From Candidatus Nomurabacteria bacterium (lineage in GTDB: Bacteria > Patescibacteriota > Patescibacteriia > UBA1558 > GWA2-36-10): 64,000 nt of DNA. The stretch covers positions 578,732-642,731 of the forward strand of contig JACKFO010000002.1 of NCBI GenBank assembly GCA_020632415.1, in the 5' to 3' direction. Position numbers and translations under genes: made by a program. The notes beneath the pieces were generated by a model. It ran no database searches. It was not told the DNA's origin and worked only from the letters and a program-made list of their open reading frames with translations. This document shows, one piece after another, positions 1 through 64,000 of this stretch (positions are counted from its first letter, which is position 1; each line of letters starts with the position of its first letter).

Positions 1-65
1 AAAGTCGTCAAGGCGATGACAACCATAACCACCTGCAACCAGAAAAGCTTGATCTTCGGATTCAT
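1..65 (-). CDS. Partial CDS running off the window edge: N-terminus MNPKIKLFWLQVVMVVIALTT (hydrophobic, signal/TM-like)
   Basis: ATG at 65..63 on the minus strand preceded by a strong SD (AAGGAGAGG). The frame stays open to the window edge. Confidence 0.35.
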   Translation of the reverse strand, partial: MNPKIKLFWLQVVMVVIALTT

Positions 66-324
66 GATCCTCTCCTTCGGAAATTGTTCGAGAGATTGTC
101 ACAGTGTGCAAACTAACTAACATCTAGTTAATCTAGACACTGTAACTATCCCTATTTTAATGAACATAATTAACATAGAAATATATCATATATTATTAAT
201 TTTGTCAATAGCTTGGCAAAGACCCTCTAAAAATAAGGTCTTTCCTTTACAACAAACAAAAACACCACATCACCCAACGCCCCATATGCGGTTCATAAAA
301 AAATAAAATGAAAGCCGCCTCTGC

Positions 325-723
325 TCAATGAGCTTTGGCGGCTTTGTTGATCAGGGATGCCAATCCAATACCACGAGACCCTTCAGCCTCGTCGATATGT
401 CGGATGATGACCCAACCATGAACATGGGGAACTCGCTGTCCGGCGACGGAACCTTGATTGTAGCTAAGATTAAAGTGCGCTCCTTCCTGAACCTCAGGAA
501 TTAGACGAAGTAGTTCTGCCACAGAGTTTTGCCAATTAACCGGAAGATCGAGTATTGATTCAATGTGCTGTTTGGGAATGATGAGGTAGCGTCCTTGCAT
601 AGGAATTCCATCGCTGTTGATGGCTACTACTAAGTAAGCGTCCTCTGTTTCATTTAAGATTGTTACTTTTCCATTCTTGATACAGAATGGGCATCCCTGG
701 ACTGTCTTTTGTGGCTTTTGCAA
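325..723 (-). CDS. HIT-family (histidine triad) nucleotide hydrolase
   Basis: 132 aa with an N-terminal CPFC motif and a histidine triad (PHVHGWVII). GC is ~47%, higher than the host. A GC-rich hairpin overlaps the stop (311-344) and is followed by a T-run on the minus strand. Confidence 0.7.
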   Translation of the reverse strand: MQKPQKTVQGCPFCIKNGKVTILNETEDAYLVVAINSDGIPMQGRYLIIPKQHIESILDLPVNWQNSVAELLRLIPEVQEGAHFNLSYNQGSVAGQRVPHVHGWVIIRHIDEAEGSRGIGLASLINKAAKAH

Positions 724-956
724 AATCCTGCCCTCCTTAGCCCATGATACGACCCATTCGTATCAGATTAATCAATATAACATAATTATTAAAATTAATC
801 AATACCAGACATAAACACACAGAACCCAAACATCACCCAACAGCGGATGCGAGACTCTTGAGCTTTTCTCTATATTTAAGGTAGAATAATAAATAGTAAA
901 GCTCAATCGTCCAAATCCCTCACTCGTCACGGTGGCTATAAATTAAATATAAAATT

Positions 957-1385
957 ATGCTTACAAAAAAATTTGCTTCATTATTAATCCTAGAAAAAGA
1001 AGGACAAATATTGCTCCTAAGAAGAAAAAATACAGGAGAAGAAGATGGAAATTATACCGTGCCTTCAGGAAAAGTTGAAGAAGGAGAGACTTTTACGGAG
1101 GCAGCTATCAGAGAAACTTTTGAAGAGGTTAATGCAAAAGTTCTTGCCAATGATATAAGTTCGGTTCATATTATTCAACGCAAACAAGGTGACGAATGTA
1201 TAATTGCCAACTTCTTTTTATCCTATAATTGGAACGGGGAAATTAAGAACGCAGAACCTCATAAATGTGATGACGTGCAATGGTTTGATATAAAAAATCT
1301 GCCAGATAACATGGTGCCTTTTGTAAAACATGCTTTAGAACAAATCTACTTTACGAAAAAAACATATTCAGAACTTGGATGGTAA
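957..1385 (+). CDS. NUDIX hydrolase
   Basis: Nudix box GKVEEGETFTEAAIRETFEEV (GX5EX7REUXEEXGU). Confidence 0.75.
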   Translation: MLTKKFASLLILEKEGQILLLRRKNTGEEDGNYTVPSGKVEEGETFTEAAIRETFEEVNAKVLANDISSVHIIQRKQGDECIIANFFLSYNWNGEIKNAEPHKCDDVQWFDIKNLPDNMVPFVKHALEQIYFTKKTYSELGW

Positions 1386-1516
1386 AAAAACCACAAACTA
1401 AGGTCGCGCTTATAAATATGTCATTTTAATTACTATAAAAATAATCACTTCCAATTGCTGATTTATTATTGAAATGCTATAATTTTCTCATAATTAAACA
1501 AACAAACAGCGTCTAC

Positions 1517-2083
1517 ATGAAAATATTATTTTTCAACAAAGCTTTAAGGATATTACTCTCTACCAATGCCCTGGCCTTAATGGCCGGAGCAATGCTCGGA
1601 CCAATCTATGCTCTGTTCGTCGAAAAAGTTGGTGGCGATTTAATGGACGCTAGTATTGCCGGCGGAATTTTTGCTTTTGTCGCAGGATTAACAACCCTAA
1701 TCTCTGGAAAATACAGCGATCGAATCAAACAAAATGAGCTCATCGTAGTCTTAGGATATTCGATTATGGGGCTTGGTTTCTTTTTATATTTTTGGGTTGA
1801 TTCTATTATTTTTTTATTTATTGTCCAGGCAATAATCGGACTTGGTGAAGCAATTTATTCCCCGGCTTTTGATGCTGTCTATTCCAAACACCTTGATGGC
1901 CATAAATCCGGCACTCAATGGGGCGCTTGGGAATCAATGAATTATTTTACCACAGCCATCGGTGCTGTAGTTGGTGGAGCAATCGTTACTTTCCTTGGTT
2001 TTCAAACATTATTTATTATCATGAGTTTATTTTGTTTCTCGGCCGCTTTTTATATTTACCATTTAAAAAGAAATGTGTTATAA
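1517..2083 (+). CDS. MFS-transporter N-terminal half only (6 TM, ~190 aa), possibly a truncated or split gene
   Basis: MFS motif A-like GKYSDRIKQNELIVV between TM2 and TM3, with six predicted helices. It ends at 2083 and no C-terminal half follows in any frame. Start moved to the internal ATG at 1517 (MKILFF). Confidence 0.5.
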   Translation: MKILFFNKALRILLSTNALALMAGAMLGPIYALFVEKVGGDLMDASIAGGIFAFVAGLTTLISGKYSDRIKQNELIVVLGYSIMGLGFFLYFWVDSIIFLFIVQAIIGLGEAIYSPAFDAVYSKHLDGHKSGTQWGAWESMNYFTTAIGAVVGGAIVTFLGFQTLFIIMSLFCFSAAFYIYHLKRNVL

Positions 2084-2100
2084 ATAATAAAATATTTACT

Positions 2101-2712
2101 ATGCTTCAAAAAATTAAAAAAAACCTTGATGTAATAGTCTACGTCATTTTACCTCTAATCCTGCTGACAATAACCATCTTTTTTCCTGAATACAGCCTAT
2201 TCAAACAATATGGGGAACTAGCCTGGCAACTATTAATTTTGGTTTTATTTATTAAGCCAATTATTTTGATCCTCGGCGTAAAACAACTCATGCCCCTCCT
2301 GACTTTTCGTCGAGAAATCGGCATTGCCACTTTTTGGTTTGCTATTTTTCATGCTGGCAACATGATTTATAATTTAAAAATGTACCAACTAAAAGATTAT
2401 TTGGGCTGGAACAATTTTGTTTTTTGGGGAGCACTTGCAATCATTGCTTACCTGATAGTTTCTGCTACCTCTAACAATCTAGCGATGCGTAAACTAAAAA
2501 GAAACTGGAAAAAAATCCAATCTCTTTCTTATTTTATTTTTAGTGCTGTCCTAATCCACATTGCTTTGATCGAAAAAGAAGAGGCTTGGGGATTCATTGC
2601 CTTATTTTTAGCTTATTGGATCCTAAAAATATTAGAATGGAAAAAATTTAAACTAAGTAATTTTGTTTTACAATTTATTAACAAAGATGAAAAAACCAAT
2701 CAAAATAGTTAA
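2101..2712 (+). CDS. Ferric-reductase-like transmembrane domain protein (MsrQ/YedZ-like heme-binding membrane protein)
   Basis: About 200 aa polytopic protein. His-containing helices (FWFAIFHAGNMIY, LIHIALI) resemble the MsrQ/YedZ family. The 5' extension in the ORF track (1918-2100) is out-of-frame overlap with the upstream gene. Confidence 0.4.
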   Translation: MLQKIKKNLDVIVYVILPLILLTITIFFPEYSLFKQYGELAWQLLILVLFIKPIILILGVKQLMPLLTFRREIGIATFWFAIFHAGNMIYNLKMYQLKDYLGWNNFVFWGALAIIAYLIVSATSNNLAMRKLKRNWKKIQSLSYFIFSAVLIHIALIEKEEAWGFIALFLAYWILKILEWKKFKLSNFVLQFINKDEKTNQNS

Positions 2713-2992
2713 CGAATTTCAAGAATTTTTAAAAGAATACAAGGTCCTTTCAGTGGCAATCGCCTTCGTCATGGGGCAAGCAGTCAATGATTTGATCAAA
2801 TCTTTTGTTAATCAAATTTTTATGCCTCTCTTATCACCGCTGCTACCAGCTGGTGGTTGGCAAAATGCTACTTGGACCTGGGGTAAGATAAATTTGGCTT
2901 GGGGATCATTTTTGGCAGCAGCAATAAACTTTGTTATCTTGGCTTTTATTATTTTTATTGTTGTCAAAAAATTACTCGCCAAAAAAGAATAG
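2687..2992 (+). CDS. mscL: Large-conductance mechanosensitive channel MscL
   Basis: Conserved MscL N-terminal signature and architecture: EFKEFLKEYKVLSVAIAFVMGQAVNDLIKSFVNQIFMPLL, a second TM helix, then a charged C-terminal tail. Confidence 0.8.
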   Translation: MKKPIKIVNEFQEFLKEYKVLSVAIAFVMGQAVNDLIKSFVNQIFMPLLSPLLPAGGWQNATWTWGKINLAWGSFLAAAINFVILAFIIFIVVKKLLAKKE

Positions 2993-3403
2993 CTATTTTT
3001 TCTTCAACTCAAAAATAATCAAACAAAACACGCCGATTGTAATGTAAGAATCGCTTAAATTAAAAATTGGCCAATAAGGCAGATTAATAAAATCTATCAC
3101 TCCGCCATAAATTAAACGATCCAAAATATTAGAAAAAGCTCCGATAATAATCAGGGCCAAAGGCCAGCTAACAATCTCCTGCTTCTGATAAGTTTTCTGC
3201 CACCAAAAGATTAAAAAAACTAAAATTAGAATCAACAAAGGCCAAAGAATGAAATTTAAAACCGGAATTGAGAAAGCAATGTCTCGATTTAAATAAAACT
3301 GCAAAAAATCACCCTCAAGTAAGGATGATTTTTTTAAAATATAAAGTTTTGTTAAACGATCAACAACAAATAAAGAAAAAAATGTTAAAAAATATTTAAA
3401 CAT
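2993..3403 (-). CDS. lspA: Lipoprotein signal peptidase (signal peptidase II)
   Basis: Four TM helices with LspA motifs (NRDIAFSIP, NILDRLIYGGVIDFINL, FNLSDSYI). Confidence 0.8.
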   Translation of the reverse strand: MFKYFLTFFSLFVVDRLTKLYILKKSSLLEGDFLQFYLNRDIAFSIPVLNFILWPLLILILVFLIFWWQKTYQKQEIVSWPLALIIIGAFSNILDRLIYGGVIDFINLPYWPIFNLSDSYITIGVFCLIIFELKKK

Positions 3404-3765
3404 TATAAAGATTTTTTCTTACACTCCATACAGGTCGAAGCAGAAGGAAAGGCCTCTAATCTTTTGGGATTTATCGGGGCACCACATTTATCACAAACAC
3501 CATAATCACCTTCTTCGATTTTCTTCAAACTTCGATTAACGTTAAACAAAGAAACTTCCAAGGCTTTTTCCATGGAAAGATTTTTTTCAAATACCGCTAC
3601 TTCGGCAGCATTTTCATCATCTTTATCGCCAAAATCTGGAAATTTTGCATCATAATCATCGTCAGTCACCTGCACAGCGTCAATGTTTAAGTCTTTTAAC
3701 AACTCCAACTTTCTTTTTTCCAAATCCTCTTTTCTGGCAGCAATAAAAGCAGCATCTAATTTCAT
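3403..3765 (-). CDS. DksA/TraR-family C4-type zinc-finger protein
   Basis: C-terminal CDKCGAPINPKRLEAFPSASTCMECKK four-Cys finger after a coiled-coil N-terminus. Its stop overlaps the lspA start. Confidence 0.7.
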   Translation of the reverse strand: MKLDAAFIAARKEDLEKRKLELLKDLNIDAVQVTDDDYDAKFPDFGDKDDENAAEVAVFEKNLSMEKALEVSLFNVNRSLKKIEEGDYGVCDKCGAPINPKRLEAFPSASTCMECKKKSL

Positions 3766-4401
3766 ATGTTTAACCTTTCTTAGGCTTAAAAACAACAATT
3801 TTTATTTTTAAGACTCTTTATTTAATATACTCTATATTAGCAGAAAAATCAGCAAAAATCAATGTCTGATTTACTAATTTTGACAATCATAAAAGGCGCA
3901 TCCCGCGCCCCATTATATATAAAATATTATTTATTGGGTGAGATGCGCCTATGTCTCTATCAACCACTTGTTTCCGATCCCAAAAGATCAGAATTGTTGG
4001 CAAGATTTTGGTTTGCAGAGACTAAACGCTTTGTCCTGACTCTAAAGCTGCCACTTTACCATATTGCTGGTTTTGATCTCCGCTATTTCTTTTTGATGCG
4101 AGGATAAACCTTTTTATATTTTTATTTTTATTTTATAGGTGAGAAGGGTCAGGGCCTTCTCTAATATTGAACATACAGTAAAATGGAAAGAACTATTCAC
4201 TAAATTTCTTTAACGAACAAGTCTTTAGGTTTTTCAAAGAGCTAATCACTTATCAACATAATAAGTATATCATATATTTTGACTTTCGTCAACGCTAAAG
4301 CTTGGCTAATTTTAGCAAAAATAATTTCTTATTAAAATATGTTTTGACAAGCTTGTAAAATTATATCAAAAATTATACACAAGTTATCCACAAATCAAAT
4401 T

Positions 4402-5736
4402 TTACCAACAAAATTGCCAGCCTTGCGAAGAATGATCATGATAAGCCATAAATTGCCAAAAATGATCAAACTCAACAAAGGTTTCTGGTAATTTTAAGCT
4501 TTCTAAAACACTTTGATCTAAAAATATCCACTGAGCAAGCTCTTTTTGTCCTTCTAGACAAGGAGCTATTTCGTCAGAAACAGCATTTTTACCCAAAGAA
4601 CCCAAAAGCTCAACTGAATTACTCAAATAATACAAACCGTCCTGCTCTAACAAGACCAAATTAGCTAATTGCCAAGCGTCTTGCTCAGGCCAAGCTAATT
4701 TTTGCCACTCTAGGTCAGCCAAAACCAACTCTTGATATAAAGTTCCGTCTGCTAAAGTACGACTCTCCTCTTTCAAAGGCAGGCTCTCTAAAAATAAAAC
4801 CACACTTGGACGCAAATCCTGGGGGCTGACTACTAAATATTGGCCCGCTTCATTTTCCCAAAGCAAAACTTGTTGATTTAAAAACTCATCTCGCTGTAAA
4901 TTTTGCACCGGCAAGCTCTGGAAAATTTCACTGGTCAAAAATGCTTGCCAAGAACTAGGTTCTAGGTCCTGAAAATCATCAAAGGCTAAAATTGCCCGTC
5001 CTTTTTTAGGGATCAAAGCCTGCTCCCAAGAAAAATTCTCCTCTGTTTTAGTTGCTTGATAAAAATTTATTTTATTTTGATCCAAATGAACAAAAAGACT
5101 TTCTTGATCAGACCAAGGAAAGCTTAGTTCAGCGCTCTTTTTGATCAAGACCTGAGACATTTCTGGAGACAAATACAAATTTACTCCGCTTTGGCCTTTG
5201 GCTAATAAAAATTTTTCCAAAACTAAAGCTTGAAATTTATCTTTTTGCTCAGACTCTGAACTCACCAAAAAAATCTGCTTAGTTAAAGCCGTTAATTTAA
5301 CGGTTGTTGTTCTTTGATTTAAAAAATTCAGCTCCTCTTTACTTAAAGCGCCTTTGATTTTTAACAAAAAATAATCTTGCTCGGTATCTTTCTTAAACCA
5401 AATCACCTCTTCTAGTAAAGCAGAATTTTCTTGCAGTAAATCTTGAATCTGCACTAATTTTTCTTGAGCAATTTGATAATTTAAACCTGGAAAATCAGCC
5501 TCTGAAAGCTTAAGTGCTCCTGGGTCAGCCCATTGCCAATAAAAACTAGTCTCTTCTGGCAAAAAATCAAAAGCTTGCAAGCTTGGTTTCAAAGAAAACC
5601 AAAAAGCCAACGACAAAACAACCAAAATTAAAGCCACTAAGTAGACCAGTGGCTGAAATTTTTTCTTTTCTTTCCCCGGCGTCAAGCTCTGCTCAACGCC
5701 GGCGGAATTATCTTTAACTAGCTCTAAAAAATCCAC
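4402..5736 (-). CDS. Hypothetical membrane-anchored protein (N-terminal TM, large extracytoplasmic domain)
   Basis: 444 aa with a single N-terminal TM (LVYLVALILVVLSLAFWF). No recognisable motifs. Lies upstream of pnp. Confidence 0.6.
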   Translation of the reverse strand: MDFLELVKDNSAGVEQSLTPGKEKKKFQPLVYLVALILVVLSLAFWFSLKPSLQAFDFLPEETSFYWQWADPGALKLSEADFPGLNYQIAQEKLVQIQDLLQENSALLEEVIWFKKDTEQDYFLLKIKGALSKEELNFLNQRTTTVKLTALTKQIFLVSSESEQKDKFQALVLEKFLLAKGQSGVNLYLSPEMSQVLIKKSAELSFPWSDQESLFVHLDQNKINFYQATKTEENFSWEQALIPKKGRAILAFDDFQDLEPSSWQAFLTSEIFQSLPVQNLQRDEFLNQQVLLWENEAGQYLVVSPQDLRPSVVLFLESLPLKEESRTLADGTLYQELVLADLEWQKLAWPEQDAWQLANLVLLEQDGLYYLSNSVELLGSLGKNAVSDEIAPCLEGQKELAQWIFLDQSVLESLKLPETFVEFDHFWQFMAYHDHSSQGWQFCW

Positions 5737-5739
5737 TGC

Positions 5740-7962
5740 TTATTTTTTAAACTTTTTAAAAAATGGTTTTTTATCTCCTGGACGAGAGAAATCATTCTTT
5801 GGTCTTTCTTCAAAAGCTCCCTCTGGACGAGGCAATAAAGCTTTGATTGACAAAGAGGTTCTATTTTTTTCTTTATCGATATCAACAACTTTAACTTTGA
5901 CCATGTCGCCGACGTTAATTTTGTCAGTGACCTTGTTAATTCTAGTATGATCAACTTCTGAAATGTGAACCATGCCATCTTTGCCAGGTAAAATTTCAAC
6001 AATTGCTCCAATCTCAGTGCCACGATTTTTATCTTTGACAATTTGAATCACCTTGCCATCGTAAATTTCACCAACCAAAACTTCTTTGACGATGTTCTCC
6101 ACCCAAGCCTTAGCTTTGGCAGCGCCTTCTTCGTCATGTGAAGTAATCATCACTGTACCATCTTGCTCAATGTCAATCGCCACGTTACATTTGTCAATAA
6201 TTTCATTGATCACCTTACCGCCAGTACCGATCACGTCTCTAATTTTATCTGGATCAATGTGCAAAGTATCAATGCGTGGAGCGTATTGAGATAATTCTTT
6301 GCGTGGCTCAGCAATAGCTTTAGCCATTACCTCCAAAATTTGCAAACGAGCAACTTTGGCTGCCTCTAAGGTTTCCTTGACCACCTGATAAGAAATACCA
6401 CCGAGCTTAATGTCTAACTGAATTGCTGTAATGCCATCTTTAGTACCAGCAACTTTGAAATCCATATGCCCAGAATGGTCTTCAATACCCTGAATATCAG
6501 TCAACAATTGATAATGATTAGGGTCTTGATCATCCAAAACCAAACCCATGGCGATTCCAGCAACTGGAGCCTTAATTGGCACGCCAGCATCCATCAAAGA
6601 TAGAGTCGAACCACAAATCGAAGCCTGTGAAGAAGAACCGTTGGAGCCCAAAACCTCAGAAACCACTCGGATCGTATAAGGAAAATCTCCATTTTCTGGT
6701 AAAACTGCTAACAAGGCTTTTTCGGCGAGTGCTCCATGACCAATTTCTCTTCGGCCTGGTCCACGAAGTGGTTTGACTTCACCAACTGAAAAACCTGGGA
6801 AGTTATAATGATGCATGTATTTTTTGGAACCAGACTCTTCCATGCCATCTAAGGTCTGTTCGTCTCCAGGCGAGCCTAAAGTAACGATTGATAAAACTTG
6901 AGTTTCACCACGAGTGAATAAACCACTGCCGTGAGTGCGCTTCAACAAAGCAACCTCAGCTGACAAAGGCCTGATTTCTTCAAAGCCACGACCATCAGGA
7001 CGTTGTTTTTTTTCTAAAACTAATTTTTTGAAAGCAAGCTCCAAAGCAGCATCAATCATGCTCAAGCCCATTGCTCGCATATCTTTAGAAACTTCACTAT
7101 CTTCTTTTAAAATTTCATTTAGCTCATCTTCGATAGCAACAATTGCCGCTTTCATCTTTGATTTATCAGGATCAAAACAAGCGCTTAAATCTTTTGTTTC
7201 TAAAAATTGATTTACTTTGTTTTTGACTAGCTCTTTTTCTTTATTTTGTTCAGGATCAATCACTGTTTCGCGCTTAGCTTGGCCAGCTTCTTTGATCACA
7301 CTTTCAACAAAACCAACTAATTTGGCAATATGTTTTCCAGCAAACTCAATTGCTTCAAACATGGTCTTTTCTGGAACTTGTTTAGCGCCGGCCTCAATCA
7401 TAATCACCTCTTTGGCAGAGCCAGCTACGAATAATTCTAAATCACTCTTAGCTTTTGCTTCAACGCTAGGATTAATCACCCATTCTTCGCCAATGTGACC
7501 AATGGAAACACCAGCCAAAGGACCGCCCCAAACAATCGGGGAAATACCCAAGGCAATTGAAGCTGCAATCACACTTGGAAAGTCCGGATCATTAATACCG
7601 TCATAAGACAAAACCGTAATTACTACCTGCACATCGTTTCGTTCTGATTCATTGAACAAAGGACGAATCGAACGATCAATCAAACGAGCAGTTAAAACTG
7701 CTTCATCAGTTGCTCGTCCTTCACGCTTGATAAAACGAGAACCTTTGATCTTACCAGCGGCATACAAACGCTCTTCGTAATCAACCATCAAAGGAAAATA
7801 ATCAATTCCTTCTCTTGGTTTGCTAGCTGAAACTGCGGTAGCCAAAACTACTGTCTCACCATAAGACACGGTACATGAACCGTGAGCCTGTTTGGCTAAC
7901 TTGCCAATCTCCACTTCTAAGTGTTGCCCACCAATTTCTGTACTAAATTTTTGAATAGACAT
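5740..7962 (-). CDS. pnp: Polynucleotide phosphorylase (PNPase)
   Basis: Full-length PNPase: two RNase PH domains, then KH and S1 domains (…VGDMVKVKVVDIDKEKNRTSLSIK). Classic rpsO-pnp arrangement. Confidence 0.95.
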   Translation of the reverse strand: MSIQKFSTEIGGQHLEVEIGKLAKQAHGSCTVSYGETVVLATAVSASKPREGIDYFPLMVDYEERLYAAGKIKGSRFIKREGRATDEAVLTARLIDRSIRPLFNESERNDVQVVITVLSYDGINDPDFPSVIAASIALGISPIVWGGPLAGVSIGHIGEEWVINPSVEAKAKSDLELFVAGSAKEVIMIEAGAKQVPEKTMFEAIEFAGKHIAKLVGFVESVIKEAGQAKRETVIDPEQNKEKELVKNKVNQFLETKDLSACFDPDKSKMKAAIVAIEDELNEILKEDSEVSKDMRAMGLSMIDAALELAFKKLVLEKKQRPDGRGFEEIRPLSAEVALLKRTHGSGLFTRGETQVLSIVTLGSPGDEQTLDGMEESGSKKYMHHYNFPGFSVGEVKPLRGPGRREIGHGALAEKALLAVLPENGDFPYTIRVVSEVLGSNGSSSQASICGSTLSLMDAGVPIKAPVAGIAMGLVLDDQDPNHYQLLTDIQGIEDHSGHMDFKVAGTKDGITAIQLDIKLGGISYQVVKETLEAAKVARLQILEVMAKAIAEPRKELSQYAPRIDTLHIDPDKIRDVIGTGGKVINEIIDKCNVAIDIEQDGTVMITSHDEEGAAKAKAWVENIVKEVLVGEIYDGKVIQIVKDKNRGTEIGAIVEILPGKDGMVHISEVDHTRINKVTDKINVGDMVKVKVVDIDKEKNRTSLSIKALLPRPEGAFEERPKNDFSRPGDKKPFFKKFKK

Positions 7963-8095
7963 AATGTCAATTTCCTTCAAGCAGAAAGATCTATGACAAC
8001 AAGCCTTAGACCCTTAATTAAGACATCTACTTAACTAATAGCCTATTGTCTGTTGTCAAAAACTTTTGCTTTGTTAATAATAATTTATTTTAAAT

Positions 8096-8126
8096 AGTCC
8101 TGCAGCCAGAAAATGACCGCAGGACT
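8096..8126 (-). promoter_or_regulatory. rpsO-pnp intercistronic hairpin (rpsO terminator / pnp leader processing site)
   Basis: AGTCCTGCAGCCAGAAAATGACCGCAGGACT has an 8-bp GC-rich stem. It sits right after the rpsO stop and ~115 nt upstream of the pnp start. In other bacteria this position carries an RNase III/autoregulatory hairpin. Confidence 0.5.
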
Positions 8127-8131
8127 AATTT

Positions 8132-8479
8132 TTATTCTTCAATTTCCTCTTCTTCCTCTTCAGTGACTTCTTCTTTTTCTAAATACTCTGCCATATTAAC
8201 CTGTTGACGTTTTGGCATCTTTAGTTTCAAAGCTTTAACTAATTTTGTAAAACGTTTTTCATCTTCTCTTTCTAAATAACGCATTAATTTATGTCTTAAA
8301 GCGACTTTAGCAAGCAAACCACGGCGAGAAGAAAAGTCTTTCTTGTGAGTTTTTAAGTGGTTGGTCAACTCTTTGATCTCTTCAGTCAAAATAGCAACCT
8401 GCACCTCTGTAGATCCAGTATCATTTTTGTGAGTACGATACTTTTCTACCAATTTTAACTTCTTTTTCTTGTCTAACAT
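8132..8479 (-). CDS. rpsO: 30S ribosomal protein S15 with an acidic C-terminal tail
   Basis: S15 signature (TGSTEVQVAILTEEIKELTNHLKTHKKDFSSRRGLL…) plus an unusual EEEEEEIEE tail. Confidence 0.9.
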   Translation of the reverse strand: MLDKKKKLKLVEKYRTHKNDTGSTEVQVAILTEEIKELTNHLKTHKKDFSSRRGLLAKVALRHKLMRYLEREDEKRFTKLVKALKLKMPKRQQVNMAEYLEKEEVTEEEEEEIEE

Positions 8480-8644
8480 ATTTTTTCTTTCACCTTAATC
8501 CGAGTAAGTAAGCTAATTTTAGACAGAATACAGCTTAAACCAAGACTAAGGACTTAATAATAATGTAAGGATATACTAACATTTTTAAAACAAAAAGTCA
8601 ATCCCGCATTTAACAAAAACTTTGAGCGTGCTAAAATATATTAT

Positions 8645-9442
8645 ATGACACAAAAAGAAAAAACAGCTTTAAAAAAATACGAGAAATACTTAAACAACAA
8701 AAAACTCCAAGCCTCTACCATCACTACTTATCTCTGGCACTTAGAAAAATTTTTTGCTTGGCTTAAGAATCAAAAATTAAGCACGGCTAAACTAAAAAAA
8801 TACCAAGAAGAACTACTAAAAAATCATTCTCATATAGCTAGCATCAATTTAAGATTGGTGATTCTTAATGATTTTTTAAAACTAGAAAAAAATTCCTGGC
8901 AATTTCCCCTCTTGAGCGCTGAAAAACAAAAAATTGAAATCCTAGATAAAAAACAATTAGATCAATTTTTAAATTCTCCAAAAAATCTGGAAAATATTTT
9001 AAATTTGCGAAATAAAGTTTTGTTGGAAATTTTATATTTTAGTGCTTTGAAAGTCAAAGAAATAGTACTTTTGAAAAAAGAAGATTTTGATCTAAAAAAT
9101 AATTTTTTATTATGGCAAAAGAAAAAAATAAAATTGCCCCAAGAGACAAAAAATTATTTACTCAAATATTTAAACAAAAGAATCGACGATTCTCCTTATT
9201 TATTTTTAAATTTTGACCGTGCCAAAAAAGATGAGCAACAACAACTCTCAATTCGTTCGGTTGAAAGAATTTTGGAAAAATACGCTCGTCAAATGCAGCC
9301 GATTTTGCGCATCACTCCACAAACTCTAAGGCACACCTTGGCTTATCATCTCAAACAAAATGGTGCGCAAGTCAAAGAAATCCAAAACGCCTTACATTTT
9401 CAAAGCTCAGTTGCTGCTCAAGAATATTTTAAAAAATTATAA
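8645..9442 (+). CDS. Tyrosine site-specific recombinase (Xer/phage-integrase family)
   Basis: C-terminal catalytic region LRHTLAYHLKQNGAQVKEIQNALHFQSSVAAQEY (R…HxxR…Y). AT-rich host-like codon usage. Lies immediately upstream of the GC-rich island. Confidence 0.7.
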   Translation: MTQKEKTALKKYEKYLNNKKLQASTITTYLWHLEKFFAWLKNQKLSTAKLKKYQEELLKNHSHIASINLRLVILNDFLKLEKNSWQFPLLSAEKQKIEILDKKQLDQFLNSPKNLENILNLRNKVLLEILYFSALKVKEIVLLKKEDFDLKNNFLLWQKKKIKLPQETKNYLLKYLNKRIDDSPYLFLNFDRAKKDEQQQLSIRSVERILEKYARQMQPILRITPQTLRHTLAYHLKQNGAQVKEIQNALHFQSSVAAQEYFKKL

Positions 9443-9738
9443 TGGCCAATAAATATCAAAATTTAAACCAAAGCCAAGCCGAATTAGATTTTCATGATTT
9501 TAGTGTCTTGACTAAAGAAGAGATTATTAAAATTACTGACGATTTTATCAATGACGCTCAAGAAAAAAGCTATCAGCGAATTAGCTTCATTGTTGGTCAA
9601 GGAAAACACTCTAAAAATGGCGCCGTGATCAAGCCATTATTGGAAAAATATCTTACTACTCATCCCGAAGTAAGTCGTGTCCAAAAAGGCAAATTTAATC
9701 AAGGAGGCGAAGGGGTTTTAGTGGTAGATTTAAGCTAA
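9442..9738 (+). CDS. Smr-domain protein
   Basis: ELDFHDFSVLTKEEII…RISFIVGQGKHSKNGAVIKP matches the Smr (MutS2 C-terminal-like) fold. Its start overlaps the recombinase stop. Confidence 0.6.
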   Translation: MANKYQNLNQSQAELDFHDFSVLTKEEIIKITDDFINDAQEKSYQRISFIVGQGKHSKNGAVIKPLLEKYLTTHPEVSRVQKGKFNQGGEGVLVVDLS

Positions 9739-9740
9739 AT

Positions 9741-9810
9741 AAAAACAGAGCTAAAAATTTTATTAAACGCCGTTCCAGCTAAAAACATAAAATTTTTAGT
9801 TCTGTTTTTT
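9741..9810 (+). terminator. Long imperfect inverted repeat (20-bp stem, 29-nt loop) downstream of the Smr gene
   Basis: AAAAACAGAGCTAAAAATTT … AAATTTTTAGTTCTGTTTTT, followed by a T-rich tract. It could be the Smr terminator or a recombination site at the island boundary. Confidence 0.45.
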
Positions 9811-9831
9811 AAATTTGTTAAAAAAATAAGA

Positions 9832-9860
9832 GGCCCGGTTCTCGCGTGAGAACCGGGCCT
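9832..9860 (-). terminator. GC-rich rho-independent terminator of the foreign two-gene operon
   Basis: On the minus strand: GGCCCGGTTCTC-ACGC-GAGAACCGGGCC followed by CTTATTTTTTT. Sits 27 nt after the stop of the 1162-aa gene. Confidence 0.7.
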
Positions 9861-9886
9861 GATTGTTGCATATCGATTCAACGAAT

Positions 9887-12800
9887 TCAGCGGATCGAAC
9901 TGCCGTCCGGACCGTCGAAGATGACCTCCACAGTCGCTCGGTAGAAGGTGTTGGGCAGCCCAGTAAGCGTGTTGTCCTGCCACTGAAAACCACCTGTACC
10001 GTCCCAAGGAACCGTAGCGATCAGCTCGTAAACGCCGTAGACCTCCGCACTACGGTAGATCTTGAGTTGACTACAAGCCGCATGCTGCTCGAAAGTCAGC
10101 ACCGGCCGACCAGCGACGAGACGCAGATCGAAATGCGGAGCAAGCAAGTTGCCCGCGTACAGATGCTTGACCTGGCCACTGTGTCCAGGCCCCAAGGGAT
10201 GCGGCCAACTCGACCAGTTGGTCGACAGCGAATTGCTGAAGTGCAAGACACCGTCTTCCCATTGACCGAAATGGGTTTGACCGTTGATCACCAAAGGCAG
10301 CGGGAAATGATCCGAAGTGCTCAGGTGCACCAGGGCTTCATCCGACCAGCGATCCAAGCTGGTACCGTGCCAAAATTCCAGACCTACGCCTCGCTTTTGC
10401 GCGACCAGATCCTCGATGCCATCGTTATCCAGATCGTTGGGCAACATGTAACGATGTGCCAACTCTGGATCAACGATCGTCTCCACCTGCGACATCCAGT
10501 CTTCCTGGGAAAAGTCACAGATGAAGATACGAGAACTGTCGGGCGAAGGATTGATGTGCGGAATCCACATGTTGAAAGCGACACGAGGAGCTTCCAGGGG
10601 TGAATCGCTGACCAACGGAACCATCGACTCCGGCCCATAGCCAGTGTAGTTCTGGTAGGACAGATAGTCGATGTTGTAGACCCACTGTTGCTCTGCTTCT
10701 GACCAGGAGGCCATCAACAGAGCACGATAGGCATAGGGATCACCATTGCCTGGGCCGACGTTGATGATCGCCATAAGATCATAGAAGCCGTTATTCAGGA
10801 AATCACCGGAAAGCAGCTGCAAGACTTCGATTGATCGATTGTCGAAGAGCTCCCGAGTCGCTCGGAAACCTTCGTGGCCATCGAGATCAAAAGTCAACAA
10901 CAACGGCTCATCCAGACTACCGCCTGACAAAGCGAAATGAGGCCCCAAAGCATCGGTCCCCATGTAAGCCATGTGTCGCACTGGCAAGACAGTTGTCGGC
11001 AAGCTGATACTGGTTCGACTGGGTAGAATCAAGCCACCATCGCGCCGACGCAACACCAAGTACTGACCGTCGACGTAGGCGATGACTTTGCCTGTGACTA
11101 ACAGCTCCGGATCTTCCAGTACCATCAGCTGATGAGCATTGTCTCCACTCACTGGCCAACCGGGAACCGCCTGAGGAGTCGAGATACCGTTCAGGGACCA
11201 GACCCGTATCTGATTGTCAGTAGCCACGATCAGCTCCGGAACTTCATCTCCGGAAAAGTTGAACAACAGCAGATCCCGAACCTCCGAGAAGGTCCAAGAG
11301 TTGACCAGGCTCGACTCGTAGTAGACTCGCACCTGGTTGTTGTCAGCGATCGCCAAATACCCGTGATTCGATGACCACTTGAAATCGCTGTTGCAAGCGA
11401 TCTCAAAATTGCTCATCGGCGTACCGATGAGCGGCGCCCTAGTCGCGAGAGTTTGCAGAGGTCCTGCGGGCTGGAGGCTCTGGACCGCAAAGTCCAAATG
11501 CCAACGCCGTCCCAAGAACGACTGCTCACTCGGAAGAGAAAGCTGTTGCCAAGGCACAAAGAAGGGAACTACTTCGTTCTGCTCCCAGTTGCCCGAAAGC
11601 TGCGAAGAGCAGTTGATCCATCCTTCTTGATCCTGACCGTTGAACTGGATTTGTTGCACGTCCACACCGGCGTTGTACATCGGCGCATACAAGCTGTTGT
11701 TGTAAGCGAGGGGCACCTCGGTCTGATACATGCCATCCTGCGGGAGCAAGATGACTTGATCAGTTTCGGTGTTGCTCAGATGCAAAACAGTCTGCAAGTT
11801 GCCGTCGACACTGAAGCTTAGATCCCAGGAAAACACCGTAGGCGTTGTGTCCCAAGAGTCTCTGCTCATGACAGAATTGCCAGCAGTCGGAAAAGGAGCG
11901 AGTCGATCATCATGTGGCCAGTAACCATCGCCGTCGAGTGAAACTCGCTCGGCATAGATCAGCTTTGCCACTGTCTCCAGGCCCTCCCACCAGGTATGCA
12001 AACCACCGTGGGAAGCAGTTACCAGGCCCATGCCGAAGGCTTCCTCGCTAGCGGGATACCAGCGCATCTGACTACCTGGGCCATTCGACCAAGTAGAGAC
12101 GTAAAGTTTCTCTTCTTGATTGACTGGGTTCTCCAAATAGTACACATGGTCGACGCTAAGCACAAAATCCCCTGCCTGAGTAATGGGGGTGGCATTCTGC
12201 AACCAGCCCGCCTTGTAACGATCGGCTGGATTCCAGAGAGCCGGCGAGTAGATGTGTCGTTCCGGCGAATCCATCGGCACCCGCCAATTGCTAGCAAAGC
12301 CACAATAGCCCAGGCCCATCGCGTCCCAACAACCAGAATCGCTGTCATCAACCCACATGTCGATGAAAGTTTCCTTGTAGCCCTGAAGCTGCAAGATGGC
12401 TCGCATGTACCAACCCGGACCGAGCTGATCGACTGGAGTGAAATCCATAAAGCTATTGGTTCCGCACCAGGCACTCACGAAGGCAAAGCCCCTTTGGGGG
12501 TAAGCCATGACCTCTTGCATGAAGTGAGTGCCTGAGAAAACGAAGAGCACAGGGTGAAGTGGATCCATATTCTGCAAATTGACCCCTCTCTGCTCCAGAT
12601 AAACAGGAAGTTGATTGACGTCAAATGCGAGGGTCGTTGCAACGTTCACCTTGAAAGGCTGACCAGTCTCCGGATCCAAGATCAGACCAGGATGATCACC
12701 GTACCAGGAGCAACGCTCGGTGTCCGGCACGATATGTGACACCACGACATCCTGATTGTTTTCCCAGAGTTGAGCCACGGAATGAGGAAACTCTCGACCA

Positions 12801-13375
12801 TAAGCCGACTGCGCCCCATCTGGCATTTGCGAAGCGAAGAAACTCTGATACCAGAGTTCCGGATTGATCGACTCTCCCGGACGATCAGGATGTGTGTAGA
12901 AGTCTCCGTCATCAAAGTAGAGTGAATCCTGATACTCAGCGCAGAGTATGATCGGAATCACCGTCAGCTGCCGATCTTGCACAATCGGCAGCTCAGCGCC
13001 GCTGTTGTTGTTGAAGCTCTGACGCTGGGCGTCATTGACTTCTCGTACCAGTTCTTCGGTCGCAGGCGGAGTGTTACTGGGAAACACAACTCCTGAAGGC
13101 ACGAAGCCATCGGGAGTCGGCACCAGGTACCGCAGTTCATCACCATCGACCACTGGCACAAAGCCGGTCGGTCCGGCTTGCCAGTGTCGAAAGTCAGTGG
13201 AGGTCTCGCCGACGGGCGTCAGTGGACGCCCGTCCGTATCGCACACCGTCACGCCCCAGGGATTGGTCTGACTCAGGATCTCCTGACCGTTCCAAATCCG
13301 AGTCCCCGGGACTGCCATTGCCAACTGTGCCATCAGGCACAAGAGCAACAGCGCGAAGAAATTCTTGCGTGTCAT
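9887..13375 (-). CDS. Large secreted protein (1162 aa) of foreign GC-rich origin. Carries FG-GAP-like repeats and a possible His/Cys caspase-like peptidase core (speculative).
   Basis: Signal peptide MTRKNFFALLLLCLMAQLAMA. GC ~55% with GC3-rich codons, against a ~32% host. FG-GAP-like segments (FSGDEVPELIVATDNQ; NDLDNDGIEDLV). A His…Cys pair (SGTHF…AWCGTNSF) is only weakly reminiscent of clan CD peptidases. SD AAGGAAG. Confidence 0.7.
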   Translation of the reverse strand: MTRKNFFALLLLCLMAQLAMAVPGTRIWNGQEILSQTNPWGVTVCDTDGRPLTPVGETSTDFRHWQAGPTGFVPVVDGDELRYLVPTPDGFVPSGVVFPSNTPPATEELVREVNDAQRQSFNNNSGAELPIVQDRQLTVIPIILCAEYQDSLYFDDGDFYTHPDRPGESINPELWYQSFFASQMPDGAQSAYGREFPHSVAQLWENNQDVVVSHIVPDTERCSWYGDHPGLILDPETGQPFKVNVATTLAFDVNQLPVYLEQRGVNLQNMDPLHPVLFVFSGTHFMQEVMAYPQRGFAFVSAWCGTNSFMDFTPVDQLGPGWYMRAILQLQGYKETFIDMWVDDSDSGCWDAMGLGYCGFASNWRVPMDSPERHIYSPALWNPADRYKAGWLQNATPITQAGDFVLSVDHVYYLENPVNQEEKLYVSTWSNGPGSQMRWYPASEEAFGMGLVTASHGGLHTWWEGLETVAKLIYAERVSLDGDGYWPHDDRLAPFPTAGNSVMSRDSWDTTPTVFSWDLSFSVDGNLQTVLHLSNTETDQVILLPQDGMYQTEVPLAYNNSLYAPMYNAGVDVQQIQFNGQDQEGWINCSSQLSGNWEQNEVVPFFVPWQQLSLPSEQSFLGRRWHLDFAVQSLQPAGPLQTLATRAPLIGTPMSNFEIACNSDFKWSSNHGYLAIADNNQVRVYYESSLVNSWTFSEVRDLLLFNFSGDEVPELIVATDNQIRVWSLNGISTPQAVPGWPVSGDNAHQLMVLEDPELLVTGKVIAYVDGQYLVLRRRDGGLILPSRTSISLPTTVLPVRHMAYMGTDALGPHFALSGGSLDEPLLLTFDLDGHEGFRATRELFDNRSIEVLQLLSGDFLNNGFYDLMAIINVGPGNGDPYAYRALLMASWSEAEQQWVYNIDYLSYQNYTGYGPESMVPLVSDSPLEAPRVAFNMWIPHINPSPDSSRIFICDFSQEDWMSQVETIVDPELAHRYMLPNDLDNDGIEDLVAQKRGVGLEFWHGTSLDRWSDEALVHLSTSDHFPLPLVINGQTHFGQWEDGVLHFSNSLSTNWSSWPHPLGPGHSGQVKHLYAGNLLAPHFDLRLVAGRPVLTFEQHAACSQLKIYRSAEVYGVYELIATVPWDGTGGFQWQDNTLTGLPNTFYRATVEVIFDGPDGSSIR

Positions 13376-13396
13376 GTCGTCTTCCTTTCAATTCGG

Positions 13397-14995
13397 TTAC
13401 TTAAGCAGAGTCAACTTTTGTGCAAGGAAGCAGTTCTTGGATCGCAGTGCTACTATGTACACACCACTAGCTTCCTCAGCAAAATCAAACACCTGTCGAT
13501 GCTCGCCTGCTGAGAAAAATTGCGGTGATTGTGATTTCACTTGCCGTCCCAACAAGTCGTACACGCTGAATGTCAGCCACTGTGCCTCAGGCACCATGAA
13601 GCTGATATTGGTCTGCACGTTGAACGGATTGGGATAGCAATCCAAACTGAACTCTTGCGGCCTAGCGATCGGCTGCTCAACGGATACTTGATCCAAGAGC
13701 AAACCCCAAGCAGTAGTGACCCACTGATTGTTGAGATAATCACAAGTTGCTCCGCAATAAGTTCCAGAATTTGTAACAATCGCCTTAGTCTGAGAATAGG
13801 GTCTAGCTGCGTCATTGGCTGCCATGTAGCCCGGCAGAGAGAACTGATGACTCTCCACGAATGAAAAGCCGTCGAATTCAAACCACAGAGCTTTTTGAGT
13901 AGCCAAGCTCGACTGATACCACAGTAAGTGGTTGTCGAGCAGGTCAACAGCCATGACCAAATCGTCGATCACCAAAGAATCCAAGATCTGACCAGTTTCA
14001 GTCAGAGCAAAAAGCAAACCATGACTAGGCGTAGCACCGGAAGTAGTAGCGACCAACAAGACATCGTCCTGCCAAACCGGTACACCATACCAATGAACAC
14101 CATGATACAAAGTATCTGCAACTACTTGCTGACCATCATAGAGATCGGTCACTGTCAGCTGCAGATAATCATTCCAGTATGGATCCGAGCCCACGATACC
14201 GACGGAGTAAAGATTCCCTCCTCTAATGCTCAAACGCGAGCGGGCTTGAGGAAAATCATTTGCCGTCGTCCAGACAAACTCTCCATCGGCTGACAAGAAA
14301 GCTGTATGCTCCGAGTTCTGCAGAACAAAACCATCGGCATAAGCAATCATTGCCAGCTCTGAACTGTAGCTGTCCCCAAGATAAGTCACGGGATCATCCC
14401 GCAACAAAATGCCTGTGTTTAGATCAAGCACCTGTACGTAGTAGCTCGGTGCTTGCTGTCCACTGTGACCATCAGAAATTCCTTTGACGATCAGAAGTCG
14501 ATCGCCGTTGATCAGGGGCTGGAAACCAGCGCCCAAAGAAATTTCCAGACTGTCCAAAGGACCATCGCTCAGCGACCAATCCTCCACGAACTGCCCAGTC
14601 TGATAGTCAGGATGCAAACGATGATAGTGCATGGTGGTCGTGTTTACCTCAGTAAGAGTAAACTCGGTCTCCACCAGAACAAAACCATTGTTCTGATCAG
14701 TTACTACTTCGCCACCCGTTGCCGGATGATTGAGCAGCAACTGATCGCTGATCAGAATCGTACCTTGCGGACTGTGCACGCTGGCGTAAGCGTCACCGTA
14801 GTAAGGCGGCGCATATCCGGCATACCACAAATCCAAAATATTGTTGTCAGCCAAATTCTCAGCAAACAACGACGTTGCCGTCGGTGTCTGCGGATTGACT
14901 CGCTCCACCCAAAAGTAAGTGGAGTCGATGCCGTCTTCTTGAGCATAAACCGTGTTGCAGAACAACACGATCAAGCCCCAAAGCAGAGTCTTCAT
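13397..14995 (-). CDS. Secreted protein with a type IX secretion system (Por) C-terminal sorting domain; foreign GC-rich origin
   Basis: Signal peptide MKTLLWGLIVLFCNTVYA. The C-terminal ~80 aa (CYPNPFNVQTNISF…LTFSVYDLLGRQVK…ASGVYIVALRS…KLTLLK) match the T9SS CTD consensus. SD AAGAGGTGTGAG. GC ~53%. Confidence 0.75.
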   Translation of the reverse strand: MKTLLWGLIVLFCNTVYAQEDGIDSTYFWVERVNPQTPTATSLFAENLADNNILDLWYAGYAPPYYGDAYASVHSPQGTILISDQLLLNHPATGGEVVTDQNNGFVLVETEFTLTEVNTTTMHYHRLHPDYQTGQFVEDWSLSDGPLDSLEISLGAGFQPLINGDRLLIVKGISDGHSGQQAPSYYVQVLDLNTGILLRDDPVTYLGDSYSSELAMIAYADGFVLQNSEHTAFLSADGEFVWTTANDFPQARSRLSIRGGNLYSVGIVGSDPYWNDYLQLTVTDLYDGQQVVADTLYHGVHWYGVPVWQDDVLLVATTSGATPSHGLLFALTETGQILDSLVIDDLVMAVDLLDNHLLWYQSSLATQKALWFEFDGFSFVESHQFSLPGYMAANDAARPYSQTKAIVTNSGTYCGATCDYLNNQWVTTAWGLLLDQVSVEQPIARPQEFSLDCYPNPFNVQTNISFMVPEAQWLTFSVYDLLGRQVKSQSPQFFSAGEHRQVFDFAEEASGVYIVALRSKNCFLAQKLTLLK

Positions 14996-15178
14996 CTCAC
15001 ACCTCTTATTTTCATTGTTTTTCGTTGAAATCGATATGTAAACCAATTGGTTGATTAACCAAATGGTTATTTTGTAAAAGGACAGATCTAACTAGATACC
15101 ATAGTAAAAATAGCACATTTTGTCAATAAACAAAAAACGCCCTTCTCAAATCCGAGAAAGACGTCTCAAAAATCAATG

Positions 15179-16102
15179 TTACAACTTTTTACGAAAACTA
15201 ATAAAAATAAAGGCTGCAATAAAAACTAAGGCTAAGGCTAGGCCCGAAATTGCCAAAAAAGCATGTGGCCAATCAGCAAAAGGTAGAGAAATGTTCATAC
15301 CATAGATGCTAGAAATTAACATCGGGATAGTAAACAAGGCAGTGATATAAGTCAATAACTTCATGGTCTGATTTAACTGAATCGACATCACGGTAGTATA
15401 AGCATCTCGAACATTTTTAACTGTTTTCAGATTAGTAATCGCCAACTCCAAAACCTGCTGACCATCAACCAAAACATCATCGATCAAATCTTTGTCTTCT
15501 TGATAAAGATGAATATAATTATATTGCAGTAATTTCTTAATCGTATGAATCGTCGGCGTCAAAGAAGCAATAATGTTGTTCAAAATTTCTTCTGTCTCAA
15601 CTAAACTATAAACATCTGACTTATCAATGTCTTCAATTTGCGCTTTTTCTTTTTGAACTTTACGATTCAAAACAACGATGTGTTTTTGATAATAATGAAT
15701 CAAGCGCAAACAAAGGTTAATTAAAAAATTTGATTGTTGAGTAGTATAAAAATTTATTTTTTGATTAGCAAAGTCATCAATTAAAGTATTTTTTACTGGA
15801 CTAACGGTAGTTAATAATTTTTTATTTAAAATAATGGTAAAAGGATAAGTTTTATAAGTTCCTTTTTCTTCAACGATAGATCTCAAAATTACTACAATAT
15901 TTTCACCTTCAACTTCAATGCGAGGCAATTCAAAACGATCTAAACTATCCTGCAAAATGTCAATCGGTAAATTTAATTGCTTACTGATTTTTTCTATTTC
16001 TTTTTCTGTTGGCTCAACTACAGACAACCAAGAACGATCCGAAAACTCTGTTGCATTTTTTAATTTTTTTTGTTGAATTGTATTTTTGTAACTTTTAATC
16101 AT
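15179..16102 (-). CDS. corA: CorA-family Mg2+/Co2+ transporter
   Basis: C-terminal two-TM region with the YGMN signature (SSIYGMNISLPF). Confidence 0.8.
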   Translation of the reverse strand: MIKSYKNTIQQKKLKNATEFSDRSWLSVVEPTEKEIEKISKQLNLPIDILQDSLDRFELPRIEVEGENIVVILRSIVEEKGTYKTYPFTIILNKKLLTTVSPVKNTLIDDFANQKINFYTTQQSNFLINLCLRLIHYYQKHIVVLNRKVQKEKAQIEDIDKSDVYSLVETEEILNNIIASLTPTIHTIKKLLQYNYIHLYQEDKDLIDDVLVDGQQVLELAITNLKTVKNVRDAYTTVMSIQLNQTMKLLTYITALFTIPMLISSIYGMNISLPFADWPHAFLAISGLALALVFIAAFIFISFRKKL

Positions 16103-16114
16103 AACTCTAAAAAA

Positions 16115-16831
16115 TTAAAATAATAAATCAGCAACTCGACCAACTAAATAGCCAATCAAAGTTGCCAGTCCACCCAGAGCAACCATTTGCAAAGATGACT
16201 TGAGCCAATTAATTTTCGTAAATTTAGTAGCAAAAGCTCCGAGTAAGAATAAACCAATTAAAGTCAAAATTATTGCGGCATAAGTTGCCTGTGGAATTTC
16301 TAAAAATAAATACATTGAAATTGGAAAAGCACCACCAATGATATAAGAAAAAAACATCACTATTGCTCCCTGACCTAAACGATGCTCTTTTGCTGGATCA
16401 ATGTTTAATTCACGATAGGCCATTTCTTTTAACATTAGATCATGGTTTTTAGAGGCTACTTCTGCCATTTTTTGAGCCAAATTTTTTGGCCAGCCATCTT
16501 CAATATACATTTCTATTAATTCTTCTTTTTCAGCTTCTGGATAGTCTTTGACCTCTGTTCCTTCTTCGTATAATTTACGAGCTTCAACTTGTTTGACTGA
16601 TTGATTAGAAATGTAAGAACCGATTGCCATCGAGATCGACTCTACCGTCACAACAACTAAACCTGAAAGGATTACTATTTTTGCATCTCCAGTTCCAGCG
16701 GCAATTCCAGTTACCGCGCCCAAAGTGGAAACCATACCATCTTCCATGCCAAAAACAAGCTCTCGAATATTATCACTGAGCTTAGAATTTTGATGATGAA
16801 TAAAATCTTTACGATGAGGGATTGTTTCCAT
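16115..16831 (-). CDS. VIT1/CCC1-family iron/manganese transporter
   Basis: FGMEDGMVSTLGAVTGIAAG…SMAIGSYISNQS motifs typical of VIT-family (DUF125) proteins. Confidence 0.65.
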   Translation of the reverse strand: METIPHRKDFIHHQNSKLSDNIRELVFGMEDGMVSTLGAVTGIAAGTGDAKIVILSGLVVVTVESISMAIGSYISNQSVKQVEARKLYEEGTEVKDYPEAEKEELIEMYIEDGWPKNLAQKMAEVASKNHDLMLKEMAYRELNIDPAKEHRLGQGAIVMFFSYIIGGAFPISMYLFLEIPQATYAAIILTLIGLFLLGAFATKFTKINWLKSSLQMVALGGLATLIGYLVGRVADLLF

Positions 16832-16918
16832 ATTGATAAGTATAACAAAATTTAAACAAAGAAAAAAGCTCACTTCCCAAGGGCAAAAGTGAGCTCAAAC
16901 ACTTGTCTGTGCTCAGGC

Positions 16919-17152
16919 CTATTCTGTCTTGTTGCTCTGAGATCGATGAAGGCGCTCCTCCTCTTCGGTCATCAAGAACTTGTGAGTAGTAGGCTGACAG
17001 TCACACGCAAGATACAGGTTCATTGCGCCCTGAGAAGCCTCCAAATTCCCATAGCAATGTGGACATTGCATACCAACTCGACGAACGTGCCCTGGCAAAG
17101 GAATCGGAAAAGCTTTGGACATCAAACTCCTCTCCCCGATTTTTTCTACCAC
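16919..17152 (-). CDS. Small zinc-ribbon-like protein (CPHC…CDC), GC-rich orphan
   Basis: 77 aa carrying MQCPHCYGNLE…LACDCQ. Local GC ~50%. A GC-rich terminator hairpin (AGCTCACTT…AAGTGAGCT plus T6) sits at 16869-16897 on the minus strand. Which strand is coding is uncertain. Confidence 0.35.
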   Translation of the reverse strand: MVEKIGERSLMSKAFPIPLPGHVRRVGMQCPHCYGNLEASQGAMNLYLACDCQPTTHKFLMTEEEERLHRSQSNKTE

Positions 17153-17228
17153 AAGGAACTTTCTTTATTTCAATCTATCTTAGGTAAGCTATATTGTCAA
17201 AAAAAATAATTTTCTATTACTATTAATT

Positions 17229-18443
17229 TTAACCAAACATCAACCAAGCAGGCTTAAAAATTAACAATAAGCCAATTAATACCATCAAGATGCCACCAAG
17301 CAATCTAGAAAATCTACTATACTTAGTTGTAAAACCAGATGCCTGTAAGGTAAGCATTGCTAGAAAAAAAATAATCAAATCATCCAACATGAAAATAAAA
17401 ATATACAACAAAATATACATATAGTAATGCCAGGTGGGCAAATCATTCATGGTTAGCACTTGAGTATACACGGCTGGAATGCCAGCAGAACAAATCAGCT
17501 CAATCATATTAACTGCTGCAGCTAATATGATAATGCCTCCTAGGGCTAACCAGAAATTATTATTTTTTACTACGTTACGAAGTCTGGAAAAAGTTTCTTG
17601 TTTTTTCTGCATATCACCAACATTACAAACCGCATCTTTATTGGTAAAAAAATCTTTCAGACTATATATTCCACCACCCAAAGCTACAAGCGCAATTAAT
17701 AATCTTACCCAAAAAATAAGGCCAATAAATAATAAGACATTAAGCCAAGCAACTAAAAATAAATAATATACTAAAGCTGAAGTGACAATAAAAGCGCCAC
17801 CTAAAATCCACATCTTCTTCCGATCCTTCATGCCTAATAATAAGCCAATTAAAAATATCAAGGCCCACATTGCGCAAGGATTAAAACCATCCAAAGCTCC
17901 TAAAATAATCGTCAATAATGGCAAAGAAAAAGACTTAAGATTCACTGTGCCAAAAAATGGTATTTTAAAATTTTCCAAAGTAGCATCACTACTGACTTGT
18001 TCAATATCTAGAGCATCACGCGAATCTACGTTAGCCATAGCAAACATGATATCAGGACAGTAATTTTCTAAACAAAAAAGAGCTGCTTGCTCAATAGCGG
18101 CTCCGTGCGTTTGATCATCTCCATAGCCAGAAAAAGCTTGATTGCCAACAACGGTAAAAGGGACACCTGAAATGTCTGCGTCTAAAAATTGACCGAGGCT
18201 CCTAAAAATCTCTTGATTTTCTACATTTTTTGAAACCTCAAAATTTACCACTTCAATCGCTGAATATCTTTCTGCTAAATCAGCCAAAAAAAGCTCTTCT
18301 TTAGCACAATGTGGACAACCATCAGCATTAAAAAAATATATTTTTACCACAGAATCTTCCGCCTGAACTGACAAAATGTTAAATAACGGCAAAAATACAA
18401 TAGCCAAACCAAAAAATATTTTTTTCATCATATCCATCATCAT
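17229..18443 (-). CDS. Thioredoxin-like domain fused to a CcdA/DsbD-type thiol:disulfide transporter
   Basis: N-terminal periplasmic Trx fold with CPHC, followed by a polytopic region containing the DsbD-family motif (DGFNPCAMWALIFL). Confidence 0.7.
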   Translation of the reverse strand: MMMDMMKKIFFGLAIVFLPLFNILSVQAEDSVVKIYFFNADGCPHCAKEELFLADLAERYSAIEVVNFEVSKNVENQEIFRSLGQFLDADISGVPFTVVGNQAFSGYGDDQTHGAAIEQAALFCLENYCPDIMFAMANVDSRDALDIEQVSSDATLENFKIPFFGTVNLKSFSLPLLTIILGALDGFNPCAMWALIFLIGLLLGMKDRKKMWILGGAFIVTSALVYYLFLVAWLNVLLFIGLIFWVRLLIALVALGGGIYSLKDFFTNKDAVCNVGDMQKKQETFSRLRNVVKNNNFWLALGGIIILAAAVNMIELICSAGIPAVYTQVLTMNDLPTWHYYMYILLYIFIFMLDDLIIFFLAMLTLQASGFTTKYSRFSRLLGGILMVLIGLLLIFKPAWLMFG

Positions 18444-18473
18444 AACACATCTACAACAAAAAAATAAAGATGT

Positions 18474-18788
18474 CTACTGATCGATTCTAATCGCCTTTCC
18501 TTCCACTAAAGCTTGAGAGATTTTCTGATAAGCCCCACTTAAGACCCTTTGAAAAGTGCTTTGTGAGGTATTCATTTTTTGCGCACAAACTACTTGATCA
18601 TAATTTTCGATATTCTTTAAACGCAAAGCTTCCACCTCTTCTAAAGACAAAAAAATCTCTTCTAAATCTCTCAAGGGAATGCCTTGTGGTTTAAAATAAC
18701 GAACCAAAGGCTTAAATCGAACACGCCTCATTAAACGCGGTCGACCTAAGCCCCAATTACCATTTTGATTTCCTCTATTTGGCATCAT
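18474..18788 (-). CDS. DUF134 (UPF0251) predicted DNA-binding protein
   Basis: YFKPQGIPLRDLEEIFLSLEEVEALRLKNIENYDQ…MNTSQSTFQRVL is the DUF134 signature. Confidence 0.7.
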   Translation of the reverse strand: MMPNRGNQNGNWGLGRPRLMRRVRFKPLVRYFKPQGIPLRDLEEIFLSLEEVEALRLKNIENYDQVVCAQKMNTSQSTFQRVLSGAYQKISQALVEGKAIRIDQ

Positions 18789-18951
18789 TAATTCTTTGGT
18801 TCTTTCCTCTCAATCCCAAGCCACGTCCTCTGCCTCGACCTAAACCGCGGCCAGATTCTAATGTTTGATCTTGATTTTTATTGCATGAGCCTAAGCCCAA
18901 GCCTGTTTTAGGGCCCTTACCTTGAGGTCCTGTACCATCTCTATTTGGCAT
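18775..18951 (-). CDS. Small Gly/Arg-rich protein (58 aa), DUF5320-like partner of DUF134; not in the ORF track because it is under 60 aa
   Basis: Hand translation gives MPNRDGTGPQGKGPKTGLGLGSCNKNQDQTLESGRGLGRGRGRGLGIERKNQRINDAK. The MPxxDGTGPxGxGPxTG N-terminus is typical of the small proteins that pair with DUF134. It overlaps the DUF134 start by 14 nt. Confidence 0.55.
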   Translation of the reverse strand: MPNRDGTGPQGKGPKTGLGLGSCNKNQDQTLESGRGLGRGRGRGLGLRGKNQRINDAK

Positions 18952-19057
18952 AATATTATTGATTAATAATTAAGCTATTATGAATATATACCCAAAAAGA
19001 TAAAATGTCAAATAAAAAATAAAAGCCCACCCTGCACGCAAGGTGAGCTAGAACGAA

Positions 19058-20095
19058 TCACAGTTTTGCTAAGACCAAATACAAACCCTCAGCAATCACC
19101 GAAGAGACATCAACAGTGGTAATGAGTCCACCTGTCTTGTATTTATAGGGACGATGTCTAGTGTTACCAATAAAGATACGACTAAACTGATTGACACTAG
19201 GATCTAAAAAGGTACGACGCCAACCGGAGATGAGCACTGGATGAGTAGCGCAAAACAACACTTCTTTGACGCCAACTTCTTGCAAAAGATAACGAGCTCT
19301 CTTTTGAGAAGTTCCGCCAGAAGCCACTTCGTCATCCAGAGAAATTACTAAAGCGTCACGTAAATCAACATCACTTAAGAATTCACAGTCTGGATATTGC
19401 TGACGCAAGTTATTCAAAATATCCTCACTGCTCCTAGTTTCAGTCTGGCCAGTCACCAAACGATTTTTCAAACCCAGGCCAACTGGCGCTTGTAATAGTT
19501 TAGCCACTGACATGGCTCTCAACAATGAACCAAGATCAGGAGAGTCAACGACCACCAATCTACCTTGCTGACGATTAATCGTCACTATGGGTAACAATGT
19601 GTCAACAAAGATTGGAGCAGCCGTCACATTGACCACTTCGATTTGATGAGCCTGGAAATTATCAATCACTCGCTGAGAGTGAATATCACAAAAGATGACT
19701 CTACTGACACCTGCGGCTGCTAATTGATTCGCCAAATAACGACTACGCTCAATTTCCTGCGGCTTGTCCGGATGATCTTGCCGACGATAAGCACAAAAAG
19801 GTAAAACACAAGTCACTGACTGAGCGCCATACTGATATTTGGCTGCCCAAACCAAAGTTAAAAGTTCATCGATCAATTCGAGAGTGGTCATGCTCTGGAA
19901 AATGATCACATGTTTTCCATTCAACTTCGGATATTGAGGAATTCTTAAGTCAGATTCACCATCTGGAAAAGCGTCAAAATCCAGATGAAGAAATTGTAAA
20001 TCCCAAGCGGTTAATTCATGCAAACGAGCGAGAATAGCGTTATTCAGTGGATAATTGCCATTACCACTAATGAAGGCAAAATTATCGGCGTTCAT
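19058..20095 (-). CDS. prs: Ribose-phosphate pyrophosphokinase (PRPP synthetase) family protein, GC-richer than the host
   Basis: N-terminal domain matches (HVIIFQS…VLPFCAYRRQDHP; DIHSQRVIDNF). C-terminal PRTase motif VISLDDEVASGGT. A GC-rich hairpin terminator (GCCCACCCTGCACGCAAGGTGAGC plus T-run) lies at 19026-19049 on the minus strand. Confidence 0.65.
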   Translation of the reverse strand: MNADNFAFISGNGNYPLNNAILARLHELTAWDLQFLHLDFDAFPDGESDLRIPQYPKLNGKHVIIFQSMTTLELIDELLTLVWAAKYQYGAQSVTCVLPFCAYRRQDHPDKPQEIERSRYLANQLAAAGVSRVIFCDIHSQRVIDNFQAHQIEVVNVTAAPIFVDTLLPIVTINRQQGRLVVVDSPDLGSLLRAMSVAKLLQAPVGLGLKNRLVTGQTETRSSEDILNNLRQQYPDCEFLSDVDLRDALVISLDDEVASGGTSQKRARYLLQEVGVKEVLFCATHPVLISGWRRTFLDPSVNQFSRIFIGNTRHRPYKYKTGGLITTVDVSSVIAEGLYLVLAKL

Positions 20096-20252
20096 CTTCG
20101 TGTCTCCTTGGCTGTGTGTGATTCAACTATCAAAGATCTTCTTATTGACTTCAATCTATCTTAATCAACTAAAATTGTCAAAACAAAAAACCAAACATAA
20201 AATACGTAGTTTAAAAATCTACGTATTTCAGTAAAAAATTAATTAAGAAATC

Positions 20253-20711
20253 CTATCGCGCAAGATCTCCTAAATAAAAATTGTCTAAATTTTCATGAGC
20301 TCGATCTGAATGTGGCGTGCCGTTAGATGGCCTTTCTTCAAATAACTGAGTAGCGTTAATTCCACAACCCATCAAGATCGCTTCTCCACCAGGATGATTA
20401 GAAATGGCTGGTGTAATATCAAAAACCTGATCATGAATAATTGTCCAACAATCATCAACTGTATTGTGCTTGGCCACTTCCGATTCAGCAATCCAATTAG
20501 AGCCTTCTGCTTCCAACTTGGCATCTTCTATTGCTTGACGTTCCAAAGCATCGTCATCTTCCTCAAGAGCCTGACCTAAAGTTTCGCCAGTTTGTTGAGA
20601 GCCATCTACTTGTTGGTCAAAATTTTCCTGCCCAGGCTCTAAAGCTTTTTGACCACAAGCAGTTAAAAAAAATAAAGCCACAAAAAGCATTGCAAATATT
20701 TTTTTACTCAT
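20253..20711 (-). CDS. Lipoprotein with a cytochrome b5-like heme-binding domain
   Basis: Lipobox (FFLTAC). Cyt-b5 core HNTVDDCWTIIHDQVFDITPAISNHPGG…ATQLF. A terminator hairpin AATACGTAG…CTACGTATT lies at 20198-20226. Confidence 0.65.
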   Translation of the reverse strand: MSKKIFAMLFVALFFLTACGQKALEPGQENFDQQVDGSQQTGETLGQALEEDDDALERQAIEDAKLEAEGSNWIAESEVAKHNTVDDCWTIIHDQVFDITPAISNHPGGEAILMGCGINATQLFEERPSNGTPHSDRAHENLDNFYLGDLAR

Positions 20712-20727
20712 ATAATAAATTAATTAA

Positions 20728-21078
20728 TTATTTTTTAATTTTTAAATCTCTAATATCTCTTCTGATAGTTTCAATGTGCTTCAAAATTTCTTCTGCTAGT
20801 TTAGCAGATCTTAAATCCGCCTGCAAGTCCATCTCGTCTCTTAAATTGTCCCGCATCGATTGTCTATTTTGCGCCATCAATAATAAAATCATCAAAACAA
20901 TTGCCTCTAAAGAAACAATCAAGGTAAGCATATTGACGTCTAACTGATAAGCCAACCAAGTCGTAAACCAAATCATATGAACCACCAAAAAAAACCAGGA
21001 GCCAATCCACGCATTCATAGAGTCTAAAAATTGAAATCCTTCTAATAAGCTAAAATTTATTTTTTTATTTTTTTTCAT
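20728..21078 (-). CDS. Small membrane protein, DUF1003-like (two TM plus coiled-coil tail)
   Basis: 116 aa with two hydrophobic helices followed by a charged coiled coil. The family assignment is tentative. Confidence 0.35.
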   Translation of the reverse strand: MKKNKKINFSLLEGFQFLDSMNAWIGSWFFLVVHMIWFTTWLAYQLDVNMLTLIVSLEAIVLMILLLMAQNRQSMRDNLRDEMDLQADLRSAKLAEEILKHIETIRRDIRDLKIKK

Positions 21079-21188
21079 ATCCTCTTATATTTATCTATAT
21101 CATAGCATATAATAAAATTTTCATAAATTATTTGCCCAAGCAGAGTAAAAAATGATAAAATGAAAGCAGTAAAAATTAAAAATAAAAA

Positions 21189-21878
21189 ATGTTGAAAAAA
21201 ATTACCCAAAAAACAGCCTATGCTCGTTCTCGTCCAAAAAGCCAAGGACCATACACTCAAATTTATTTAATTCGTCACTGTAAACCAGATTACACTCAGC
21301 AAAAAGAACTTGGTGATGCTCATATGCCACTTGATCAGACTGGCTTGAAACAAAGAAAATTATTAAACAAAAAATTATTTTCTATCCACATCGATAAAGT
21401 TTATACCAGTGAGTTTTTACGTGCCCAACAAACTGCTGAAATCTATTTGAAAAAAACTAAAAAAAATCCTATTGTAGACAAAAGATTTAATGAAGTTGAT
21501 TGGAGTGAATGGTATAAAATGAAGTACTTTAATATGTCTGAGAAAACTCGCGTCAAACGAGTAAAGGCCTATAAAGAAATGGACAAAAATCTCAGCAAAC
21601 TTCAAACTCGTTTCCGTCGTATCTTAGCTGACATTTATCATCACAACAAAGGAAAAGACGTGGCAATCTTTTGTCATGGCAATGTCATTCGTTCTATTCT
21701 TACCAGTATTTTAAATACCGATGTTGTTGGATTTTTATCAATCGAAGTTTATCAATCCTCTATTTCCAAAATCGTGATCGACAAACACGGCTATGTCAAA
21801 ATAAATTACATGAACAATATTGGACATTTACCGCATAAACCGCACGAAGACTTATTCAAATTTGCCTTGGAGCAATAA
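21189..21878 (+). CDS. Histidine phosphatase (phosphoglycerate-mutase-like) family protein
   Basis: IYLIRHCKP (RHG-type motif) and a second catalytic His in AIFCHGNVIRS. Confidence 0.6.
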   Translation: MLKKITQKTAYARSRPKSQGPYTQIYLIRHCKPDYTQQKELGDAHMPLDQTGLKQRKLLNKKLFSIHIDKVYTSEFLRAQQTAEIYLKKTKKNPIVDKRFNEVDWSEWYKMKYFNMSEKTRVKRVKAYKEMDKNLSKLQTRFRRILADIYHHNKGKDVAIFCHGNVIRSILTSILNTDVVGFLSIEVYQSSISKIVIDKHGYVKINYMNNIGHLPHKPHEDLFKFALEQ

Positions 21879-21928
21879 AAACTAATCAAAAAAACTCTGC
21901 TGATCAGCAGAGTTTTTTATTATAATAA

Positions 21929-24091
21929 TTATAATTTGATATTTTTTATTCGCAAACTATTTGATACCACAGAAACACTACTTAAGCTCATCGCCAACGC
22001 GGCAATCATCGGACTCAAATAACCCAAAGCCGCTAACGGAATAGCAACTACATTATAAATAAAAGCAAAAAATAAATTTTGTTTAATAATTTTAAAAGTT
22101 TTTTTGGATAATTTAATAGCACTCAAAACTGCGCGTGGATCGTTTTGCATCAAAACAATATTACCACTTTCCATCGCTACATCAGTACCCGCCCCCAAAG
22201 CAATGCCCAAATCTGCTTGAACTAAAGCCGGAGCATCGTTAATCCCATCGCCAACAAAAGCAACCACTTTACCAGCACTCTGGAGTTTCTGAATTTCTGC
22301 TACTTTTTGATCTGGCAAAACTTCGGCAATTACATTTTTTACTCCTAATTGCTGTGCGATATTTTCGGCACTGAGCTGATGATCACCAGTCAACATATAA
22401 ACTTCTAATTCTTTTGACAAAGCCTCAACAGCTGCTTTGGAGCTGGCCCTTAATTGATCAGCCACTGCTACCAAGCCTAATATTTCGCGATCTTGAATAA
22501 AATACATTACTGTCTTGCCACTAGAAGCGTATTGAATAAATTTATCTTGAAAATTTTGCTTCAAATTTAAATTTAATTCTTTGATTAATTCTAAATTACC
22601 CAAATGTATTTCACTCTTCTCCACTATGCCTCGTAAACCTTTGCCACGAATAGCCTGCACTTCTGTAGCTGCTAATAAACTTAAGTGTTTTTCTTTGCTG
22701 TAGCTGACAAAAGCTGTTGCTAAAGCATGCTCACTATTTTTTTCTACAGAACAAGCCAAAATCATCAGACGTTCTTTGGATAAACTTTCAGAAAAAGTCT
22801 CGATATCCGTCACTTGCAAACGGCCCTCAGTCAAAGTGCCGGTTTTATCAAAAACTACGGCTTGCACTTTGTGCGCTATTTCCAAACTCTGTGAATCTTT
22901 GATCAAAATACCGTTGGCCGCTCCCTTGCCACTGCCCACCATCACCGCTGTTGGCGTCGCCAAACCTAAAGCACATGGACAAGCAATGACCAAAACCGCT
23001 ACGGCATTAATCAAGCTCGCTACAAAACTGACGTCCAGCACAAAAAACCACAGCACAAAAGTAAGCGCCGCAATCACCAATACTACTGGCACAAAAATGC
23101 CAGAAACCAAATCGGCAAGTTTTTGAATCGGCGCTTTTGTATTTTGAGCATTTTCTACTAGTTTGATAATTTGAGCCAAAACTGTATCATTGCCAATTTT
23201 ATTCACCTTGACTTTGATCACGCCAAAGCTATTAATCGTCGCTCCATAAACCAAATCGCCAACTTTTTTATCAACCGGCACACTCTCTCCAGTGAGCATT
23301 GATTCGTCGATCGAAGTTTCTCCTTCAATAATTTCTCCATCCGAGGGAATTTTTTCTCCTGCCTTAACTAATAAAACATCATCTAATTTAATTTCGGCAA
23401 TATCTTTTTTAAGCTCTTCTCCGGCCACTAAAATCGTAGCTTGCTTGACGCTCAATGAAAATAACTTCTTGATCGCTGTCGAAGCTCGACCCTTGCTTTT
23501 TTCTTCCAGATATTTGCCCAACAAAATCAAAGTAATAATAATCGCTGCTGTTTCAAAATATAAATGCTGACCTGCAAACATCGCGTAAAGACTATAAAAA
23601 TAAGCAGCCAAAGTTCCCAAAGAAATCAAAGTGTCCATATTGGCCTTGAATTTTTTGAGTTGCAAAAACATTCCTCGATGGAACTGCCAACCCAGCACAA
23701 AAACAACTATTAGTGCCAAAAATTGCAGCAACCAAATATCCAAACTAATACTCAAAAAACTAGCTGACAAGTTCAGCTGATAAAACATAGAGGCCAACAA
23801 AGGTAAGCTCAAAACCAAGGCCCAAAGAAATTTATGCCAAGCCTGAGTTGTTGCTTGATCTTCTGATTTTTGATCTAAATTTTCAATCACTTTATAATCT
23901 CCCGCCCCACGCACCGCCTGATGAATATCGTCTAAAGTTGTTTTTTGATCATCAAAAACCACCGCTGCTTTACCAGTCGCATAATTGACATGTGATTTTT
24001 CCACTCCTGACAATTTACCAATACTCTTTTCTAAGCTCACCGCGCAGCTAGCGCAATGCATGCCAGCAATTTGAATATTTATTTCTTTCAT
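21929..24091 (-). CDS. copA: Copper-translocating P1B-type ATPase
   Basis: N-terminal HMA ([10 protein letters not shown]), CPC motif ([11 protein letters not shown]), [17 protein letters not shown]. Confidence 0.95.
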
Positions 24092-24099
24092 ATCTTTAT

Positions 24100-25437
24100 T
24101 TATTCAATAATAAACTGCCCTCTAACCATGCCCATCCAACAAGAAAAGTTTATTTTTCCTGTTTTTTTTGGCGTAAACTCAATAATATTATCTCCTTTAG
24201 TCAGAGATTTTTGAATGCCTAAATCTGGCACGATAATTTGATTGGTACAGCCCGAAGCTTGCGTGCCATCAATAATCCATTTGACTGGTACGTCTTTTTT
24301 TAGATAAAAAACACTAGGATTATAACCGCTGTAATCAATCCCCATTTTGATCACTTGCTGATCATCTTGGTTTAAAACAGCAGTCCCTTTTTCTTGAAAC
24401 AAGCTACCAAAATAAATGCCCCTCACTGCTAAACCAGACGATAAAGTATAAAGAGCGAAAACTAAAAGCAACAAACCAATCGCTTTTTCAAAAACTATAC
24501 TTTTCAAATGCTGAAAACGAGAAGTTGTCGAACCGACTAAAAATAAAACTGGCGCCGTACCTAAAGCAAATAAAAACAAAGTAAAGGCACCAAGCCAAAA
24601 ATTACCAGAGCTAATCGCGAATAACTGCATACTTTGCGTAAATCCACAGGGCAAGAAAAAAGTAAAAGCTCCCAAAAGCAATGGTGCTGCTTTGTGTTCT
24701 GAGTTTTTTAATTTTTGCCAAATTTTAAAACTGCTTTTTGGCATACTTAAACCAAATTTTGTTAGACTTGGTAATAAGCCTAAAATATTTAAAGCCAGCC
24801 ATAGCAAAACTAAAGCTACTAAAATTGTCAGCCAAGAAAAAAAGGAAGTCGACAAACTAATCTTACTTCCCAACCAACCCAAAGCTCCTCCCAAAATAAA
24901 AAATGAACTTAAACGTCCCACGTGAAATAACAAATGTGGCTCGACATTACGTTGCCAAGCAGTGCCGCGACTTTGATATTTAGCGGCAAAAGAAATCACC
25001 ACTCCACCAACTACTGCCAAACAACTAGACAAAGAAGCGACAATGCCAATCATAAAAGCGGCGCCAAAATTGATATCACTAGGATTGAAATCTAGCCAAC
25101 TCAACACTCCAATCCACTGAAAATATAAATAAATCAAGTACAAAGCAAGAACAATCAAAACTGAATAAAACCACTGTTCTAAAGTAGCTGACTTTTTCTT
25201 GATAGCTTGCAGCTGACTTTGCTCAAGAGCGCAACCGTAACCCATTTTTTCAATTTTTTGTTTTAATTCCGGCCAAGGCAGATCACCAAGATATTCAATT
25301 TCTGCACTTTGAGTTTTAACCGAAGCTTTGACTCGGACGATACCCGAAATGCTCTGCGCCTCTTCTTTGATAATATTTTCACAAGAAACACAAGTCAAGC
25401 CTGCTAAATATATTTTTTTATTTTTGACTGCGGGCAT
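24100..25437 (-). CDS. Membrane protein with an N-terminal HMA domain, a DsbD_2-like polytopic core with intramembrane Cys, and a C-terminal cupredoxin-like domain (putative copper handling)
   Basis: HMA box [10 protein letters not shown]. Eight TM helices with SSCLAV and LPCGFTQ motifs. C-terminal beta-domain ending [12 protein letters not shown] resembles pseudoazurin Cys/Met ligands. Sits between csoR and copA with 2-9 nt gaps. Confidence 0.6.
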
Positions 25438-25438
25438 A

Positions 25439-25720
25439 TTATTTTAAAGATAATTTATTTAATTGCAAAATTTCCTCAATCATCGTCTTTTGCTTAGAGG
25501 CGTTATTGGAATTCATCACCGCCTTAAAACAACTGTTTAGATGATCGGCTAATAGTTCTTGATTAGCTGATTTTAATAAGCCAATCACTGCCAGATTTTG
25601 TTGCATGATATCCACGCAATAGCGACCATCCTCTTTCATCTCAATAATCTTGGCTAATAAACTATGGGCTTTTTTCAAAGCACTTAAGCTTTTCTTTGAA
25701 TTTTTTTCTAACATTACCAT
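25439..25720 (-). CDS. csoR: CsoR/RcnR-family metal-sensing transcriptional repressor
   Basis: GRYCVDIMQQ … ADHLNSC gives the C-H-C ligand pattern of CsoR. First gene of the copper operon. Confidence 0.7.
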   Translation of the reverse strand: MVMLEKNSKKSLSALKKAHSLLAKIIEMKEDGRYCVDIMQQNLAVIGLLKSANQELLADHLNSCFKAVMNSNNASKQKTMIEEILQLNKLSLK

Positions 25721-25833
25721 AAAAATAAATTAATATTTATATACCTACCCCCCAGGTATGGATGTATCATAACACTAAGTAAAATTTTAAGCAAATAAAA
25801 AACCGGCTAAGTAAGTGCCGATTTTAATTTTGT

Positions 25834-26169
25834 TTATTTTTTAATTTTTTTTATTTTCCCTAAAGCAATTTCTTTGTGCAGAGAATAGCCGAGTAAAATT
25901 CTGACCAAAACTATTCCTCCCAACTGCAAAATCTCATTGATATCCCCGGCCACAGTCACCAAAAGAATATCCGCAGCAATCACAAACTCCAAAGCCAAAA
26001 TAATATTTTTAGCTAAATCTGCCCTGATTTCGTTTTGTTCAAATTTATCCTGAAACAAATGCCACAATGCTCTCAAGACAGCCATGATGACCAAGAAAAC
26101 TCCAACGTACTCAATCATCAAGCCAAAAGAATGAATTACGGCATTAATTATCAATTGTAAATCCCCCAT
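25834..26169 (-). CDS. Small integral membrane protein (DUF1622-like)
   Basis: 111 aa, three to four TM helices. Family assignment tentative. Confidence 0.4.
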   Translation of the reverse strand: MGDLQLIINAVIHSFGLMIEYVGVFLVIMAVLRALWHLFQDKFEQNEIRADLAKNIILALEFVIAADILLVTVAGDINEILQLGGIVLVRILLGYSLHKEIALGKIKKIKK

Positions 26170-26193
26170 ATTTTTATATTTATTTTAATAACT

Positions 26194-26691
26194 CTAATTT
26201 AACTGCCAAATTGCAAAGTTTAAAATTGCCGCAAAACTCACCCACAGAATATAAGGCAGTAGTAAATACGCTGCCGTTTTTTTTACTTGATAAAAATAAT
26301 AAATATTAGTAAGTATCGCTAGCCACAAAATAATAATCTCTACAAAAGCCGCGCCTGGATTGTGTAAGCCAAAAAATAAAACCGACCAAAAAACATTTAG
26401 CACCAGTTGACCAATAAAAATTGCCCAGGCAAGCTGTACTTTTTTCTTTTTAAAATCTTCCTGCCAAATCAAATACAAAGCAAAGCCCATCAATAAAAAC
26501 AACAAGGTCCAAACCGGACCAAAAATCCAATTTGGTGGATTAAAACTTGGTTTTATAATTCCTCGATACCAGGCATTAATTTCTGAAGTAGTAAAGACCG
26601 AACCAAGTAACCCTGCGCCTTGGCAAATAATAATGCTTAATAATAATTTAGGCCATGATTTTATTTTTATTTTCATATTTTTAAATCGCAA
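26194..26691 (-). CDS. tspO: TspO/MBR (tryptophan-rich sensory protein) family
   Basis: WYRGIIKPSFNPPNWIFGPVWTLLFLLMGFALY is the TspO signature. Five TM helices. Confidence 0.75.
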   Translation of the reverse strand: MRFKNMKIKIKSWPKLLLSIIICQGAGLLGSVFTTSEINAWYRGIIKPSFNPPNWIFGPVWTLLFLLMGFALYLIWQEDFKKKKVQLAWAIFIGQLVLNVFWSVLFFGLHNPGAAFVEIIILWLAILTNIYYFYQVKKTAAYLLLPYILWVSFAAILNFAIWQLN

Positions 26692-26992
26692 TCATTAAAA
26701 AAGTCAAAACAATCAGCAAAAGCAAAAACAAAAAAGTATAGCCCAGTAAAATCAAAGCTGATTTAACTTCTTTGTTGAACAACAAATAAATCGGATAGCC
26801 AAAAATTAAAGATCCACAAACTGAAGCTGACAAAACCAACAAAGACAAAATTACGACTATCCCCAAAACATTTGGCCCAATATTCCACTTTTCAACTGTC
26901 TGCATAAAAGTACCAACCAATAAGACATAAACACTGGTAAAAAATGCTTGGCCAAAAGCCACTAGTGGCAAAGGTAAATGTTTAAATTTCAT
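26681..26992 (-). CDS. Small hypothetical membrane protein (three TM)
   Basis: ORF only; hydrophobic. Confidence 0.35.
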   Translation of the reverse strand: MKFKHLPLPLVAFGQAFFTSVYVLLVGTFMQTVEKWNIGPNVLGIVVILSLLVLSASVCGSLIFGYPIYLLFNKEVKSALILLGYTFLFLLLLIVLTFLMIAI

Positions 26993-27063
26993 AATTTTTA
27001 ATTAAATGATTATATTTACATTATAACAAAATATCGCCTGAGTGGCGATATTTAAAAAATATT

Positions 27064-27837
27064 TTAGTGACTATGTGGCAAAATCGAAACCAGAAGATAA
27101 ATAACTAAAACGCCAAGTAGCAACCACAGGGATTGTTGAATTATTTTTTTCGGATTTTTTTCATGATGTAACTCTGGCATCAAATCAGCAGTTGCTAAAT
27201 AAATAAAATTACCAGCCGCAAAAGCTCCCATTAGAGGAATAAGATTGGAAAAGCTTTGACCAAAAAAATAAAAAATAATTGCCCCAAAAACAGCAATGCT
27301 AGCGACCACCAAATTATAAAACAAGGCTTTGGTCTTACTTAAGCCCGCATACAGCAGAACCCCAAAATCAGAAATCTCTTGCGGAATTTCATGCAAAATC
27401 ACCGCCAAAGTCACGATCATCCCCGCGTGTATATCAAGCATAAAAGAAGCCGCGATCAAAAAACCATCTACTAAATTATGAATCGCGTCGCCAATCAGAT
27501 TAATATAAACCAAATGCTTTTTATTTTCTGAATGTGGATGCTCGTGTTCTTGATGTCGATCACACTGACAGTGATGCCAGTGCAAAATTCTTTCAAACAA
27601 AAAGAAGAAAACAATACTAGCCAAAACTACCGCAAAAATTAAATGTGGCTCAAAACTTCCTTCTTCAATCGCTTCTGGTAAAAGATCTAAAAAAACTACG
27701 CTTAACAAGCTACCAGCTGATAAACTGATTAAGGCCCTTAAAAAATTTGCTTTAATTTCTCGATTAAAGATCAATAATATTCCGATTAAAGAAATTAAGC
27801 TCACTAAAATTGTCGCTAAAATAATGTATCCTAACAT
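27064..27837 (-). CDS. zupT: ZIP-family zinc transporter
   Basis: His-rich loop HEHEHPH; HNLVDGFLIAASF and HEIPQEISDFGVLL ZIP signatures. Confidence 0.8.
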   Translation of the reverse strand: MLGYIILATILVSLISLIGILLIFNREIKANFLRALISLSAGSLLSVVFLDLLPEAIEEGSFEPHLIFAVVLASIVFFFLFERILHWHHCQCDRHQEHEHPHSENKKHLVYINLIGDAIHNLVDGFLIAASFMLDIHAGMIVTLAVILHEIPQEISDFGVLLYAGLSKTKALFYNLVVASIAVFGAIIFYFFGQSFSNLIPLMGAFAAGNFIYLATADLMPELHHEKNPKKIIQQSLWLLLGVLVIYLLVSILPHSH

Positions 27838-27839
27838 AT

Positions 27840-28214
27840 TTATTTATTACATTTATTACATAAACCTGATAAAAATAATTGATGTTTAACTTGACTAAAA
27901 TTTTTGATTTTTTTAAAAAAATGATCACAAGGCAAACATTGGGTAAAACCACATTTTTGACAAGTGATATGATGATGTTGTTTATCGGCTAAATAATATA
28001 AAGCTTCTTTTTCTGATAACTCTCTAAAAACTAACCCTGCTTTTTCTAATATTTCTAGATTACGATAAACTGTCACTCTGTCTAAATGAGCAGACAAAGC
28101 AGAATAAATATCTCCAGCTGATACTAAATTTTGATTTTTTTCTAAAAAATCTAAAATTAGCTGACGAGCTTGAGTTTTACTGAGGCCTGCTTGTTTTAAT
28201 AAATCTTCTTTCAT
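27840..28214 (-). CDS. zur: Fur-family regulator, probably zinc uptake regulator
   Basis: Winged-helix N-terminus plus C-terminal CxxC…CxxC (CQKCGF…CNKCNK). Immediately upstream of zupT with a 2-nt gap. Confidence 0.7.
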   Translation of the reverse strand: MKEDLLKQAGLSKTQARQLILDFLEKNQNLVSAGDIYSALSAHLDRVTVYRNLEILEKAGLVFRELSEKEALYYLADKQHHHITCQKCGFTQCLPCDHFFKKIKNFSQVKHQLFLSGLCNKCNK

Positions 28215-28285
28215 GAAAAACATCCTAGCATAAACAAAAAATAATTGCAAATCAGTTGCAATTATTTAAAGGGTTAAAAAATTAA

Positions 28286-29404
28286 TTAGGCTTTCTTAGC
28301 TGACAAAAACCAGCTTGCTAGCCAATTGCTAATTGGAATCGCCAAAATAATGCCAATGCTTCCTAATAAAGTTCTGATTATTTCCGTAGCCACCATTTCA
28401 TTATTTATTGCTTGGCTCAAATTCAAACCAATCACGTCGCTCTTAGCAAAAAGAATCAACAAAGGCAAGGCTGCGCCCGCATAAGCAAAAAATAAAGTAT
28501 TAATCATTGAAGTAATGTGATCTACTCCCACTTTTGCACTCATTTTATAAACTTCTTTTTTGCTTAAACTAGGATTAGCCTGCTTGATTTGCTCAACAGT
28601 TGAAACTTGGCTAATAATCACATCATCCAAAACCCCTAAGGTTCCGATCAAAATTCCGGCTAAAAGTAAGCCTTGTAGATTTAAAGATCCTTGGGCTAAA
28701 TCAAAAAGGAAGACCGTCTCTTCACCAGCATAGCCACTCAATTGAGCTAAAGCTGTAAACATCGCTGATAAAAAAGCCGTGAATAACAAAGAAATTATCA
28801 AAGATAAATTTGCTAAATGAGCCTTAATATTAAAACCTTGAGTCAAATAAATAGCAAAAAATAAAATAAAAATACCCCCCAACACGCTGACCAAAACTGG
28901 ATTAGTGCCAGCTAAAATTTGTGGAATAATAAACTTCAAAATAACCAAAAAACTAGCTATTAAGGCCAATAGAGAACGAAATCCTTTCCAGCGACCAATA
29001 ACTAAAACACTGAAAATAAAAATGAAACTCAATAAAATAATAGGATTAGTTCGATCATAATCCGAAACAAAAAAATAAGAAGAACCATCATCATTGATGC
29101 TACTTATCACCATCACTCTATCGCCCAAAGCATATTGTCGACTAGATAAAATCTGAAAATCACTAATGCCTTCAAAAACTATTTCTTGATTTTTAAAGTT
29201 TCCAGACAAACCTTTTAATCTTAAATTTTGTTGAATAAAATTTAAGCCAGATTCATCGATGATTTCCTTTTCAGCTAAAATTTCAATAACCTTAGCTTTA
29301 AAAATTTCTTCTTGCTGAGTACTTTGAGCGGAAAGACCAAGAGGTAAAAATAGTAAAAATAGTAAAAATATTTTTTTCATAAAATTATTATATCCTAAAA
29401 ACAC
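28286..29404 (-). CDS. YibE/F-like polytopic membrane protein with an N-terminal extracytoplasmic domain
   Basis: Signal peptide, ~100 aa soluble domain, then ~8 TM. Family call tentative. Confidence 0.45.
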   Translation of the reverse strand: MFLGYNNFMKKIFLLFLLFLPLGLSAQSTQQEEIFKAKVIEILAEKEIIDESGLNFIQQNLRLKGLSGNFKNQEIVFEGISDFQILSSRQYALGDRVMVISSINDDGSSYFFVSDYDRTNPIILLSFIFIFSVLVIGRWKGFRSLLALIASFLVILKFIIPQILAGTNPVLVSVLGGIFILFFAIYLTQGFNIKAHLANLSLIISLLFTAFLSAMFTALAQLSGYAGEETVFLFDLAQGSLNLQGLLLAGILIGTLGVLDDVIISQVSTVEQIKQANPSLSKKEVYKMSAKVGVDHITSMINTLFFAYAGAALPLLILFAKSDVIGLNLSQAINNEMVATEIIRTLLGSIGIILAIPISNWLASWFLSAKKA

Positions 29405-29453
29405 AAAAAACTAAATCTCTTGACAATTATGTTAGAATAATCTAACATTAGAA

Positions 29454-29867
29454 ATGATAGAAATAATTAACATTAAACTTATGACTAAAAAACAATATTT
29501 AATCATGCGTTTCAGTATCGTGGTATTATTAAGCGCTTCTATAGCAATCAGTATTAATTTAAAAAATTATTACTTACCAATTATTTTAATGCTCATTGCT
29601 TTATTGACTATGGTTTATTTTCGTAAACAATTAAAACCAAAGGATGTTTTAGCTGACGAAAGAGACTATCAGGTAGCTGGAATTGCTGCTCGCTATACTT
29701 TATTTATCTACTCTTGGTTTAGTGTTATTGCCATGTTTATCTTCTTGATGCTTTCTGAAAAATATCCTCAAGTCTATCCTTTGAGCCAATTTTTTGCCTT
29801 TACAGTTTGCGGTTTATTACTTTTAAATGCATTTTTATTTAAATGGCTGATTAAACATGGCAAATAA
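29454..29867 (+). CDS. DUF2178-like membrane protein
   Basis: [16 protein letters not shown] motif between TM helices. Its partner is the overlapping downstream XRE regulator. Confidence 0.5.
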
Positions 29868-30060
29868 AATGACCAATATAATCAAAGAGCGTCGCTTAAA
29901 ATTTAAGCTGACGCAAGAACAACTAGCAGAAGCCGTCGGTGTTCGTCGTGAAACAATTGTCTTCTTGGAACAAAATAAATATAACCCCTCTTTGAAATTG
30001 GCTCATGACATTGCCAAAACTTTAAAAATAAAAATTGAAGACTTATTTAAATTTGATTAA
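29857..30060 (+). CDS. XRE-family helix-turn-helix transcriptional regulator
   Basis: [39 protein letters not shown] is a Cro/C1-type HTH. Confidence 0.8.
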
Positions 30061-31826
30061 TCACTTGCTGATTGCTGACGCCACAAAGCAGAATATAATC
30101 CTCCGCTCTTGATCAAGTCTGCGTGTTTTCCAGTTTCGATTATTTGGCCTTTTTCCAAAACATAAATTCGCTGAACATGAGCAACTGTAGATAATCGATG
30201 CGCGACAATAATTTGCATCATCTCTGGATGAGCGATCTCGATTTTTTTGATCGTCTCTGTGATTTCGTGCTCAGTCAAAGAATCCAAAGAAGAAGTTGCT
30301 TCGTCAAAAATCAAAATATCCGGCTGCCGAAGTAGTGCGCGAGCAATTGCTAAACGTTGTCGCTCACCACCAGATAATTTCATCCCACCTTCGCCAATCT
30401 TAGTGTCCAAGCCTTTCTGGCCCTTTTCTGCAATACTAGAAACAGCAGCCGAGCGCAAAGCATCTAAACATTCTTGATCAGTAGCTTGAGGGCGCACAAA
30501 CAATAAATTCTCTCTAATCGTTCCAGAGAATAATTGTGTTTCTTGAGAAACTAAGCCGATTCTTTGTCTGAATAAATGCTGATCAAGATTTTGTAAATCA
30601 ATTTTATTGTTTAATAAAATATTTCCCTTTTGTGGCAAATACAGTCTAACCAAAAGTTTTAATAAAGTAGTCTTACCGCTACCAGAAGGTCCGACAAAAG
30701 CGACGGTCTCCCCGGCTTTGATAGACAGGTTAATTTCTTGCAAGCCTCTTTGATTTTTTTCTTCTTTTTGATAAGCAAAAGAAACTTTATGAAAATCAAC
30801 TGAAGCAATTTTATTTAATACTTCCGGCTTTGCTGGCTTTGGCTCTGAGGGCATCTGCAAAATCTCCTGCAAAGCTTCATCGCTAGCTTTTGCCTGTTGG
30901 TACTGTTCAGCAATATTACCAAGTTCTGACAAAGGATTAAACAAAAAGAAAGAATAAAATAATAAAGTAAAAAACTCTCCCACCGACAAAGCTTGCCTAA
31001 ATACCAAAATCAACATCACCAGCATAATCACCGCTCGTAAACCATTGAGCAAAGTTCCTTGAATAAAGCTTAGTGTCCTGACCATTTTTACTCGCTCTAA
31101 TTCTAAATCTAAAATCTGATCATTCACCTTATTTAATCTTTCTATTTCTTGTTCTTCCAAGCCTAAACTTTTGACTAGTTCCACATTACGCAAAGTTTCG
31201 GTAGTATAGCCGGCCAAAGCTGCTTGTTGAGCTACTACTTTTTTTTGAACTTGACCAATTTTGCGACTAATCAAAAATATTGTAAAAGCTAAACTTGGGA
31301 TAATTAAAAATAGAACCACGCCAATAATCCAAGAAACCCAAAAAGCATAAATAGCAACAAAAGTAATTCCTAACAAATAAACAAACAAAACATTAATCAT
31401 GCTTGTGATCAACTTTTGAATATCTTCTCGAGCTTTTTGCATTTTGCGCAAAACTTCTCCAGAACTTTGGTCTTCAAAAACTTGATAAGGCAAAGACAAA
31501 GCGTGACGAACACTTTTGGCATACAGCTTAGTTCCCAAACGATGAGTAATTACGTTGACATAATAATCTTGAAAATTTTTCGCCAAACGAGAAACCAAAG
31601 CTACACCAACAAAAGCCAAAAGTAACAATCCGACTCCTTGAAAAAAATCTGCTTGGGACATTTCGTTTACTTTGGTTGCATAGTTATCAACTAACAAACG
31701 AAATACTTGGGGATCAAGCAAGGAAAAAATTTGATTAATCGCCGCTAAAACTAAAACTCCAATCAGAAGTTTTTTATATTCTTTAAGATATTTGAAAATA
31801 AACTGCATATTTAAAAAATTAAACAA
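30057..31826 (-). CDS. ABC exporter, fused permease and ATPase (MsbA/multidrug-like)
   Basis: Six-TM N-terminal half. Walker [10 protein letters not shown], signature [15 protein letters not shown], Walker [13 protein letters not shown]. Confidence 0.9.
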
Positions 31827-31878
31827 TTAAGCTAGTAAAAACATTATAACAGAAGCTTAAAAAATTGCCCATTTCACC

Positions 31879-31907
31879 TTGACTTAAATAGACTTTGTTG
31901 TTATACT
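31879..31907 (+). promoter_or_regulatory. Sigma70-type promoter of the tRNA operon
   Basis: TTGACT, a 17-nt spacer, then TATACT, ending 33 nt upstream of the first tRNA. Confidence 0.6.
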
Positions 31908-31940
31908 AGGCCTTGTTTAAAAGTAAACATTTTTGTTCTT

Positions 31941-32015
31941 GCCCCGATAGTTCAACGGATAGAACAGTAGCCTTCTAAGCTATAGATCTAGGTTCGATTC
32001 CTAGTCGGGGTACCA
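31941..32015 (+). tRNA. tRNA-Arg (anticodon TCT), CCA encoded
   Basis: Hand-folded cloverleaf: acceptor GCCCCGA/TCGGGGT, anticodon loop CTTCTAA, T-arm GGTTCGATTCC. Confidence 0.8.
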
Positions 32016-32043
32016 TCACATATTACATATTTATTTTAAACAA

Positions 32044-32119
32044 GCCCTTATAGCTCAGTTGGTAGAGCAGTTGCCTCTTAAGCAAACGGTCCCAGGTTCG
32101 AGTCCTGGTGGGGGCACCA
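32044..32119 (+). tRNA. tRNA-Lys (anticodon CTT), CCA encoded
   Basis: Acceptor GCCCTTA/TGGGGGC with two G-U pairs, D-arm TAGCTCAGTTGGTAGAGC, anticodon loop CTCTTAA, T-arm GGTTCGAGTCC. Confidence 0.8.
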
Positions 32120-32134
32120 CTAATTTATAAACAT

Positions 32135-32210
32135 GGTGGCTATGGTGTAACGGTTAACACAGCGGTTTGTGGTACCGCTAATGAGGGTTCGATTCCCTCT
32201 AGCCACCCCA
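32135..32210 (+). tRNA. tRNA-His (anticodon GTG) with encoded G-1 and CCA
   Basis: Extra 5' G pairs with discriminator C73. Anticodon loop TTGTGGT. T-arm GGTTCGATTCC. Confidence 0.8.
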
Positions 32211-32215
32211 TAAAA

Positions 32216-32241
32216 ACGTCGCTAATCTTAGCGGTGTTTTT
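32216..32241 (+). terminator. Rho-independent terminator of the tRNA operon
   Basis: ACGTCGCTAA-TCT-TTAGCGGTGT followed by TTTTTATTT. Confidence 0.6.
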
Positions 32242-32360
32242 ATTTAATCCCAAATGGGGATAGAAATAATTTAAATTTTTAACAAAAGAAAAACCGGATG
32301 ACAGGGACAAGACTTAACTTGTTTATCATCCGGCAGTGAATCTTTAGGCCTTGAGCTTGT

Positions 32361-34358
32361 TTAGCTCTTGATCTCCTCCAAGAATCGATCAACACCAATA
32401 CGTTGACGCAGACGCTTCATACCACCATCGCCAATACCCGGCGACAGTCGATGTTTGCTGTCCAATTGGAAACAAAGTGCGTTGAGTTGATCACGCGCAA
32501 ATTCCGCCAGAGACATGATCTGCGTACTGAAGATAACGCTGACGCCAGATCTGGCTAGAGTGTTGAGTAGATCGCGACCTAGCTCGAAACCAGCCATCTC
32601 CTGTGTGCCGGTGCCAACTTCATCCAAAACTAGGACGACACGCTTACCATCAATTCCCTGTATCCCCCGTAGGATGTTACGGATCTTGCCCAACAGGATT
32701 TCACAGGTGGATCCTTCACCTCGTTGAGCGATGAAGACCATGCCCAGCACCTTCTTGACGTTGAAACGGAAAAACTGCCCAAAGACCGGCAATCCACTCT
32801 GAGCCAAAAAGATGTTGACGACAATGCCAATCTGCGTCTCACTCTTGCCGCCACCATGTTCGCCGGTCAAGGCAATCATGCGACCATTCAATTCCGGCAA
32901 AGAGTGTACCGGTACTACTTGACCCTTCTTCAGATGACAGAGCAACTGAGTCGGGTAAAGTTGACCAAACTCAACGACATGACCGTCCGTGACGATCTCG
33001 GGCTGACAGATTGGTACGCCGAATTTCAAAGCGGTGTCTTGAATGGATCGCAGGACCGAGATGACAACCTGCAGTTGATTCCAGTACTCAGCGAAAAAAT
33101 TTCGCTGATCTTGCAATGCCTCGTAAAGATCGTGAAATTCCTTGCCACGGTATTCATTGAGGATGGCAAACCAACGGAATTCACGATCCATGTTTAGAGA
33201 GGTGCTAAAGAAAGGCGTGAGAAATGAATGGTTCTGCCTCACAGCCGCAGCAATCAGTGCGTTATTGGCCTGAGCATGAGCTGCCTCGTCCCTTTTTCTC
33301 TGAATCAAGACTTCAGCTTTCATGATCTGTTGGTACTTCAAAGCATCGTAACCAGCAAAACCATCGGACAAGTTAACAGTCTTTCTGTCTTCAGGTTCGG
33401 GAATCTCCAGATGCAAAATCGTAATTTGCAGACCACTCTGATCATAGGAGAATTGTACCGTCGCCTGGCCACCATTAAGACTGGAATTGTCCCAGTGGAT
33501 TTTACGCAGCTTTCCGAGGACTGCTGATCGAATATCTTCGATCATGGAAGTTGAAATGCTATTGATGACCATAGCTTTGTAAGCTGGGCGGCAGCGGAGA
33601 AGATTTTTGAAATCAACCAACTTGCGCCGCAAAAAGCCAAAACCCAGCCAGTTGAAAGGATTCAGTGCATCGTGCGTCCACTTTGGATAAGCGAGTTTGG
33701 TGCTTATCTTCTGGGAATACTTGCGATGACCAAAGACCTCTCCACCTGAATACTCCAAATCAGAAACAAGGAAAAGGGACTGATCAGGATCAACGCCCAT
33801 CTTTTCCTTGACCGATTTCTCGACACCTACTGTTACCACTTCAAAGCTCATCCAGCCGTGCATGACCGTAATCTGTTCCACTCGTTGAGTGATGATGTCG
33901 GCCATTTTACGTTCGGCAGCTTCCAAATCGAGACCAACCAACAACTTATTGGCAATCATTTGCAGATCAGGAGGAGCATCCGGAGAATTCAGAATGAATT
34001 CTATCCACCCATGGACCATTGCCCAGTAGGGATTGTGTTCATTCTGGGGGTTGTAAAACTTAAGGAACTCTTCTTCATCAATCGGAAGACCGGCCGTTAC
34101 GCCAGATTCTTCAACCCAACTCGTAAAAGCAGGGTGACCTGTTAAGAAACGACAAAGATTGTGTCGACGATGTAACTCTTCCTCATTTGTGATTCCGAAG
34201 CTGGAAGCCAAAGACGAATCCTTGATACCAAGAGCTTTAAGAAATTCATCAACTGGCAGGTCCTCTTCGTTGATAACCTGCAAACGATCACGCTTGTGAA
34301 TCTTGGTCTTCCACAGCGGTTGAGCTGATGGATCCGGATACTTGATTGTGGTGGCCAT
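32361..34358 (-). CDS. MutS-domain-V (ABC-type ATPase) protein fused to a ~430 aa N-terminal domain of unknown function; GC-rich orphan
   Basis: The C-terminal ~220 aa carry a Walker A (TGEHGGGKSE), a Walker B (VVLVLDEVGTGTQEMAG) and a STQ motif in the ATH position, plus MutS-like C-terminal RLSPGIGDGGMKRLRQRIG. GC ~48%. A long GC-rich terminator hairpin (CCGGATGACAGGG…TCATCCGG plus T-run) sits at 32294-32332 on the minus strand. Confidence 0.65.
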   Translation of the reverse strand: MATTIKYPDPSAQPLWKTKIHKRDRLQVINEEDLPVDEFLKALGIKDSSLASSFGITNEEELHRRHNLCRFLTGHPAFTSWVEESGVTAGLPIDEEEFLKFYNPQNEHNPYWAMVHGWIEFILNSPDAPPDLQMIANKLLVGLDLEAAERKMADIITQRVEQITVMHGWMSFEVVTVGVEKSVKEKMGVDPDQSLFLVSDLEYSGGEVFGHRKYSQKISTKLAYPKWTHDALNPFNWLGFGFLRRKLVDFKNLLRCRPAYKAMVINSISTSMIEDIRSAVLGKLRKIHWDNSSLNGGQATVQFSYDQSGLQITILHLEIPEPEDRKTVNLSDGFAGYDALKYQQIMKAEVLIQRKRDEAAHAQANNALIAAAVRQNHSFLTPFFSTSLNMDREFRWFAILNEYRGKEFHDLYEALQDQRNFFAEYWNQLQVVISVLRSIQDTALKFGVPICQPEIVTDGHVVEFGQLYPTQLLCHLKKGQVVPVHSLPELNGRMIALTGEHGGGKSETQIGIVVNIFLAQSGLPVFGQFFRFNVKKVLGMVFIAQRGEGSTCEILLGKIRNILRGIQGIDGKRVVLVLDEVGTGTQEMAGFELGRDLLNTLARSGVSVIFSTQIMSLAEFARDQLNALCFQLDSKHRLSPGIGDGGMKRLRQRIGVDRFLEEIKS

Positions 34359-34538
34359 TCTCTGTTCCTCCGACTCTGTTTTTGAGGTTGTTGTTTCTCT
34401 ATAGACAATCTTTCAAAGTGCAAATTAGCGAGTTTATCGCAATGCCTTACTATATGATATTTTACTTATTTTGTCAACCTTATTTCTAACCACCTAAAAA
34501 CAACAAATGCCCCTCTTGAGAGATTACTAGAACTCCAT

Positions 34539-34649
34539 CAATTCTGATGAGTAAAAATAGTCTAAATTGTTATAGATAATTTTTCCGATTGACTTCACTG
34601 TTTTACCCCATCAGCAAACTACTCCCTAAAAGAGTAGTTTTTTGATATA
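34539..34649 (+). repeat. Repeated intergenic module copy 1: X (48 bp, promoter-like), an 18-bp spacer, then Y (45 bp with an AAACTACTC/GAGTAGTTT hairpin and T6)
   Basis: X = CAATTCTGATGAGTAAAAATAGTCTAAATTGTTATAGATAATTTTTCC, recurring at 38757-38804 with 44/48 identity. Y = ACCCCATCAGCAAACTACTCCCTAAAAGAGTAGTTTTTTGATATA, identical at 37489-37533. Confidence 0.7.
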
Positions 34650-34674
34650 CTAAAAACGTTATTAAATTTAAAAT

Positions 34675-35721
34675 ATGAAATTGTTTAAAAATCTGCAAAA
34701 TTTTAGCGACATGGTAATGTTTACCATCATTGGAGGGATAATCGGCTCTATATTGATTTTAGGAGGTTTTATTTGGTTAAAAATGAGCAGTCAACACAAC
34801 GATACATATTCGAGCAATGTGCCTCAAGTAATATCGAAATCAGAACATTTGAAATTAGTTAGTGATTATTGTTATTATGGAGATTGTTTGTTTCAGAACG
34901 AAGAAGAAAACAATAACTATGTTTTTGGTCTTACTACTTTGAAAGGTTGGCATTTTACTCGTGATAGCATAGGCATGGGTGGGGACAATGTGACTTGTGA
35001 TGCTTTTGTGATTGAAGAAGGCCCAAGGCCACTTGTAAATTTTTATAGAGACATAATAGAGAGTGGAAATAATTTTTATAATATTGATGAAAATGGTTAT
35101 TTTACTATAAATATAAATTTAAATAATTTATCAGATGACGAGAGAGCGCTTATTCTTAATTCTGATTCGTATCATCCTATTGAAATGATGATTTTTCAAA
35201 ATCCACCCCTTGGCAAAGGAGAAGCGGCCTGTATGAGCACTGTTCGTATATTAGAAATTGAAAAAGCAACGCCCACTTGGCAAACCTATAGAGATGCAAA
35301 AAATACATATGAGTTTGAATATCCATCGGAGTGGAGAGTGACGGAATATGCTAGTGAAAATATTTCTATAAGTATGGACGTTGTTGGAGATACGGTATTA
35401 TTCATGAAGGGCGTCTCTATTTTTCCATTAAGCCAAAACAGTGTAAATGTTTTGCTCGATGAATGGCAAGTAAAAAAACAGGATTCAAATCAAGGCATGG
35501 TAATTTTTGATTATTTGGAAAATGAAAATATATCAGGTCAAGAGGTTTTGGTTCGTAAATTTAGAAATCAGGACAATCAACACGGAGGAACTGACTATCT
35601 TTTTCCATTTAAAAAATTATTATTGGAAATTCCAGATTTGATAGAAAAAGATGGCGCATCTGAAGAATATACCAACACAGTACACGATAGATTTTGGAAA
35701 ACTTTCAAATTTCTAGATTAA
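34675..35721 (+). CDS. Membrane-anchored hypothetical protein, paralog 1 (MKLFKNL N-terminus, one TM, extracytoplasmic domain)
   Basis: Shares a 27-bp 5' leader and an MKLFKNL-plus-TM start with the next gene. Confidence 0.55.
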   Translation: MKLFKNLQNFSDMVMFTIIGGIIGSILILGGFIWLKMSSQHNDTYSSNVPQVISKSEHLKLVSDYCYYGDCLFQNEEENNNYVFGLTTLKGWHFTRDSIGMGGDNVTCDAFVIEEGPRPLVNFYRDIIESGNNFYNIDENGYFTININLNNLSDDERALILNSDSYHPIEMMIFQNPPLGKGEAACMSTVRILEIEKATPTWQTYRDAKNTYEFEYPSEWRVTEYASENISISMDVVGDTVLFMKGVSIFPLSQNSVNVLLDEWQVKKQDSNQGMVIFDYLENENISGQEVLVRKFRNQDNQHGGTDYLFPFKKLLLEIPDLIEKDGASEEYTNTVHDRFWKTFKFLD

Positions 35722-35765
35722 CTACTAATTTTTTTCTGTACTAAAAACGTTATTAAATCTAAAAT

Positions 35766-36956
35766 ATGAAACTTTTTAAGAATTTAAAAAGACACGAGTG
35801 GATCATAGCAATGGCTATTGTTTTTGGAATTATTGGGGTCATTGCTATAACGGGATTTTTTGTTAAGCGGGAATTTAATAAGCAAAAAAATGTTGTCGAT
35901 GTTCAAAGTGATGATGGTTGGCTGACTTATACAAATGAGAAAACACCTGTCTTGATATATATACAAGAAATAGTTAAAACAGGGAGTGACTCTAGAGCAT
36001 GGCCGACTGTGCAAATAATAGGTAAAGTTGGAGATAGCGATCCTGAGCTTCTTGCTGAAGTTGGCAAGGAGGACGAATATCCTGTTGGTTATAAATTGAG
36101 TCCTGATAACAAATCTCTTTTAATTAACCTAGAAAGTAAGCTCCAAATTTTAAATCTAGTCACCAAAGAACTAAAGGATTTGTTTGTACCTAAGCAACAA
36201 GTTGCCAGCATTTCTTATTCGCCTGATGGAAAACAATTATTTATTTGGGATCAAAAATATGGCCAACAAAACGGTGAATATTACGCTCACATTTTTGATA
36301 TTATCACACATAAAGATCAGATATTAAAACAAGGAAATATTGAGGGTTCATTTTTTAGTGTAGCCTGGCGTGATGATGGTAACGTCACGATGTATAAAGC
36401 TATGGGCGATTTTGCTCGGTCATATTATTTTAATTTAGCTACCAATGAATTACGAGAAACCCCAAATTCTTACACAACCGGCGTTGTAAGCACTAGTGGT
36501 AAATTGATGTCCACGATAAAAAAACACATACCTGATATCTGCAATGACATGAGCGGAAGCGCGCCTAGTTTATATAATATCATTGATCCAGTTTCAGGCA
36601 ATGTTCTAGGGATGGTTGGCAAAGCTAATTACAGCGTAGATATAATCGCTTTTTCTTCTGATGATAAAGAAGTTTTTTATAGAGCTGGAAAACCATGGAC
36701 CAATAGAGAGGATTGTGATAAAAATATAGAAAATAAATATTTTACGACCTTAATTAACACAGGAGAATCGAATGTAGTCATCAATCCTTCAGAGATTATT
36801 AGTTCTTGGGCTGGTAATTATATTGGAGCGTCATCTAAGTATAATTACAAAGAAAACACTTGGTCTATTTTAATTAACGATGAACCATTAATTACATCTG
36901 ACAAGAGATTGCAAATTGCGGGGCAATTCTATCTACAAAATACAGAAGAAAATTAG
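35766..36956 (+). CDS. Membrane-anchored hypothetical protein, paralog 2, with a TolB/PD40-like beta-propeller-type extracytoplasmic domain
   Basis: MKLFKNL plus TM. Repeats such as SPDNKSLLINLES and SPDGKQLFIWDQK are reminiscent of PD40 blades. Confidence 0.55.
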   Translation: MKLFKNLKRHEWIIAMAIVFGIIGVIAITGFFVKREFNKQKNVVDVQSDDGWLTYTNEKTPVLIYIQEIVKTGSDSRAWPTVQIIGKVGDSDPELLAEVGKEDEYPVGYKLSPDNKSLLINLESKLQILNLVTKELKDLFVPKQQVASISYSPDGKQLFIWDQKYGQQNGEYYAHIFDIITHKDQILKQGNIEGSFFSVAWRDDGNVTMYKAMGDFARSYYFNLATNELRETPNSYTTGVVSTSGKLMSTIKKHIPDICNDMSGSAPSLYNIIDPVSGNVLGMVGKANYSVDIIAFSSDDKEVFYRAGKPWTNREDCDKNIENKYFTTLINTGESNVVINPSEIISSWAGNYIGASSKYNYKENTWSILINDEPLITSDKRLQIAGQFYLQNTEEN

Positions 36957-36975
36957 CTAATATGTCAACATAATT

Positions 36976-37371
36976 ATGTCAAATAAAATTCAACAAATTT
37001 CTGTAAAGGCTGTTTTTCAAAAGGACAACAAAGTTCTTCTTGTTAAAGATCTTAAAAATGTTTGGGAGTTGCCAGGCGGACGCATAGAACATGGAGAAAA
37101 TCCAGAAGAAACCTTAAAGAGAGAAATAGAAGAAGAGTTGGGATGGAAAAATATACAAATAGAAAAGATACTAGATAGTTGGAGTTTTACTTCTCAAGTT
37201 CAAAATTCTCAATATCATTTTGTTATTCTAACTTATCTTTGCAGTACGCAAGAAGATGAAGTAAAAGAAAATGAAGAATACACAGAATATAAATGGACTC
37301 CTTTAAGCGAGATGGATTCTTTAGAGATGAAAGATGGATATAAAAAAACAATCAAAGAATTTTTATCTTAA
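36976..37371 (+). CDS. NUDIX hydrolase
   Basis: Nudix box GGRIEHGENPEETLKREIEEELGW. Confidence 0.75.
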   Translation: MSNKIQQISVKAVFQKDNKVLLVKDLKNVWELPGGRIEHGENPEETLKREIEEELGWKNIQIEKILDSWSFTSQVQNSQYHFVILTYLCSTQEDEVKENEEYTEYKWTPLSEMDSLEMKDGYKKTIKEFLS

Positions 37372-37488
37372 GTTAATTTAAATAGATTTTTACTTAATTT
37401 TACAATTTTCTATAGCTGCTAAATTTTCTTTTATATTAGCTATATACTCCTTATCTGAGAGAATGGTTATAATACGTTTCCGAGACTG

Positions 37489-37533
37489 ACCCCATCAGCA
37501 AACTACTCCCTAAAAGAGTAGTTTTTTGATATA
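37489..37533 (+). repeat. Repeated module copy 2 (Y element only)
   Basis: 45/45 identical to 34605-34649. Ends 26 nt before the ATG of the 37560 gene. Confidence 0.7.
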
Positions 37534-37559
37534 ATAAAAATATAATTAAAAATAAAATT

Positions 37560-37958
37560 ATGAAAATTATCTTAGGATATTTCTTGACTTTTTTAAGCTT
37601 TTTTTTGATCGATATGCTTTGGCTTGGTTTTTTAGCTAAAGGTGTTTATAAAAAATATTTAGGATCAATCATTGGCCAAGAAGTAAATTGGCCTCCGGCC
37701 ATGATATTTTATTTGCTTTTTGTTTTAGGAGTTGTTGTATTCGTAATTTGGCCGGCAATTGAAAAAAATTCTTTAACTCATGCAATTTTGTTTGGCTTGT
37801 TTTTTGGTCTAGTGACTTATGCTACTTATGATTTGACTAATTATGCAACTATCAAAAACTGGCCACTGCAAATCGTCTTGATTGATCTTGCTTGGGGCTC
37901 TGTGTTATCAATGATTGTTGCTTTTGTTGGTTTTTATATTTTTAAATACCTAAAATAA
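37560..37958 (+). CDS. Small polytopic membrane protein (DUF2177-like)
   Basis: 132 aa, four TM. Translationally coupled to the next gene through an ATGA overlap. Confidence 0.45.
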   Translation: MKIILGYFLTFLSFFLIDMLWLGFLAKGVYKKYLGSIIGQEVNWPPAMIFYLLFVLGVVVFVIWPAIEKNSLTHAILFGLFFGLVTYATYDLTNYATIKNWPLQIVLIDLAWGSVLSMIVAFVGFYIFKYLK

Positions 37959-38737
37959 TGTTTGAAGCATTTTTTATTAGCGCAATAACAATTTTTATTT
38001 ACGCCTCTCTTTGGTTCATTATTTCTTTGATCATAAAAAGAAATGACATTGCTGATATTGCTTGGGGTTTAGGATATATTTTGTTAGTTTTATTTTTTCT
38101 CTTTCAACAAAATAATACCTACGAAGACTACTTGCTTTATATCTTGATTATTTTATGGGGATTAAGATTATCCATTCATATATTTATCAGGAATCAAGGT
38201 AAAACGGAAGATTATAGATATAATCAGTGGCGTAAAGAGTGGGGAAAATATTTTTATATTCGCTCATATCTACAAATTTATTTACTACAAGGATTTTTAT
38301 TAATTTTGATAGCCTCGCCAATAATCTTAACTTCGGTTAATACAAATAATCATTTAAATTTTTTGAGTTTTTTAGGCCTCATCATTTGGTTTATTGGTTT
38401 TTATTTTAAAAGCGTCGGAGATTACCAATTAGCAAAATTTTTAAAAAACCCAGAGAACAAAGGAAAAATTTTAAAAACCGGTTTATGGCAATACACTAGA
38501 CATCCAAATTATTTTGGAGAAGTGACAATGTGGTGGGGCATATTTTTAATAGTTGTAAATTTAAATAATTTTGTTTATGCCTTAATGAGCCCATTGACTA
38601 TTACAATTTTGATTTTATTCATTTCGGGGGTGCCATTGTTAGAGAAAAAATATCAAGGAGATCCAGAATTTGAAAAATACAAAAAAGAAACTAATAAATT
38701 TTTTCCATCTTTTAGAAAAAATAAAATATCCTCTTAA
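37958..38737 (+). CDS. DUF1295/ICMT-like membrane methyltransferase-fold protein (steroid 5-alpha-reductase-like family)
   Basis: WQYTRHPNYFGEVTMWWGIF carries the RHPNYxGE signature of DUF1295 and isoprenylcysteine carboxyl methyltransferase-like proteins. Confidence 0.65.
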   Translation: MFEAFFISAITIFIYASLWFIISLIIKRNDIADIAWGLGYILLVLFFLFQQNNTYEDYLLYILIILWGLRLSIHIFIRNQGKTEDYRYNQWRKEWGKYFYIRSYLQIYLLQGFLLILIASPIILTSVNTNNHLNFLSFLGLIIWFIGFYFKSVGDYQLAKFLKNPENKGKILKTGLWQYTRHPNYFGEVTMWWGIFLIVVNLNNFVYALMSPLTITILILFISGVPLLEKKYQGDPEFEKYKKETNKFFPSFRKNKISS

Positions 38738-38756
38738 AACTTTACTATAGCTTTAA

Positions 38757-38856
38757 CAATTCTGATTAATAAAAATAGTCTAAATTGTTATAGATAATTT
38801 TTCCCTGCCTACCGGCAGACAGGAGATTGACCTCGCTGTTTTGCCTCATCAAACAA
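38757..38856 (+). repeat. Repeated module copy 3: X, a 19-bp hairpin insert CTGCCTACCGGCAGACAGG, then a diverged Y
   Basis: X is 44/48 identical to copy 1 (all differences fall in TGAG versus TAAT). The Y region has diverged (ATTGACCTCGCTGTTTTGCCTCATCAAACAA). Confidence 0.6.
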
Positions 38857-38952
38857 TCATTCCAAAAGGATATGGCAGCAGAAAAGCTTTAAACCCTTGC
38901 TTTTTCCTTAAAAAAAGACTACACTAGGTCAATAATTATCTAAAATATTCAT

Positions 38953-39075
38953 ATGGCAAAAAGATTACATGCTGTTGGCCGAGTACAAAAATCAAATTCC
39001 AAAAAAACTAAAAAAAGATTGGAAATAAAAAAAGCAATGCTCGAAGCCAAAGCTAACAAAAAAAAGAAGAAATAA
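38953..39075 (+). CDS. Tiny highly basic protein (40 aa, MAKRLHAVGRVQKSNSKKTKKRLEIKKAMLEAKANKKKKK)
   Basis: Hand translated. Lies downstream of repeat copy 3. A bidirectional terminator AATACCACCTTAAGGTGGTATT follows at 39083-39104, shared with greA. Confidence 0.3.
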   Translation: MAKRLHAVGRVQKSNSKKTKKRLEIKKAMLEAKANKKKKK

Positions 39076-39105
39076 TTTTAAAATACCACCTCTTAAGGTG
39101 GTATT

Positions 39106-39603
39106 TTATTCTATTTTTAAAACTTGATACTTGATATTTCTCTCTTCTGTTTTTAATTCAATAATATCGCCGACTTTTTTATCTAACAACAACTGCCCCA
39201 AAGGCGATGAATGAGAAATCACTCCTTTGCTCGGATCGGTTTCGACGGAGCCTAAAATCTGATATTTAATCTCTTGGCCATTAAACCCCAAGCTTACACT
39301 GTGTCCAACTTGAATTGTCTTTTTACTATTAGGATGAATAATCTCTGCTTTACCTAGCAAGTCCTCTAACTCTTTTAATTCCTGATTCGTTCTGCGCAGT
39401 TTACCTTTAGCAATTTGATAAGCAGCGTTTTCTGAAAAATCTCCATCAGCGGCATATTTTTTAACATCACTTGCTTGTCTGGGTCGAATTATTTCTTTTA
39501 TTTTTTGCAAACGTAAACTAAGTTCCTCAAATTTTTTTTTGGTCATTTTGGGATCTGGTCGCAAATCACTAAACTCCCCTCCTTTTCTAATTGGTACACG
39601 CAT
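39106..39603 (-). CDS. greA: Transcription elongation factor GreA
   Basis: N-terminal coiled coil plus C-terminal FKBP-like domain (ISHSSPLGQLLLDKKVGDIIELK). Confidence 0.85.
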   Translation of the reverse strand: MRVPIRKGGEFSDLRPDPKMTKKKFEELSLRLQKIKEIIRPRQASDVKKYAADGDFSENAAYQIAKGKLRRTNQELKELEDLLGKAEIIHPNSKKTIQVGHSVSLGFNGQEIKYQILGSVETDPSKGVISHSSPLGQLLLDKKVGDIIELKTEERNIKYQVLKIE

Positions 39604-39703
39604 ATTTTTCTAAACTATAGAGGCATCATAGATTAATTTGCTAAATTTAGCAACTGACAAAATATCCATTCACTCTTTTTAAAAAATATGGTAAATTATA
39701 TGC

Positions 39704-40102
39704 ATGTTGGGCTTAAAAAAAGAATTAGAATTTTGGAGATTTTTATCTCACTTCTGGGGAATTTTGACCGCTTTATTTTTTTTAGTTAATTTCTTAAAAA
39801 TTTTAGATTTATCTCAGGCGATAAAAACTGTAGCCGTTATCTATATTGGAATTTTATCATTATTTACCACGACCAAAGAATTTGCTCGCTGGAAAAATAA
39901 AAAATTTCTTTCCAACCATAACGGAGAATTATTTATTTTCATCTGGACAATTTTGATTTTAATTTTTATTTTCTTTAATGTCAGTGATCCGATTAAATAC
40001 CAAATCCCTGGAGAATTCACAGCCACTTATTTATCGATCTTGGGCATTTTTGCTATTAGTCGCCAATCTCGTAATTTTAAAAACCACAACATAAATAATT
40101 AA
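39704..40102 (+). CDS. Hypothetical small membrane protein
   Basis: ORF with four hydrophobic helices. Confidence 0.4.
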   Translation: MLGLKKELEFWRFLSHFWGILTALFFLVNFLKILDLSQAIKTVAVIYIGILSLFTTTKEFARWKNKKFLSNHNGELFIFIWTILILIFIFFNVSDPIKYQIPGEFTATYLSILGIFAISRQSRNFKNHNINN

Positions 40103-40111
40103 TAAGAAAAG

Positions 40112-40498
40112 ATGAAGAAGACAATCGTTACTATTTTCAGCGCTGGCCTGTGGATTACATTTTCTGAATTTTTTAGAAATGAAATACTTCTCAAAAATTA
40201 TTGGACGGAACATTTTGAATCACTTGGTTTAACATTTACAACCACAGCAATCAATGGCCTGATCTGGCTTGTATGGAGTTTTTCCTTGGCTTATCTAATT
40301 TATCAATTGCTAAAAAAATTCGACACCAAAAAAACTATTTCTTTGGTGTGGCTCGGCATGTTTTGGATGATGTGGCTAACTATTTACAACTTACAAACAT
40401 TGCCACTAAAAATTTTGATTTTTGCCATTCCTTTAAGTTTATTAGAAATCATGATAGCCGTATTAATTATTCAAAAATTAAAAAAGTCTTTATTGTAA
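40112..40498 (+). CDS. Hypothetical small membrane protein
   Basis: ORF with three to four hydrophobic helices. Confidence 0.4.
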   Translation: MKKTIVTIFSAGLWITFSEFFRNEILLKNYWTEHFESLGLTFTTTAINGLIWLVWSFSLAYLIYQLLKKFDTKKTISLVWLGMFWMMWLTIYNLQTLPLKILIFAIPLSLLEIMIAVLIIQKLKKSLL

Positions 40499-40515
40499 CT
40501 AACATCTAAAAATTT

Positions 40516-40956
40516 ATGACAATATTTATCGGGGCAGATCATAATGGTTGGCAATTAAAAGAAAAAATTAAGCTCGCTCTACAAAAACAAAGGCACAAAG
40601 TTAGTGACCAAGGAAATTTAAGTTTCCAAGCAACAGATGATTATCCTGACTTTGCTAAAAAAGTAGCTTTGATGATCAAAAAAAATAAAAACTCCGTCGG
40701 AATTCTACTTTGTGGTAGCGGCCAGGGCATGTGCATGGCCATTAATCGTTTTGCGCATATTCGCGCGGTCGTGGCTCATTCAAAAAGCGCAATCAAAGCA
40801 GCTCGCCAAGATGAAGATGTTAACGTTATTTGTTTGCCTGCCAAAGAATTAAATCTCAAAAAATCCCAGGAGTTAATCAAAGTTTTTTTTGAAACTCCTT
40901 TCTCAAAATTACCACGTCATCAAAAAAGAATTAAAAAATTAAGTAGCCTCAAATAA
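40516..40956 (+). CDS. rpiB: Ribose-5-phosphate isomerase B
   Basis: IFIGADHNGWQLKEKI … LLCGSGQGMCMAINRFAHIRAV matches RpiB/LacAB. Confidence 0.85.
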   Translation: MTIFIGADHNGWQLKEKIKLALQKQRHKVSDQGNLSFQATDDYPDFAKKVALMIKKNKNSVGILLCGSGQGMCMAINRFAHIRAVVAHSKSAIKAARQDEDVNVICLPAKELNLKKSQELIKVFFETPFSKLPRHQKRIKKLSSLK

Positions 40957-40960
40957 ATCA

Positions 40961-41605
40961 ATGCCTCAAAAAATTCAAATCATCCCCTCGCTTTTGGCCT
41001 TTGACTTAAATGAATTAGAAAAACAATACAAAAAAGTTGCCAAAGAATTTCCTCTCCTCCAACTTGATATTATGGACGGCGAATTTGTAAAAACCAAAAA
41101 TAATTTTAGCCCGCGGAAGATTAAAAAAATTGTTAAGACTACAAATCTTGAACTACATCTGATGGTCAAGGATATCAATAGCTACATTGGACCTTGGGCG
41201 CATTTTAAAAACACCAAAAAAATTATTTGGCACTACGAAGCAAACTCTGACCCAGAGGATATTCAAGCCGCTTTAAAATGGTTGAAAAAAAACAAAATCA
41301 AAGCAGGCCTTGCGATTAATCCAAAAACTAAATTAAAAAATATTTTGTCTCTCATAAAAAAATTCGATACTATTCTGATTATGAGTGTTACTCCTGGTAA
41401 GCAAGGCCAAAAATTTGATAAAAAATCTTTGAGTAAAATAAAAAAATTAAGAAAAAAATTTCCCCAACTAAATATCGAAATTGACGGGGGCGTCAACGAA
41501 AAAAATTACAAAAAAATTAGCAAAGCTGGTGCAAACTTAATCGTCATCGGTAGCTATTTACAAGAAGCTGAAAACTTAAAAACAGCGATTGCAAACTTAA
41601 AATAA
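40961..41605 (+). CDS. rpe: Ribulose-phosphate 3-epimerase
   Basis: PSLLAFD…LDIMDGEFV…HLMV…IDGGVN pattern. Confidence 0.85.
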   Translation: MPQKIQIIPSLLAFDLNELEKQYKKVAKEFPLLQLDIMDGEFVKTKNNFSPRKIKKIVKTTNLELHLMVKDINSYIGPWAHFKNTKKIIWHYEANSDPEDIQAALKWLKKNKIKAGLAINPKTKLKNILSLIKKFDTILIMSVTPGKQGQKFDKKSLSKIKKLRKKFPQLNIEIDGGVNEKNYKKISKAGANLIVIGSYLQEAENLKTAIANLK

Positions 41606-41669
41606 ATTGAGCTAAAAAACAACCAGAAAAATTACTGGTTGTTTTTATTTTCTTTAAACTAAAATGTTT

Positions 41670-44585
41670 CTACCAATCCTTCAACTTAAAGCTTAAGTTA
41701 TCTAGGATTCTAGTATACCAGTATCTGACTGGGATGGTAATAATATCTTGCCATTTAAAGCCTAGAGATAAGAAAGTGTTTTGGTCTTTGATCCAGTATT
41801 CTATACCGTCTTGAACATAGAAGACTTGAGGATAAGAACCATGTTTTAATAATTGTCCACTAGGATGAATGTCTGAGCTAGTAATGTTTTCTCCTATTGT
41901 GTAGTAACTAAAGTCTTCTGCTGGTAAGTTAACTATTTTATTGAAGTCATAACCAAAGTCAGAGAAGATATTAGCACTTGTAATCCATCTTAGGGTTTTA
42001 TTAGGCTCTACAGCATAGACTTTGTTAGAATCTTGGAATTTAACTAGATTACCTGGTTTAACAGTAAGTCTTCCAAGGTAAGGATAGCTATTATTTAAAG
42101 TAACTTGGTCTAAGGTTTGAAGAGAGTTGAAGTTATTAAACCAAGTGTAGAAAGTAGCTAGGTTAGGGATATAGTATCTTTTACTTTCTTGGTTAATGTA
42201 ATAGACTCTAGGATCTTGGGAAGCTTTGGCTAGAAATCCTTGAGGATAAAGGATGTTAAGAGAGTTTGGAGTTGTAGTGGCTGGAGTATCTTCTTCTATT
42301 TGGCAGAGGTAGGAACAACCATCACCATTGTTAAGGTTTCCATCGTCACACGTTTCTCCTGTTTCTATGATGGAGTTACCACATACTATTGGAGGGTTCT
42401 CTGGTGGTGGAGGTGGGTTTATCTCTTCATTACCTCCTCCATTGTCACAAGCAGAGCAAGAGCCTCCACAGTCTATTCCTGTTTCATTGCCATTTTGGAT
42501 ATTGTCTGTACATGAAGCTGGTGGTGGGGTTTCTTGTTCTATTTGGCAACTTGAGGAACAACCATCGCCATTGTTAAGGTTTCCATCATCACAGGTTTCT
42601 CCACTTTCTAGGATGGAGTTGGAACATTGAGGGACGATCATGGCAATATTGTAAACGCCCATATCAGGCTGCGCTCCTGAAAAATAATTTGTTGCAAAAC
42701 CAGGCAAAGGATCATAAGCTTGGTCGTCAATATTAAAACTCTGAGAAATATCAATACCAGACTCTCTAGCTAGGCTGTCTTCAGGCAAAAGAAAATTCGG
42801 AATAATTGAAGCATCCCACATGTATGATCCATCTTCCAAAAAATTATGCTCCCCAAACCAAGGAGGCAAAGGGTCATAATAATAATGCTCTCCACCATCC
42901 CAATTATAATCAAAGCCACCAAATAAATTTGTTTGTTGAATTAATTCCCTATTTAAATAAACTGTTCTAAAAGCAGAAAAAATATTGTTTACAAATAAGA
43001 CATTAGGATACCCCTCTTGCTCAATATTACTTAGACCAGAAAACATTTTATAAGCACCAGTAAAACTATTGTGATAAATATAAAAATGTGGGTGTGTCGT
43101 TCCTGCTGGCCAATCATCTAGATTAATCCTATGAGCAAAAATATGAGAACTTACTCCTTGAGGATTATAAAATTTATTTCTATAAATATAAGCACTTCTT
43201 TCATTGTCGCCGACTTCATCGGTATGATGCAATCTTAAATTAATATTAGCGTCTTTTAAGAAATTATCATGAATTTCTGTATTTTTACAATAAGAAATTT
43301 GTAGAATATTTATACTAGAACCACCCTCGATGTCATTAGTATAAATTTTGATTCCATCCATAGTATGTGTTGCATCACCCCAGATAGAAATGCCAATCAA
43401 ATTATTTCTTAACTGATTACTATATACTTCATTATAATCCCCTGCTGACTGCATAGCTATGCCATAATCAAAAGTACCGCCTGGACCAAACCAATATTTA
43501 TACATAATATAAAAAGCCTCTTTGACTAGAAAATCATACCTCTGCTCTTCGTTCCAGCCATCACTATGACGATCATCCCAAGCACCTGGCTGATAATTAG
43601 ATAAAAATTTTGGATTTAAATAATTGTCGTAAATATAATTATAAGAAGTTTGATGTCCAGTAAGATAAATTCTTCTAGACCCACCATAAATAGAATTATT
43701 TCTAATATGATTAAATTGCGCACCATTATTCAGGCTCACTCCATTTTCTCCGCCATAAATTTTAAAACCCTGAATAACGACATTGTATGCTCCATTGATA
43801 TTAATCGTTGAATCACCTTGATAATTAAATTTTAAATTCTCATTGTTTGGGTTTCTATTATCCCTAAAATGAAGATATAAATAATCTCCCTCATTACCAA
43901 ACAAAGCTTCCGTTGGATCCCAATAATCAATTAAATCATCGGGGTCAGCATGATAATGCAAATGTGTCTGTTGACCATCTTGGTAAGCTATCATTTCAAA
44001 ACCAGTATGTTCAGATAAATCATCTGCTTGAGCATTAACCAGATGAGAATCATCCATTATTGAACTTAAATCCTGATAAAAACCGGGAATTTTTTTATAG
44101 CTTGCTCCCTCTCCAATTGACATCACTCTCACTGGAACATCATTCTCTTTCATAATTTTCCAAACACCTATCCCGACTTCTGGTGCTTGCACCCAAGCAT
44201 GTTCTGAAAATCTTCCGCCATCAATAATTACTTCACCATCTGATTGAAAAATAATTGGCTCTTCTACTGTTCCCGACATAGTTATCTCAATCCTCTCATT
44301 ATATGTTCCTTGATGAACAATAACCGTGTCTCCAGCCGTAACGGTATCAGCAGCTTTTTGAATACTTCTCCATGGATTATCAGATGTCCCTAATCCTGAC
44401 ACATCACTACCAGAAACAGAAACATGGTAAGTATTAGCACTATCCGCCTTAGCAAAAAATGATGTATCTGAATTTTTAATGGAATAGCTAAACCAAATAT
44501 TAAACAAAGACAAAACAAAGATCGCCAGAACACTGACAATCATCCTATTTTTTAAAGTATCTTCAATTAGCTTAAAATGTTTCAT
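41670..44585 (-). CDS. Giant surface protein (971 aa): right-handed parallel beta-helix repeats, two Cys-rich CxxxxGExCDDGNxxxGDGC repeats, and a shared ~250 aa C-terminal domain
   Basis: N-terminal TM/signal anchor. PbH1-like repeats (NNSIYGG, HDNFL, NNIF). Myxococcus-type cysteine-rich repeats. A poly-Pro linker. The C-terminal 330 aa are near-identical to those of the next gene. Confidence 0.8.
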   Translation of the reverse strand: MKHFKLIEDTLKNRMIVSVLAIFVLSLFNIWFSYSIKNSDTSFFAKADSANTYHVSVSGSDVSGLGTSDNPWRSIQKAADTVTAGDTVIVHQGTYNERIEITMSGTVEEPIIFQSDGEVIIDGGRFSEHAWVQAPEVGIGVWKIMKENDVPVRVMSIGEGASYKKIPGFYQDLSSIMDDSHLVNAQADDLSEHTGFEMIAYQDGQQTHLHYHADPDDLIDYWDPTEALFGNEGDYLYLHFRDNRNPNNENLKFNYQGDSTININGAYNVVIQGFKIYGGENGVSLNNGAQFNHIRNNSIYGGSRRIYLTGHQTSYNYIYDNYLNPKFLSNYQPGAWDDRHSDGWNEEQRYDFLVKEAFYIMYKYWFGPGGTFDYGIAMQSAGDYNEVYSNQLRNNLIGISIWGDATHTMDGIKIYTNDIEGGSSINILQISYCKNTEIHDNFLKDANINLRLHHTDEVGDNERSAYIYRNKFYNPQGVSSHIFAHRINLDDWPAGTTHPHFYIYHNSFTGAYKMFSGLSNIEQEGYPNVLFVNNIFSAFRTVYLNRELIQQTNLFGGFDYNWDGGEHYYYDPLPPWFGEHNFLEDGSYMWDASIIPNFLLPEDSLARESGIDISQSFNIDDQAYDPLPGFATNYFSGAQPDMGVYNIAMIVPQCSNSILESGETCDDGNLNNGDGCSSSCQIEQETPPPASCTDNIQNGNETGIDCGGSCSACDNGGGNEEINPPPPPENPPIVCGNSIIETGETCDDGNLNNGDGCSYLCQIEEDTPATTTPNSLNILYPQGFLAKASQDPRVYYINQESKRYYIPNLATFYTWFNNFNSLQTLDQVTLNNSYPYLGRLTVKPGNLVKFQDSNKVYAVEPNKTLRWITSANIFSDFGYDFNKIVNLPAEDFSYYTIGENITSSDIHPSGQLLKHGSYPQVFYVQDGIEYWIKDQNTFLSLGFKWQDIITIPVRYWYTRILDNLSFKLKDW

Positions 44586-44675
44586 TTTACTTCTTTATTT
44601 TAACATTTTATAACATTTTAAAAAAGAGTCCCGTCTGACGGAGACTCTTTTTATTTTCTTTAAACTAAAATGTTT

Positions 44676-47600
44676 CTACCAATCCTTCAACTTAAAGCTT
44701 AAGTTATCTAGGATTCTAGTATACCAGTATCTGACTGGGATGGTAATAATATCTTGCCATTTAAAGCCTAGAGATAAAAAAGTGTTTTGGTCTTTGATCC
44801 AGTATTCTATACCGTCTTGAACATAGAAGACTTGAGGGTAAGAACCATGCTTTAATAATTGTCCACTAGGGTGAATATCTGAAGTAGTAATGTTTTCTCC
44901 TATTGTGTAGTAACTAAAGTCTTCTTGAGGAAGATGGATGATTTTATTAAAGTCATAACCAAAGTCAGAGAAGATATTGCCACTTGTAATCCATCTTAGG
45001 GTTTTTTCTGGTTCTATTGCATAGACTTTGTTAGAGTCTTGGAATTTAACTAGATTACCTGGTTTAACAGTAAGTCTTCCTTCGTATGGATAGCTATTAT
45101 TTAAAGTAACTTGGTCAATGACTTGAAGAGAGTTAAAGTTGTTAAACCAAGTGTAGAAAGTAGTAAGGTTAGGGATGTAATATCTTTTACTTTCTTGGTT
45201 AATGTAATATACCCTAGGGTCGTTAGGCGCTTTGGCTAGAAAGCCTTGAGCTTTTAAAACATTAATTGAGTTAGTGGTTGATGTCGCTTGATTGTCTTCT
45301 TCTATTTGACAGAGGTAGGAACATCCATCTCCATTGTTAAGGTTTCCATCGTCACACGTTTCTCCACTCTCTTGGATAGAGTTGCCACAAGCTATTGGAG
45401 GGTTCTCTGGTGGAGGTGGTGGTTGGTTTCCTCCTCCGTTGTCACAAGCAGGGCAAGAACCTCCACAGTCTATTCCTGTTTCATTACCATTTTGGATATT
45501 GTCTGTACATGAAGCTGGTGGTGGGGTTTCTTGTTCTATCTGGCAAGTTGAGGAACAACCATCACCATTGTTAAGGTTTCCATCGTCACAGGTTTCTCCA
45601 CTTTCTAGGATGGAGTTGGAACAAGTTGGGCCTGAGGCATATTCTAAAAGTCCAATGTCTGGAGCAAAGCCTTGGAAGTTGTTGGTGTTTACTCCACTGA
45701 TTAACATTCCTTGATCAATGGCTGGAGAATTAGATTGAAGAGTAAAGTTTTCTTGAGAGAAATTAGTAAACAATGGGTTAGTTTGGAGAGAAAGTGATTC
45801 TTGAGAAGAATGTGTTTTATAATCTGCAAAAACATATTCTGCGGTACTAGAATCCCCCAAATCCTGATAAACAAATTTTACCTCACTAGCATTTGGCGCA
45901 TAATACAAATTATTGTTGTAAGTATTAAGAGAATGATCAACATCGTAAGCTAAGCTTGCTGGAATTACTTTGTAAGGACTTGTCGAATAAAAAATATTAT
46001 TAGCAATCGTGTTGTCACGAACGTTATCGCCATCCGGAGCATCCATGTCGGCATAGACTTTAAGACCGTATTTAAAATCTCCGACAAAAATGTTATGAGC
46101 AATCGTGTTATTAATGCTGTAGGCCCAAGTCAAATCTGGATCAGTACCATCTGAATTTTCTAAAATAACCGCTGGGTAAGTAGAATTATCTTTTTCAGTT
46201 AAAATATCCAGAAATTTATTATAAATAGCAACGTTATTTTGACCAGCGTCAATATGCAAGCCAATTCCATATGGTGTATAAAATGTATTATTTTGCACCA
46301 AACTATCATCAGTGTCCGAAAGCCAAATTCCCGTTACCCAGCCTGGCGCAAAATAAGCTGGGTCTTCAACGATGTTATTATGAATATTAATTCGAGCTAC
46401 ACGATAATCAGCGGTGCCCTCTAGCAACATTCCATTTCCTCCTGCTCTAACAATGTGATTATTATAAACTTCAATATCTGAAGCATTGTGAATTGATAAT
46501 GAGGAGGCTAAATTAAACAAACCATTACCCTCGTGATAATTATCATGAATTGAAAGATCTTTGGTGTAGTAAGTCAAAGTGCCGCAGCTACCATTATTAA
46601 TAAATTGATTATTATAAATCTCCGAATTTACTGAATGATATTGACTACCATTAACACCAAAATTTGGACCATAATAATACAAACCAATTCCCCCGTTATT
46701 CTCTGCCAAAGAATTTTTAAAAATAATATTTTCATTATAATGTTCCGTGGTATAGTTTGGATTATAATAGGCATAAAAATAAGCTCCCGTCGAACCATTG
46801 TTATAAATATGTAAATCATCAAAAACTAGATCATGATTTCCTTCAATATCACGACTAGTTGTTTTTGTATAGACATATAACCCAATACTACCAGCGTAAC
46901 GAATATCAAAATTTCTAAATTCGATGTGATAAGATTCGTATTCTCCATTGGTTCCAAAATAAACAGCCGTTGAACGAGATGGTATTTCTACAATATGTGC
47001 CGAAGGATGACCTCCTGAAATGGTTCTAACATAGACATAGTCCGGATCCTCTGATTGTTCGCCCAATTGATACAAATATTCTCCCGCTGAATCTAAAAGA
47101 TTAAGATTATCAATCAAATGATAGGGACTCGTATCAGTCGGATCTCCATATTTAAAACTTTCATCCGGATTAGTCAATAAAAAATCATTTTCATTAGGAT
47201 CAGTAGAAAAAGTAGCAGTGCTAGTTTCTCGATCATAAGCAACGATCTTAGCTTTTTTATGCCAAAGATACTCGGTCATTATTTCTGCCCAAGAACCAAT
47301 GATTTTTTCATCAGGCAAAACATTCAGATCTGAATCGATCAAATATTCCCTAGTAAACATTGAGCTCTCTAATCTGTCTAAGTTATCTTCTGGATAACGA
47401 GCTGAATACAAAACCTGACCATCTTCAAAAACACCGCGATAGGCATCCTCGCTGTTGACCAAAGTTGTTCGATAAAGGCCATTGCCCATGTCTTCCCAAG
47501 CAGTTTTTAAAACTCCAGCCGAAAAGATAACCTCTTCATCTTGATACCCTTCGATCTTATTAGGTCTGCCAGCAACCCCATTTGGCCAATAATAAGAAGT

Positions 47601-47921
47601 CAAATAATCACGATAAATGCCCTCCCGAAAATAAATGGTATTACCACCGGTTTGAATTTCTCCGCTAGATTGCTTGGTTTGTATCGCCTTTAATCCGACA
47701 GTCGATCTCGACCAAGCAGAATAGCCAGTGTTGATTTGAGTACAACTACGAGTACTTGGGCTATAATTATCTTGCAAACAATCCTCAGTTAAATTTTGAT
47801 CAATAAAAAAAGTTTTACTGACCAGCGCTGCTTTCAATAAAACCAGAGAACTAACAGCCGCACCAAAAAATAGGGCGACTACCGATAATAATATAATTTT
47901 TCTGAGATTAAGCCTCTTCAT
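44676..47921 (-). CDS. Giant surface protein (1081 aa), a paralog of the previous gene with a divergent beta-helix N-terminal part and a near-identical C-terminal module
   Basis: Signal anchor and many beta-helix repeats (NNQFINNG, HDNYHEGNG, NNHIV…). The same CDDGN repeats and C-terminal domain ending ILDNLSFKLKDW. Confidence 0.8.
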   Translation of the reverse strand: MKRLNLRKIILLSVVALFFGAAVSSLVLLKAALVSKTFFIDQNLTEDCLQDNYSPSTRSCTQINTGYSAWSRSTVGLKAIQTKQSSGEIQTGGNTIYFREGIYRDYLTSYYWPNGVAGRPNKIEGYQDEEVIFSAGVLKTAWEDMGNGLYRTTLVNSEDAYRGVFEDGQVLYSARYPEDNLDRLESSMFTREYLIDSDLNVLPDEKIIGSWAEIMTEYLWHKKAKIVAYDRETSTATFSTDPNENDFLLTNPDESFKYGDPTDTSPYHLIDNLNLLDSAGEYLYQLGEQSEDPDYVYVRTISGGHPSAHIVEIPSRSTAVYFGTNGEYESYHIEFRNFDIRYAGSIGLYVYTKTTSRDIEGNHDLVFDDLHIYNNGSTGAYFYAYYNPNYTTEHYNENIIFKNSLAENNGGIGLYYYGPNFGVNGSQYHSVNSEIYNNQFINNGSCGTLTYYTKDLSIHDNYHEGNGLFNLASSLSIHNASDIEVYNNHIVRAGGNGMLLEGTADYRVARINIHNNIVEDPAYFAPGWVTGIWLSDTDDSLVQNNTFYTPYGIGLHIDAGQNNVAIYNKFLDILTEKDNSTYPAVILENSDGTDPDLTWAYSINNTIAHNIFVGDFKYGLKVYADMDAPDGDNVRDNTIANNIFYSTSPYKVIPASLAYDVDHSLNTYNNNLYYAPNASEVKFVYQDLGDSSTAEYVFADYKTHSSQESLSLQTNPLFTNFSQENFTLQSNSPAIDQGMLISGVNTNNFQGFAPDIGLLEYASGPTCSNSILESGETCDDGNLNNGDGCSSTCQIEQETPPPASCTDNIQNGNETGIDCGGSCPACDNGGGNQPPPPPENPPIACGNSIQESGETCDDGNLNNGDGCSYLCQIEEDNQATSTTNSINVLKAQGFLAKAPNDPRVYYINQESKRYYIPNLTTFYTWFNNFNSLQVIDQVTLNNSYPYEGRLTVKPGNLVKFQDSNKVYAIEPEKTLRWITSGNIFSDFGYDFNKIIHLPQEDFSYYTIGENITTSDIHPSGQLLKHGSYPQVFYVQDGIEYWIKDQNTFLSLGFKWQDIITIPVRYWYTRILDNLSFKLKDW

Positions 47922-47940
47922 TAATTTAACTGGGAAATTA

Positions 47941-50547
47941 TTATTCTCCTGCTCGATGACGTTTAATAAAAAAAATCAGTCCTGAACTCACAAGAACCGC
48001 CAAGAAGGCTCCTAGGATATAATAAAATAAATTACCATTGCCCTGATCAGTTTTTGGCAAAAGCTGTTTTAAATAATTATTAGAATCCGTCTTCATAGAC
48101 TCCTTAACTAATAAAGAGCGTGGATTTGACTGTTTCAAAATTTTACCATCTTGATCATTGACGGCCAAATAGATTTCATGCTCCCCTTCAGCTAAAGCTG
48201 AATTCAAAGAATAGGACCAAGCTCCAGACTGATCGCTCTTGGTGCTCAAAACCAAAGGTAAATCACTATAAATATAAATAGTTAGCCAAACATCAGGGTC
48301 AACTGTTCCGGATAACTCTAGACTTTGATCATCTTTAAACTCTGTTTTTATTTGCCAAGCACTTTCAATTGCTGCTCTTTTAATTTTTGCTTGTTCCAAA
48401 GAAGCCCCGGCTAAAACGAGTTCCGCGAAATTGCTAAATTTCTCTTCTAATTGACCACTGCCATTAGGATTGTAAGAATTTTTTATTTCTACCAAATCTG
48501 AATAACCATCAGCGTCAGAATCCTGATTTAATGGATCAGTAGCAAAATATTTTTCCAAGTCATCAGGCAAACCGTCCTGATCAGAATCAAGCATCAGCAC
48601 TGCTGCTGGCACATCCTCCAAAACGCTCTCTTTACTTAAAACCGTAGCTTTCTGAGAATTAAAAACCAAAACTGACTGTTCTTTAGCTAAAACTGGATCT
48701 AAAGATAAATTTTTAGCACCAAATAAAGCCTCATTTAATTCCCCTATCTTTGTTGTTTTTCCTAAAAATGGGACTAAATCTTGATTTAATTTTTCTTGTT
48801 CTAGTTTTCTAACCACCAAACGATTCAAGTATTCTTCGGCCAAAATTTTCTGACATGAATTTGTATCACCAGAAGCACAAGTAACATCTGAAGCATAAGT
48901 TTCTAAAAGATAATTATGGCAAGCTTGCCGATCAAAGAGTTGCTGTTCTTGGCATTTCAAATCAACGACCGTCCGATTTAAATAATCTTCACAGGAATTA
49001 ACCTCATCTATTCCTTCATCTAAACAAATTTGGTCAAGATCAGCTCCTCCTAAATTTTCTTCTTTTTTAATTTGCTCAAGGCCCTCTTCTTGTTTCTGAC
49101 ATTTACCGACAACGCAAGAGCAGCTTCCTCTCGGAATTGCCGCACAGTCAACTACTGGTAGTTCACTTTGAGCATAGCAACCGCTACACAAATTTACACA
49201 ATCAGCATCTACTTGGCAGAGAGCAGGCTTTTCTTCCTGATCGTCTTTTTCGTCAACTACAGCAGCTTGACTTTGCTCTGATTCATTGTCCTGATCATCT
49301 TCGCTTTCAATAGCTGGTGAGGCCAGAGACAAATTTTCTTCAGACTGTAAAGCTAAATTTAAAACAAAATCTTCTTCATAAACTACTCCGCTAGAATCAG
49401 TAGCAATCGCCGCCAAAATATAAACCCCATCAATAAAATCTTGATCCAAAACAACGCTCTTGTTCCAATGAAGGCCATCAAATTTACTAATCGAATATTC
49501 ATCACCGATCGAAGCATCATCTTCTTTAACTAACAAAAAACCAAAATCATTAGCAATAAAATTACTTCTAAACTCAAAACTTAATTCCGGATGACTTACA
49601 AAACTATTATCCTGAGGACTAAGTAAGCTGATCTGATAATTTTCTGGGTTGCTTTCTAAATTTAAAATTTCCTCTTCACTCAAATGTTGATTTTCGTCTA
49701 TCTTGTTTTCTGTAATTTCAAAAATTAGCGGTTGATTTAAATAATTTAAATTTTGATTTAACCAAACAACCAGATAGTATTCTCCAAGTGGATAGTTTTT
49801 TATCTCGCCAAAATTAGCGCCATACAAAACTGGATCATTATTAATCATTGTTAACTCAAAATTTGTAAACAAATCTCCCTCAATGTTATACAAACTTGCT
49901 CCCAAAATTTCATCTGCATTTAAAGCTCGATTTAAGCTTAATTCTATGGGAAAATTATCTTGATTAATATTTTCTTGAACGCTTGGAGAGCTTAAGTTGA
50001 TTAATAATTCTGTTGCTAAGTCAGCAAGCTTATTCGAATCGTCTGACTCCTCTGTTTTTGTTTCTTCTGAGATATTTTGATCAGTCGTAGCATCTTTTGA
50101 CTCAGCGGCAATAACGATTTCACCAGATAAGCTTATCTTCACTTCTGGCGAAACTTTAAATATTACTAAATTTCCTGCTGAGTCATAGCTACTGGCTTGG
50201 GCTGACAAAAAATAATCGCCAGCCAGAAAAGAGCTGGTATCCCAAAAGCTATCAGCAGACCAAAAACCATCCTCGTCTAAAAAAGCTTGCCATTGCAACT
50301 CAAAAGATTTATTCTGATCTTTGACTACAAAATTAAAAGTATCAAAATCTTCTACGTCAAAATTTCTTCCCTGCAATTTTACTAATTCTCCGACTTGAAA
50401 ATGATCAGCGCTTAAAACAAATTGAAAATTCAACTGTTGAGTATTGTCATAAGCAGCCCGAGTAGTCACAAAAACAATACCTTGAGTAAAAACTAGTAAA
50501 AAAATAAATATTTTAAATAAAAAGTGATTGATTTTTTCCGTAATCAT
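47941..50547 (-). CDS. Large surface protein (868 aa) with an N-terminal signal, thrombospondin-type-3-like DxDxDG calcium-binding motifs, a Cys-rich segment and a C-terminal TM anchor
   Basis: DSDQDGLPDD…DSDADGYSD; CQVDADCVNLCSGC…; C-terminal LFYYILGAFLAVLVSSGLIFFIKRHR. Confidence 0.7.
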   Translation of the reverse strand: MITEKINHFLFKIFIFLLVFTQGIVFVTTRAAYDNTQQLNFQFVLSADHFQVGELVKLQGRNFDVEDFDTFNFVVKDQNKSFELQWQAFLDEDGFWSADSFWDTSSFLAGDYFLSAQASSYDSAGNLVIFKVSPEVKISLSGEIVIAAESKDATTDQNISEETKTEESDDSNKLADLATELLINLSSPSVQENINQDNFPIELSLNRALNADEILGASLYNIEGDLFTNFELTMINNDPVLYGANFGEIKNYPLGEYYLVVWLNQNLNYLNQPLIFEITENKIDENQHLSEEEILNLESNPENYQISLLSPQDNSFVSHPELSFEFRSNFIANDFGFLLVKEDDASIGDEYSISKFDGLHWNKSVVLDQDFIDGVYILAAIATDSSGVVYEEDFVLNLALQSEENLSLASPAIESEDDQDNESEQSQAAVVDEKDDQEEKPALCQVDADCVNLCSGCYAQSELPVVDCAAIPRGSCSCVVGKCQKQEEGLEQIKKEENLGGADLDQICLDEGIDEVNSCEDYLNRTVVDLKCQEQQLFDRQACHNYLLETYASDVTCASGDTNSCQKILAEEYLNRLVVRKLEQEKLNQDLVPFLGKTTKIGELNEALFGAKNLSLDPVLAKEQSVLVFNSQKATVLSKESVLEDVPAAVLMLDSDQDGLPDDLEKYFATDPLNQDSDADGYSDLVEIKNSYNPNGSGQLEEKFSNFAELVLAGASLEQAKIKRAAIESAWQIKTEFKDDQSLELSGTVDPDVWLTIYIYSDLPLVLSTKSDQSGAWSYSLNSALAEGEHEIYLAVNDQDGKILKQSNPRSLLVKESMKTDSNNYLKQLLPKTDQGNGNLFYYILGAFLAVLVSSGLIFFIKRHRAGE

Positions 50548-50652
50548 CGATTATTTTTTCAAAAATTATGTCTATATTATAACACAAATGAATCTAAATA
50601 AAAAATCAGCCGTAAAAGAACTTAAAGCTGATTCAACTTGCAAAAATAAGCT

Positions 50653-51495
50653 CTACTCACAAGCACATAAACGATAAAAATACAGGTAGACCTCTGAGCA
50701 AGTATACGCTGGGTTGGCTGCATCAGAAAAACAATAGTGCCCACCTCCAGCAAAATCTGGATCGAGTTTTGCTGGTGCATAAGGCTGACCATCTGCAACG
50801 GTACACCCACCCGTGCAATCTAAGCCCGCTGCAGCGTGTAAACTACAATCACCCGATGCCTCCACTACATCCGCTACGCAGGTCAAAGCATTCTCAGAAC
50901 AAACCTCTGTACAAGTCATGCCAGTAGCGCTGGCTACATACCAACAATAGCCACCAAAATCAGTTCCACCGCAAGAAGGAGCAGTCGCAATTGCTACTTT
51001 AATTTGCGTATTAAAAACCACTTCTGAATCTGCATAATCACAAGAGCCAATCAATAAATTACCAGCAGCATCGCCTGTTAAATAATAGCCAGTATCTGCA
51101 GAATTTATTTTTTCTGGATCAACCGGCAAAGTAGCTAAATAAGAATCCAAAAAATCAGTCGAACTATCAACGACCAAACACTCTAGCTCATCACCGGCAC
51201 AAGTTAGAGTAGTCGCTGTGTCACACAAGACTTTCTTAGTGGTCGTAATCTCTCCAGTAATTGGTAATTGTCCTTGGTTATTTCGAACATAGTCTTTCAA
51301 GGCTTGCGCAACGACCAAAATATCCTGATTTCTTCTAGAGTCTTTAGCGGCATTCAGACGGGTAGCTGGATCAACAGCAACCCAAAGGCCAGCGGCCAAG
51401 ATAACAAACACCGCAAGCGAGACAATTAAACCTGGCAAACTAAATCCTTTGTTATTTACCACTTTATTCTCCCCTAAATTTTCTGAAAAACTCAT
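50653..51495 (-). CDS. Type IV pilin-like or pseudopilin-like protein with a non-canonical N-terminus (no Glu5) and a Cys-rich C-terminal domain
   Basis: Leader …NNKG then FSLPGLIVSLAVFVILAAG, where KGF-S-L-P-G replaces the canonical KGFTLIE. The C-terminal 110 aa contain about 16 Cys. GC is somewhat elevated (~45%). Confidence 0.55.
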   Translation of the reverse strand: MSFSENLGENKVVNNKGFSLPGLIVSLAVFVILAAGLWVAVDPATRLNAAKDSRRNQDILVVAQALKDYVRNNQGQLPITGEITTTKKVLCDTATTLTCAGDELECLVVDSSTDFLDSYLATLPVDPEKINSADTGYYLTGDAAGNLLIGSCDYADSEVVFNTQIKVAIATAPSCGGTDFGGYCWYVASATGMTCTEVCSENALTCVADVVEASGDCSLHAAAGLDCTGGCTVADGQPYAPAKLDPDFAGGGHYCFSDAANPAYTCSEVYLYFYRLCACE

Positions 51496-52659
51496 AAAAT
51501 AATTATAACATTTCAAAAATCAAAAAAACAGCCCTCATGCTTTGTGCTGAAGACTGTTTTTTTGCGCGATTATGGATTTAAGGCGATGACTTATTTTGTT
51601 GTTGGTCTTTTTCAAGGACTAACAAGTCGTCTTCTGGTCTAATACTTAAATCATCTTCTGTTTTCTTCATCAGAGCATTATTGGTCTTTTCAGACTCCTC
51701 GCTCTGATCTCTTGATTGATTTGAAAAGGGCATGAGCAAATTTTGTTTTAATTTTTTAAGCATACAAAGTATACGGTGCCCAACTAAATAATAGTAAGAT
51801 TAAAACGGGCGTCCACGTATTTTGTATTATTTTGATTTGCATATTTTTAAAATTAAGCAGTAAAAATTGCCGTTTCTAAAATAAATAGAGCGAGCAATAA
51901 CCAGCTTTCATGGGTCTCCCAATTAGGAGAGGCTTTGCGACTTGATAAGCGAAATGATTTTTGACACTGACAATTTTCGCTTCCACATTTTTGACATTCC
52001 ATATTTTTGTTTTTATTTTTATTAATTTTTTTATTAAATAGTTGGAGCCATTGAAACCATGAGCATAAAAGACAAGACTGCGCATAGGGTCACAATCGCC
52101 CAGTACTCTCCGCTTCTCAATTTTTCATTTTTGTGACTTGAAACAAGTCGAAACGATAATACTTTGGACATAGTTTTAATTTTTAAATATTTTAAATAAA
52201 TTCGTGGATTTTAAAATAAATTATTTTTGCCCACCGCCCAGATCAGCAAAAATGCCCCGGCTGAACAAAAACTTATTAATAACCAATAATCACTATTTTG
52301 AAGATGCCGATCCTTCCAGCTTAAAACCAAACGAAAAGAATGAACTTCCTCATACGTAGGGCTTAAGGCCCAAGGATCATTGGCTCTAACTAAACGAAAT
52401 GATTGATTTTCTTGATTATTCATAAAGCTTAATAAAAAATAAAAGCTGGCTATTTAACGAAAAGAAAAGACTTTCCGAAAAATCTTGCCAACTTTTATTA
52501 TTGATAAATACATCATAGCAGAAAAATTTGCTTTTGTCAATCTGATTAATCTCATTTTTATACTAATATTAGCCAAAATAAATAAAATCTAAGGCTGATT
52601 TTGACAAGAAAAATACTCTTTGCTATACTTTAGTAAACTAAAGTAAGCTAAAAAAACCA

Positions 52660-52977
52660 ATGAAATCAAGCTTAAACTACAATCAACAATTATTCCAAGC
52701 CTTTTTACAATTAAAAAACTCTGAAGAATTGGGACGTTTTTGCCATGATTTATTAAGTCCTAGTGAAATCAGGGAAGTTTCTGCTCGTTTTCAAGCCGCC
52801 AAAATGCTCAAAAACAAAATCTCCTACCAAGTGATTATTGCGGAGACTGGACTTTCTTCAGCCACGATTGCCAAAATTTCCCGCAATCTCAAAAATAGCC
52901 GCGGTGGCTATAAATTAGCTTTCAAAAGACTTAGTGATCGTAAATTGCATCTTGAAAAGAAAACTAATAACTGTTAA
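52660..52977 (+). CDS. TrpR-like (YerC/YecD family) DNA-binding protein
   Basis: GLSSATIAKISRNLKNS helix-turn-helix signature of the Trp-repressor family. Confidence 0.65.
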   Translation: MKSSLNYNQQLFQAFLQLKNSEELGRFCHDLLSPSEIREVSARFQAAKMLKNKISYQVIIAETGLSSATIAKISRNLKNSRGGYKLAFKRLSDRKLHLEKKTNNC

Positions 52978-53000
52978 CATAAATCAAATAATAAAAAAAT

Positions 53001-53213
53001 ATGAAAATTGAAGTAGAACGAGAACTATGTATCAGTGTTGCTGCTTGTTTGCAAGCTGCGCCAAATACTTTTGAGCTAGATGACGAAGGAATTGCAATTG
53101 TCAAAAATCCAAGTGGTGATGACAAAGAAGCAATTTTAAAAGCAGCGATGAGCTGCCCAGTCAACGCTATCATTGTCCATGATGATGACGGCACACAACT
53201 TTGGCCAAAATAA
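53001..53213 (+). CDS. Single-cluster ferredoxin (Pyrococcus-type [3Fe-4S]/[4Fe-4S])
   Basis: C-x5-C … CP ligand pattern (ELCISVAAC … SCPVNAI), 70 aa. Confidence 0.6.
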   Translation: MKIEVERELCISVAACLQAAPNTFELDDEGIAIVKNPSGDDKEAILKAAMSCPVNAIIVHDDDGTQLWPK

Positions 53214-53284
53214 TTTGGCTGATCACTAGTAGCTTATCAAATTTAAACTACTAGCGATTAGCTAAAAAATTATCATTTATATAT

Positions 53285-53752
53285 ATGAAAGATTATAAAG
53301 ACATTGCCCCGATCAAAGTCGGTGACAAAGCTCCTCTATTTACTTTAAAAAATCAACGAGGAGAAAAAATATCTTTAAAAAACTTTTTGGGCAAACAAAA
53401 TGTTTTATTAATCTTTTATCCAGGAGACAATACCCCCGGCTGCACCAAACAACTTTGCGCAATCAGAGATGATTTTTCTCAATTTCAAAGCAAAGATACT
53501 GTTGTTTTTGGCATAAATCAAGCTGACCCTGATTCTCACCAAAAATTTATCGATAACTATCAATTTCCTTTTGATTTATTGATCGACACAGATCGTCAAA
53601 TTTCAGCCAAATATAAAGCAATGAAATTTATGTTTGGTCACCCAAGCATTTTACGCTCTGTAGTCTTAATCAATCCAGAAGGAAAAATAATCTTTTTAAA
53701 ACGTGGTCTGCCAGAAAACAAAGAAATTTTGGCAGCATTAAATAATCATTAA
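53285..53752 (+). CDS. bcp: Peroxiredoxin, Bcp type (thiol peroxidase)
   Basis: FYPGDNTPGCTKQLCAIRD, with the peroxidatic Cys in a PGCT context. Confidence 0.8.
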   Translation: MKDYKDIAPIKVGDKAPLFTLKNQRGEKISLKNFLGKQNVLLIFYPGDNTPGCTKQLCAIRDDFSQFQSKDTVVFGINQADPDSHQKFIDNYQFPFDLLIDTDRQISAKYKAMKFMFGHPSILRSVVLINPEGKIIFLKRGLPENKEILAALNNH

Positions 53753-53763
53753 TTTGTAATTAT

Positions 53764-54387
53764 ATGAAATATACAACGCCCCTATTGCCTTATGCTTATA
53801 ATGCCTTAGAGCCTTATATCGACCAGGCAACTATGGAAATTCACCATGATAAACATCATGTTGCTTATACAAGCAAGCTCAACGCTGCCTTAGAAGCGCA
53901 TCCAGACTTATTTAACAAAAGCGCTGAAGAATTATTAGCTGGCCTAGAAACATTGCCAGCCGAAATCAAACTAGCTGTCCAAAACAATGGTGGCGGACAT
54001 GTTCATCATAGTTTTTTCTGGGAAATTTTACGTCCTGGCACAGAAAATAATTTACCCGCCGGAGAAATAGCCAAGGCTATCAACGATACTTTTGGTTCTT
54101 TTGAAAAATTTCAAGAAGAATTTGCAAATGCCGCCTCTACTGTTTTTGGTTCTGGCTGGGCTTGGCTGGTTATAGATCCTTCGACAGACTCAGGAGAATT
54201 AAAAATTACCAAAACATCAAATCAAGACAGTCCCTATTCACTTGGACAAATTCCTCTTTTGGGACTCGACGTTTGGGAACACGCTTATTATCTAAAATAC
54301 CAAAATCGTCGTCCAGAATATATAGAAAATTTTTGGCCAATTGTGAACTGGGACAAAATAAACGAATTATATTTAAAAAATAAATAA
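53764..54387 (+). CDS. sodA: Fe/Mn superoxide dismutase
   Basis: EIHHDKHH … DVWEHAYYL metal-ligand motifs. Confidence 0.9.
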   Translation: MKYTTPLLPYAYNALEPYIDQATMEIHHDKHHVAYTSKLNAALEAHPDLFNKSAEELLAGLETLPAEIKLAVQNNGGGHVHHSFFWEILRPGTENNLPAGEIAKAINDTFGSFEKFQEEFANAASTVFGSGWAWLVIDPSTDSGELKITKTSNQDSPYSLGQIPLLGLDVWEHAYYLKYQNRRPEYIENFWPIVNWDKINELYLKNK

Positions 54388-54416
54388 ATTAAATAACTAA
54401 ACATTAAATCAAAATT

Positions 54417-55070
54417 ATGAATACAGAAAATATGAACGAATGTTGTGGTGGCAATTGTGGCTGCAGTGACACAGAAGAAATGTCTTCTTGTTGTTGCGGA
54501 ACTTGCTCACCAAAAATAGGTCAAGCTGCGCCAAAATTTCAAACCGAAGCTTACCACGAAGAACAAGTCAAAAAAATTTCTTTAAATGATTATAAAGGAA
54601 AATGGCTAATCTTATTTTTCTACCCAGCCGACTTTACTTTTGTTTGTCCAACTGAGCTTGGAGATTTAGCCGATCACTACGAAGAGATCCAAAAACTTAA
54701 TACCGAAATTTTATCAGTCAGCACTGACACAGTTTTTGTTCACAAAGCTTGGCATGAAGATTCAGAGACAATCAAGAAAATCAAATTTCCAATGGTCGCT
54801 GATCCAACTGGTAAAATCACTCGTTCTTACGGCGTGATGATTGAAGAAGAAGGTCTTGCCTTACGCGGAACTTTTATCATTGATCCTGAAGGAAAATTAA
54901 GAACAATCGAAATCCACGGTGATGGCATCGGACGTTCTAGTAAAGAACTATTACGCCGATTACAAGCTGCACAATTTGTCCATAAATACGGTGACCAAGT
55001 TTGTCCAGCAAACTGGGAGCCAGGCGCTGACACTTTGAAACCAGGTTTGGACTTAGTCGGTAAAATCTAA
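54417..55070 (+). CDS. Typical 2-Cys peroxiredoxin (AhpC/Prx1) with a 35-aa Cys-rich N-terminal extension
   Basis: Peroxidatic FTFVCPTEL and resolving VCPANW. The N-terminus MNTENMNECCGGNCGCSDTEEMSSCCCGTCSP has 9 Cys. Confidence 0.8.
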   Translation: MNTENMNECCGGNCGCSDTEEMSSCCCGTCSPKIGQAAPKFQTEAYHEEQVKKISLNDYKGKWLILFFYPADFTFVCPTELGDLADHYEEIQKLNTEILSVSTDTVFVHKAWHEDSETIKKIKFPMVADPTGKITRSYGVMIEEEGLALRGTFIIDPEGKLRTIEIHGDGIGRSSKELLRRLQAAQFVHKYGDQVCPANWEPGADTLKPGLDLVGKI

Positions 55071-55092
55071 GATACTTACAAAACAAAAAAAT

Positions 55093-55125
55093 AAGCCCCT
55101 AAGACATTTGGGGTTTATTTTTTTA
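55093..55125 (+). terminator. Rho-independent terminator of the redox operon
   Basis: AAGCCCCTAAGACATTTGGGGTTT followed by ATTTTTTT. Confidence 0.65.
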
Positions 55126-55173
55126 CAAAAATTTTGGCAGAAAATTAGAATTTAAGTTATACTTAATTCAGAT

Positions 55174-55238
55174 GGCGCAAAGCTACCTTAAAAATCTCTG
55201 AACAGAGACGGTAGGAACTAAATTTAGTTTCTATCGCC
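55174..55238 (+). promoter_or_regulatory. Structured 5' leader (candidate three-way-junction RNA) upstream of the beta-CASP RNase gene
   Basis: P1 GGCG/CGCC. P2 AGCTACC…GGTAGG encloses the hairpin TCTCTGAACAGAGAC. P3 is a perfect hairpin GAACTAAA-TTTAGTTC. A candidate promoter TTGGCA-N17-TTATAC sits at 55131-55160. Confidence 0.35.
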
Positions 55239-55264
55239 TCTCTTTAGAATAAATTAATACAAAA

Positions 55265-56623
55265 ATGCCCAAAATAAAATTAACCAGCTTTGGAGCTGAT
55301 CAAGAAGTTACTGGCTCTTGTCACTTACTGGAAATAGACAACTATCGATTGCTCATTGACTGCGGTTTATTTCAAGGCGATCGAGAAAACTATCTCAAAA
55401 ATTGGGAAACTTTAGGTTTTGATCCAAAAAATATCGATGCCGTGATTTTAACCCACGCTCACTTAGACCATTGTGGTCGCTTACCGCTACTTTTCCAACA
55501 AGGTTATCAAGGAAAAGTCTATGCTACCAAAGCCACCTCTCAAATTGCTGAATTAATTTTAGCTGACAACCAAAGAATTTTGACCGAAAAAGCTAGTGAA
55601 AGAAATTTGCCAGTTTTATACAGCAAAGAAGATGTCGCAAAAATTAACCAAGCTTGGAAAACCATTCCTTATCATCAAGAAGAAAAATTAACCAATGATA
55701 TTAGCTTCCAATTTTATCATGCTGGACATATTTTGGGCGCAACAATTGTAGAAATAAAAATCCAAGATAAAATAATCATTTTTTCTGGCGACTTAGGCGG
55801 CGAGGACATGCCTTTGGTCCAAAACGTTGAATACCCTCAGTATGCAGATTTTGTAATCATGGAAAGTACCTACGGCAATCGCCAACATGAAAATAAGGCT
55901 AGCCGGGAAACAAAACTCTTAAAAGCTGTCCAAGAGATAACTCTAAAAAATTCTGTTTTAATTATCTCTGTTTTTGCTGTTGAACGCACGCAAGATATTT
56001 TAAAAGTTTTAAATGACTACTACGAAACTCATTTAGACTTCCGCGTACCAGTTTATCTAGACAGTCCTCTAGCAACCGCTGCTACCAAAATTTATCGTGA
56101 GCATAGTGAATTATTAAAGCCAGAAGTACAAGATATTTTAAAATATGACCCAGATGTTTTTTCTTTTCCTCATCTAAACATCACTAGAACTTCTCGTGAG
56201 TCAAAAACAATCAATAGCAAAGCAAGTCCAAAAATTATTTTAGCTGGCTCCGGCATGGCTGAAGGCGGACGTTTGATCCATCACTTAGCTCGCTATATTG
56301 ACCAAGCAAATAATCATATTTTATTTATGGGCTTTCAAGTTCCAGGAACTTTGGGACACAAGCTTACTCACGGTGCTTTTGATTTTGATTACTACGGGAA
56401 AACAATCAAGATCAAAGCTGTAGTTGATCAAATTGATGGCTTTTCTGCTCATGCTGATAAAACACAGCTTTTAAAATGGCTCAAGGCTTTCAAAAATAAA
56501 CCTCAAATTTATTTGACTCACGGTGATCAAAAAATCATGGAAGAGTTTATTCCTGTGATCAAAGCCGAACTTGACTTAAACGCTCAAATGCTTAAAAATA
56601 AAGAATCGGTACATTTCAACTAA
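55265..56623 (+). CDS. Metallo-beta-lactamase / beta-CASP family ribonuclease (RNase J / CPSF-like)
   Basis: HAHLDHCGRLP zinc motif, beta-CASP region, and C-terminal His (DGFSAHAD…THGD). Confidence 0.8.
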   Translation: MPKIKLTSFGADQEVTGSCHLLEIDNYRLLIDCGLFQGDRENYLKNWETLGFDPKNIDAVILTHAHLDHCGRLPLLFQQGYQGKVYATKATSQIAELILADNQRILTEKASERNLPVLYSKEDVAKINQAWKTIPYHQEEKLTNDISFQFYHAGHILGATIVEIKIQDKIIIFSGDLGGEDMPLVQNVEYPQYADFVIMESTYGNRQHENKASRETKLLKAVQEITLKNSVLIISVFAVERTQDILKVLNDYYETHLDFRVPVYLDSPLATAATKIYREHSELLKPEVQDILKYDPDVFSFPHLNITRTSRESKTINSKASPKIILAGSGMAEGGRLIHHLARYIDQANNHILFMGFQVPGTLGHKLTHGAFDFDYYGKTIKIKAVVDQIDGFSAHADKTQLLKWLKAFKNKPQIYLTHGDQKIMEEFIPVIKAELDLNAQMLKNKESVHFN

Positions 56624-56644
56624 GCAAGCAAGGAGACCTATAAG

Positions 56645-57073
56645 ATGTCTGACAAAGGCCCGATCAATATCCGCTTCGTTCTGGGAAGCCAAGCTTCCGA
56701 TGAGGCCAGAGATTTTGCCCAAGCAATCAAAGCCAAGCTAGAGAAAGAAACTGCCTTCACTTATCGATTCGTCGATGCAGAAGCAAGCGCAGAAATCTTC
56801 ATTATCCTTGGACTTGATCAAGAACACTACGAATGGCTCAGAGCAATGATTGAAAATCTAGAGTTCGGCAGTTACGCCATTTTCTATCATCCAGACTTTG
56901 CCCCTGCTGAGCTCTTTGACCTTTCTGCCCTAGAAGCTGATCACAAAGGAAGAAATCTAATTCATGCTTTCTATAGCGCTAAGTGGCTGCGGCAAGTTTT
57001 GCCTGGCGTTTGTCGCTATCTCGAAAGATACGAAGCCAATGATTTGCCAGAAGCAGAATCCCCACCGGTTTAA
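56645..57073 (+). CDS. GC-rich orphan hypothetical protein (142 aa)
   Basis: GC ~48% against the host ~32%. Strong SD AAGGAGACC. Its own GC-rich terminator (AATCCCCACCGG…CCGCTGGGGATT plus T-run) overlaps the stop. Confidence 0.55.
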   Translation: MSDKGPINIRFVLGSQASDEARDFAQAIKAKLEKETAFTYRFVDAEASAEIFIILGLDQEHYEWLRAMIENLEFGSYAIFYHPDFAPAELFDLSALEADHKGRNLIHAFYSAKWLRQVLPGVCRYLERYEANDLPEAESPPV

Positions 57074-57651
57074 ACACCGCTGGGGATTCTTTTAATTTAA
57101 CTAGCTTATTAAATTATCTCCTCTGATTAAGAGGATTTTCTACTTCTTGAGTATTGCGATCATCTTGTTTTTGCTCGAGTCGTGGATATTTTTCACTATC
57201 CAGATCACCGACAAATAAAACTGGATCAACCAAGTCTTTGGCTGAGGTTTTTGGTGGACCATTTTTTACAAATGGTTTTTTGAATCTTTTTTTGTTGTTA
57301 GTCTTATTTTTCTTAAAATTAAAAGCCATATTTTTCTTAAAATTATACCTGCAATATAGCAAAGAAAGCAGCCAAAGGCAATCAGAGCCGTCAATGTTAG
57401 ACTTTTTTTAACAATCGCTTTATAATAAAGACCCTTCAGCTTAAACAAAATACTCACAAAAATACCCGATTTAAGCTGAAAAAAATAAAATTTGGTCTGA
57501 TGCTATATTGTGTGCTATAATACTTTTGAGCACTAGATATAGTGTCTGCACTAACAAACTAAAGCTAAACAATTTTTATTTTGGCTTATTTTTTTCCAAA
57601 AAAATCATTAAAAAAATTAATTTAAATAAAATCATTAAACAAAAAAACAAT

Positions 57652-60609
57652 ATGCTCCAAGTAATCACTAAGCGTAATGGCCAAAACGAACAATTTGACC
57701 AGAACAAAATTACTTCTTCCTTAAAAGAAAGCATTGTCAGCGTGGGCTTAAAAGACAATCCCCTGGCTCCCAAGCTCAGTGAAGAAGTTATGAGCTACCT
57801 GAGTGAAAATCATGAGCTTAGTGCAATTACTACTGACGATATCCGCAGTGCAGTCAATATTGTTTTGTTAGAAAATGACTTGCCTCAAGTAGCCAAAGCT
57901 TACTTTAAGCATCGTGATCAAAAAAAATCTCCCAAAACCCAAAGCAGCGAAGTCAAAAAAATCAAAAAGAGAGACGGTAGCATTGTTGACTTTGATCAAA
58001 CCAAAGTAGCTACCGCCATTCAGAAGGCAGGCCTAGCCACTGGTGAATTTGATGCTCCAGAAGCGCAAAAATTAGCTGATATTGTGATCGGCGTTTTGGA
58101 TCATAAATTTGACGGTCATATTATCCCTAGCGTTGAAGAAATCCAAGATGTGATTGAGATCATTTTGATTCAATCCAACTGGGCCAAAACCGCCAAAGCT
58201 TTTATTCTTTATCGTGAGCAGAGAAAAAAAGCTAGACTTGAACACGGCAAAGAAGTGACTTGCCAAGAAGTCAAAGACTTAGAAGAGAAAAATGTCTTTT
58301 TGAGCAAACAGGCCAAACATATTTTAAATCAATCAACCAATTTTGATACTTTGGGTCGAATTATTTTTTTGGATCGTTATTCAATCAAAGAAAAAAGAGA
58401 AGATATTGAACGCGGTGATTTGGTGATTGTGATTACCAAAGAAGACCGCAAATATCCAAAAAAAGATTTGGGTATTATCAAAGAAATGCTAGAAGGTGAC
58501 AGAGTGATTTTAGAAATGTTGACTGGCATTTATGCTGACGCTGAAAACAACTTTGAATTCACTCAAGACTTATACAAATGCGACAAGCCAATCGAATCAA
58601 TCGCCGATTCTCATCGTCGTATTGCCAAAGCTGTTGCTTCTGTCGAAAAATCCGATGAAAAAAAACAACAATCTTTTGAAAGCTTTTTTGAAGAACTACA
58701 CGAAAAACACATTCAGCCAGCTGGTCGAATTATGACCGGTGCCAATGTTGATACCAAAGACCACTATACCGCCAATCTGACTTTATTTAATTGCTACGTC
58801 ATTCCTTCTCCTGCTGACTCTCGTCGCGGCATCATCCAAGACACGCTTTATCAGATGGTAGAGATCATGTCTCGCGGTGGTGGTGTAGGCATGTCCTTGA
58901 GCGCTCTTCGCCCTCGCTATGCTTATGTCAAAGGCGTCCACGGCAAATCATCAGGCTCAGTTTCTTGGGGTGGACTTTTCTCTTATACAACTGGCTTGAT
59001 TGAGCAAGGCGGCTCCCGCCGAGGGGCTTTGATGCTGATGCAATGGGACTGGCATCCAGATGTCATCAATTTTATTGAAAGTAAAACCCAAGCAGGCATG
59101 ATCGAAAATGCCAATATCTCAGTGATGGTTTCCGACAAATTTATGGAAGCAGTCAAAAATGATAGTCCTTGGAATTTGGAATTTCCAGATTACGAAAGTC
59201 CAAACATCAAAGAAATTTATGAAAAAAATTGGACTGGCGATTTACATGCTTGGAAAAAAATGGGCTACCCAACTCGCGTTTACAAAACTATTCCTGCTCG
59301 CGAACTTTGGAACAAGATTATTGGCTCTGCTCATGCTTCTGCTGAACCAGGCATTGTCTTTATGGAACGTTACAATAAGATGTCAAACTCTTATTATTTC
59401 AACAACGTCATTGCCACCAACCCTTGTGGCGAACAAGGACTTCCTGGTTGGGGTGTCTGTAATTTAGGTCATTTATACTTAGCTTCTTTTGCTGAAAATG
59501 TTGGCGAAGATCAAACTGGCCCACTATACAAGATGAACTGGAACGCTTTGAAAAAATCTGCCCGCACTTTGACTCGCTTTTTAGACAATGTGATTGATTT
59601 GACTCCTTACTATTTCAAAGAAAACGAAGACAACCAAAAATCCGAACGCCGAATTGGCGGTGGAACCTTGGGCTTAGGAGAATTGTTGATCAAATTACGC
59701 ATGCGTTATGGCTCTGATGAATCTCTAGAGTTCATCGACAAAATCTACAGCACAATCACTGAAGAAATGTACAAAGCCTCAGCAGAGCTTGCGGAAGAAA
59801 AAGGCGCCTTTCCAAAATTCGAAGCCGACAAATTCTTAGAATCTGGCTTTATGAAAACTATGCCCGAGTCTGTTCGAGAAATCATCCGTGAAAAAGGTAT
59901 TCGTAATGTCACTTTGACCACCCAAGCTCCAACTGGTACCGTCGGCTCAATGCTTGGCACTTCAACTGGCATTGAACCATATTATGCTTTCAAATTCTTT
60001 AGACAAAGCCGTTTAGGATTTCATGAAGTCTTTATTCCTTTGGCTGAAATCTATCAAAATGCCGAAGAAAAATTACCAGACTTTTTTGCTTCAGCGATGG
60101 ACTTAAGTCCGATGGATCACATCCGTGTCCAAGCTGCTGTCCAACGCTGGACTGACTCCTCTATCTCCAAAACTGCCAATGCACCAGCAAACTTCACCGT
60201 CGAAGAAACTGCTGAGCTTTATGAAAAGGCTTATGAACTTGGTTGCAAAGGCGTGACAATTTATCGTGATAATTCTCGTACCGAACAAGTTTTGTCAACT
60301 GACGCTAATACGGAAAAGAAAAATCTTTCTTACAATGGAAAAAATACCGAAACTGGCAAAGGAGCAATCGAAGAAAAAGAACCAGTCGTCGCTTTTGCAG
60401 AAATTGATAAGGTGGAAATGCTAGAAATGCAAAATCCCAAAAAACATTTTGAATTAAAACAAGAAGTAGAAGAAGAAACTGAACTCAAATACAGCTCCAC
60501 AGCCGGAGATATTTGCCCACAATGTAAACAAGGCGTGATGGTTAAGCTCGGAGGCTGTACAGAATGTAGTAAACAGTGTGGTTTCAAAGGAAGTTGTGAT
60601 ATGAAATAG
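57652..60609 (+). CDS. nrdJ: Class II (adenosylcobalamin-dependent) ribonucleotide reductase with two N-terminal ATP-cones and a C-terminal Cys4 zinc ribbon
   Basis: Two ATP-cone signatures (VITKRNGQNEQFDQNKI; VKKIKKRDGSIVDFDQTKV). Catalytic NPCGEQGLP. C-terminal CPQC…CTEC. Start moved to ATG 57652 (MLQVITK). The upstream part of the ORF-track ORF is AT-rich leader. Confidence 0.9.
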   Translation: MLQVITKRNGQNEQFDQNKITSSLKESIVSVGLKDNPLAPKLSEEVMSYLSENHELSAITTDDIRSAVNIVLLENDLPQVAKAYFKHRDQKKSPKTQSSEVKKIKKRDGSIVDFDQTKVATAIQKAGLATGEFDAPEAQKLADIVIGVLDHKFDGHIIPSVEEIQDVIEIILIQSNWAKTAKAFILYREQRKKARLEHGKEVTCQEVKDLEEKNVFLSKQAKHILNQSTNFDTLGRIIFLDRYSIKEKREDIERGDLVIVITKEDRKYPKKDLGIIKEMLEGDRVILEMLTGIYADAENNFEFTQDLYKCDKPIESIADSHRRIAKAVASVEKSDEKKQQSFESFFEELHEKHIQPAGRIMTGANVDTKDHYTANLTLFNCYVIPSPADSRRGIIQDTLYQMVEIMSRGGGVGMSLSALRPRYAYVKGVHGKSSGSVSWGGLFSYTTGLIEQGGSRRGALMLMQWDWHPDVINFIESKTQAGMIENANISVMVSDKFMEAVKNDSPWNLEFPDYESPNIKEIYEKNWTGDLHAWKKMGYPTRVYKTIPARELWNKIIGSAHASAEPGIVFMERYNKMSNSYYFNNVIATNPCGEQGLPGWGVCNLGHLYLASFAENVGEDQTGPLYKMNWNALKKSARTLTRFLDNVIDLTPYYFKENEDNQKSERRIGGGTLGLGELLIKLRMRYGSDESLEFIDKIYSTITEEMYKASAELAEEKGAFPKFEADKFLESGFMKTMPESVREIIREKGIRNVTLTTQAPTGTVGSMLGTSTGIEPYYAFKFFRQSRLGFHEVFIPLAEIYQNAEEKLPDFFASAMDLSPMDHIRVQAAVQRWTDSSISKTANAPANFTVEETAELYEKAYELGCKGVTIYRDNSRTEQVLSTDANTEKKNLSYNGKNTETGKGAIEEKEPVVAFAEIDKVEMLEMQNPKKHFELKQEVEEETELKYSSTAGDICPQCKQGVMVKLGGCTECSKQCGFKGSCDMK

Positions 60610-60614
60610 TTAAT

Positions 60615-60642
60615 GCCCTGCCCTTCACCGGGCAGGGATTTT
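60615..60642 (+). terminator. Rho-independent terminator of nrdJ
   Basis: CCCTGCCC-TTCACC-GGGCAGGG followed by ATTTT, 5 nt after the stop. Confidence 0.7.
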
Positions 60643-60654
60643 AGTAAAAATTAT

Positions 60655-61524
60655 ATGGAAAACCAGATAAAATATAAAAATAAAATATCATTAAACCAAG
60701 CTAAAAAAAAGATAATAGCACACGCTTTTTCTGTAAACTATCCAATATTTGATAAAAATTATAATAGTATAAAATTAAAAAATGTTGAGGATGTTTCTAA
60801 TTATCTAAAACAAAATAACTATGATTTAGAGTCTCTGGCTGAAAAATGCCGCGATTATACAGAAAGAGTGCCTCTATTCGAAAATTTACTTTCTACAACA
60901 TGGCAAGTAATAAGTAGTTTTAAAAACGCAGATGATGCTACTAACAAAAACGGGTCTATTTCTTTAGTTAATGAGTCCACTGGAAAAACAGAGCTTGAAA
61001 TTAAAAGTAATGGAGAATTTGCCTTCTCTCCTTATCAATCAAAATTTGAAAAAGCAGTGAAATATTTAAATATGGCTGTAAATAATGCCTCTTTTGAAGA
61101 TTTTCTAACTGCAATCACGTCTGGTATTTCTAGCATAGAAACCTACCTTAATTACCGTGCAGGTTTATACAACAATTTACACTCAAATGAAAAATTAATA
61201 GATAACCAACTTATCAAAGTACGCTTTGAAGATAAAATAGATTGGTGGATACCAAAAATGACAAACAAAAAAATAGACAAGAGCGCCGACTCTTGGAGAC
61301 ACTTTAAAGAACTAAAAAATAAAAGAGATAAATTGGATCAACATAATCATAATATCCCTATAGGAGGAACCTACGTGGACTTGTGTCAACTAATTAATAA
61401 ATTTCGATCCGGCATAGCTCAATTTATTAACGATCTACATGTTATTTTTAATGAAAAAACACCAACGTGCGTAATTAATGCCATCTATATGCCTGATGTG
61501 GAAATTATAAATAATAATAAATAA
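60655..61524 (+). CDS. Hypothetical protein (290 aa)
   Basis: ORF beginning MENQIKYK. The ORF-track extension from 60613 reads through the nrdJ terminator and is rejected. No recognisable motifs. Confidence 0.5.
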   Translation: MENQIKYKNKISLNQAKKKIIAHAFSVNYPIFDKNYNSIKLKNVEDVSNYLKQNNYDLESLAEKCRDYTERVPLFENLLSTTWQVISSFKNADDATNKNGSISLVNESTGKTELEIKSNGEFAFSPYQSKFEKAVKYLNMAVNNASFEDFLTAITSGISSIETYLNYRAGLYNNLHSNEKLIDNQLIKVRFEDKIDWWIPKMTNKKIDKSADSWRHFKELKNKRDKLDQHNHNIPIGGTYVDLCQLINKFRSGIAQFINDLHVIFNEKTPTCVINAIYMPDVEIINNNK

Positions 61525-61578
61525 GTATAATAAAAAACAATTCCTTAGATAAAATAACTTTATGAAAACAATTTTATT

Positions 61579-62190
61579 ATGAAATATTATTTTTCCTCAT
61601 TTAAAATCGGCGATGAGCCGAAGAAACTAAAATCTTTACTCCCTGATAATCCTCAGGCTGTTTATATATCAAATGGTTTAGACTTTGCTAGTCCAGAGGG
61701 CAAAAAGAAGCATCAAGATTGGGACCTAAGAGAGCTAAAAGAAATCGGCATTGTTGCCGAGCCTTTAGATTTACGAGAATATTTTGGCAAACAAAATGAA
61801 CTAAGGAATAAATTAGAAGACGTAGATCTTATCTATGTAAGTGGCGGTAATGTCTATGACCTTCGGATAGCCATACACCTTAGTGGTTTTGATCAAATTT
61901 TGTGCAATGACCTTGTTAAGACTGACAAAGTCTACGCTGGCTACAGCGCAGCTGTCTGTGTCTTATCGCCAACGTTAAAAGGCTATCACATAGTAGACAA
62001 GCCTGATAACAAGCTCTATGGAGACCATGAGACTCTCTGGGACGGCCTTGGTCTTATTGACTGGCAATTTGCACCTCATTTTAATTCAGATCATTCAGAA
62101 TCAGAAGATATCAATCAAGAAATCGCATACTACGAAGAACATAACATGAAATACCGAAGCCTAAAAGATGGAGATGTAATTATAGAATAA
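61579..62190 (+). CDS. Peptidase S51 / type-1 glutamine-amidotransferase-like (dipeptidase-E-like) protein
   Basis: LIYVSGGNVYDL … VYAGYSAAVCV resembles the S51 nucleophile elbow. Confidence 0.45.
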   Translation: MKYYFSSFKIGDEPKKLKSLLPDNPQAVYISNGLDFASPEGKKKHQDWDLRELKEIGIVAEPLDLREYFGKQNELRNKLEDVDLIYVSGGNVYDLRIAIHLSGFDQILCNDLVKTDKVYAGYSAAVCVLSPTLKGYHIVDKPDNKLYGDHETLWDGLGLIDWQFAPHFNSDHSESEDINQEIAYYEEHNMKYRSLKDGDVIIE

Positions 62191-62225
62191 GGACTAAAAA
62201 GACTTAGTAGCTTTGAAAAATTTTA

Positions 62226-62459
62226 TTGATAATAATTTATAACATGCCTCAAATAACTCCCGGAAAATATCTGCACTACAAAGGCCAAGAATATAAAGTT
62301 TTAGGTGTCGCTAAGCACAGCGAAACTTTAGAAGACCTAGTTGTCTACCAAGCATTGTATGGCGAAAAAGGACTTTGGGTCAGGCCTTTGAAAATGTTTT
62401 TGGAAAATGTAGAAGTTGATGACAAACTTATGCCGAGGTTTAAATTTATCGGAAAATAA
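62226..62459 (+). CDS. DUF1653 family protein
   Basis: GKYLHYKGQEYKVLGVAKHSETLEDLVVYQALYGEKGLWVRP is the DUF1653 signature. Confidence 0.6.
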   Translation: MIIIYNMPQITPGKYLHYKGQEYKVLGVAKHSETLEDLVVYQALYGEKGLWVRPLKMFLENVEVDDKLMPRFKFIGK

Positions 62460-62523
62460 AAAATCGCCTCAATCTTCTTCAGATATATTGGCGAATGAAA
62501 CTTGAGAGCTCGTCGAGAGCTTT

Positions 62524-62805
62524 CTAGGCTTCGACCGGCATCAGAGGCAGATCCAGATCCTTGAACTTCATCCAAGCGCAAAAGCCGTTAGGCCAAGAAA
62601 CCTTGACGCAGACCGTGCTCTTTTCCGGACTGACCAACTCAGCGACCTGACCTGGTTCCTTGGGCGGATAGCGCAAGCGACCATTGGAACGAACCTCCTG
62701 ATGCAACTTCACAAGGCGTGCGCCATCGCTCAAGGCAATGATCTTCTCGTCTTCTCCAAGAGTGACATCGTAGCCACTCACTCGCCTAACCTGCTGCTGA
62801 GACAT
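62524..62805 (-). CDS. GC-rich orphan small protein (93 aa), third gene of a three-gene foreign cassette
   Basis: GC ~55%. A T-run-flanked hairpin lies at 62898-62930, between this gene and the one upstream. Confidence 0.45.
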   Translation of the reverse strand: MSQQQVRRVSGYDVTLGEDEKIIALSDGARLVKLHQEVRSNGRLRYPPKEPGQVAELVSPEKSTVCVKVSWPNGFCAWMKFKDLDLPLMPVEA

Positions 62806-62950
62806 CTGCTGCTCCCAAAAATGAAAATGGACTGTTTAGACCAAGAAGTATACTGCATTTATTACTTTTTGTCAATAGTAAATAAAAAATCGCTCTAAGC
62901 ACTTCACCTTTTTTGCAAAAAAAGTGAAACACCTAGAGCGACCAGATCGC

Positions 62951-63205
62951 TTACTTTTGACTGATTCCGAAATGCCAAAGTAGCACCCAAATAGTGTCTT
63001 CAGAGCCACTGACCAAAAGCTGATCGCAACGACTCAGAGCTTGCTCAACCCTCCCAGAAACAAACCTCAAATCACGGGCTTCGTATTCATCAGCCGTCTG
63101 CTCTGTTCTGAGTCTATAATCGTCCAAAGTAGCTCGCACCAAAGCAATTCCGTGTTCCACGTTCATAGCTTTGGCGTTGATCTGAGGATAACGATTGTCT
63201 GGCAT
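62951..63205 (-). CDS. GC-rich orphan small protein (84 aa), second gene of the cassette
   Basis: GC ~52%. Starts 26 nt after the stop of the upstream gene. Confidence 0.45.
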   Translation of the reverse strand: MPDNRYPQINAKAMNVEHGIALVRATLDDYRLRTEQTADEYEARDLRFVSGRVEQALSRCDQLLVSGSEDTIWVLLWHFGISQK

Positions 63206-63231
63206 CTGAACTCCCTCCTGCTGACCGCTGT

Positions 63232-63540
63232 TTATTTATGACCATTGCCGTTTGGCAACTCGATCCACAAATCTTTCCTAGCCAACAGACGTCTCGCTCC
63301 CTCCAAATTACCACACTCCAAATGTGGCACGCACTCTTGAAATGTAGCAAGACACTGTTTAAGCGACTCTAGGTTCGGCTTCTCCCCTTTTCTGATTTTT
63401 TCTTCCTGACCCCTCAAATCTTCCAACATTTGTTGAGTCAAAACCGCAAAAGCCCGATCAATACTCTCTATTGGTTTAATCCTAGGAGATTTTCTGATGT
63501 GTTCTCTGGTGATAATTGGACGACCGATCTGCTCTGCCAT
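63232..63540 (-). CDS. GC-rich orphan small protein (102 aa), first gene of the cassette
   Basis: GC ~50%. Contains …CVPHLEC…. Diverges from the AT-rich gene at 63669. Confidence 0.45.
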   Translation of the reverse strand: MAEQIGRPIITREHIRKSPRIKPIESIDRAFAVLTQQMLEDLRGQEEKIRKGEKPNLESLKQCLATFQECVPHLECGNLEGARRLLARKDLWIELPNGNGHK

Positions 63541-63668
63541 TGTTCTGCCCTTTCTTATTCCTTAAAGATCAATGATTAACAACATCTTAAAACTCAAAAA
63601 AATATTTGTCAACGTAGCCAAAAACAATAAATTGTGCGAAAATTAAGAAAAGAATTAAAATAAATTTT

Positions 63669-63950
63669 ATGGCCCAAGCAGATGATCGAAAAATAAAAGA
63701 TTTTTTAAACACTCCCGACAAAGACTTGTTGATGTTGATCAACAAACAATACGGCACGCCAAATGCTGATCTAGCTAAATCAATTCTAGACTACCGTCTT
63801 TATGACACCATGATCGAGCTCACTCAGACTTTCAAAGAAACTCAAAAAGAAAGCATTAAACACAGCACCTACATGTTTTGGTTGGCAATTTTTATGGCAA
63901 GCATTGCCTTGTTGCAGTTAATCATCATTATCACACCTTTATTGGTTTAA
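63669..63950 (+). CDS. Small tail-anchored hypothetical protein
   Basis: 93 aa with a single C-terminal TM (FWLAIFMASIALLQLIIIITPLLV). Confidence 0.4.
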   Translation: MAQADDRKIKDFLNTPDKDLLMLINKQYGTPNADLAKSILDYRLYDTMIELTQTFKETQKESIKHSTYMFWLAIFMASIALLQLIIIITPLLV

Positions 63951-64000
63951 GCTAAAAATATGCAAAAACAAAACGGACAAATTCATGTTTATACTGGCGA

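Follow-up and report, generated by a model that had tools for sequence, protein, structure and literature searches.

Canonical AhpC peroxiredoxins have no N-terminal tail, and their gene is followed immediately by ahpF, which encodes a flavoprotein of ~520 aa with two CxxC motifs; in the Clostridium pasteurianum system, AhpC (Cp20) is accompanied by a Grx-like (Cp9) and a TrxR-like protein (Cp34). Leishmania mTXNPx and human Prx4 gain a function from flexible N-terminal extensions that reach into the lumen of the ring, and the Prx4 extension carries a Cys that links subunits. The flexible N-termini of the Leishmania 2-Cys enzyme form a belt in the decamer centre and function in client binding (PMC6368585), and rings carrying N-terminal His-tags trap Ni-coated gold particles inside (PMC8023583). 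The 29-kDa Cys-rich peroxiredoxin of Entamoeba histolytica (EhPrx) provides a eukaryotic precedent for a Cys-rich extension (PMC13532219, PMC4009108): its first 23 residues are flexible, an unexplained density at the middle of the decamer has been attributed to residues 1-23 (PMC13532219), and the extension is thought to aid activity (PMC4009108). On a different folded enzyme, SlyD, a His/Cys-rich tail region binds Ni2+ and Zn2+ (PMC3292732).

Here we compare these systems with a five-gene cluster from the window, by which we mean the whole 64,000-nucleotide stretch of Candidatus Nomurabacteria DNA under analysis. The last gene product shares with EhPrx the plan of a typical 2-Cys peroxiredoxin whose fold is preceded by a Cys-rich extension, here with 8 Cys within residues 9-30; a sequence-only reading of this DNA had called such a dense Cys cluster on a peroxiredoxin unusual, and the published Entamoeba enzyme provides a precedent. 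EhPrx is the closest precedent and the likeness probably convergent, because the two proteins belong to different peroxiredoxin subfamilies and their tails have no sequence similarity. EhPrx, which appears to be of the Prx1 type (best match human PRDX1/2), has a Lys-rich tail followed by an extra helix, whereas the window protein is of the AhpC type (best match S. typhimurium AhpC) and its acidic, Gly/Asn-rich tail runs straight into strand 1. The mTXNPx and Prx4 extensions, in turn, are not Cys-rich clusters, and that of mTXNPx uses hydrophobic and aromatic residues, which are absent from the tail described here.

Patescibacteria (CPR), mostly uncultured bacteria with tiny genomes, are regarded as oxygen-sensitive symbionts, and a clade-wide Cys appendage on their main peroxiredoxin bears on how they survive peroxide and metal stress. 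We hold with great confidence, as one joint claim, that the genes form an operon, that the last one encodes an AhpC, that its tail is translated and selected, and that the tail is distributed across the clade.

Results

A conserved oxidative-stress operon

All five ORFs lie on the + strand (Table 1) and encode, in order, a YerC/TrpR-like protein, a three-Cys ferredoxin, Bcp, an Fe/Mn superoxide dismutase (SOD) and the AhpC-type 2-Cys peroxiredoxin, with intergenic spacings from yerC to prx of 23, 71, 11 and 29 nt; a gene for a beta-CASP RNase lies downstream of prx, beyond the terminator. The ORF positions and the terminator scan agree with the earlier description of five co-directional genes ending at one terminator: on the + strand the scan found no further terminator-like site inside the cluster, and folding 55071-55264 to minimum free energy reproduces the GC hairpin at 55097-55113. 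The synteny yerC-fdx-bcp-sod-prx-betaCASP is kept in two loci from related Parcubacteria/Patescibacteria genomes (L001 and L002) and, minus bcp, in a third (L003). Both promoter hexamers are invariant in the window and these three loci while the spacer diverges, and the ACTTTAG..CTAAAGT palindrome also recurs upstream of yerC in all three. The five genes are thus a conserved oxidative-stress operon of a Patescibacteria bacterium, extending from one promoter/operator to one intrinsic terminator; the synteny and the conserved promoter and palindrome bear out what had been proposed from the window alone. The YerC/TrpR-like product is possibly the protein that binds the palindromic candidate operator. 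No gene of the operon, including prx with its ATG at 54417, is preceded by a Shine-Dalgarno sequence.

Table 1. Features of the operon and of the peroxiredoxin gene, in window positions.
Feature	Position	Strand	Basis or remark
Sigma-70-type promoter TTGACA-17-TATACT with upstream TG	52601..52629	+	11/12 consensus positions
Candidate operator: palindrome TACTTTAGT-aa-ACTAAAGTA, shares bases with the -10 hexamer	52626..52645	.	Perfect 9+9 nt inverted repeat
YerC/YecD-family TrpR-like helix-turn-helix protein, 105 aa	52660..52977	+	TIGR02531, PF01371
Single-cluster ferredoxin, 70 aa	53001..53213	+	Fer4_15, Fer4_13 matches
Bcp/PrxQ-type peroxiredoxin, AhpC-TSA, 155 aa	53285..53752	+	PF00578, E = 1.7e-34
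Fe/Mn superoxide dismutase, 207 aa	53764..54387	+	Sod_Fe_N, Sod_Fe_C matches
AhpC-type typical 2-Cys peroxiredoxin with N-terminal Cys-rich tail, 217 aa	54417..55070	+	TIGR03137
Tail, residues 1-32 (MNTENMNECCGGNCGCSDTEEMSSCCCGTCSP), acidic, Gly/Asn-rich	54417..54512	+	8 Cys, predicted disordered
Cys block A (C9, C10, C14, C16), CCGGNCGC	54441..54464	+	CCGG-type motif
Cys block B (C25, C26, C27, C30), CCCGTC	54489..54506	+	Directly before fold strand 1
Peroxidatic Cys77 codon, in YPADFTFVCPTE	54645..54647	+	PxxxTxxC motif
Resolving Cys196 codon, in VCPANW	55002..55004	+	Invariant in alignment A2
Intrinsic terminator: A-run, GCCCC...GGGG hairpin, T-run	55085..55124	+	Terminator scan

The YerC-like protein scores 75.5 bits against TIGR02531 (cut-off 42.2) and matches PF01371 with E = 1.2e-19, and its gene opens the cluster in L001, L002 and L003 too; identity as a true TrpR was rejected, at just 19.4 against a cut-off of 67.25 for TIGR01321. 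The ferredoxin has only three Cys (C10, C16 and C52; CxxVxxC...CP), a pattern typical of [3Fe-4S] proteins, by which its cluster type is suggested; it is the best-conserved gene of the cluster, with 89-90% identity in L001-L003 and 67-71% in L005-L009. Bcp contains a CxxxxC pair (C53, C58) and has the thiol peroxidase model NF006960 as its top NCBIfam match, while the SOD scores 235 bits with the Mn-type and 174 bits with the Fe-type NCBIfam model, each under its equivalog cut-off.

The peroxiredoxin core is of the AhpC type

The peroxiredoxin narrowly passes the cut-off of TIGR03137 (275.9 bits; cut-off 272); PrxU identity was rejected (NF040737, 216.6 bits, below the cut-off of 270). Residues 40-217 align without gaps to residues 9-186 of S. 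typhimurium AhpC (178 residues, 56% identity) and reach the AhpC-type C-terminus LDLVGKI, so that, across the whole fold, the protein resembles S. typhimurium/E. coli AhpC (C22), including the Cp/Cr motifs and the AhpC-specific C-terminus. Pfam domains PF00578 (residues 34-163, E = 2.6e-44) and PF10417 (1-cysPrx_C, residues 184-209) cover the core, which has a pLDDT of 88-97 in the AlphaFold2 monomer. In a 53-sequence alignment P70, C77 and R150 (in LALRGTF) are invariant and T74 is nearly so, and Cys196 falls opposite the resolving Cys when S. typhimurium AhpC is aligned. Judged by these alignments, the protein is an AhpC whose catalytic apparatus is complete for a typical 2-Cys enzyme, with C77 as Cp, C196 as Cr, Thr74 and Arg150. 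The Pfam and PDB alignments place the onset of the fold at ~residue 32-40, confirming the earlier view that the extension is N-terminal to a complete fold.

The Cys-rich tail is translated and under selection

Read from the DNA, the tail contains eight Cys (C9, C10, C14, C16, C25, C26, C27 and C30), not the nine first counted in MNTENMNECCGGNCGCSDTEEMSSCCCGTCSP, arranged as two four-Cys blocks with an acidic linker between them; pLDDT is below 50 for residues 1-29 (AlphaFold2). This density goes well beyond chance: with Cys at 1.4% of the window's long ORF segments, the probability of at least 8 Cys in 32 residues is ~1e-8. The window shares its ATG and each of the 8 Cys codons with L001-L003, TGT/TGC swaps occur at 7 of the 8 Cys codons with zero non-synonymous changes, and the linker differs by an in-frame 21-nt indel. 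Because of these patterns, we conclude on codon-level grounds that the tail is translated and under selection. Upstream of the prx ATG there are just 2-9 open codons in the closest relatives (L001-L009), and the same start is called for the exact protein in four public metagenome assemblies.

The sequence-only reading had set beforehand, as the test of whether the extension is a real part of the protein, that the true start might be a downstream Met and the extension untranslated. The ATG at 54417 lacks a Shine-Dalgarno sequence, as a downstream start would have it, yet so does every gene of the operon. M22 is not conserved (Q, S or N stand there in L001 and L003), the block A Cys codons 5' of it are kept with synonymous changes, the first ATG and an N-terminal M-x-[EK]-E-N pattern are kept in >100 homologues, the indel is in frame, and no further ATG follows codon 22 before the fold begins. 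Conservation thus excludes the proposal for practical purposes, and we regard a downstream start as next to impossible.

Cys tails are a clade-wide trait

In a tree of 183 relatives, 86 leaves fall in the Patescibacteria clade around the window and 97 outside it. Within the clade, tails with at least two Cys are present in 85 of the 86 leaves and tails with at least four in 73 (range 2-9), and they are retained down to ~64-70% core identity; outside, at least two tail Cys occur in 21/97 leaves, and Cys tails are scattered among DPANN archaeal relatives in several separate branches. As far as this distribution of sequences goes, the Cys tail characterizes CPR AhpC across the clade and is sporadic in DPANN archaeal relatives, rather than being a peculiarity of a single gene.

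Motif statistics were compiled for 77 distinct tails with at least four Cys. Cys accounts for 23% of their residues, Asp+Glu for 19%, Gly for 10% and Asn for 11%, and hydrophobics are nearly absent (F, W, L, V and I each at most ~1%; Y 2.4%). CC is found in 74 tails, CCG in 51, CxxC in 47, CxC in 44 and CCGG in 34, and the number of Cys is even in 49 and odd in 28. Block A is retained even in the shortest tails (MEKENCCGGGC...). Counted back from the fold anchor, position -7 is Cys in 74% of tails, -5 is Asn in 60/77, and at -4 Cys (52%) alternates with His (16%). The sub-motifs CCGG and C-x-N-[CH]-T-P lie far above compositional expectation, while in some clade members block B is replaced by aromatics (YYDNSTPKI, LWHNHTPTI).

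Discussion

The tail probably binds metal or stores reducing power; the sequence evidence leans towards metal, with a redox buffer or relay as the main rival. Either way, it would be a cheap metal buffer, reducing capacity or electron entry on an abundant ring enzyme. It may also help to account for what the extension does in Entamoeba, although as a mere metal sponge it would add modestly to peroxiredoxin diversity. The opposite view, that the tail has no specific function and is a low-complexity expansion tolerated at a permissive N-terminus under weak or indirect selection, e.g. on translation initiation or protein stability, would fit the high variability of tail length, Cys number and sequence, the predicted disorder without any domain match, and the existence of close tail-less relatives that are presumably functional. 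We nevertheless consider it quite improbable: Cys is costly, reactive and rare in these ORFs, the eight Cys codons are kept through synonymous swaps while the linker drifts, nearly the whole clade carries such tails, similar ones appear again in separate DPANN branches, and the CCGG and C-x-N-[CH]-T-P motifs exceed compositional expectation.

Gene neighbourhoods bear on a redox-active tail, in which the eight thiols would pair reversibly as disulfides, either intrachain or across chains of the ring, and act as a reductant reservoir, as a relay that resolves Cp-SOH or the disulfide between Cp and Cr, or as a staple that locks the decamer on oxidation, partly substituting for a dedicated AhpC reductase. 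Among tail-less relatives, AhpF is encoded downstream of prx in L070, L074, L077 and L078, as next to canonical ahpC, and a Grx-like gene lies beside prx in L014, L032, L036, L055, L066, L042, L052, L053 and L057, alone or with a TrxR-like gene; in the latter arrangement (e.g. L014, L066) tail-less DPANN relatives resemble the Cp20/Cp9/Cp34 system. Tailed genes differ from both: an AhpF or Grx-like/TrxR-like gene is near the Cys-tailed prx in 0/21 loci (~6 kb on each side), and in the window prx is followed by the terminator and the beta-CASP RNase gene. The whole 64-kb window holds no Trx, TrxR or AhpF motif, and membership in an AhpC-AhpF system was rejected. The contrast gives a Fisher p = 0.017 for any of AhpF, Grx-like or TrxR-like genes and p = 0.10 for TrxR/AhpF alone, values that ignore phylogeny and are confounded by it (CPR versus DPANN and other bacteria). 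Tails with an even number of Cys are somewhat commoner than those with an odd number, and the Entamoeba extension is reported to contribute to activity (PMC4009108, PMC13532219). Against redox function, 28 of the 77 tails have an odd number of Cys, the alternation of Cys with His at -4 and the replacement of Cys by aromatics are unlike a disulfide partner, and the core retains its own resolving Cys, so that an extra one is unneeded. The tails are moreover rich in vicinal CC and CCC runs, which are poor disulfide formers. A redox-active tail is, in our judgement, rather unlikely.

The co-transcribed ferredoxin suggests another route, in which the tail would ligate an Fe-S cluster as an electron entry point in the manner of ferredoxin:thioredoxin reductase; with the cluster adjoining a redox-active disulfide, this would make a ferredoxin-dependent AhpC that needs neither AhpF nor thioredoxin. 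Ferredoxin is the best-conserved gene, seven of the nine closest loci (L001-L009) carry it <4 kb upstream of prx, nifS and nifU lie between fdx and sod in L005-L009, each block has four Cys, no dedicated reductase is nearby, and disordered Cys-rich regions can hold clusters, as in Dre2/anamorsin. However, nifS and nifU are missing from the window, many clade members have merely 2-4 tail Cys, and ferredoxin-like genes also lie directly upstream of tail-less DPANN prx (L045, L061; 2Fe-2S-like, 10 loci), so that ferredoxin linkage does not track the tail. A cluster beside a peroxide-reducing site would, we suppose, be oxidatively fragile. Ferredoxin:thioredoxin reductase has a fixed motif of the CPC-x16-CPC-x8-CHC type; a site like it was rejected, since neither the CPC...CPC...CHC-type motif nor any fixed spacing is present in tails whose Cys number varies from 2 to 9. 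We rate an Fe-S entry point as very improbable.

A bolder reading, which we consider improbable, is that the ten tails of a decamer together build, within the ring, a metal-thiolate or Fe-S centre that is coupled to AhpC catalysis. If so, the centre might, for example, be fed by the three-Cys ferredoxin, giving CPR bacteria a ferredoxin-driven AhpC without AhpF or thioredoxin; alternatively, the ring might combine a metal-storage cage with a peroxidase, a Dps-like logic on a peroxiredoxin scaffold. Small anaerobes and symbionts would then have arrived at such tails convergently, both in separate DPANN branches and in Entamoeba.

The reading that we prefer, tentatively and somewhat short of calling it probable, is that the tails are metallothionein-like, SlyD-tail-like sites for a soft metal (Zn, Cu(I), Ni or Fe). 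Because AhpC/Prx1-type rings point their N-termini into the central hole, an (alpha2)5 ring would gather ten tails and thereby ~80 thiolates in its lumen, a geometry borrowed from Prx1-type rather than AhpC-type structures. There the sites might sequester Fenton-active or thiophilic metal beside the peroxidase and/or cross-brace the decamer, while the core would turn over peroxide via Cp and Cr, drawing on a thioredoxin-type reductant that another part of the genome encodes. Composition and the CC, CxC and CCGG motifs support metal binding, as does the exchange of Cys for His at -4, which is expected of a metal ligand and not of a disulfide partner. In an archaeal locus (L013), a Fur/PerR-family metalloregulator adjoining a Cys-tailed peroxiredoxin has a similar Cys-rich C-terminal tail. 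On the other side stand the wide variation in Cys number and spacing, which implies no fixed stoichiometric site, the aromatic residues in place of block B in some clade members, and the absence of any metal-handling gene from the operon.

The comparison with metallothioneins made in the sequence-only reading survives in part. Like metallothioneins, the tails have ~23-30% Cys in CC, CxC and CxxC motifs, few hydrophobics, no fold without metal and variable length; unlike them, they are fused to an enzyme, are far more acidic, a strong acidity that is unusual among classical metallothioneins, and have only 2-4 Cys in some members. The profile comparison gave no such support: Pfam and NCBIfam yielded no metallothionein, rubredoxin, zinc-ribbon or other model match on the tail, seven representative tails searched against Pfam up to E = 10 gave just sub-threshold toxin-family noise, and phmmer with the tail alone as query returned zero matches. 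A rubredoxin or zinc-ribbon identity was rejected on the spacing as well, which is CC-x3-C-x-C ... CCC-x2-C rather than two fixed CxxC knuckles.

The nearer parallel in motif is SlyD, likewise a folded enzyme with a disordered, Cys-containing appendage. The tail of E. coli SlyD (GCCGGKGNGGCGCH; ...EGCCGGKGNGGCGCH), which contains GCCGG twice and ends in GGCGCH, comes close to block A (ECCGGNCGC). This likeness is one of a short motif and not of homology, and the SlyD appendage sits at the C-terminus with His predominating, whereas the CPR tail is N-terminal, with mainly Cys and acidic residues and few His. Other such motifs are EEGCC in Helicobacter Hpn and the N-terminal CxxCGC of HypB.

Results

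Our results show that the last gene of a five-gene oxidative-stress operon encodes a 2-Cys peroxiredoxin in which a complete AhpC catalytic core is joined to a selected, disordered, thiol-dense N-terminal tail (residues 1-32). A gap-free alignment with S. typhimurium AhpC (56% identity) runs from residue 40 to the last residue, and the protein retains Cys77 as peroxidatic and Cys196 as resolving residue, along with Thr74 and Arg150; by all sequence criteria tested, it belongs to the AhpC family. The extension lies N-terminal to the fold, as the sequence-only reading had proposed. The 32 residues quoted in that reading match the DNA exactly and the Cys-rich extension itself is confirmed, but the DNA encodes eight Cys residues rather than nine: C9, C10, C14 and C16 (block A) and C25, C26, C27 and C30 (block B, adjoining the fold). 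With Cys at 1.4% of the window's long ORFs, eight in 32 residues have a probability of ~1e-8.

When the window DNA is aligned with that of the three nearest genomes among those found (L001, which is Parcubacteria GW2011_GWA2_36_10, L002 and L003; 83-85% protein identity), the tail is seen to be a translated sequence kept by selection. All eight tail Cys codons are conserved in these four genomes, with TGT/TGC synonymous differences at 7/8, while the acidic linker separating the Cys blocks is unconserved and carries a 21-nt in-frame indel. A true start at a downstream Met, raised earlier as a possible refutation and looked at here by codon conservation, is excluded because the prx ATG and the Cys codons are kept in the four genomes, internal Met22 is not, the frame closes 2-9 codons 5' of the ATG in the closest relatives (L001-L009), and gene calls in four independent public assemblies give exactly this 217-aa protein.

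Because profile and phmmer searches were empty and AlphaFold2 gives pLDDT <50 for residues 1-29 next to a confident AhpC core, the tail is best described from sequence and prediction as a disordered, compositionally defined appendage with no known domain. It falls outside every Pfam and NCBIfam model. The suggested test for a rubredoxin-like or metallothionein-like HMM was negative: a Pfam scan of seven tails with E up to 10 returned no metallothionein, rubredoxin or zinc-finger match; residues 1-33, run by phmmer against 1.84 billion representatives, matched nothing at E <= 0.001, and a 40-aa tail-only query had no word-sharing candidates. A signal peptide or lipoprotein is ruled out by the lack of a hydrophobic stretch, and a RiPP-like precursor is unlikely, with no maturase look-alike among the recurrent neighbour-gene families. 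A literature search for Cys-rich AhpC proteins of CPR, Parcubacteria or DPANN found none.

Close relatives, which come from MAGs of Patescibacteria, Parcubacteria, Komeilibacteria and Yonathbacteria, generally carry a Cys-rich N-terminus, as seen across the best 120 relatives in the database and 80 genome loci. When 183 distinct core sequences were placed in a neighbour-joining tree, the window's clade comprised 86 leaves, 85 with at least two tail Cys and 73 with at least four; outside it, at least two Cys occur in 21/97 leaves on several separate branches, including DPANN archaea (Nanoarchaeota L011, archaeon L013, Woesearchaeota L071 and Pacearchaeota L029). The Cys cluster, previously held to be unusual on a peroxiredoxin, is far above chance but is a clade-wide trait. 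Tails are 18-40 residues long and consist of 23% Cys, 12% Glu, 11% Asn, 10% Gly and 7% Asp, with hydrophobic residues nearly absent. An N-proximal CCGG-x-C-(x)-C block recurs (CCGG in 34 and CCG in 51 of 77 tails), as does a C-x-N-[C/H]-T-P-K-I motif beside the fold, in which Cys fills position -7 in 74% of tails, and position -4 holds Cys (52%) or His (16%). Among all ORFs of the 80 related loci and the window, no other protein has a similar N-terminal tail; the sole related case is a C-terminal Cys tail on the Fur-like protein of L013 (Table), whose homologue in L012 ends in the usual C-terminal CxxC rather than a Cys-rich tail.

Features of the operon and its surroundings (window positions, except for the two L013 entries)
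Feature	Position	Strand	Description
Por_Secre_tail protein	13397-15046	-	549 aa; Por_Secre_tail (type IX secretion C-terminal sorting) domain; Cys-dense stretches
Apparent heavy-metal cluster	21929-25437	-	P1B-type ATPase with N-terminal HMA domain, 720 aa; next, unusual 445-aa fusion of HMA, DsbD_2 (CcdA-like membrane thiol-disulfide transporter) and cupredoxin-like domain
Pilin-like protein	50653-51516	-	287 aa; type IV pilin-like N-terminal hydrophobic segment GFSLPGLIVSLAVFVILA; Cys-rich C-terminal half
Three tandem small ORFs	51853-52423	-	49, 45 and 70 aa; just upstream of operon; 49-aa ORF begins MECQKCGSENCQCQK
Five operon ORFs	52601-55124	+	Intergenic gaps 23, 71, 11 and 29 nt
Gene 1, yerC-like		+	YerC/YecD-family TrpR-like protein; TIGR02531, 75.5 bits (profile search)
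Gene 2, fdx		+	Single-cluster ferredoxin, 70 aa; three Cys only, CxxVxxC...CP (profile search)
fdx-bcp spacer	53209-53271		Imperfect 28-nt inverted repeat, 79% complementary
Gene 3, bcp		+	Bcp/PrxQ peroxiredoxin (profile search)
Gene 4, sod		+	Fe/Mn superoxide dismutase (profile search)
Gene 5, prx	54417-55070	+	Peroxiredoxin, 217 aa; AhpC equivalog model, 275.9 bits against cut-off 272, narrow pass
Promoter-like sites	55122-55163		Upstream of hairpin
Hairpin	55197-55248	+	Strong, long; between terminator and beta-CASP gene, in its presumed 5' leader
beta-CASP/RMMBL ribonuclease gene	55265		
Ribonucleotide reductase	57508-60609	+	Large subunit; two ATP-cone matches; C-terminal CPQC...CTEC...C cluster
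Fur/PerR-family protein, L013 (archaeal MAG)	5562-5984		Cys-rich C-terminal tail GCCNSCDCDKECDCGSEDCKCK; directly upstream of prx
prx, L013	6001		Cys-rich N-terminal tail MCKENCDCEHCICCKDENF

Profile search ruled out gene 1 as a true TrpR, matching TIGR02531 instead, and the Cys arrangement of the ferredoxin is a [3Fe-4S]-type pattern. The order yerC-fdx-bcp-sod-prx-betaCASP is kept in L001 and L002 and, without bcp, in L003; in farther CPR loci (L005-L009) the order is fdx-(bcp)-nifS-nifU-sod-patatin-prx, and nifS, nifU and patatin homologues are absent from the 64-kb window. A terminator (A-run, GC-hairpin, T-run) lies 3' of prx. A near-consensus promoter, TTGACA-17-TATACT, is located 31 nt 5' of the first gene, and an 18-20-bp palindrome, TACTTTAGT-aa-ACTAAAGTA, overlaps its -10 element. 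Promoter hexamers and palindrome are invariant in 4/4 close genomes (window and L001-L003) while the surrounding DNA diverges, and the palindrome TACTTTAGTAAACTAAAGTA is a candidate operator, possibly for the YerC-like product. Rfam over the whole window returned three tRNAs only and no known RNA element within or beside the operon. Separately, ACTAGT/ACTAGC half-sites in the fdx-bcp spacer repeat recall Trp-repressor operators; this repeat was not found in the shorter L001 and L002 spacers.

Although a member of the AhpC family, the window peroxiredoxin lacks an AhpF partner in cis, and no Trx, TrxR, AhpF or Grx motifs were found in the 64-kb window. Neighbour-gene clustering placed canonical AhpF downstream of prx in tail-less bacterial relatives (L070, L074, L077 and L078) and, often, a Grx-like gene, with or without a TrxR-like gene, beside prx in tail-less DPANN loci (L014, L032, L036, L055 and L066, also L042, L052, L053 and L057). 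The latter loci encode a Grx/NrdH-like CxxC protein of 76-80 aa and a TrxR-like flavoprotein of 305-319 aa, an arrangement that resembles the Cp9/Cp34 AhpC-reducing system of Clostridium pasteurianum. By the same clustering, AhpF, Grx-like and TrxR-like genes occur in 0/21 tail-bearing loci; Fisher's test of tail versus neighbour, which ignores phylogeny, gave p = 0.017 when any of these genes was counted and p = 0.10 when only TrxR/AhpF was. As a side observation, the ribonucleotide reductase downstream is a thioredoxin-type client, yet the window has no thioredoxin gene.

Discussion

Judged from sequence, the tailed AhpC is a real, conserved and selected feature and a variant of a known enzyme, not a new system; the interpretation first placed on it is supported in part. 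What the tail does is a matter of weighing, and we lean, tentatively, toward the binding of a soft metal. This reading is favoured because the CC/CxC/CxxC density is metallothionein-like, because the Cys/His alternation at -4 is the behaviour of a ligand position, because block A closely resembles the tail of SlyD (GCCGG...GGCGCH, sequence verified), which binds Ni/Zn (PMC3292732), and because the Fur/PerR-like regulator adjoining the Cys-tailed peroxiredoxin in L013 has a similar tail. The main rival, a redox-active tail serving as reservoir, relay or oxidative staple, agrees with the absence of a neighbouring reductase, but it accommodates the His/aromatic substitutions and the odd Cys counts less well, and we regard it as less likely. 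Coupling of the tail to Fe-S chemistry or ferredoxin is improbable, because ferredoxin genes accompany tail-less peroxiredoxin genes too and the Cys number ranges from 2 to 9. An 84-89-aa 2Fe-2S-ferredoxin-like gene is found near prx in 10 loci, often directly upstream.

The closest functional precedent is the 29-kDa Cys-rich peroxiredoxin of Entamoeba histolytica. Because this enzyme is of the Prx1 type with a Lys-rich tail, its likeness to the CPR tail is probably convergent. Homology suggests that the N-termini of a 2-Cys peroxiredoxin decamer would project into the central hole, so that ten tails would concentrate ~80 thiols in the lumen. Related rings show an N-terminal belt at the ring centre in Leishmania mTXNPx (PMC6368585) and density in the middle of the ring in the Entamoeba Cys-rich enzyme (PMC13532219), and N-terminal His-tags inside peroxiredoxin rings capture metal-coated particles (PMC8023583). 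The tailed AhpC offers a clean, cheap experimental lead toward CPR redox and metal biology.

Several neighbouring features are recorded as observations in their own right. The heavy-metal cluster, 30 kb from the operon, suggests that the organism handles thiophilic metal. All three small ORFs contain an SFRL(V/S) motif, after which come a Trp and a hydrophobic segment at the C-terminus; L001 has a homologous 66-aa ORF (ENKIQSFRLS...) at the same position, and the family occurs in 4 loci, all tail-bearing. The 194-nt intergenic region 5' of the beta-CASP gene has a folding z-score of -6.3, and its hairpin matches no Rfam family. The Por_Secre_tail protein is found in an apparent Patescibacteria genome. 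Finally, the 287-aa pilin-like protein, with no Pfam match, is present at the same position in L001-L003 with 45-49% identity.
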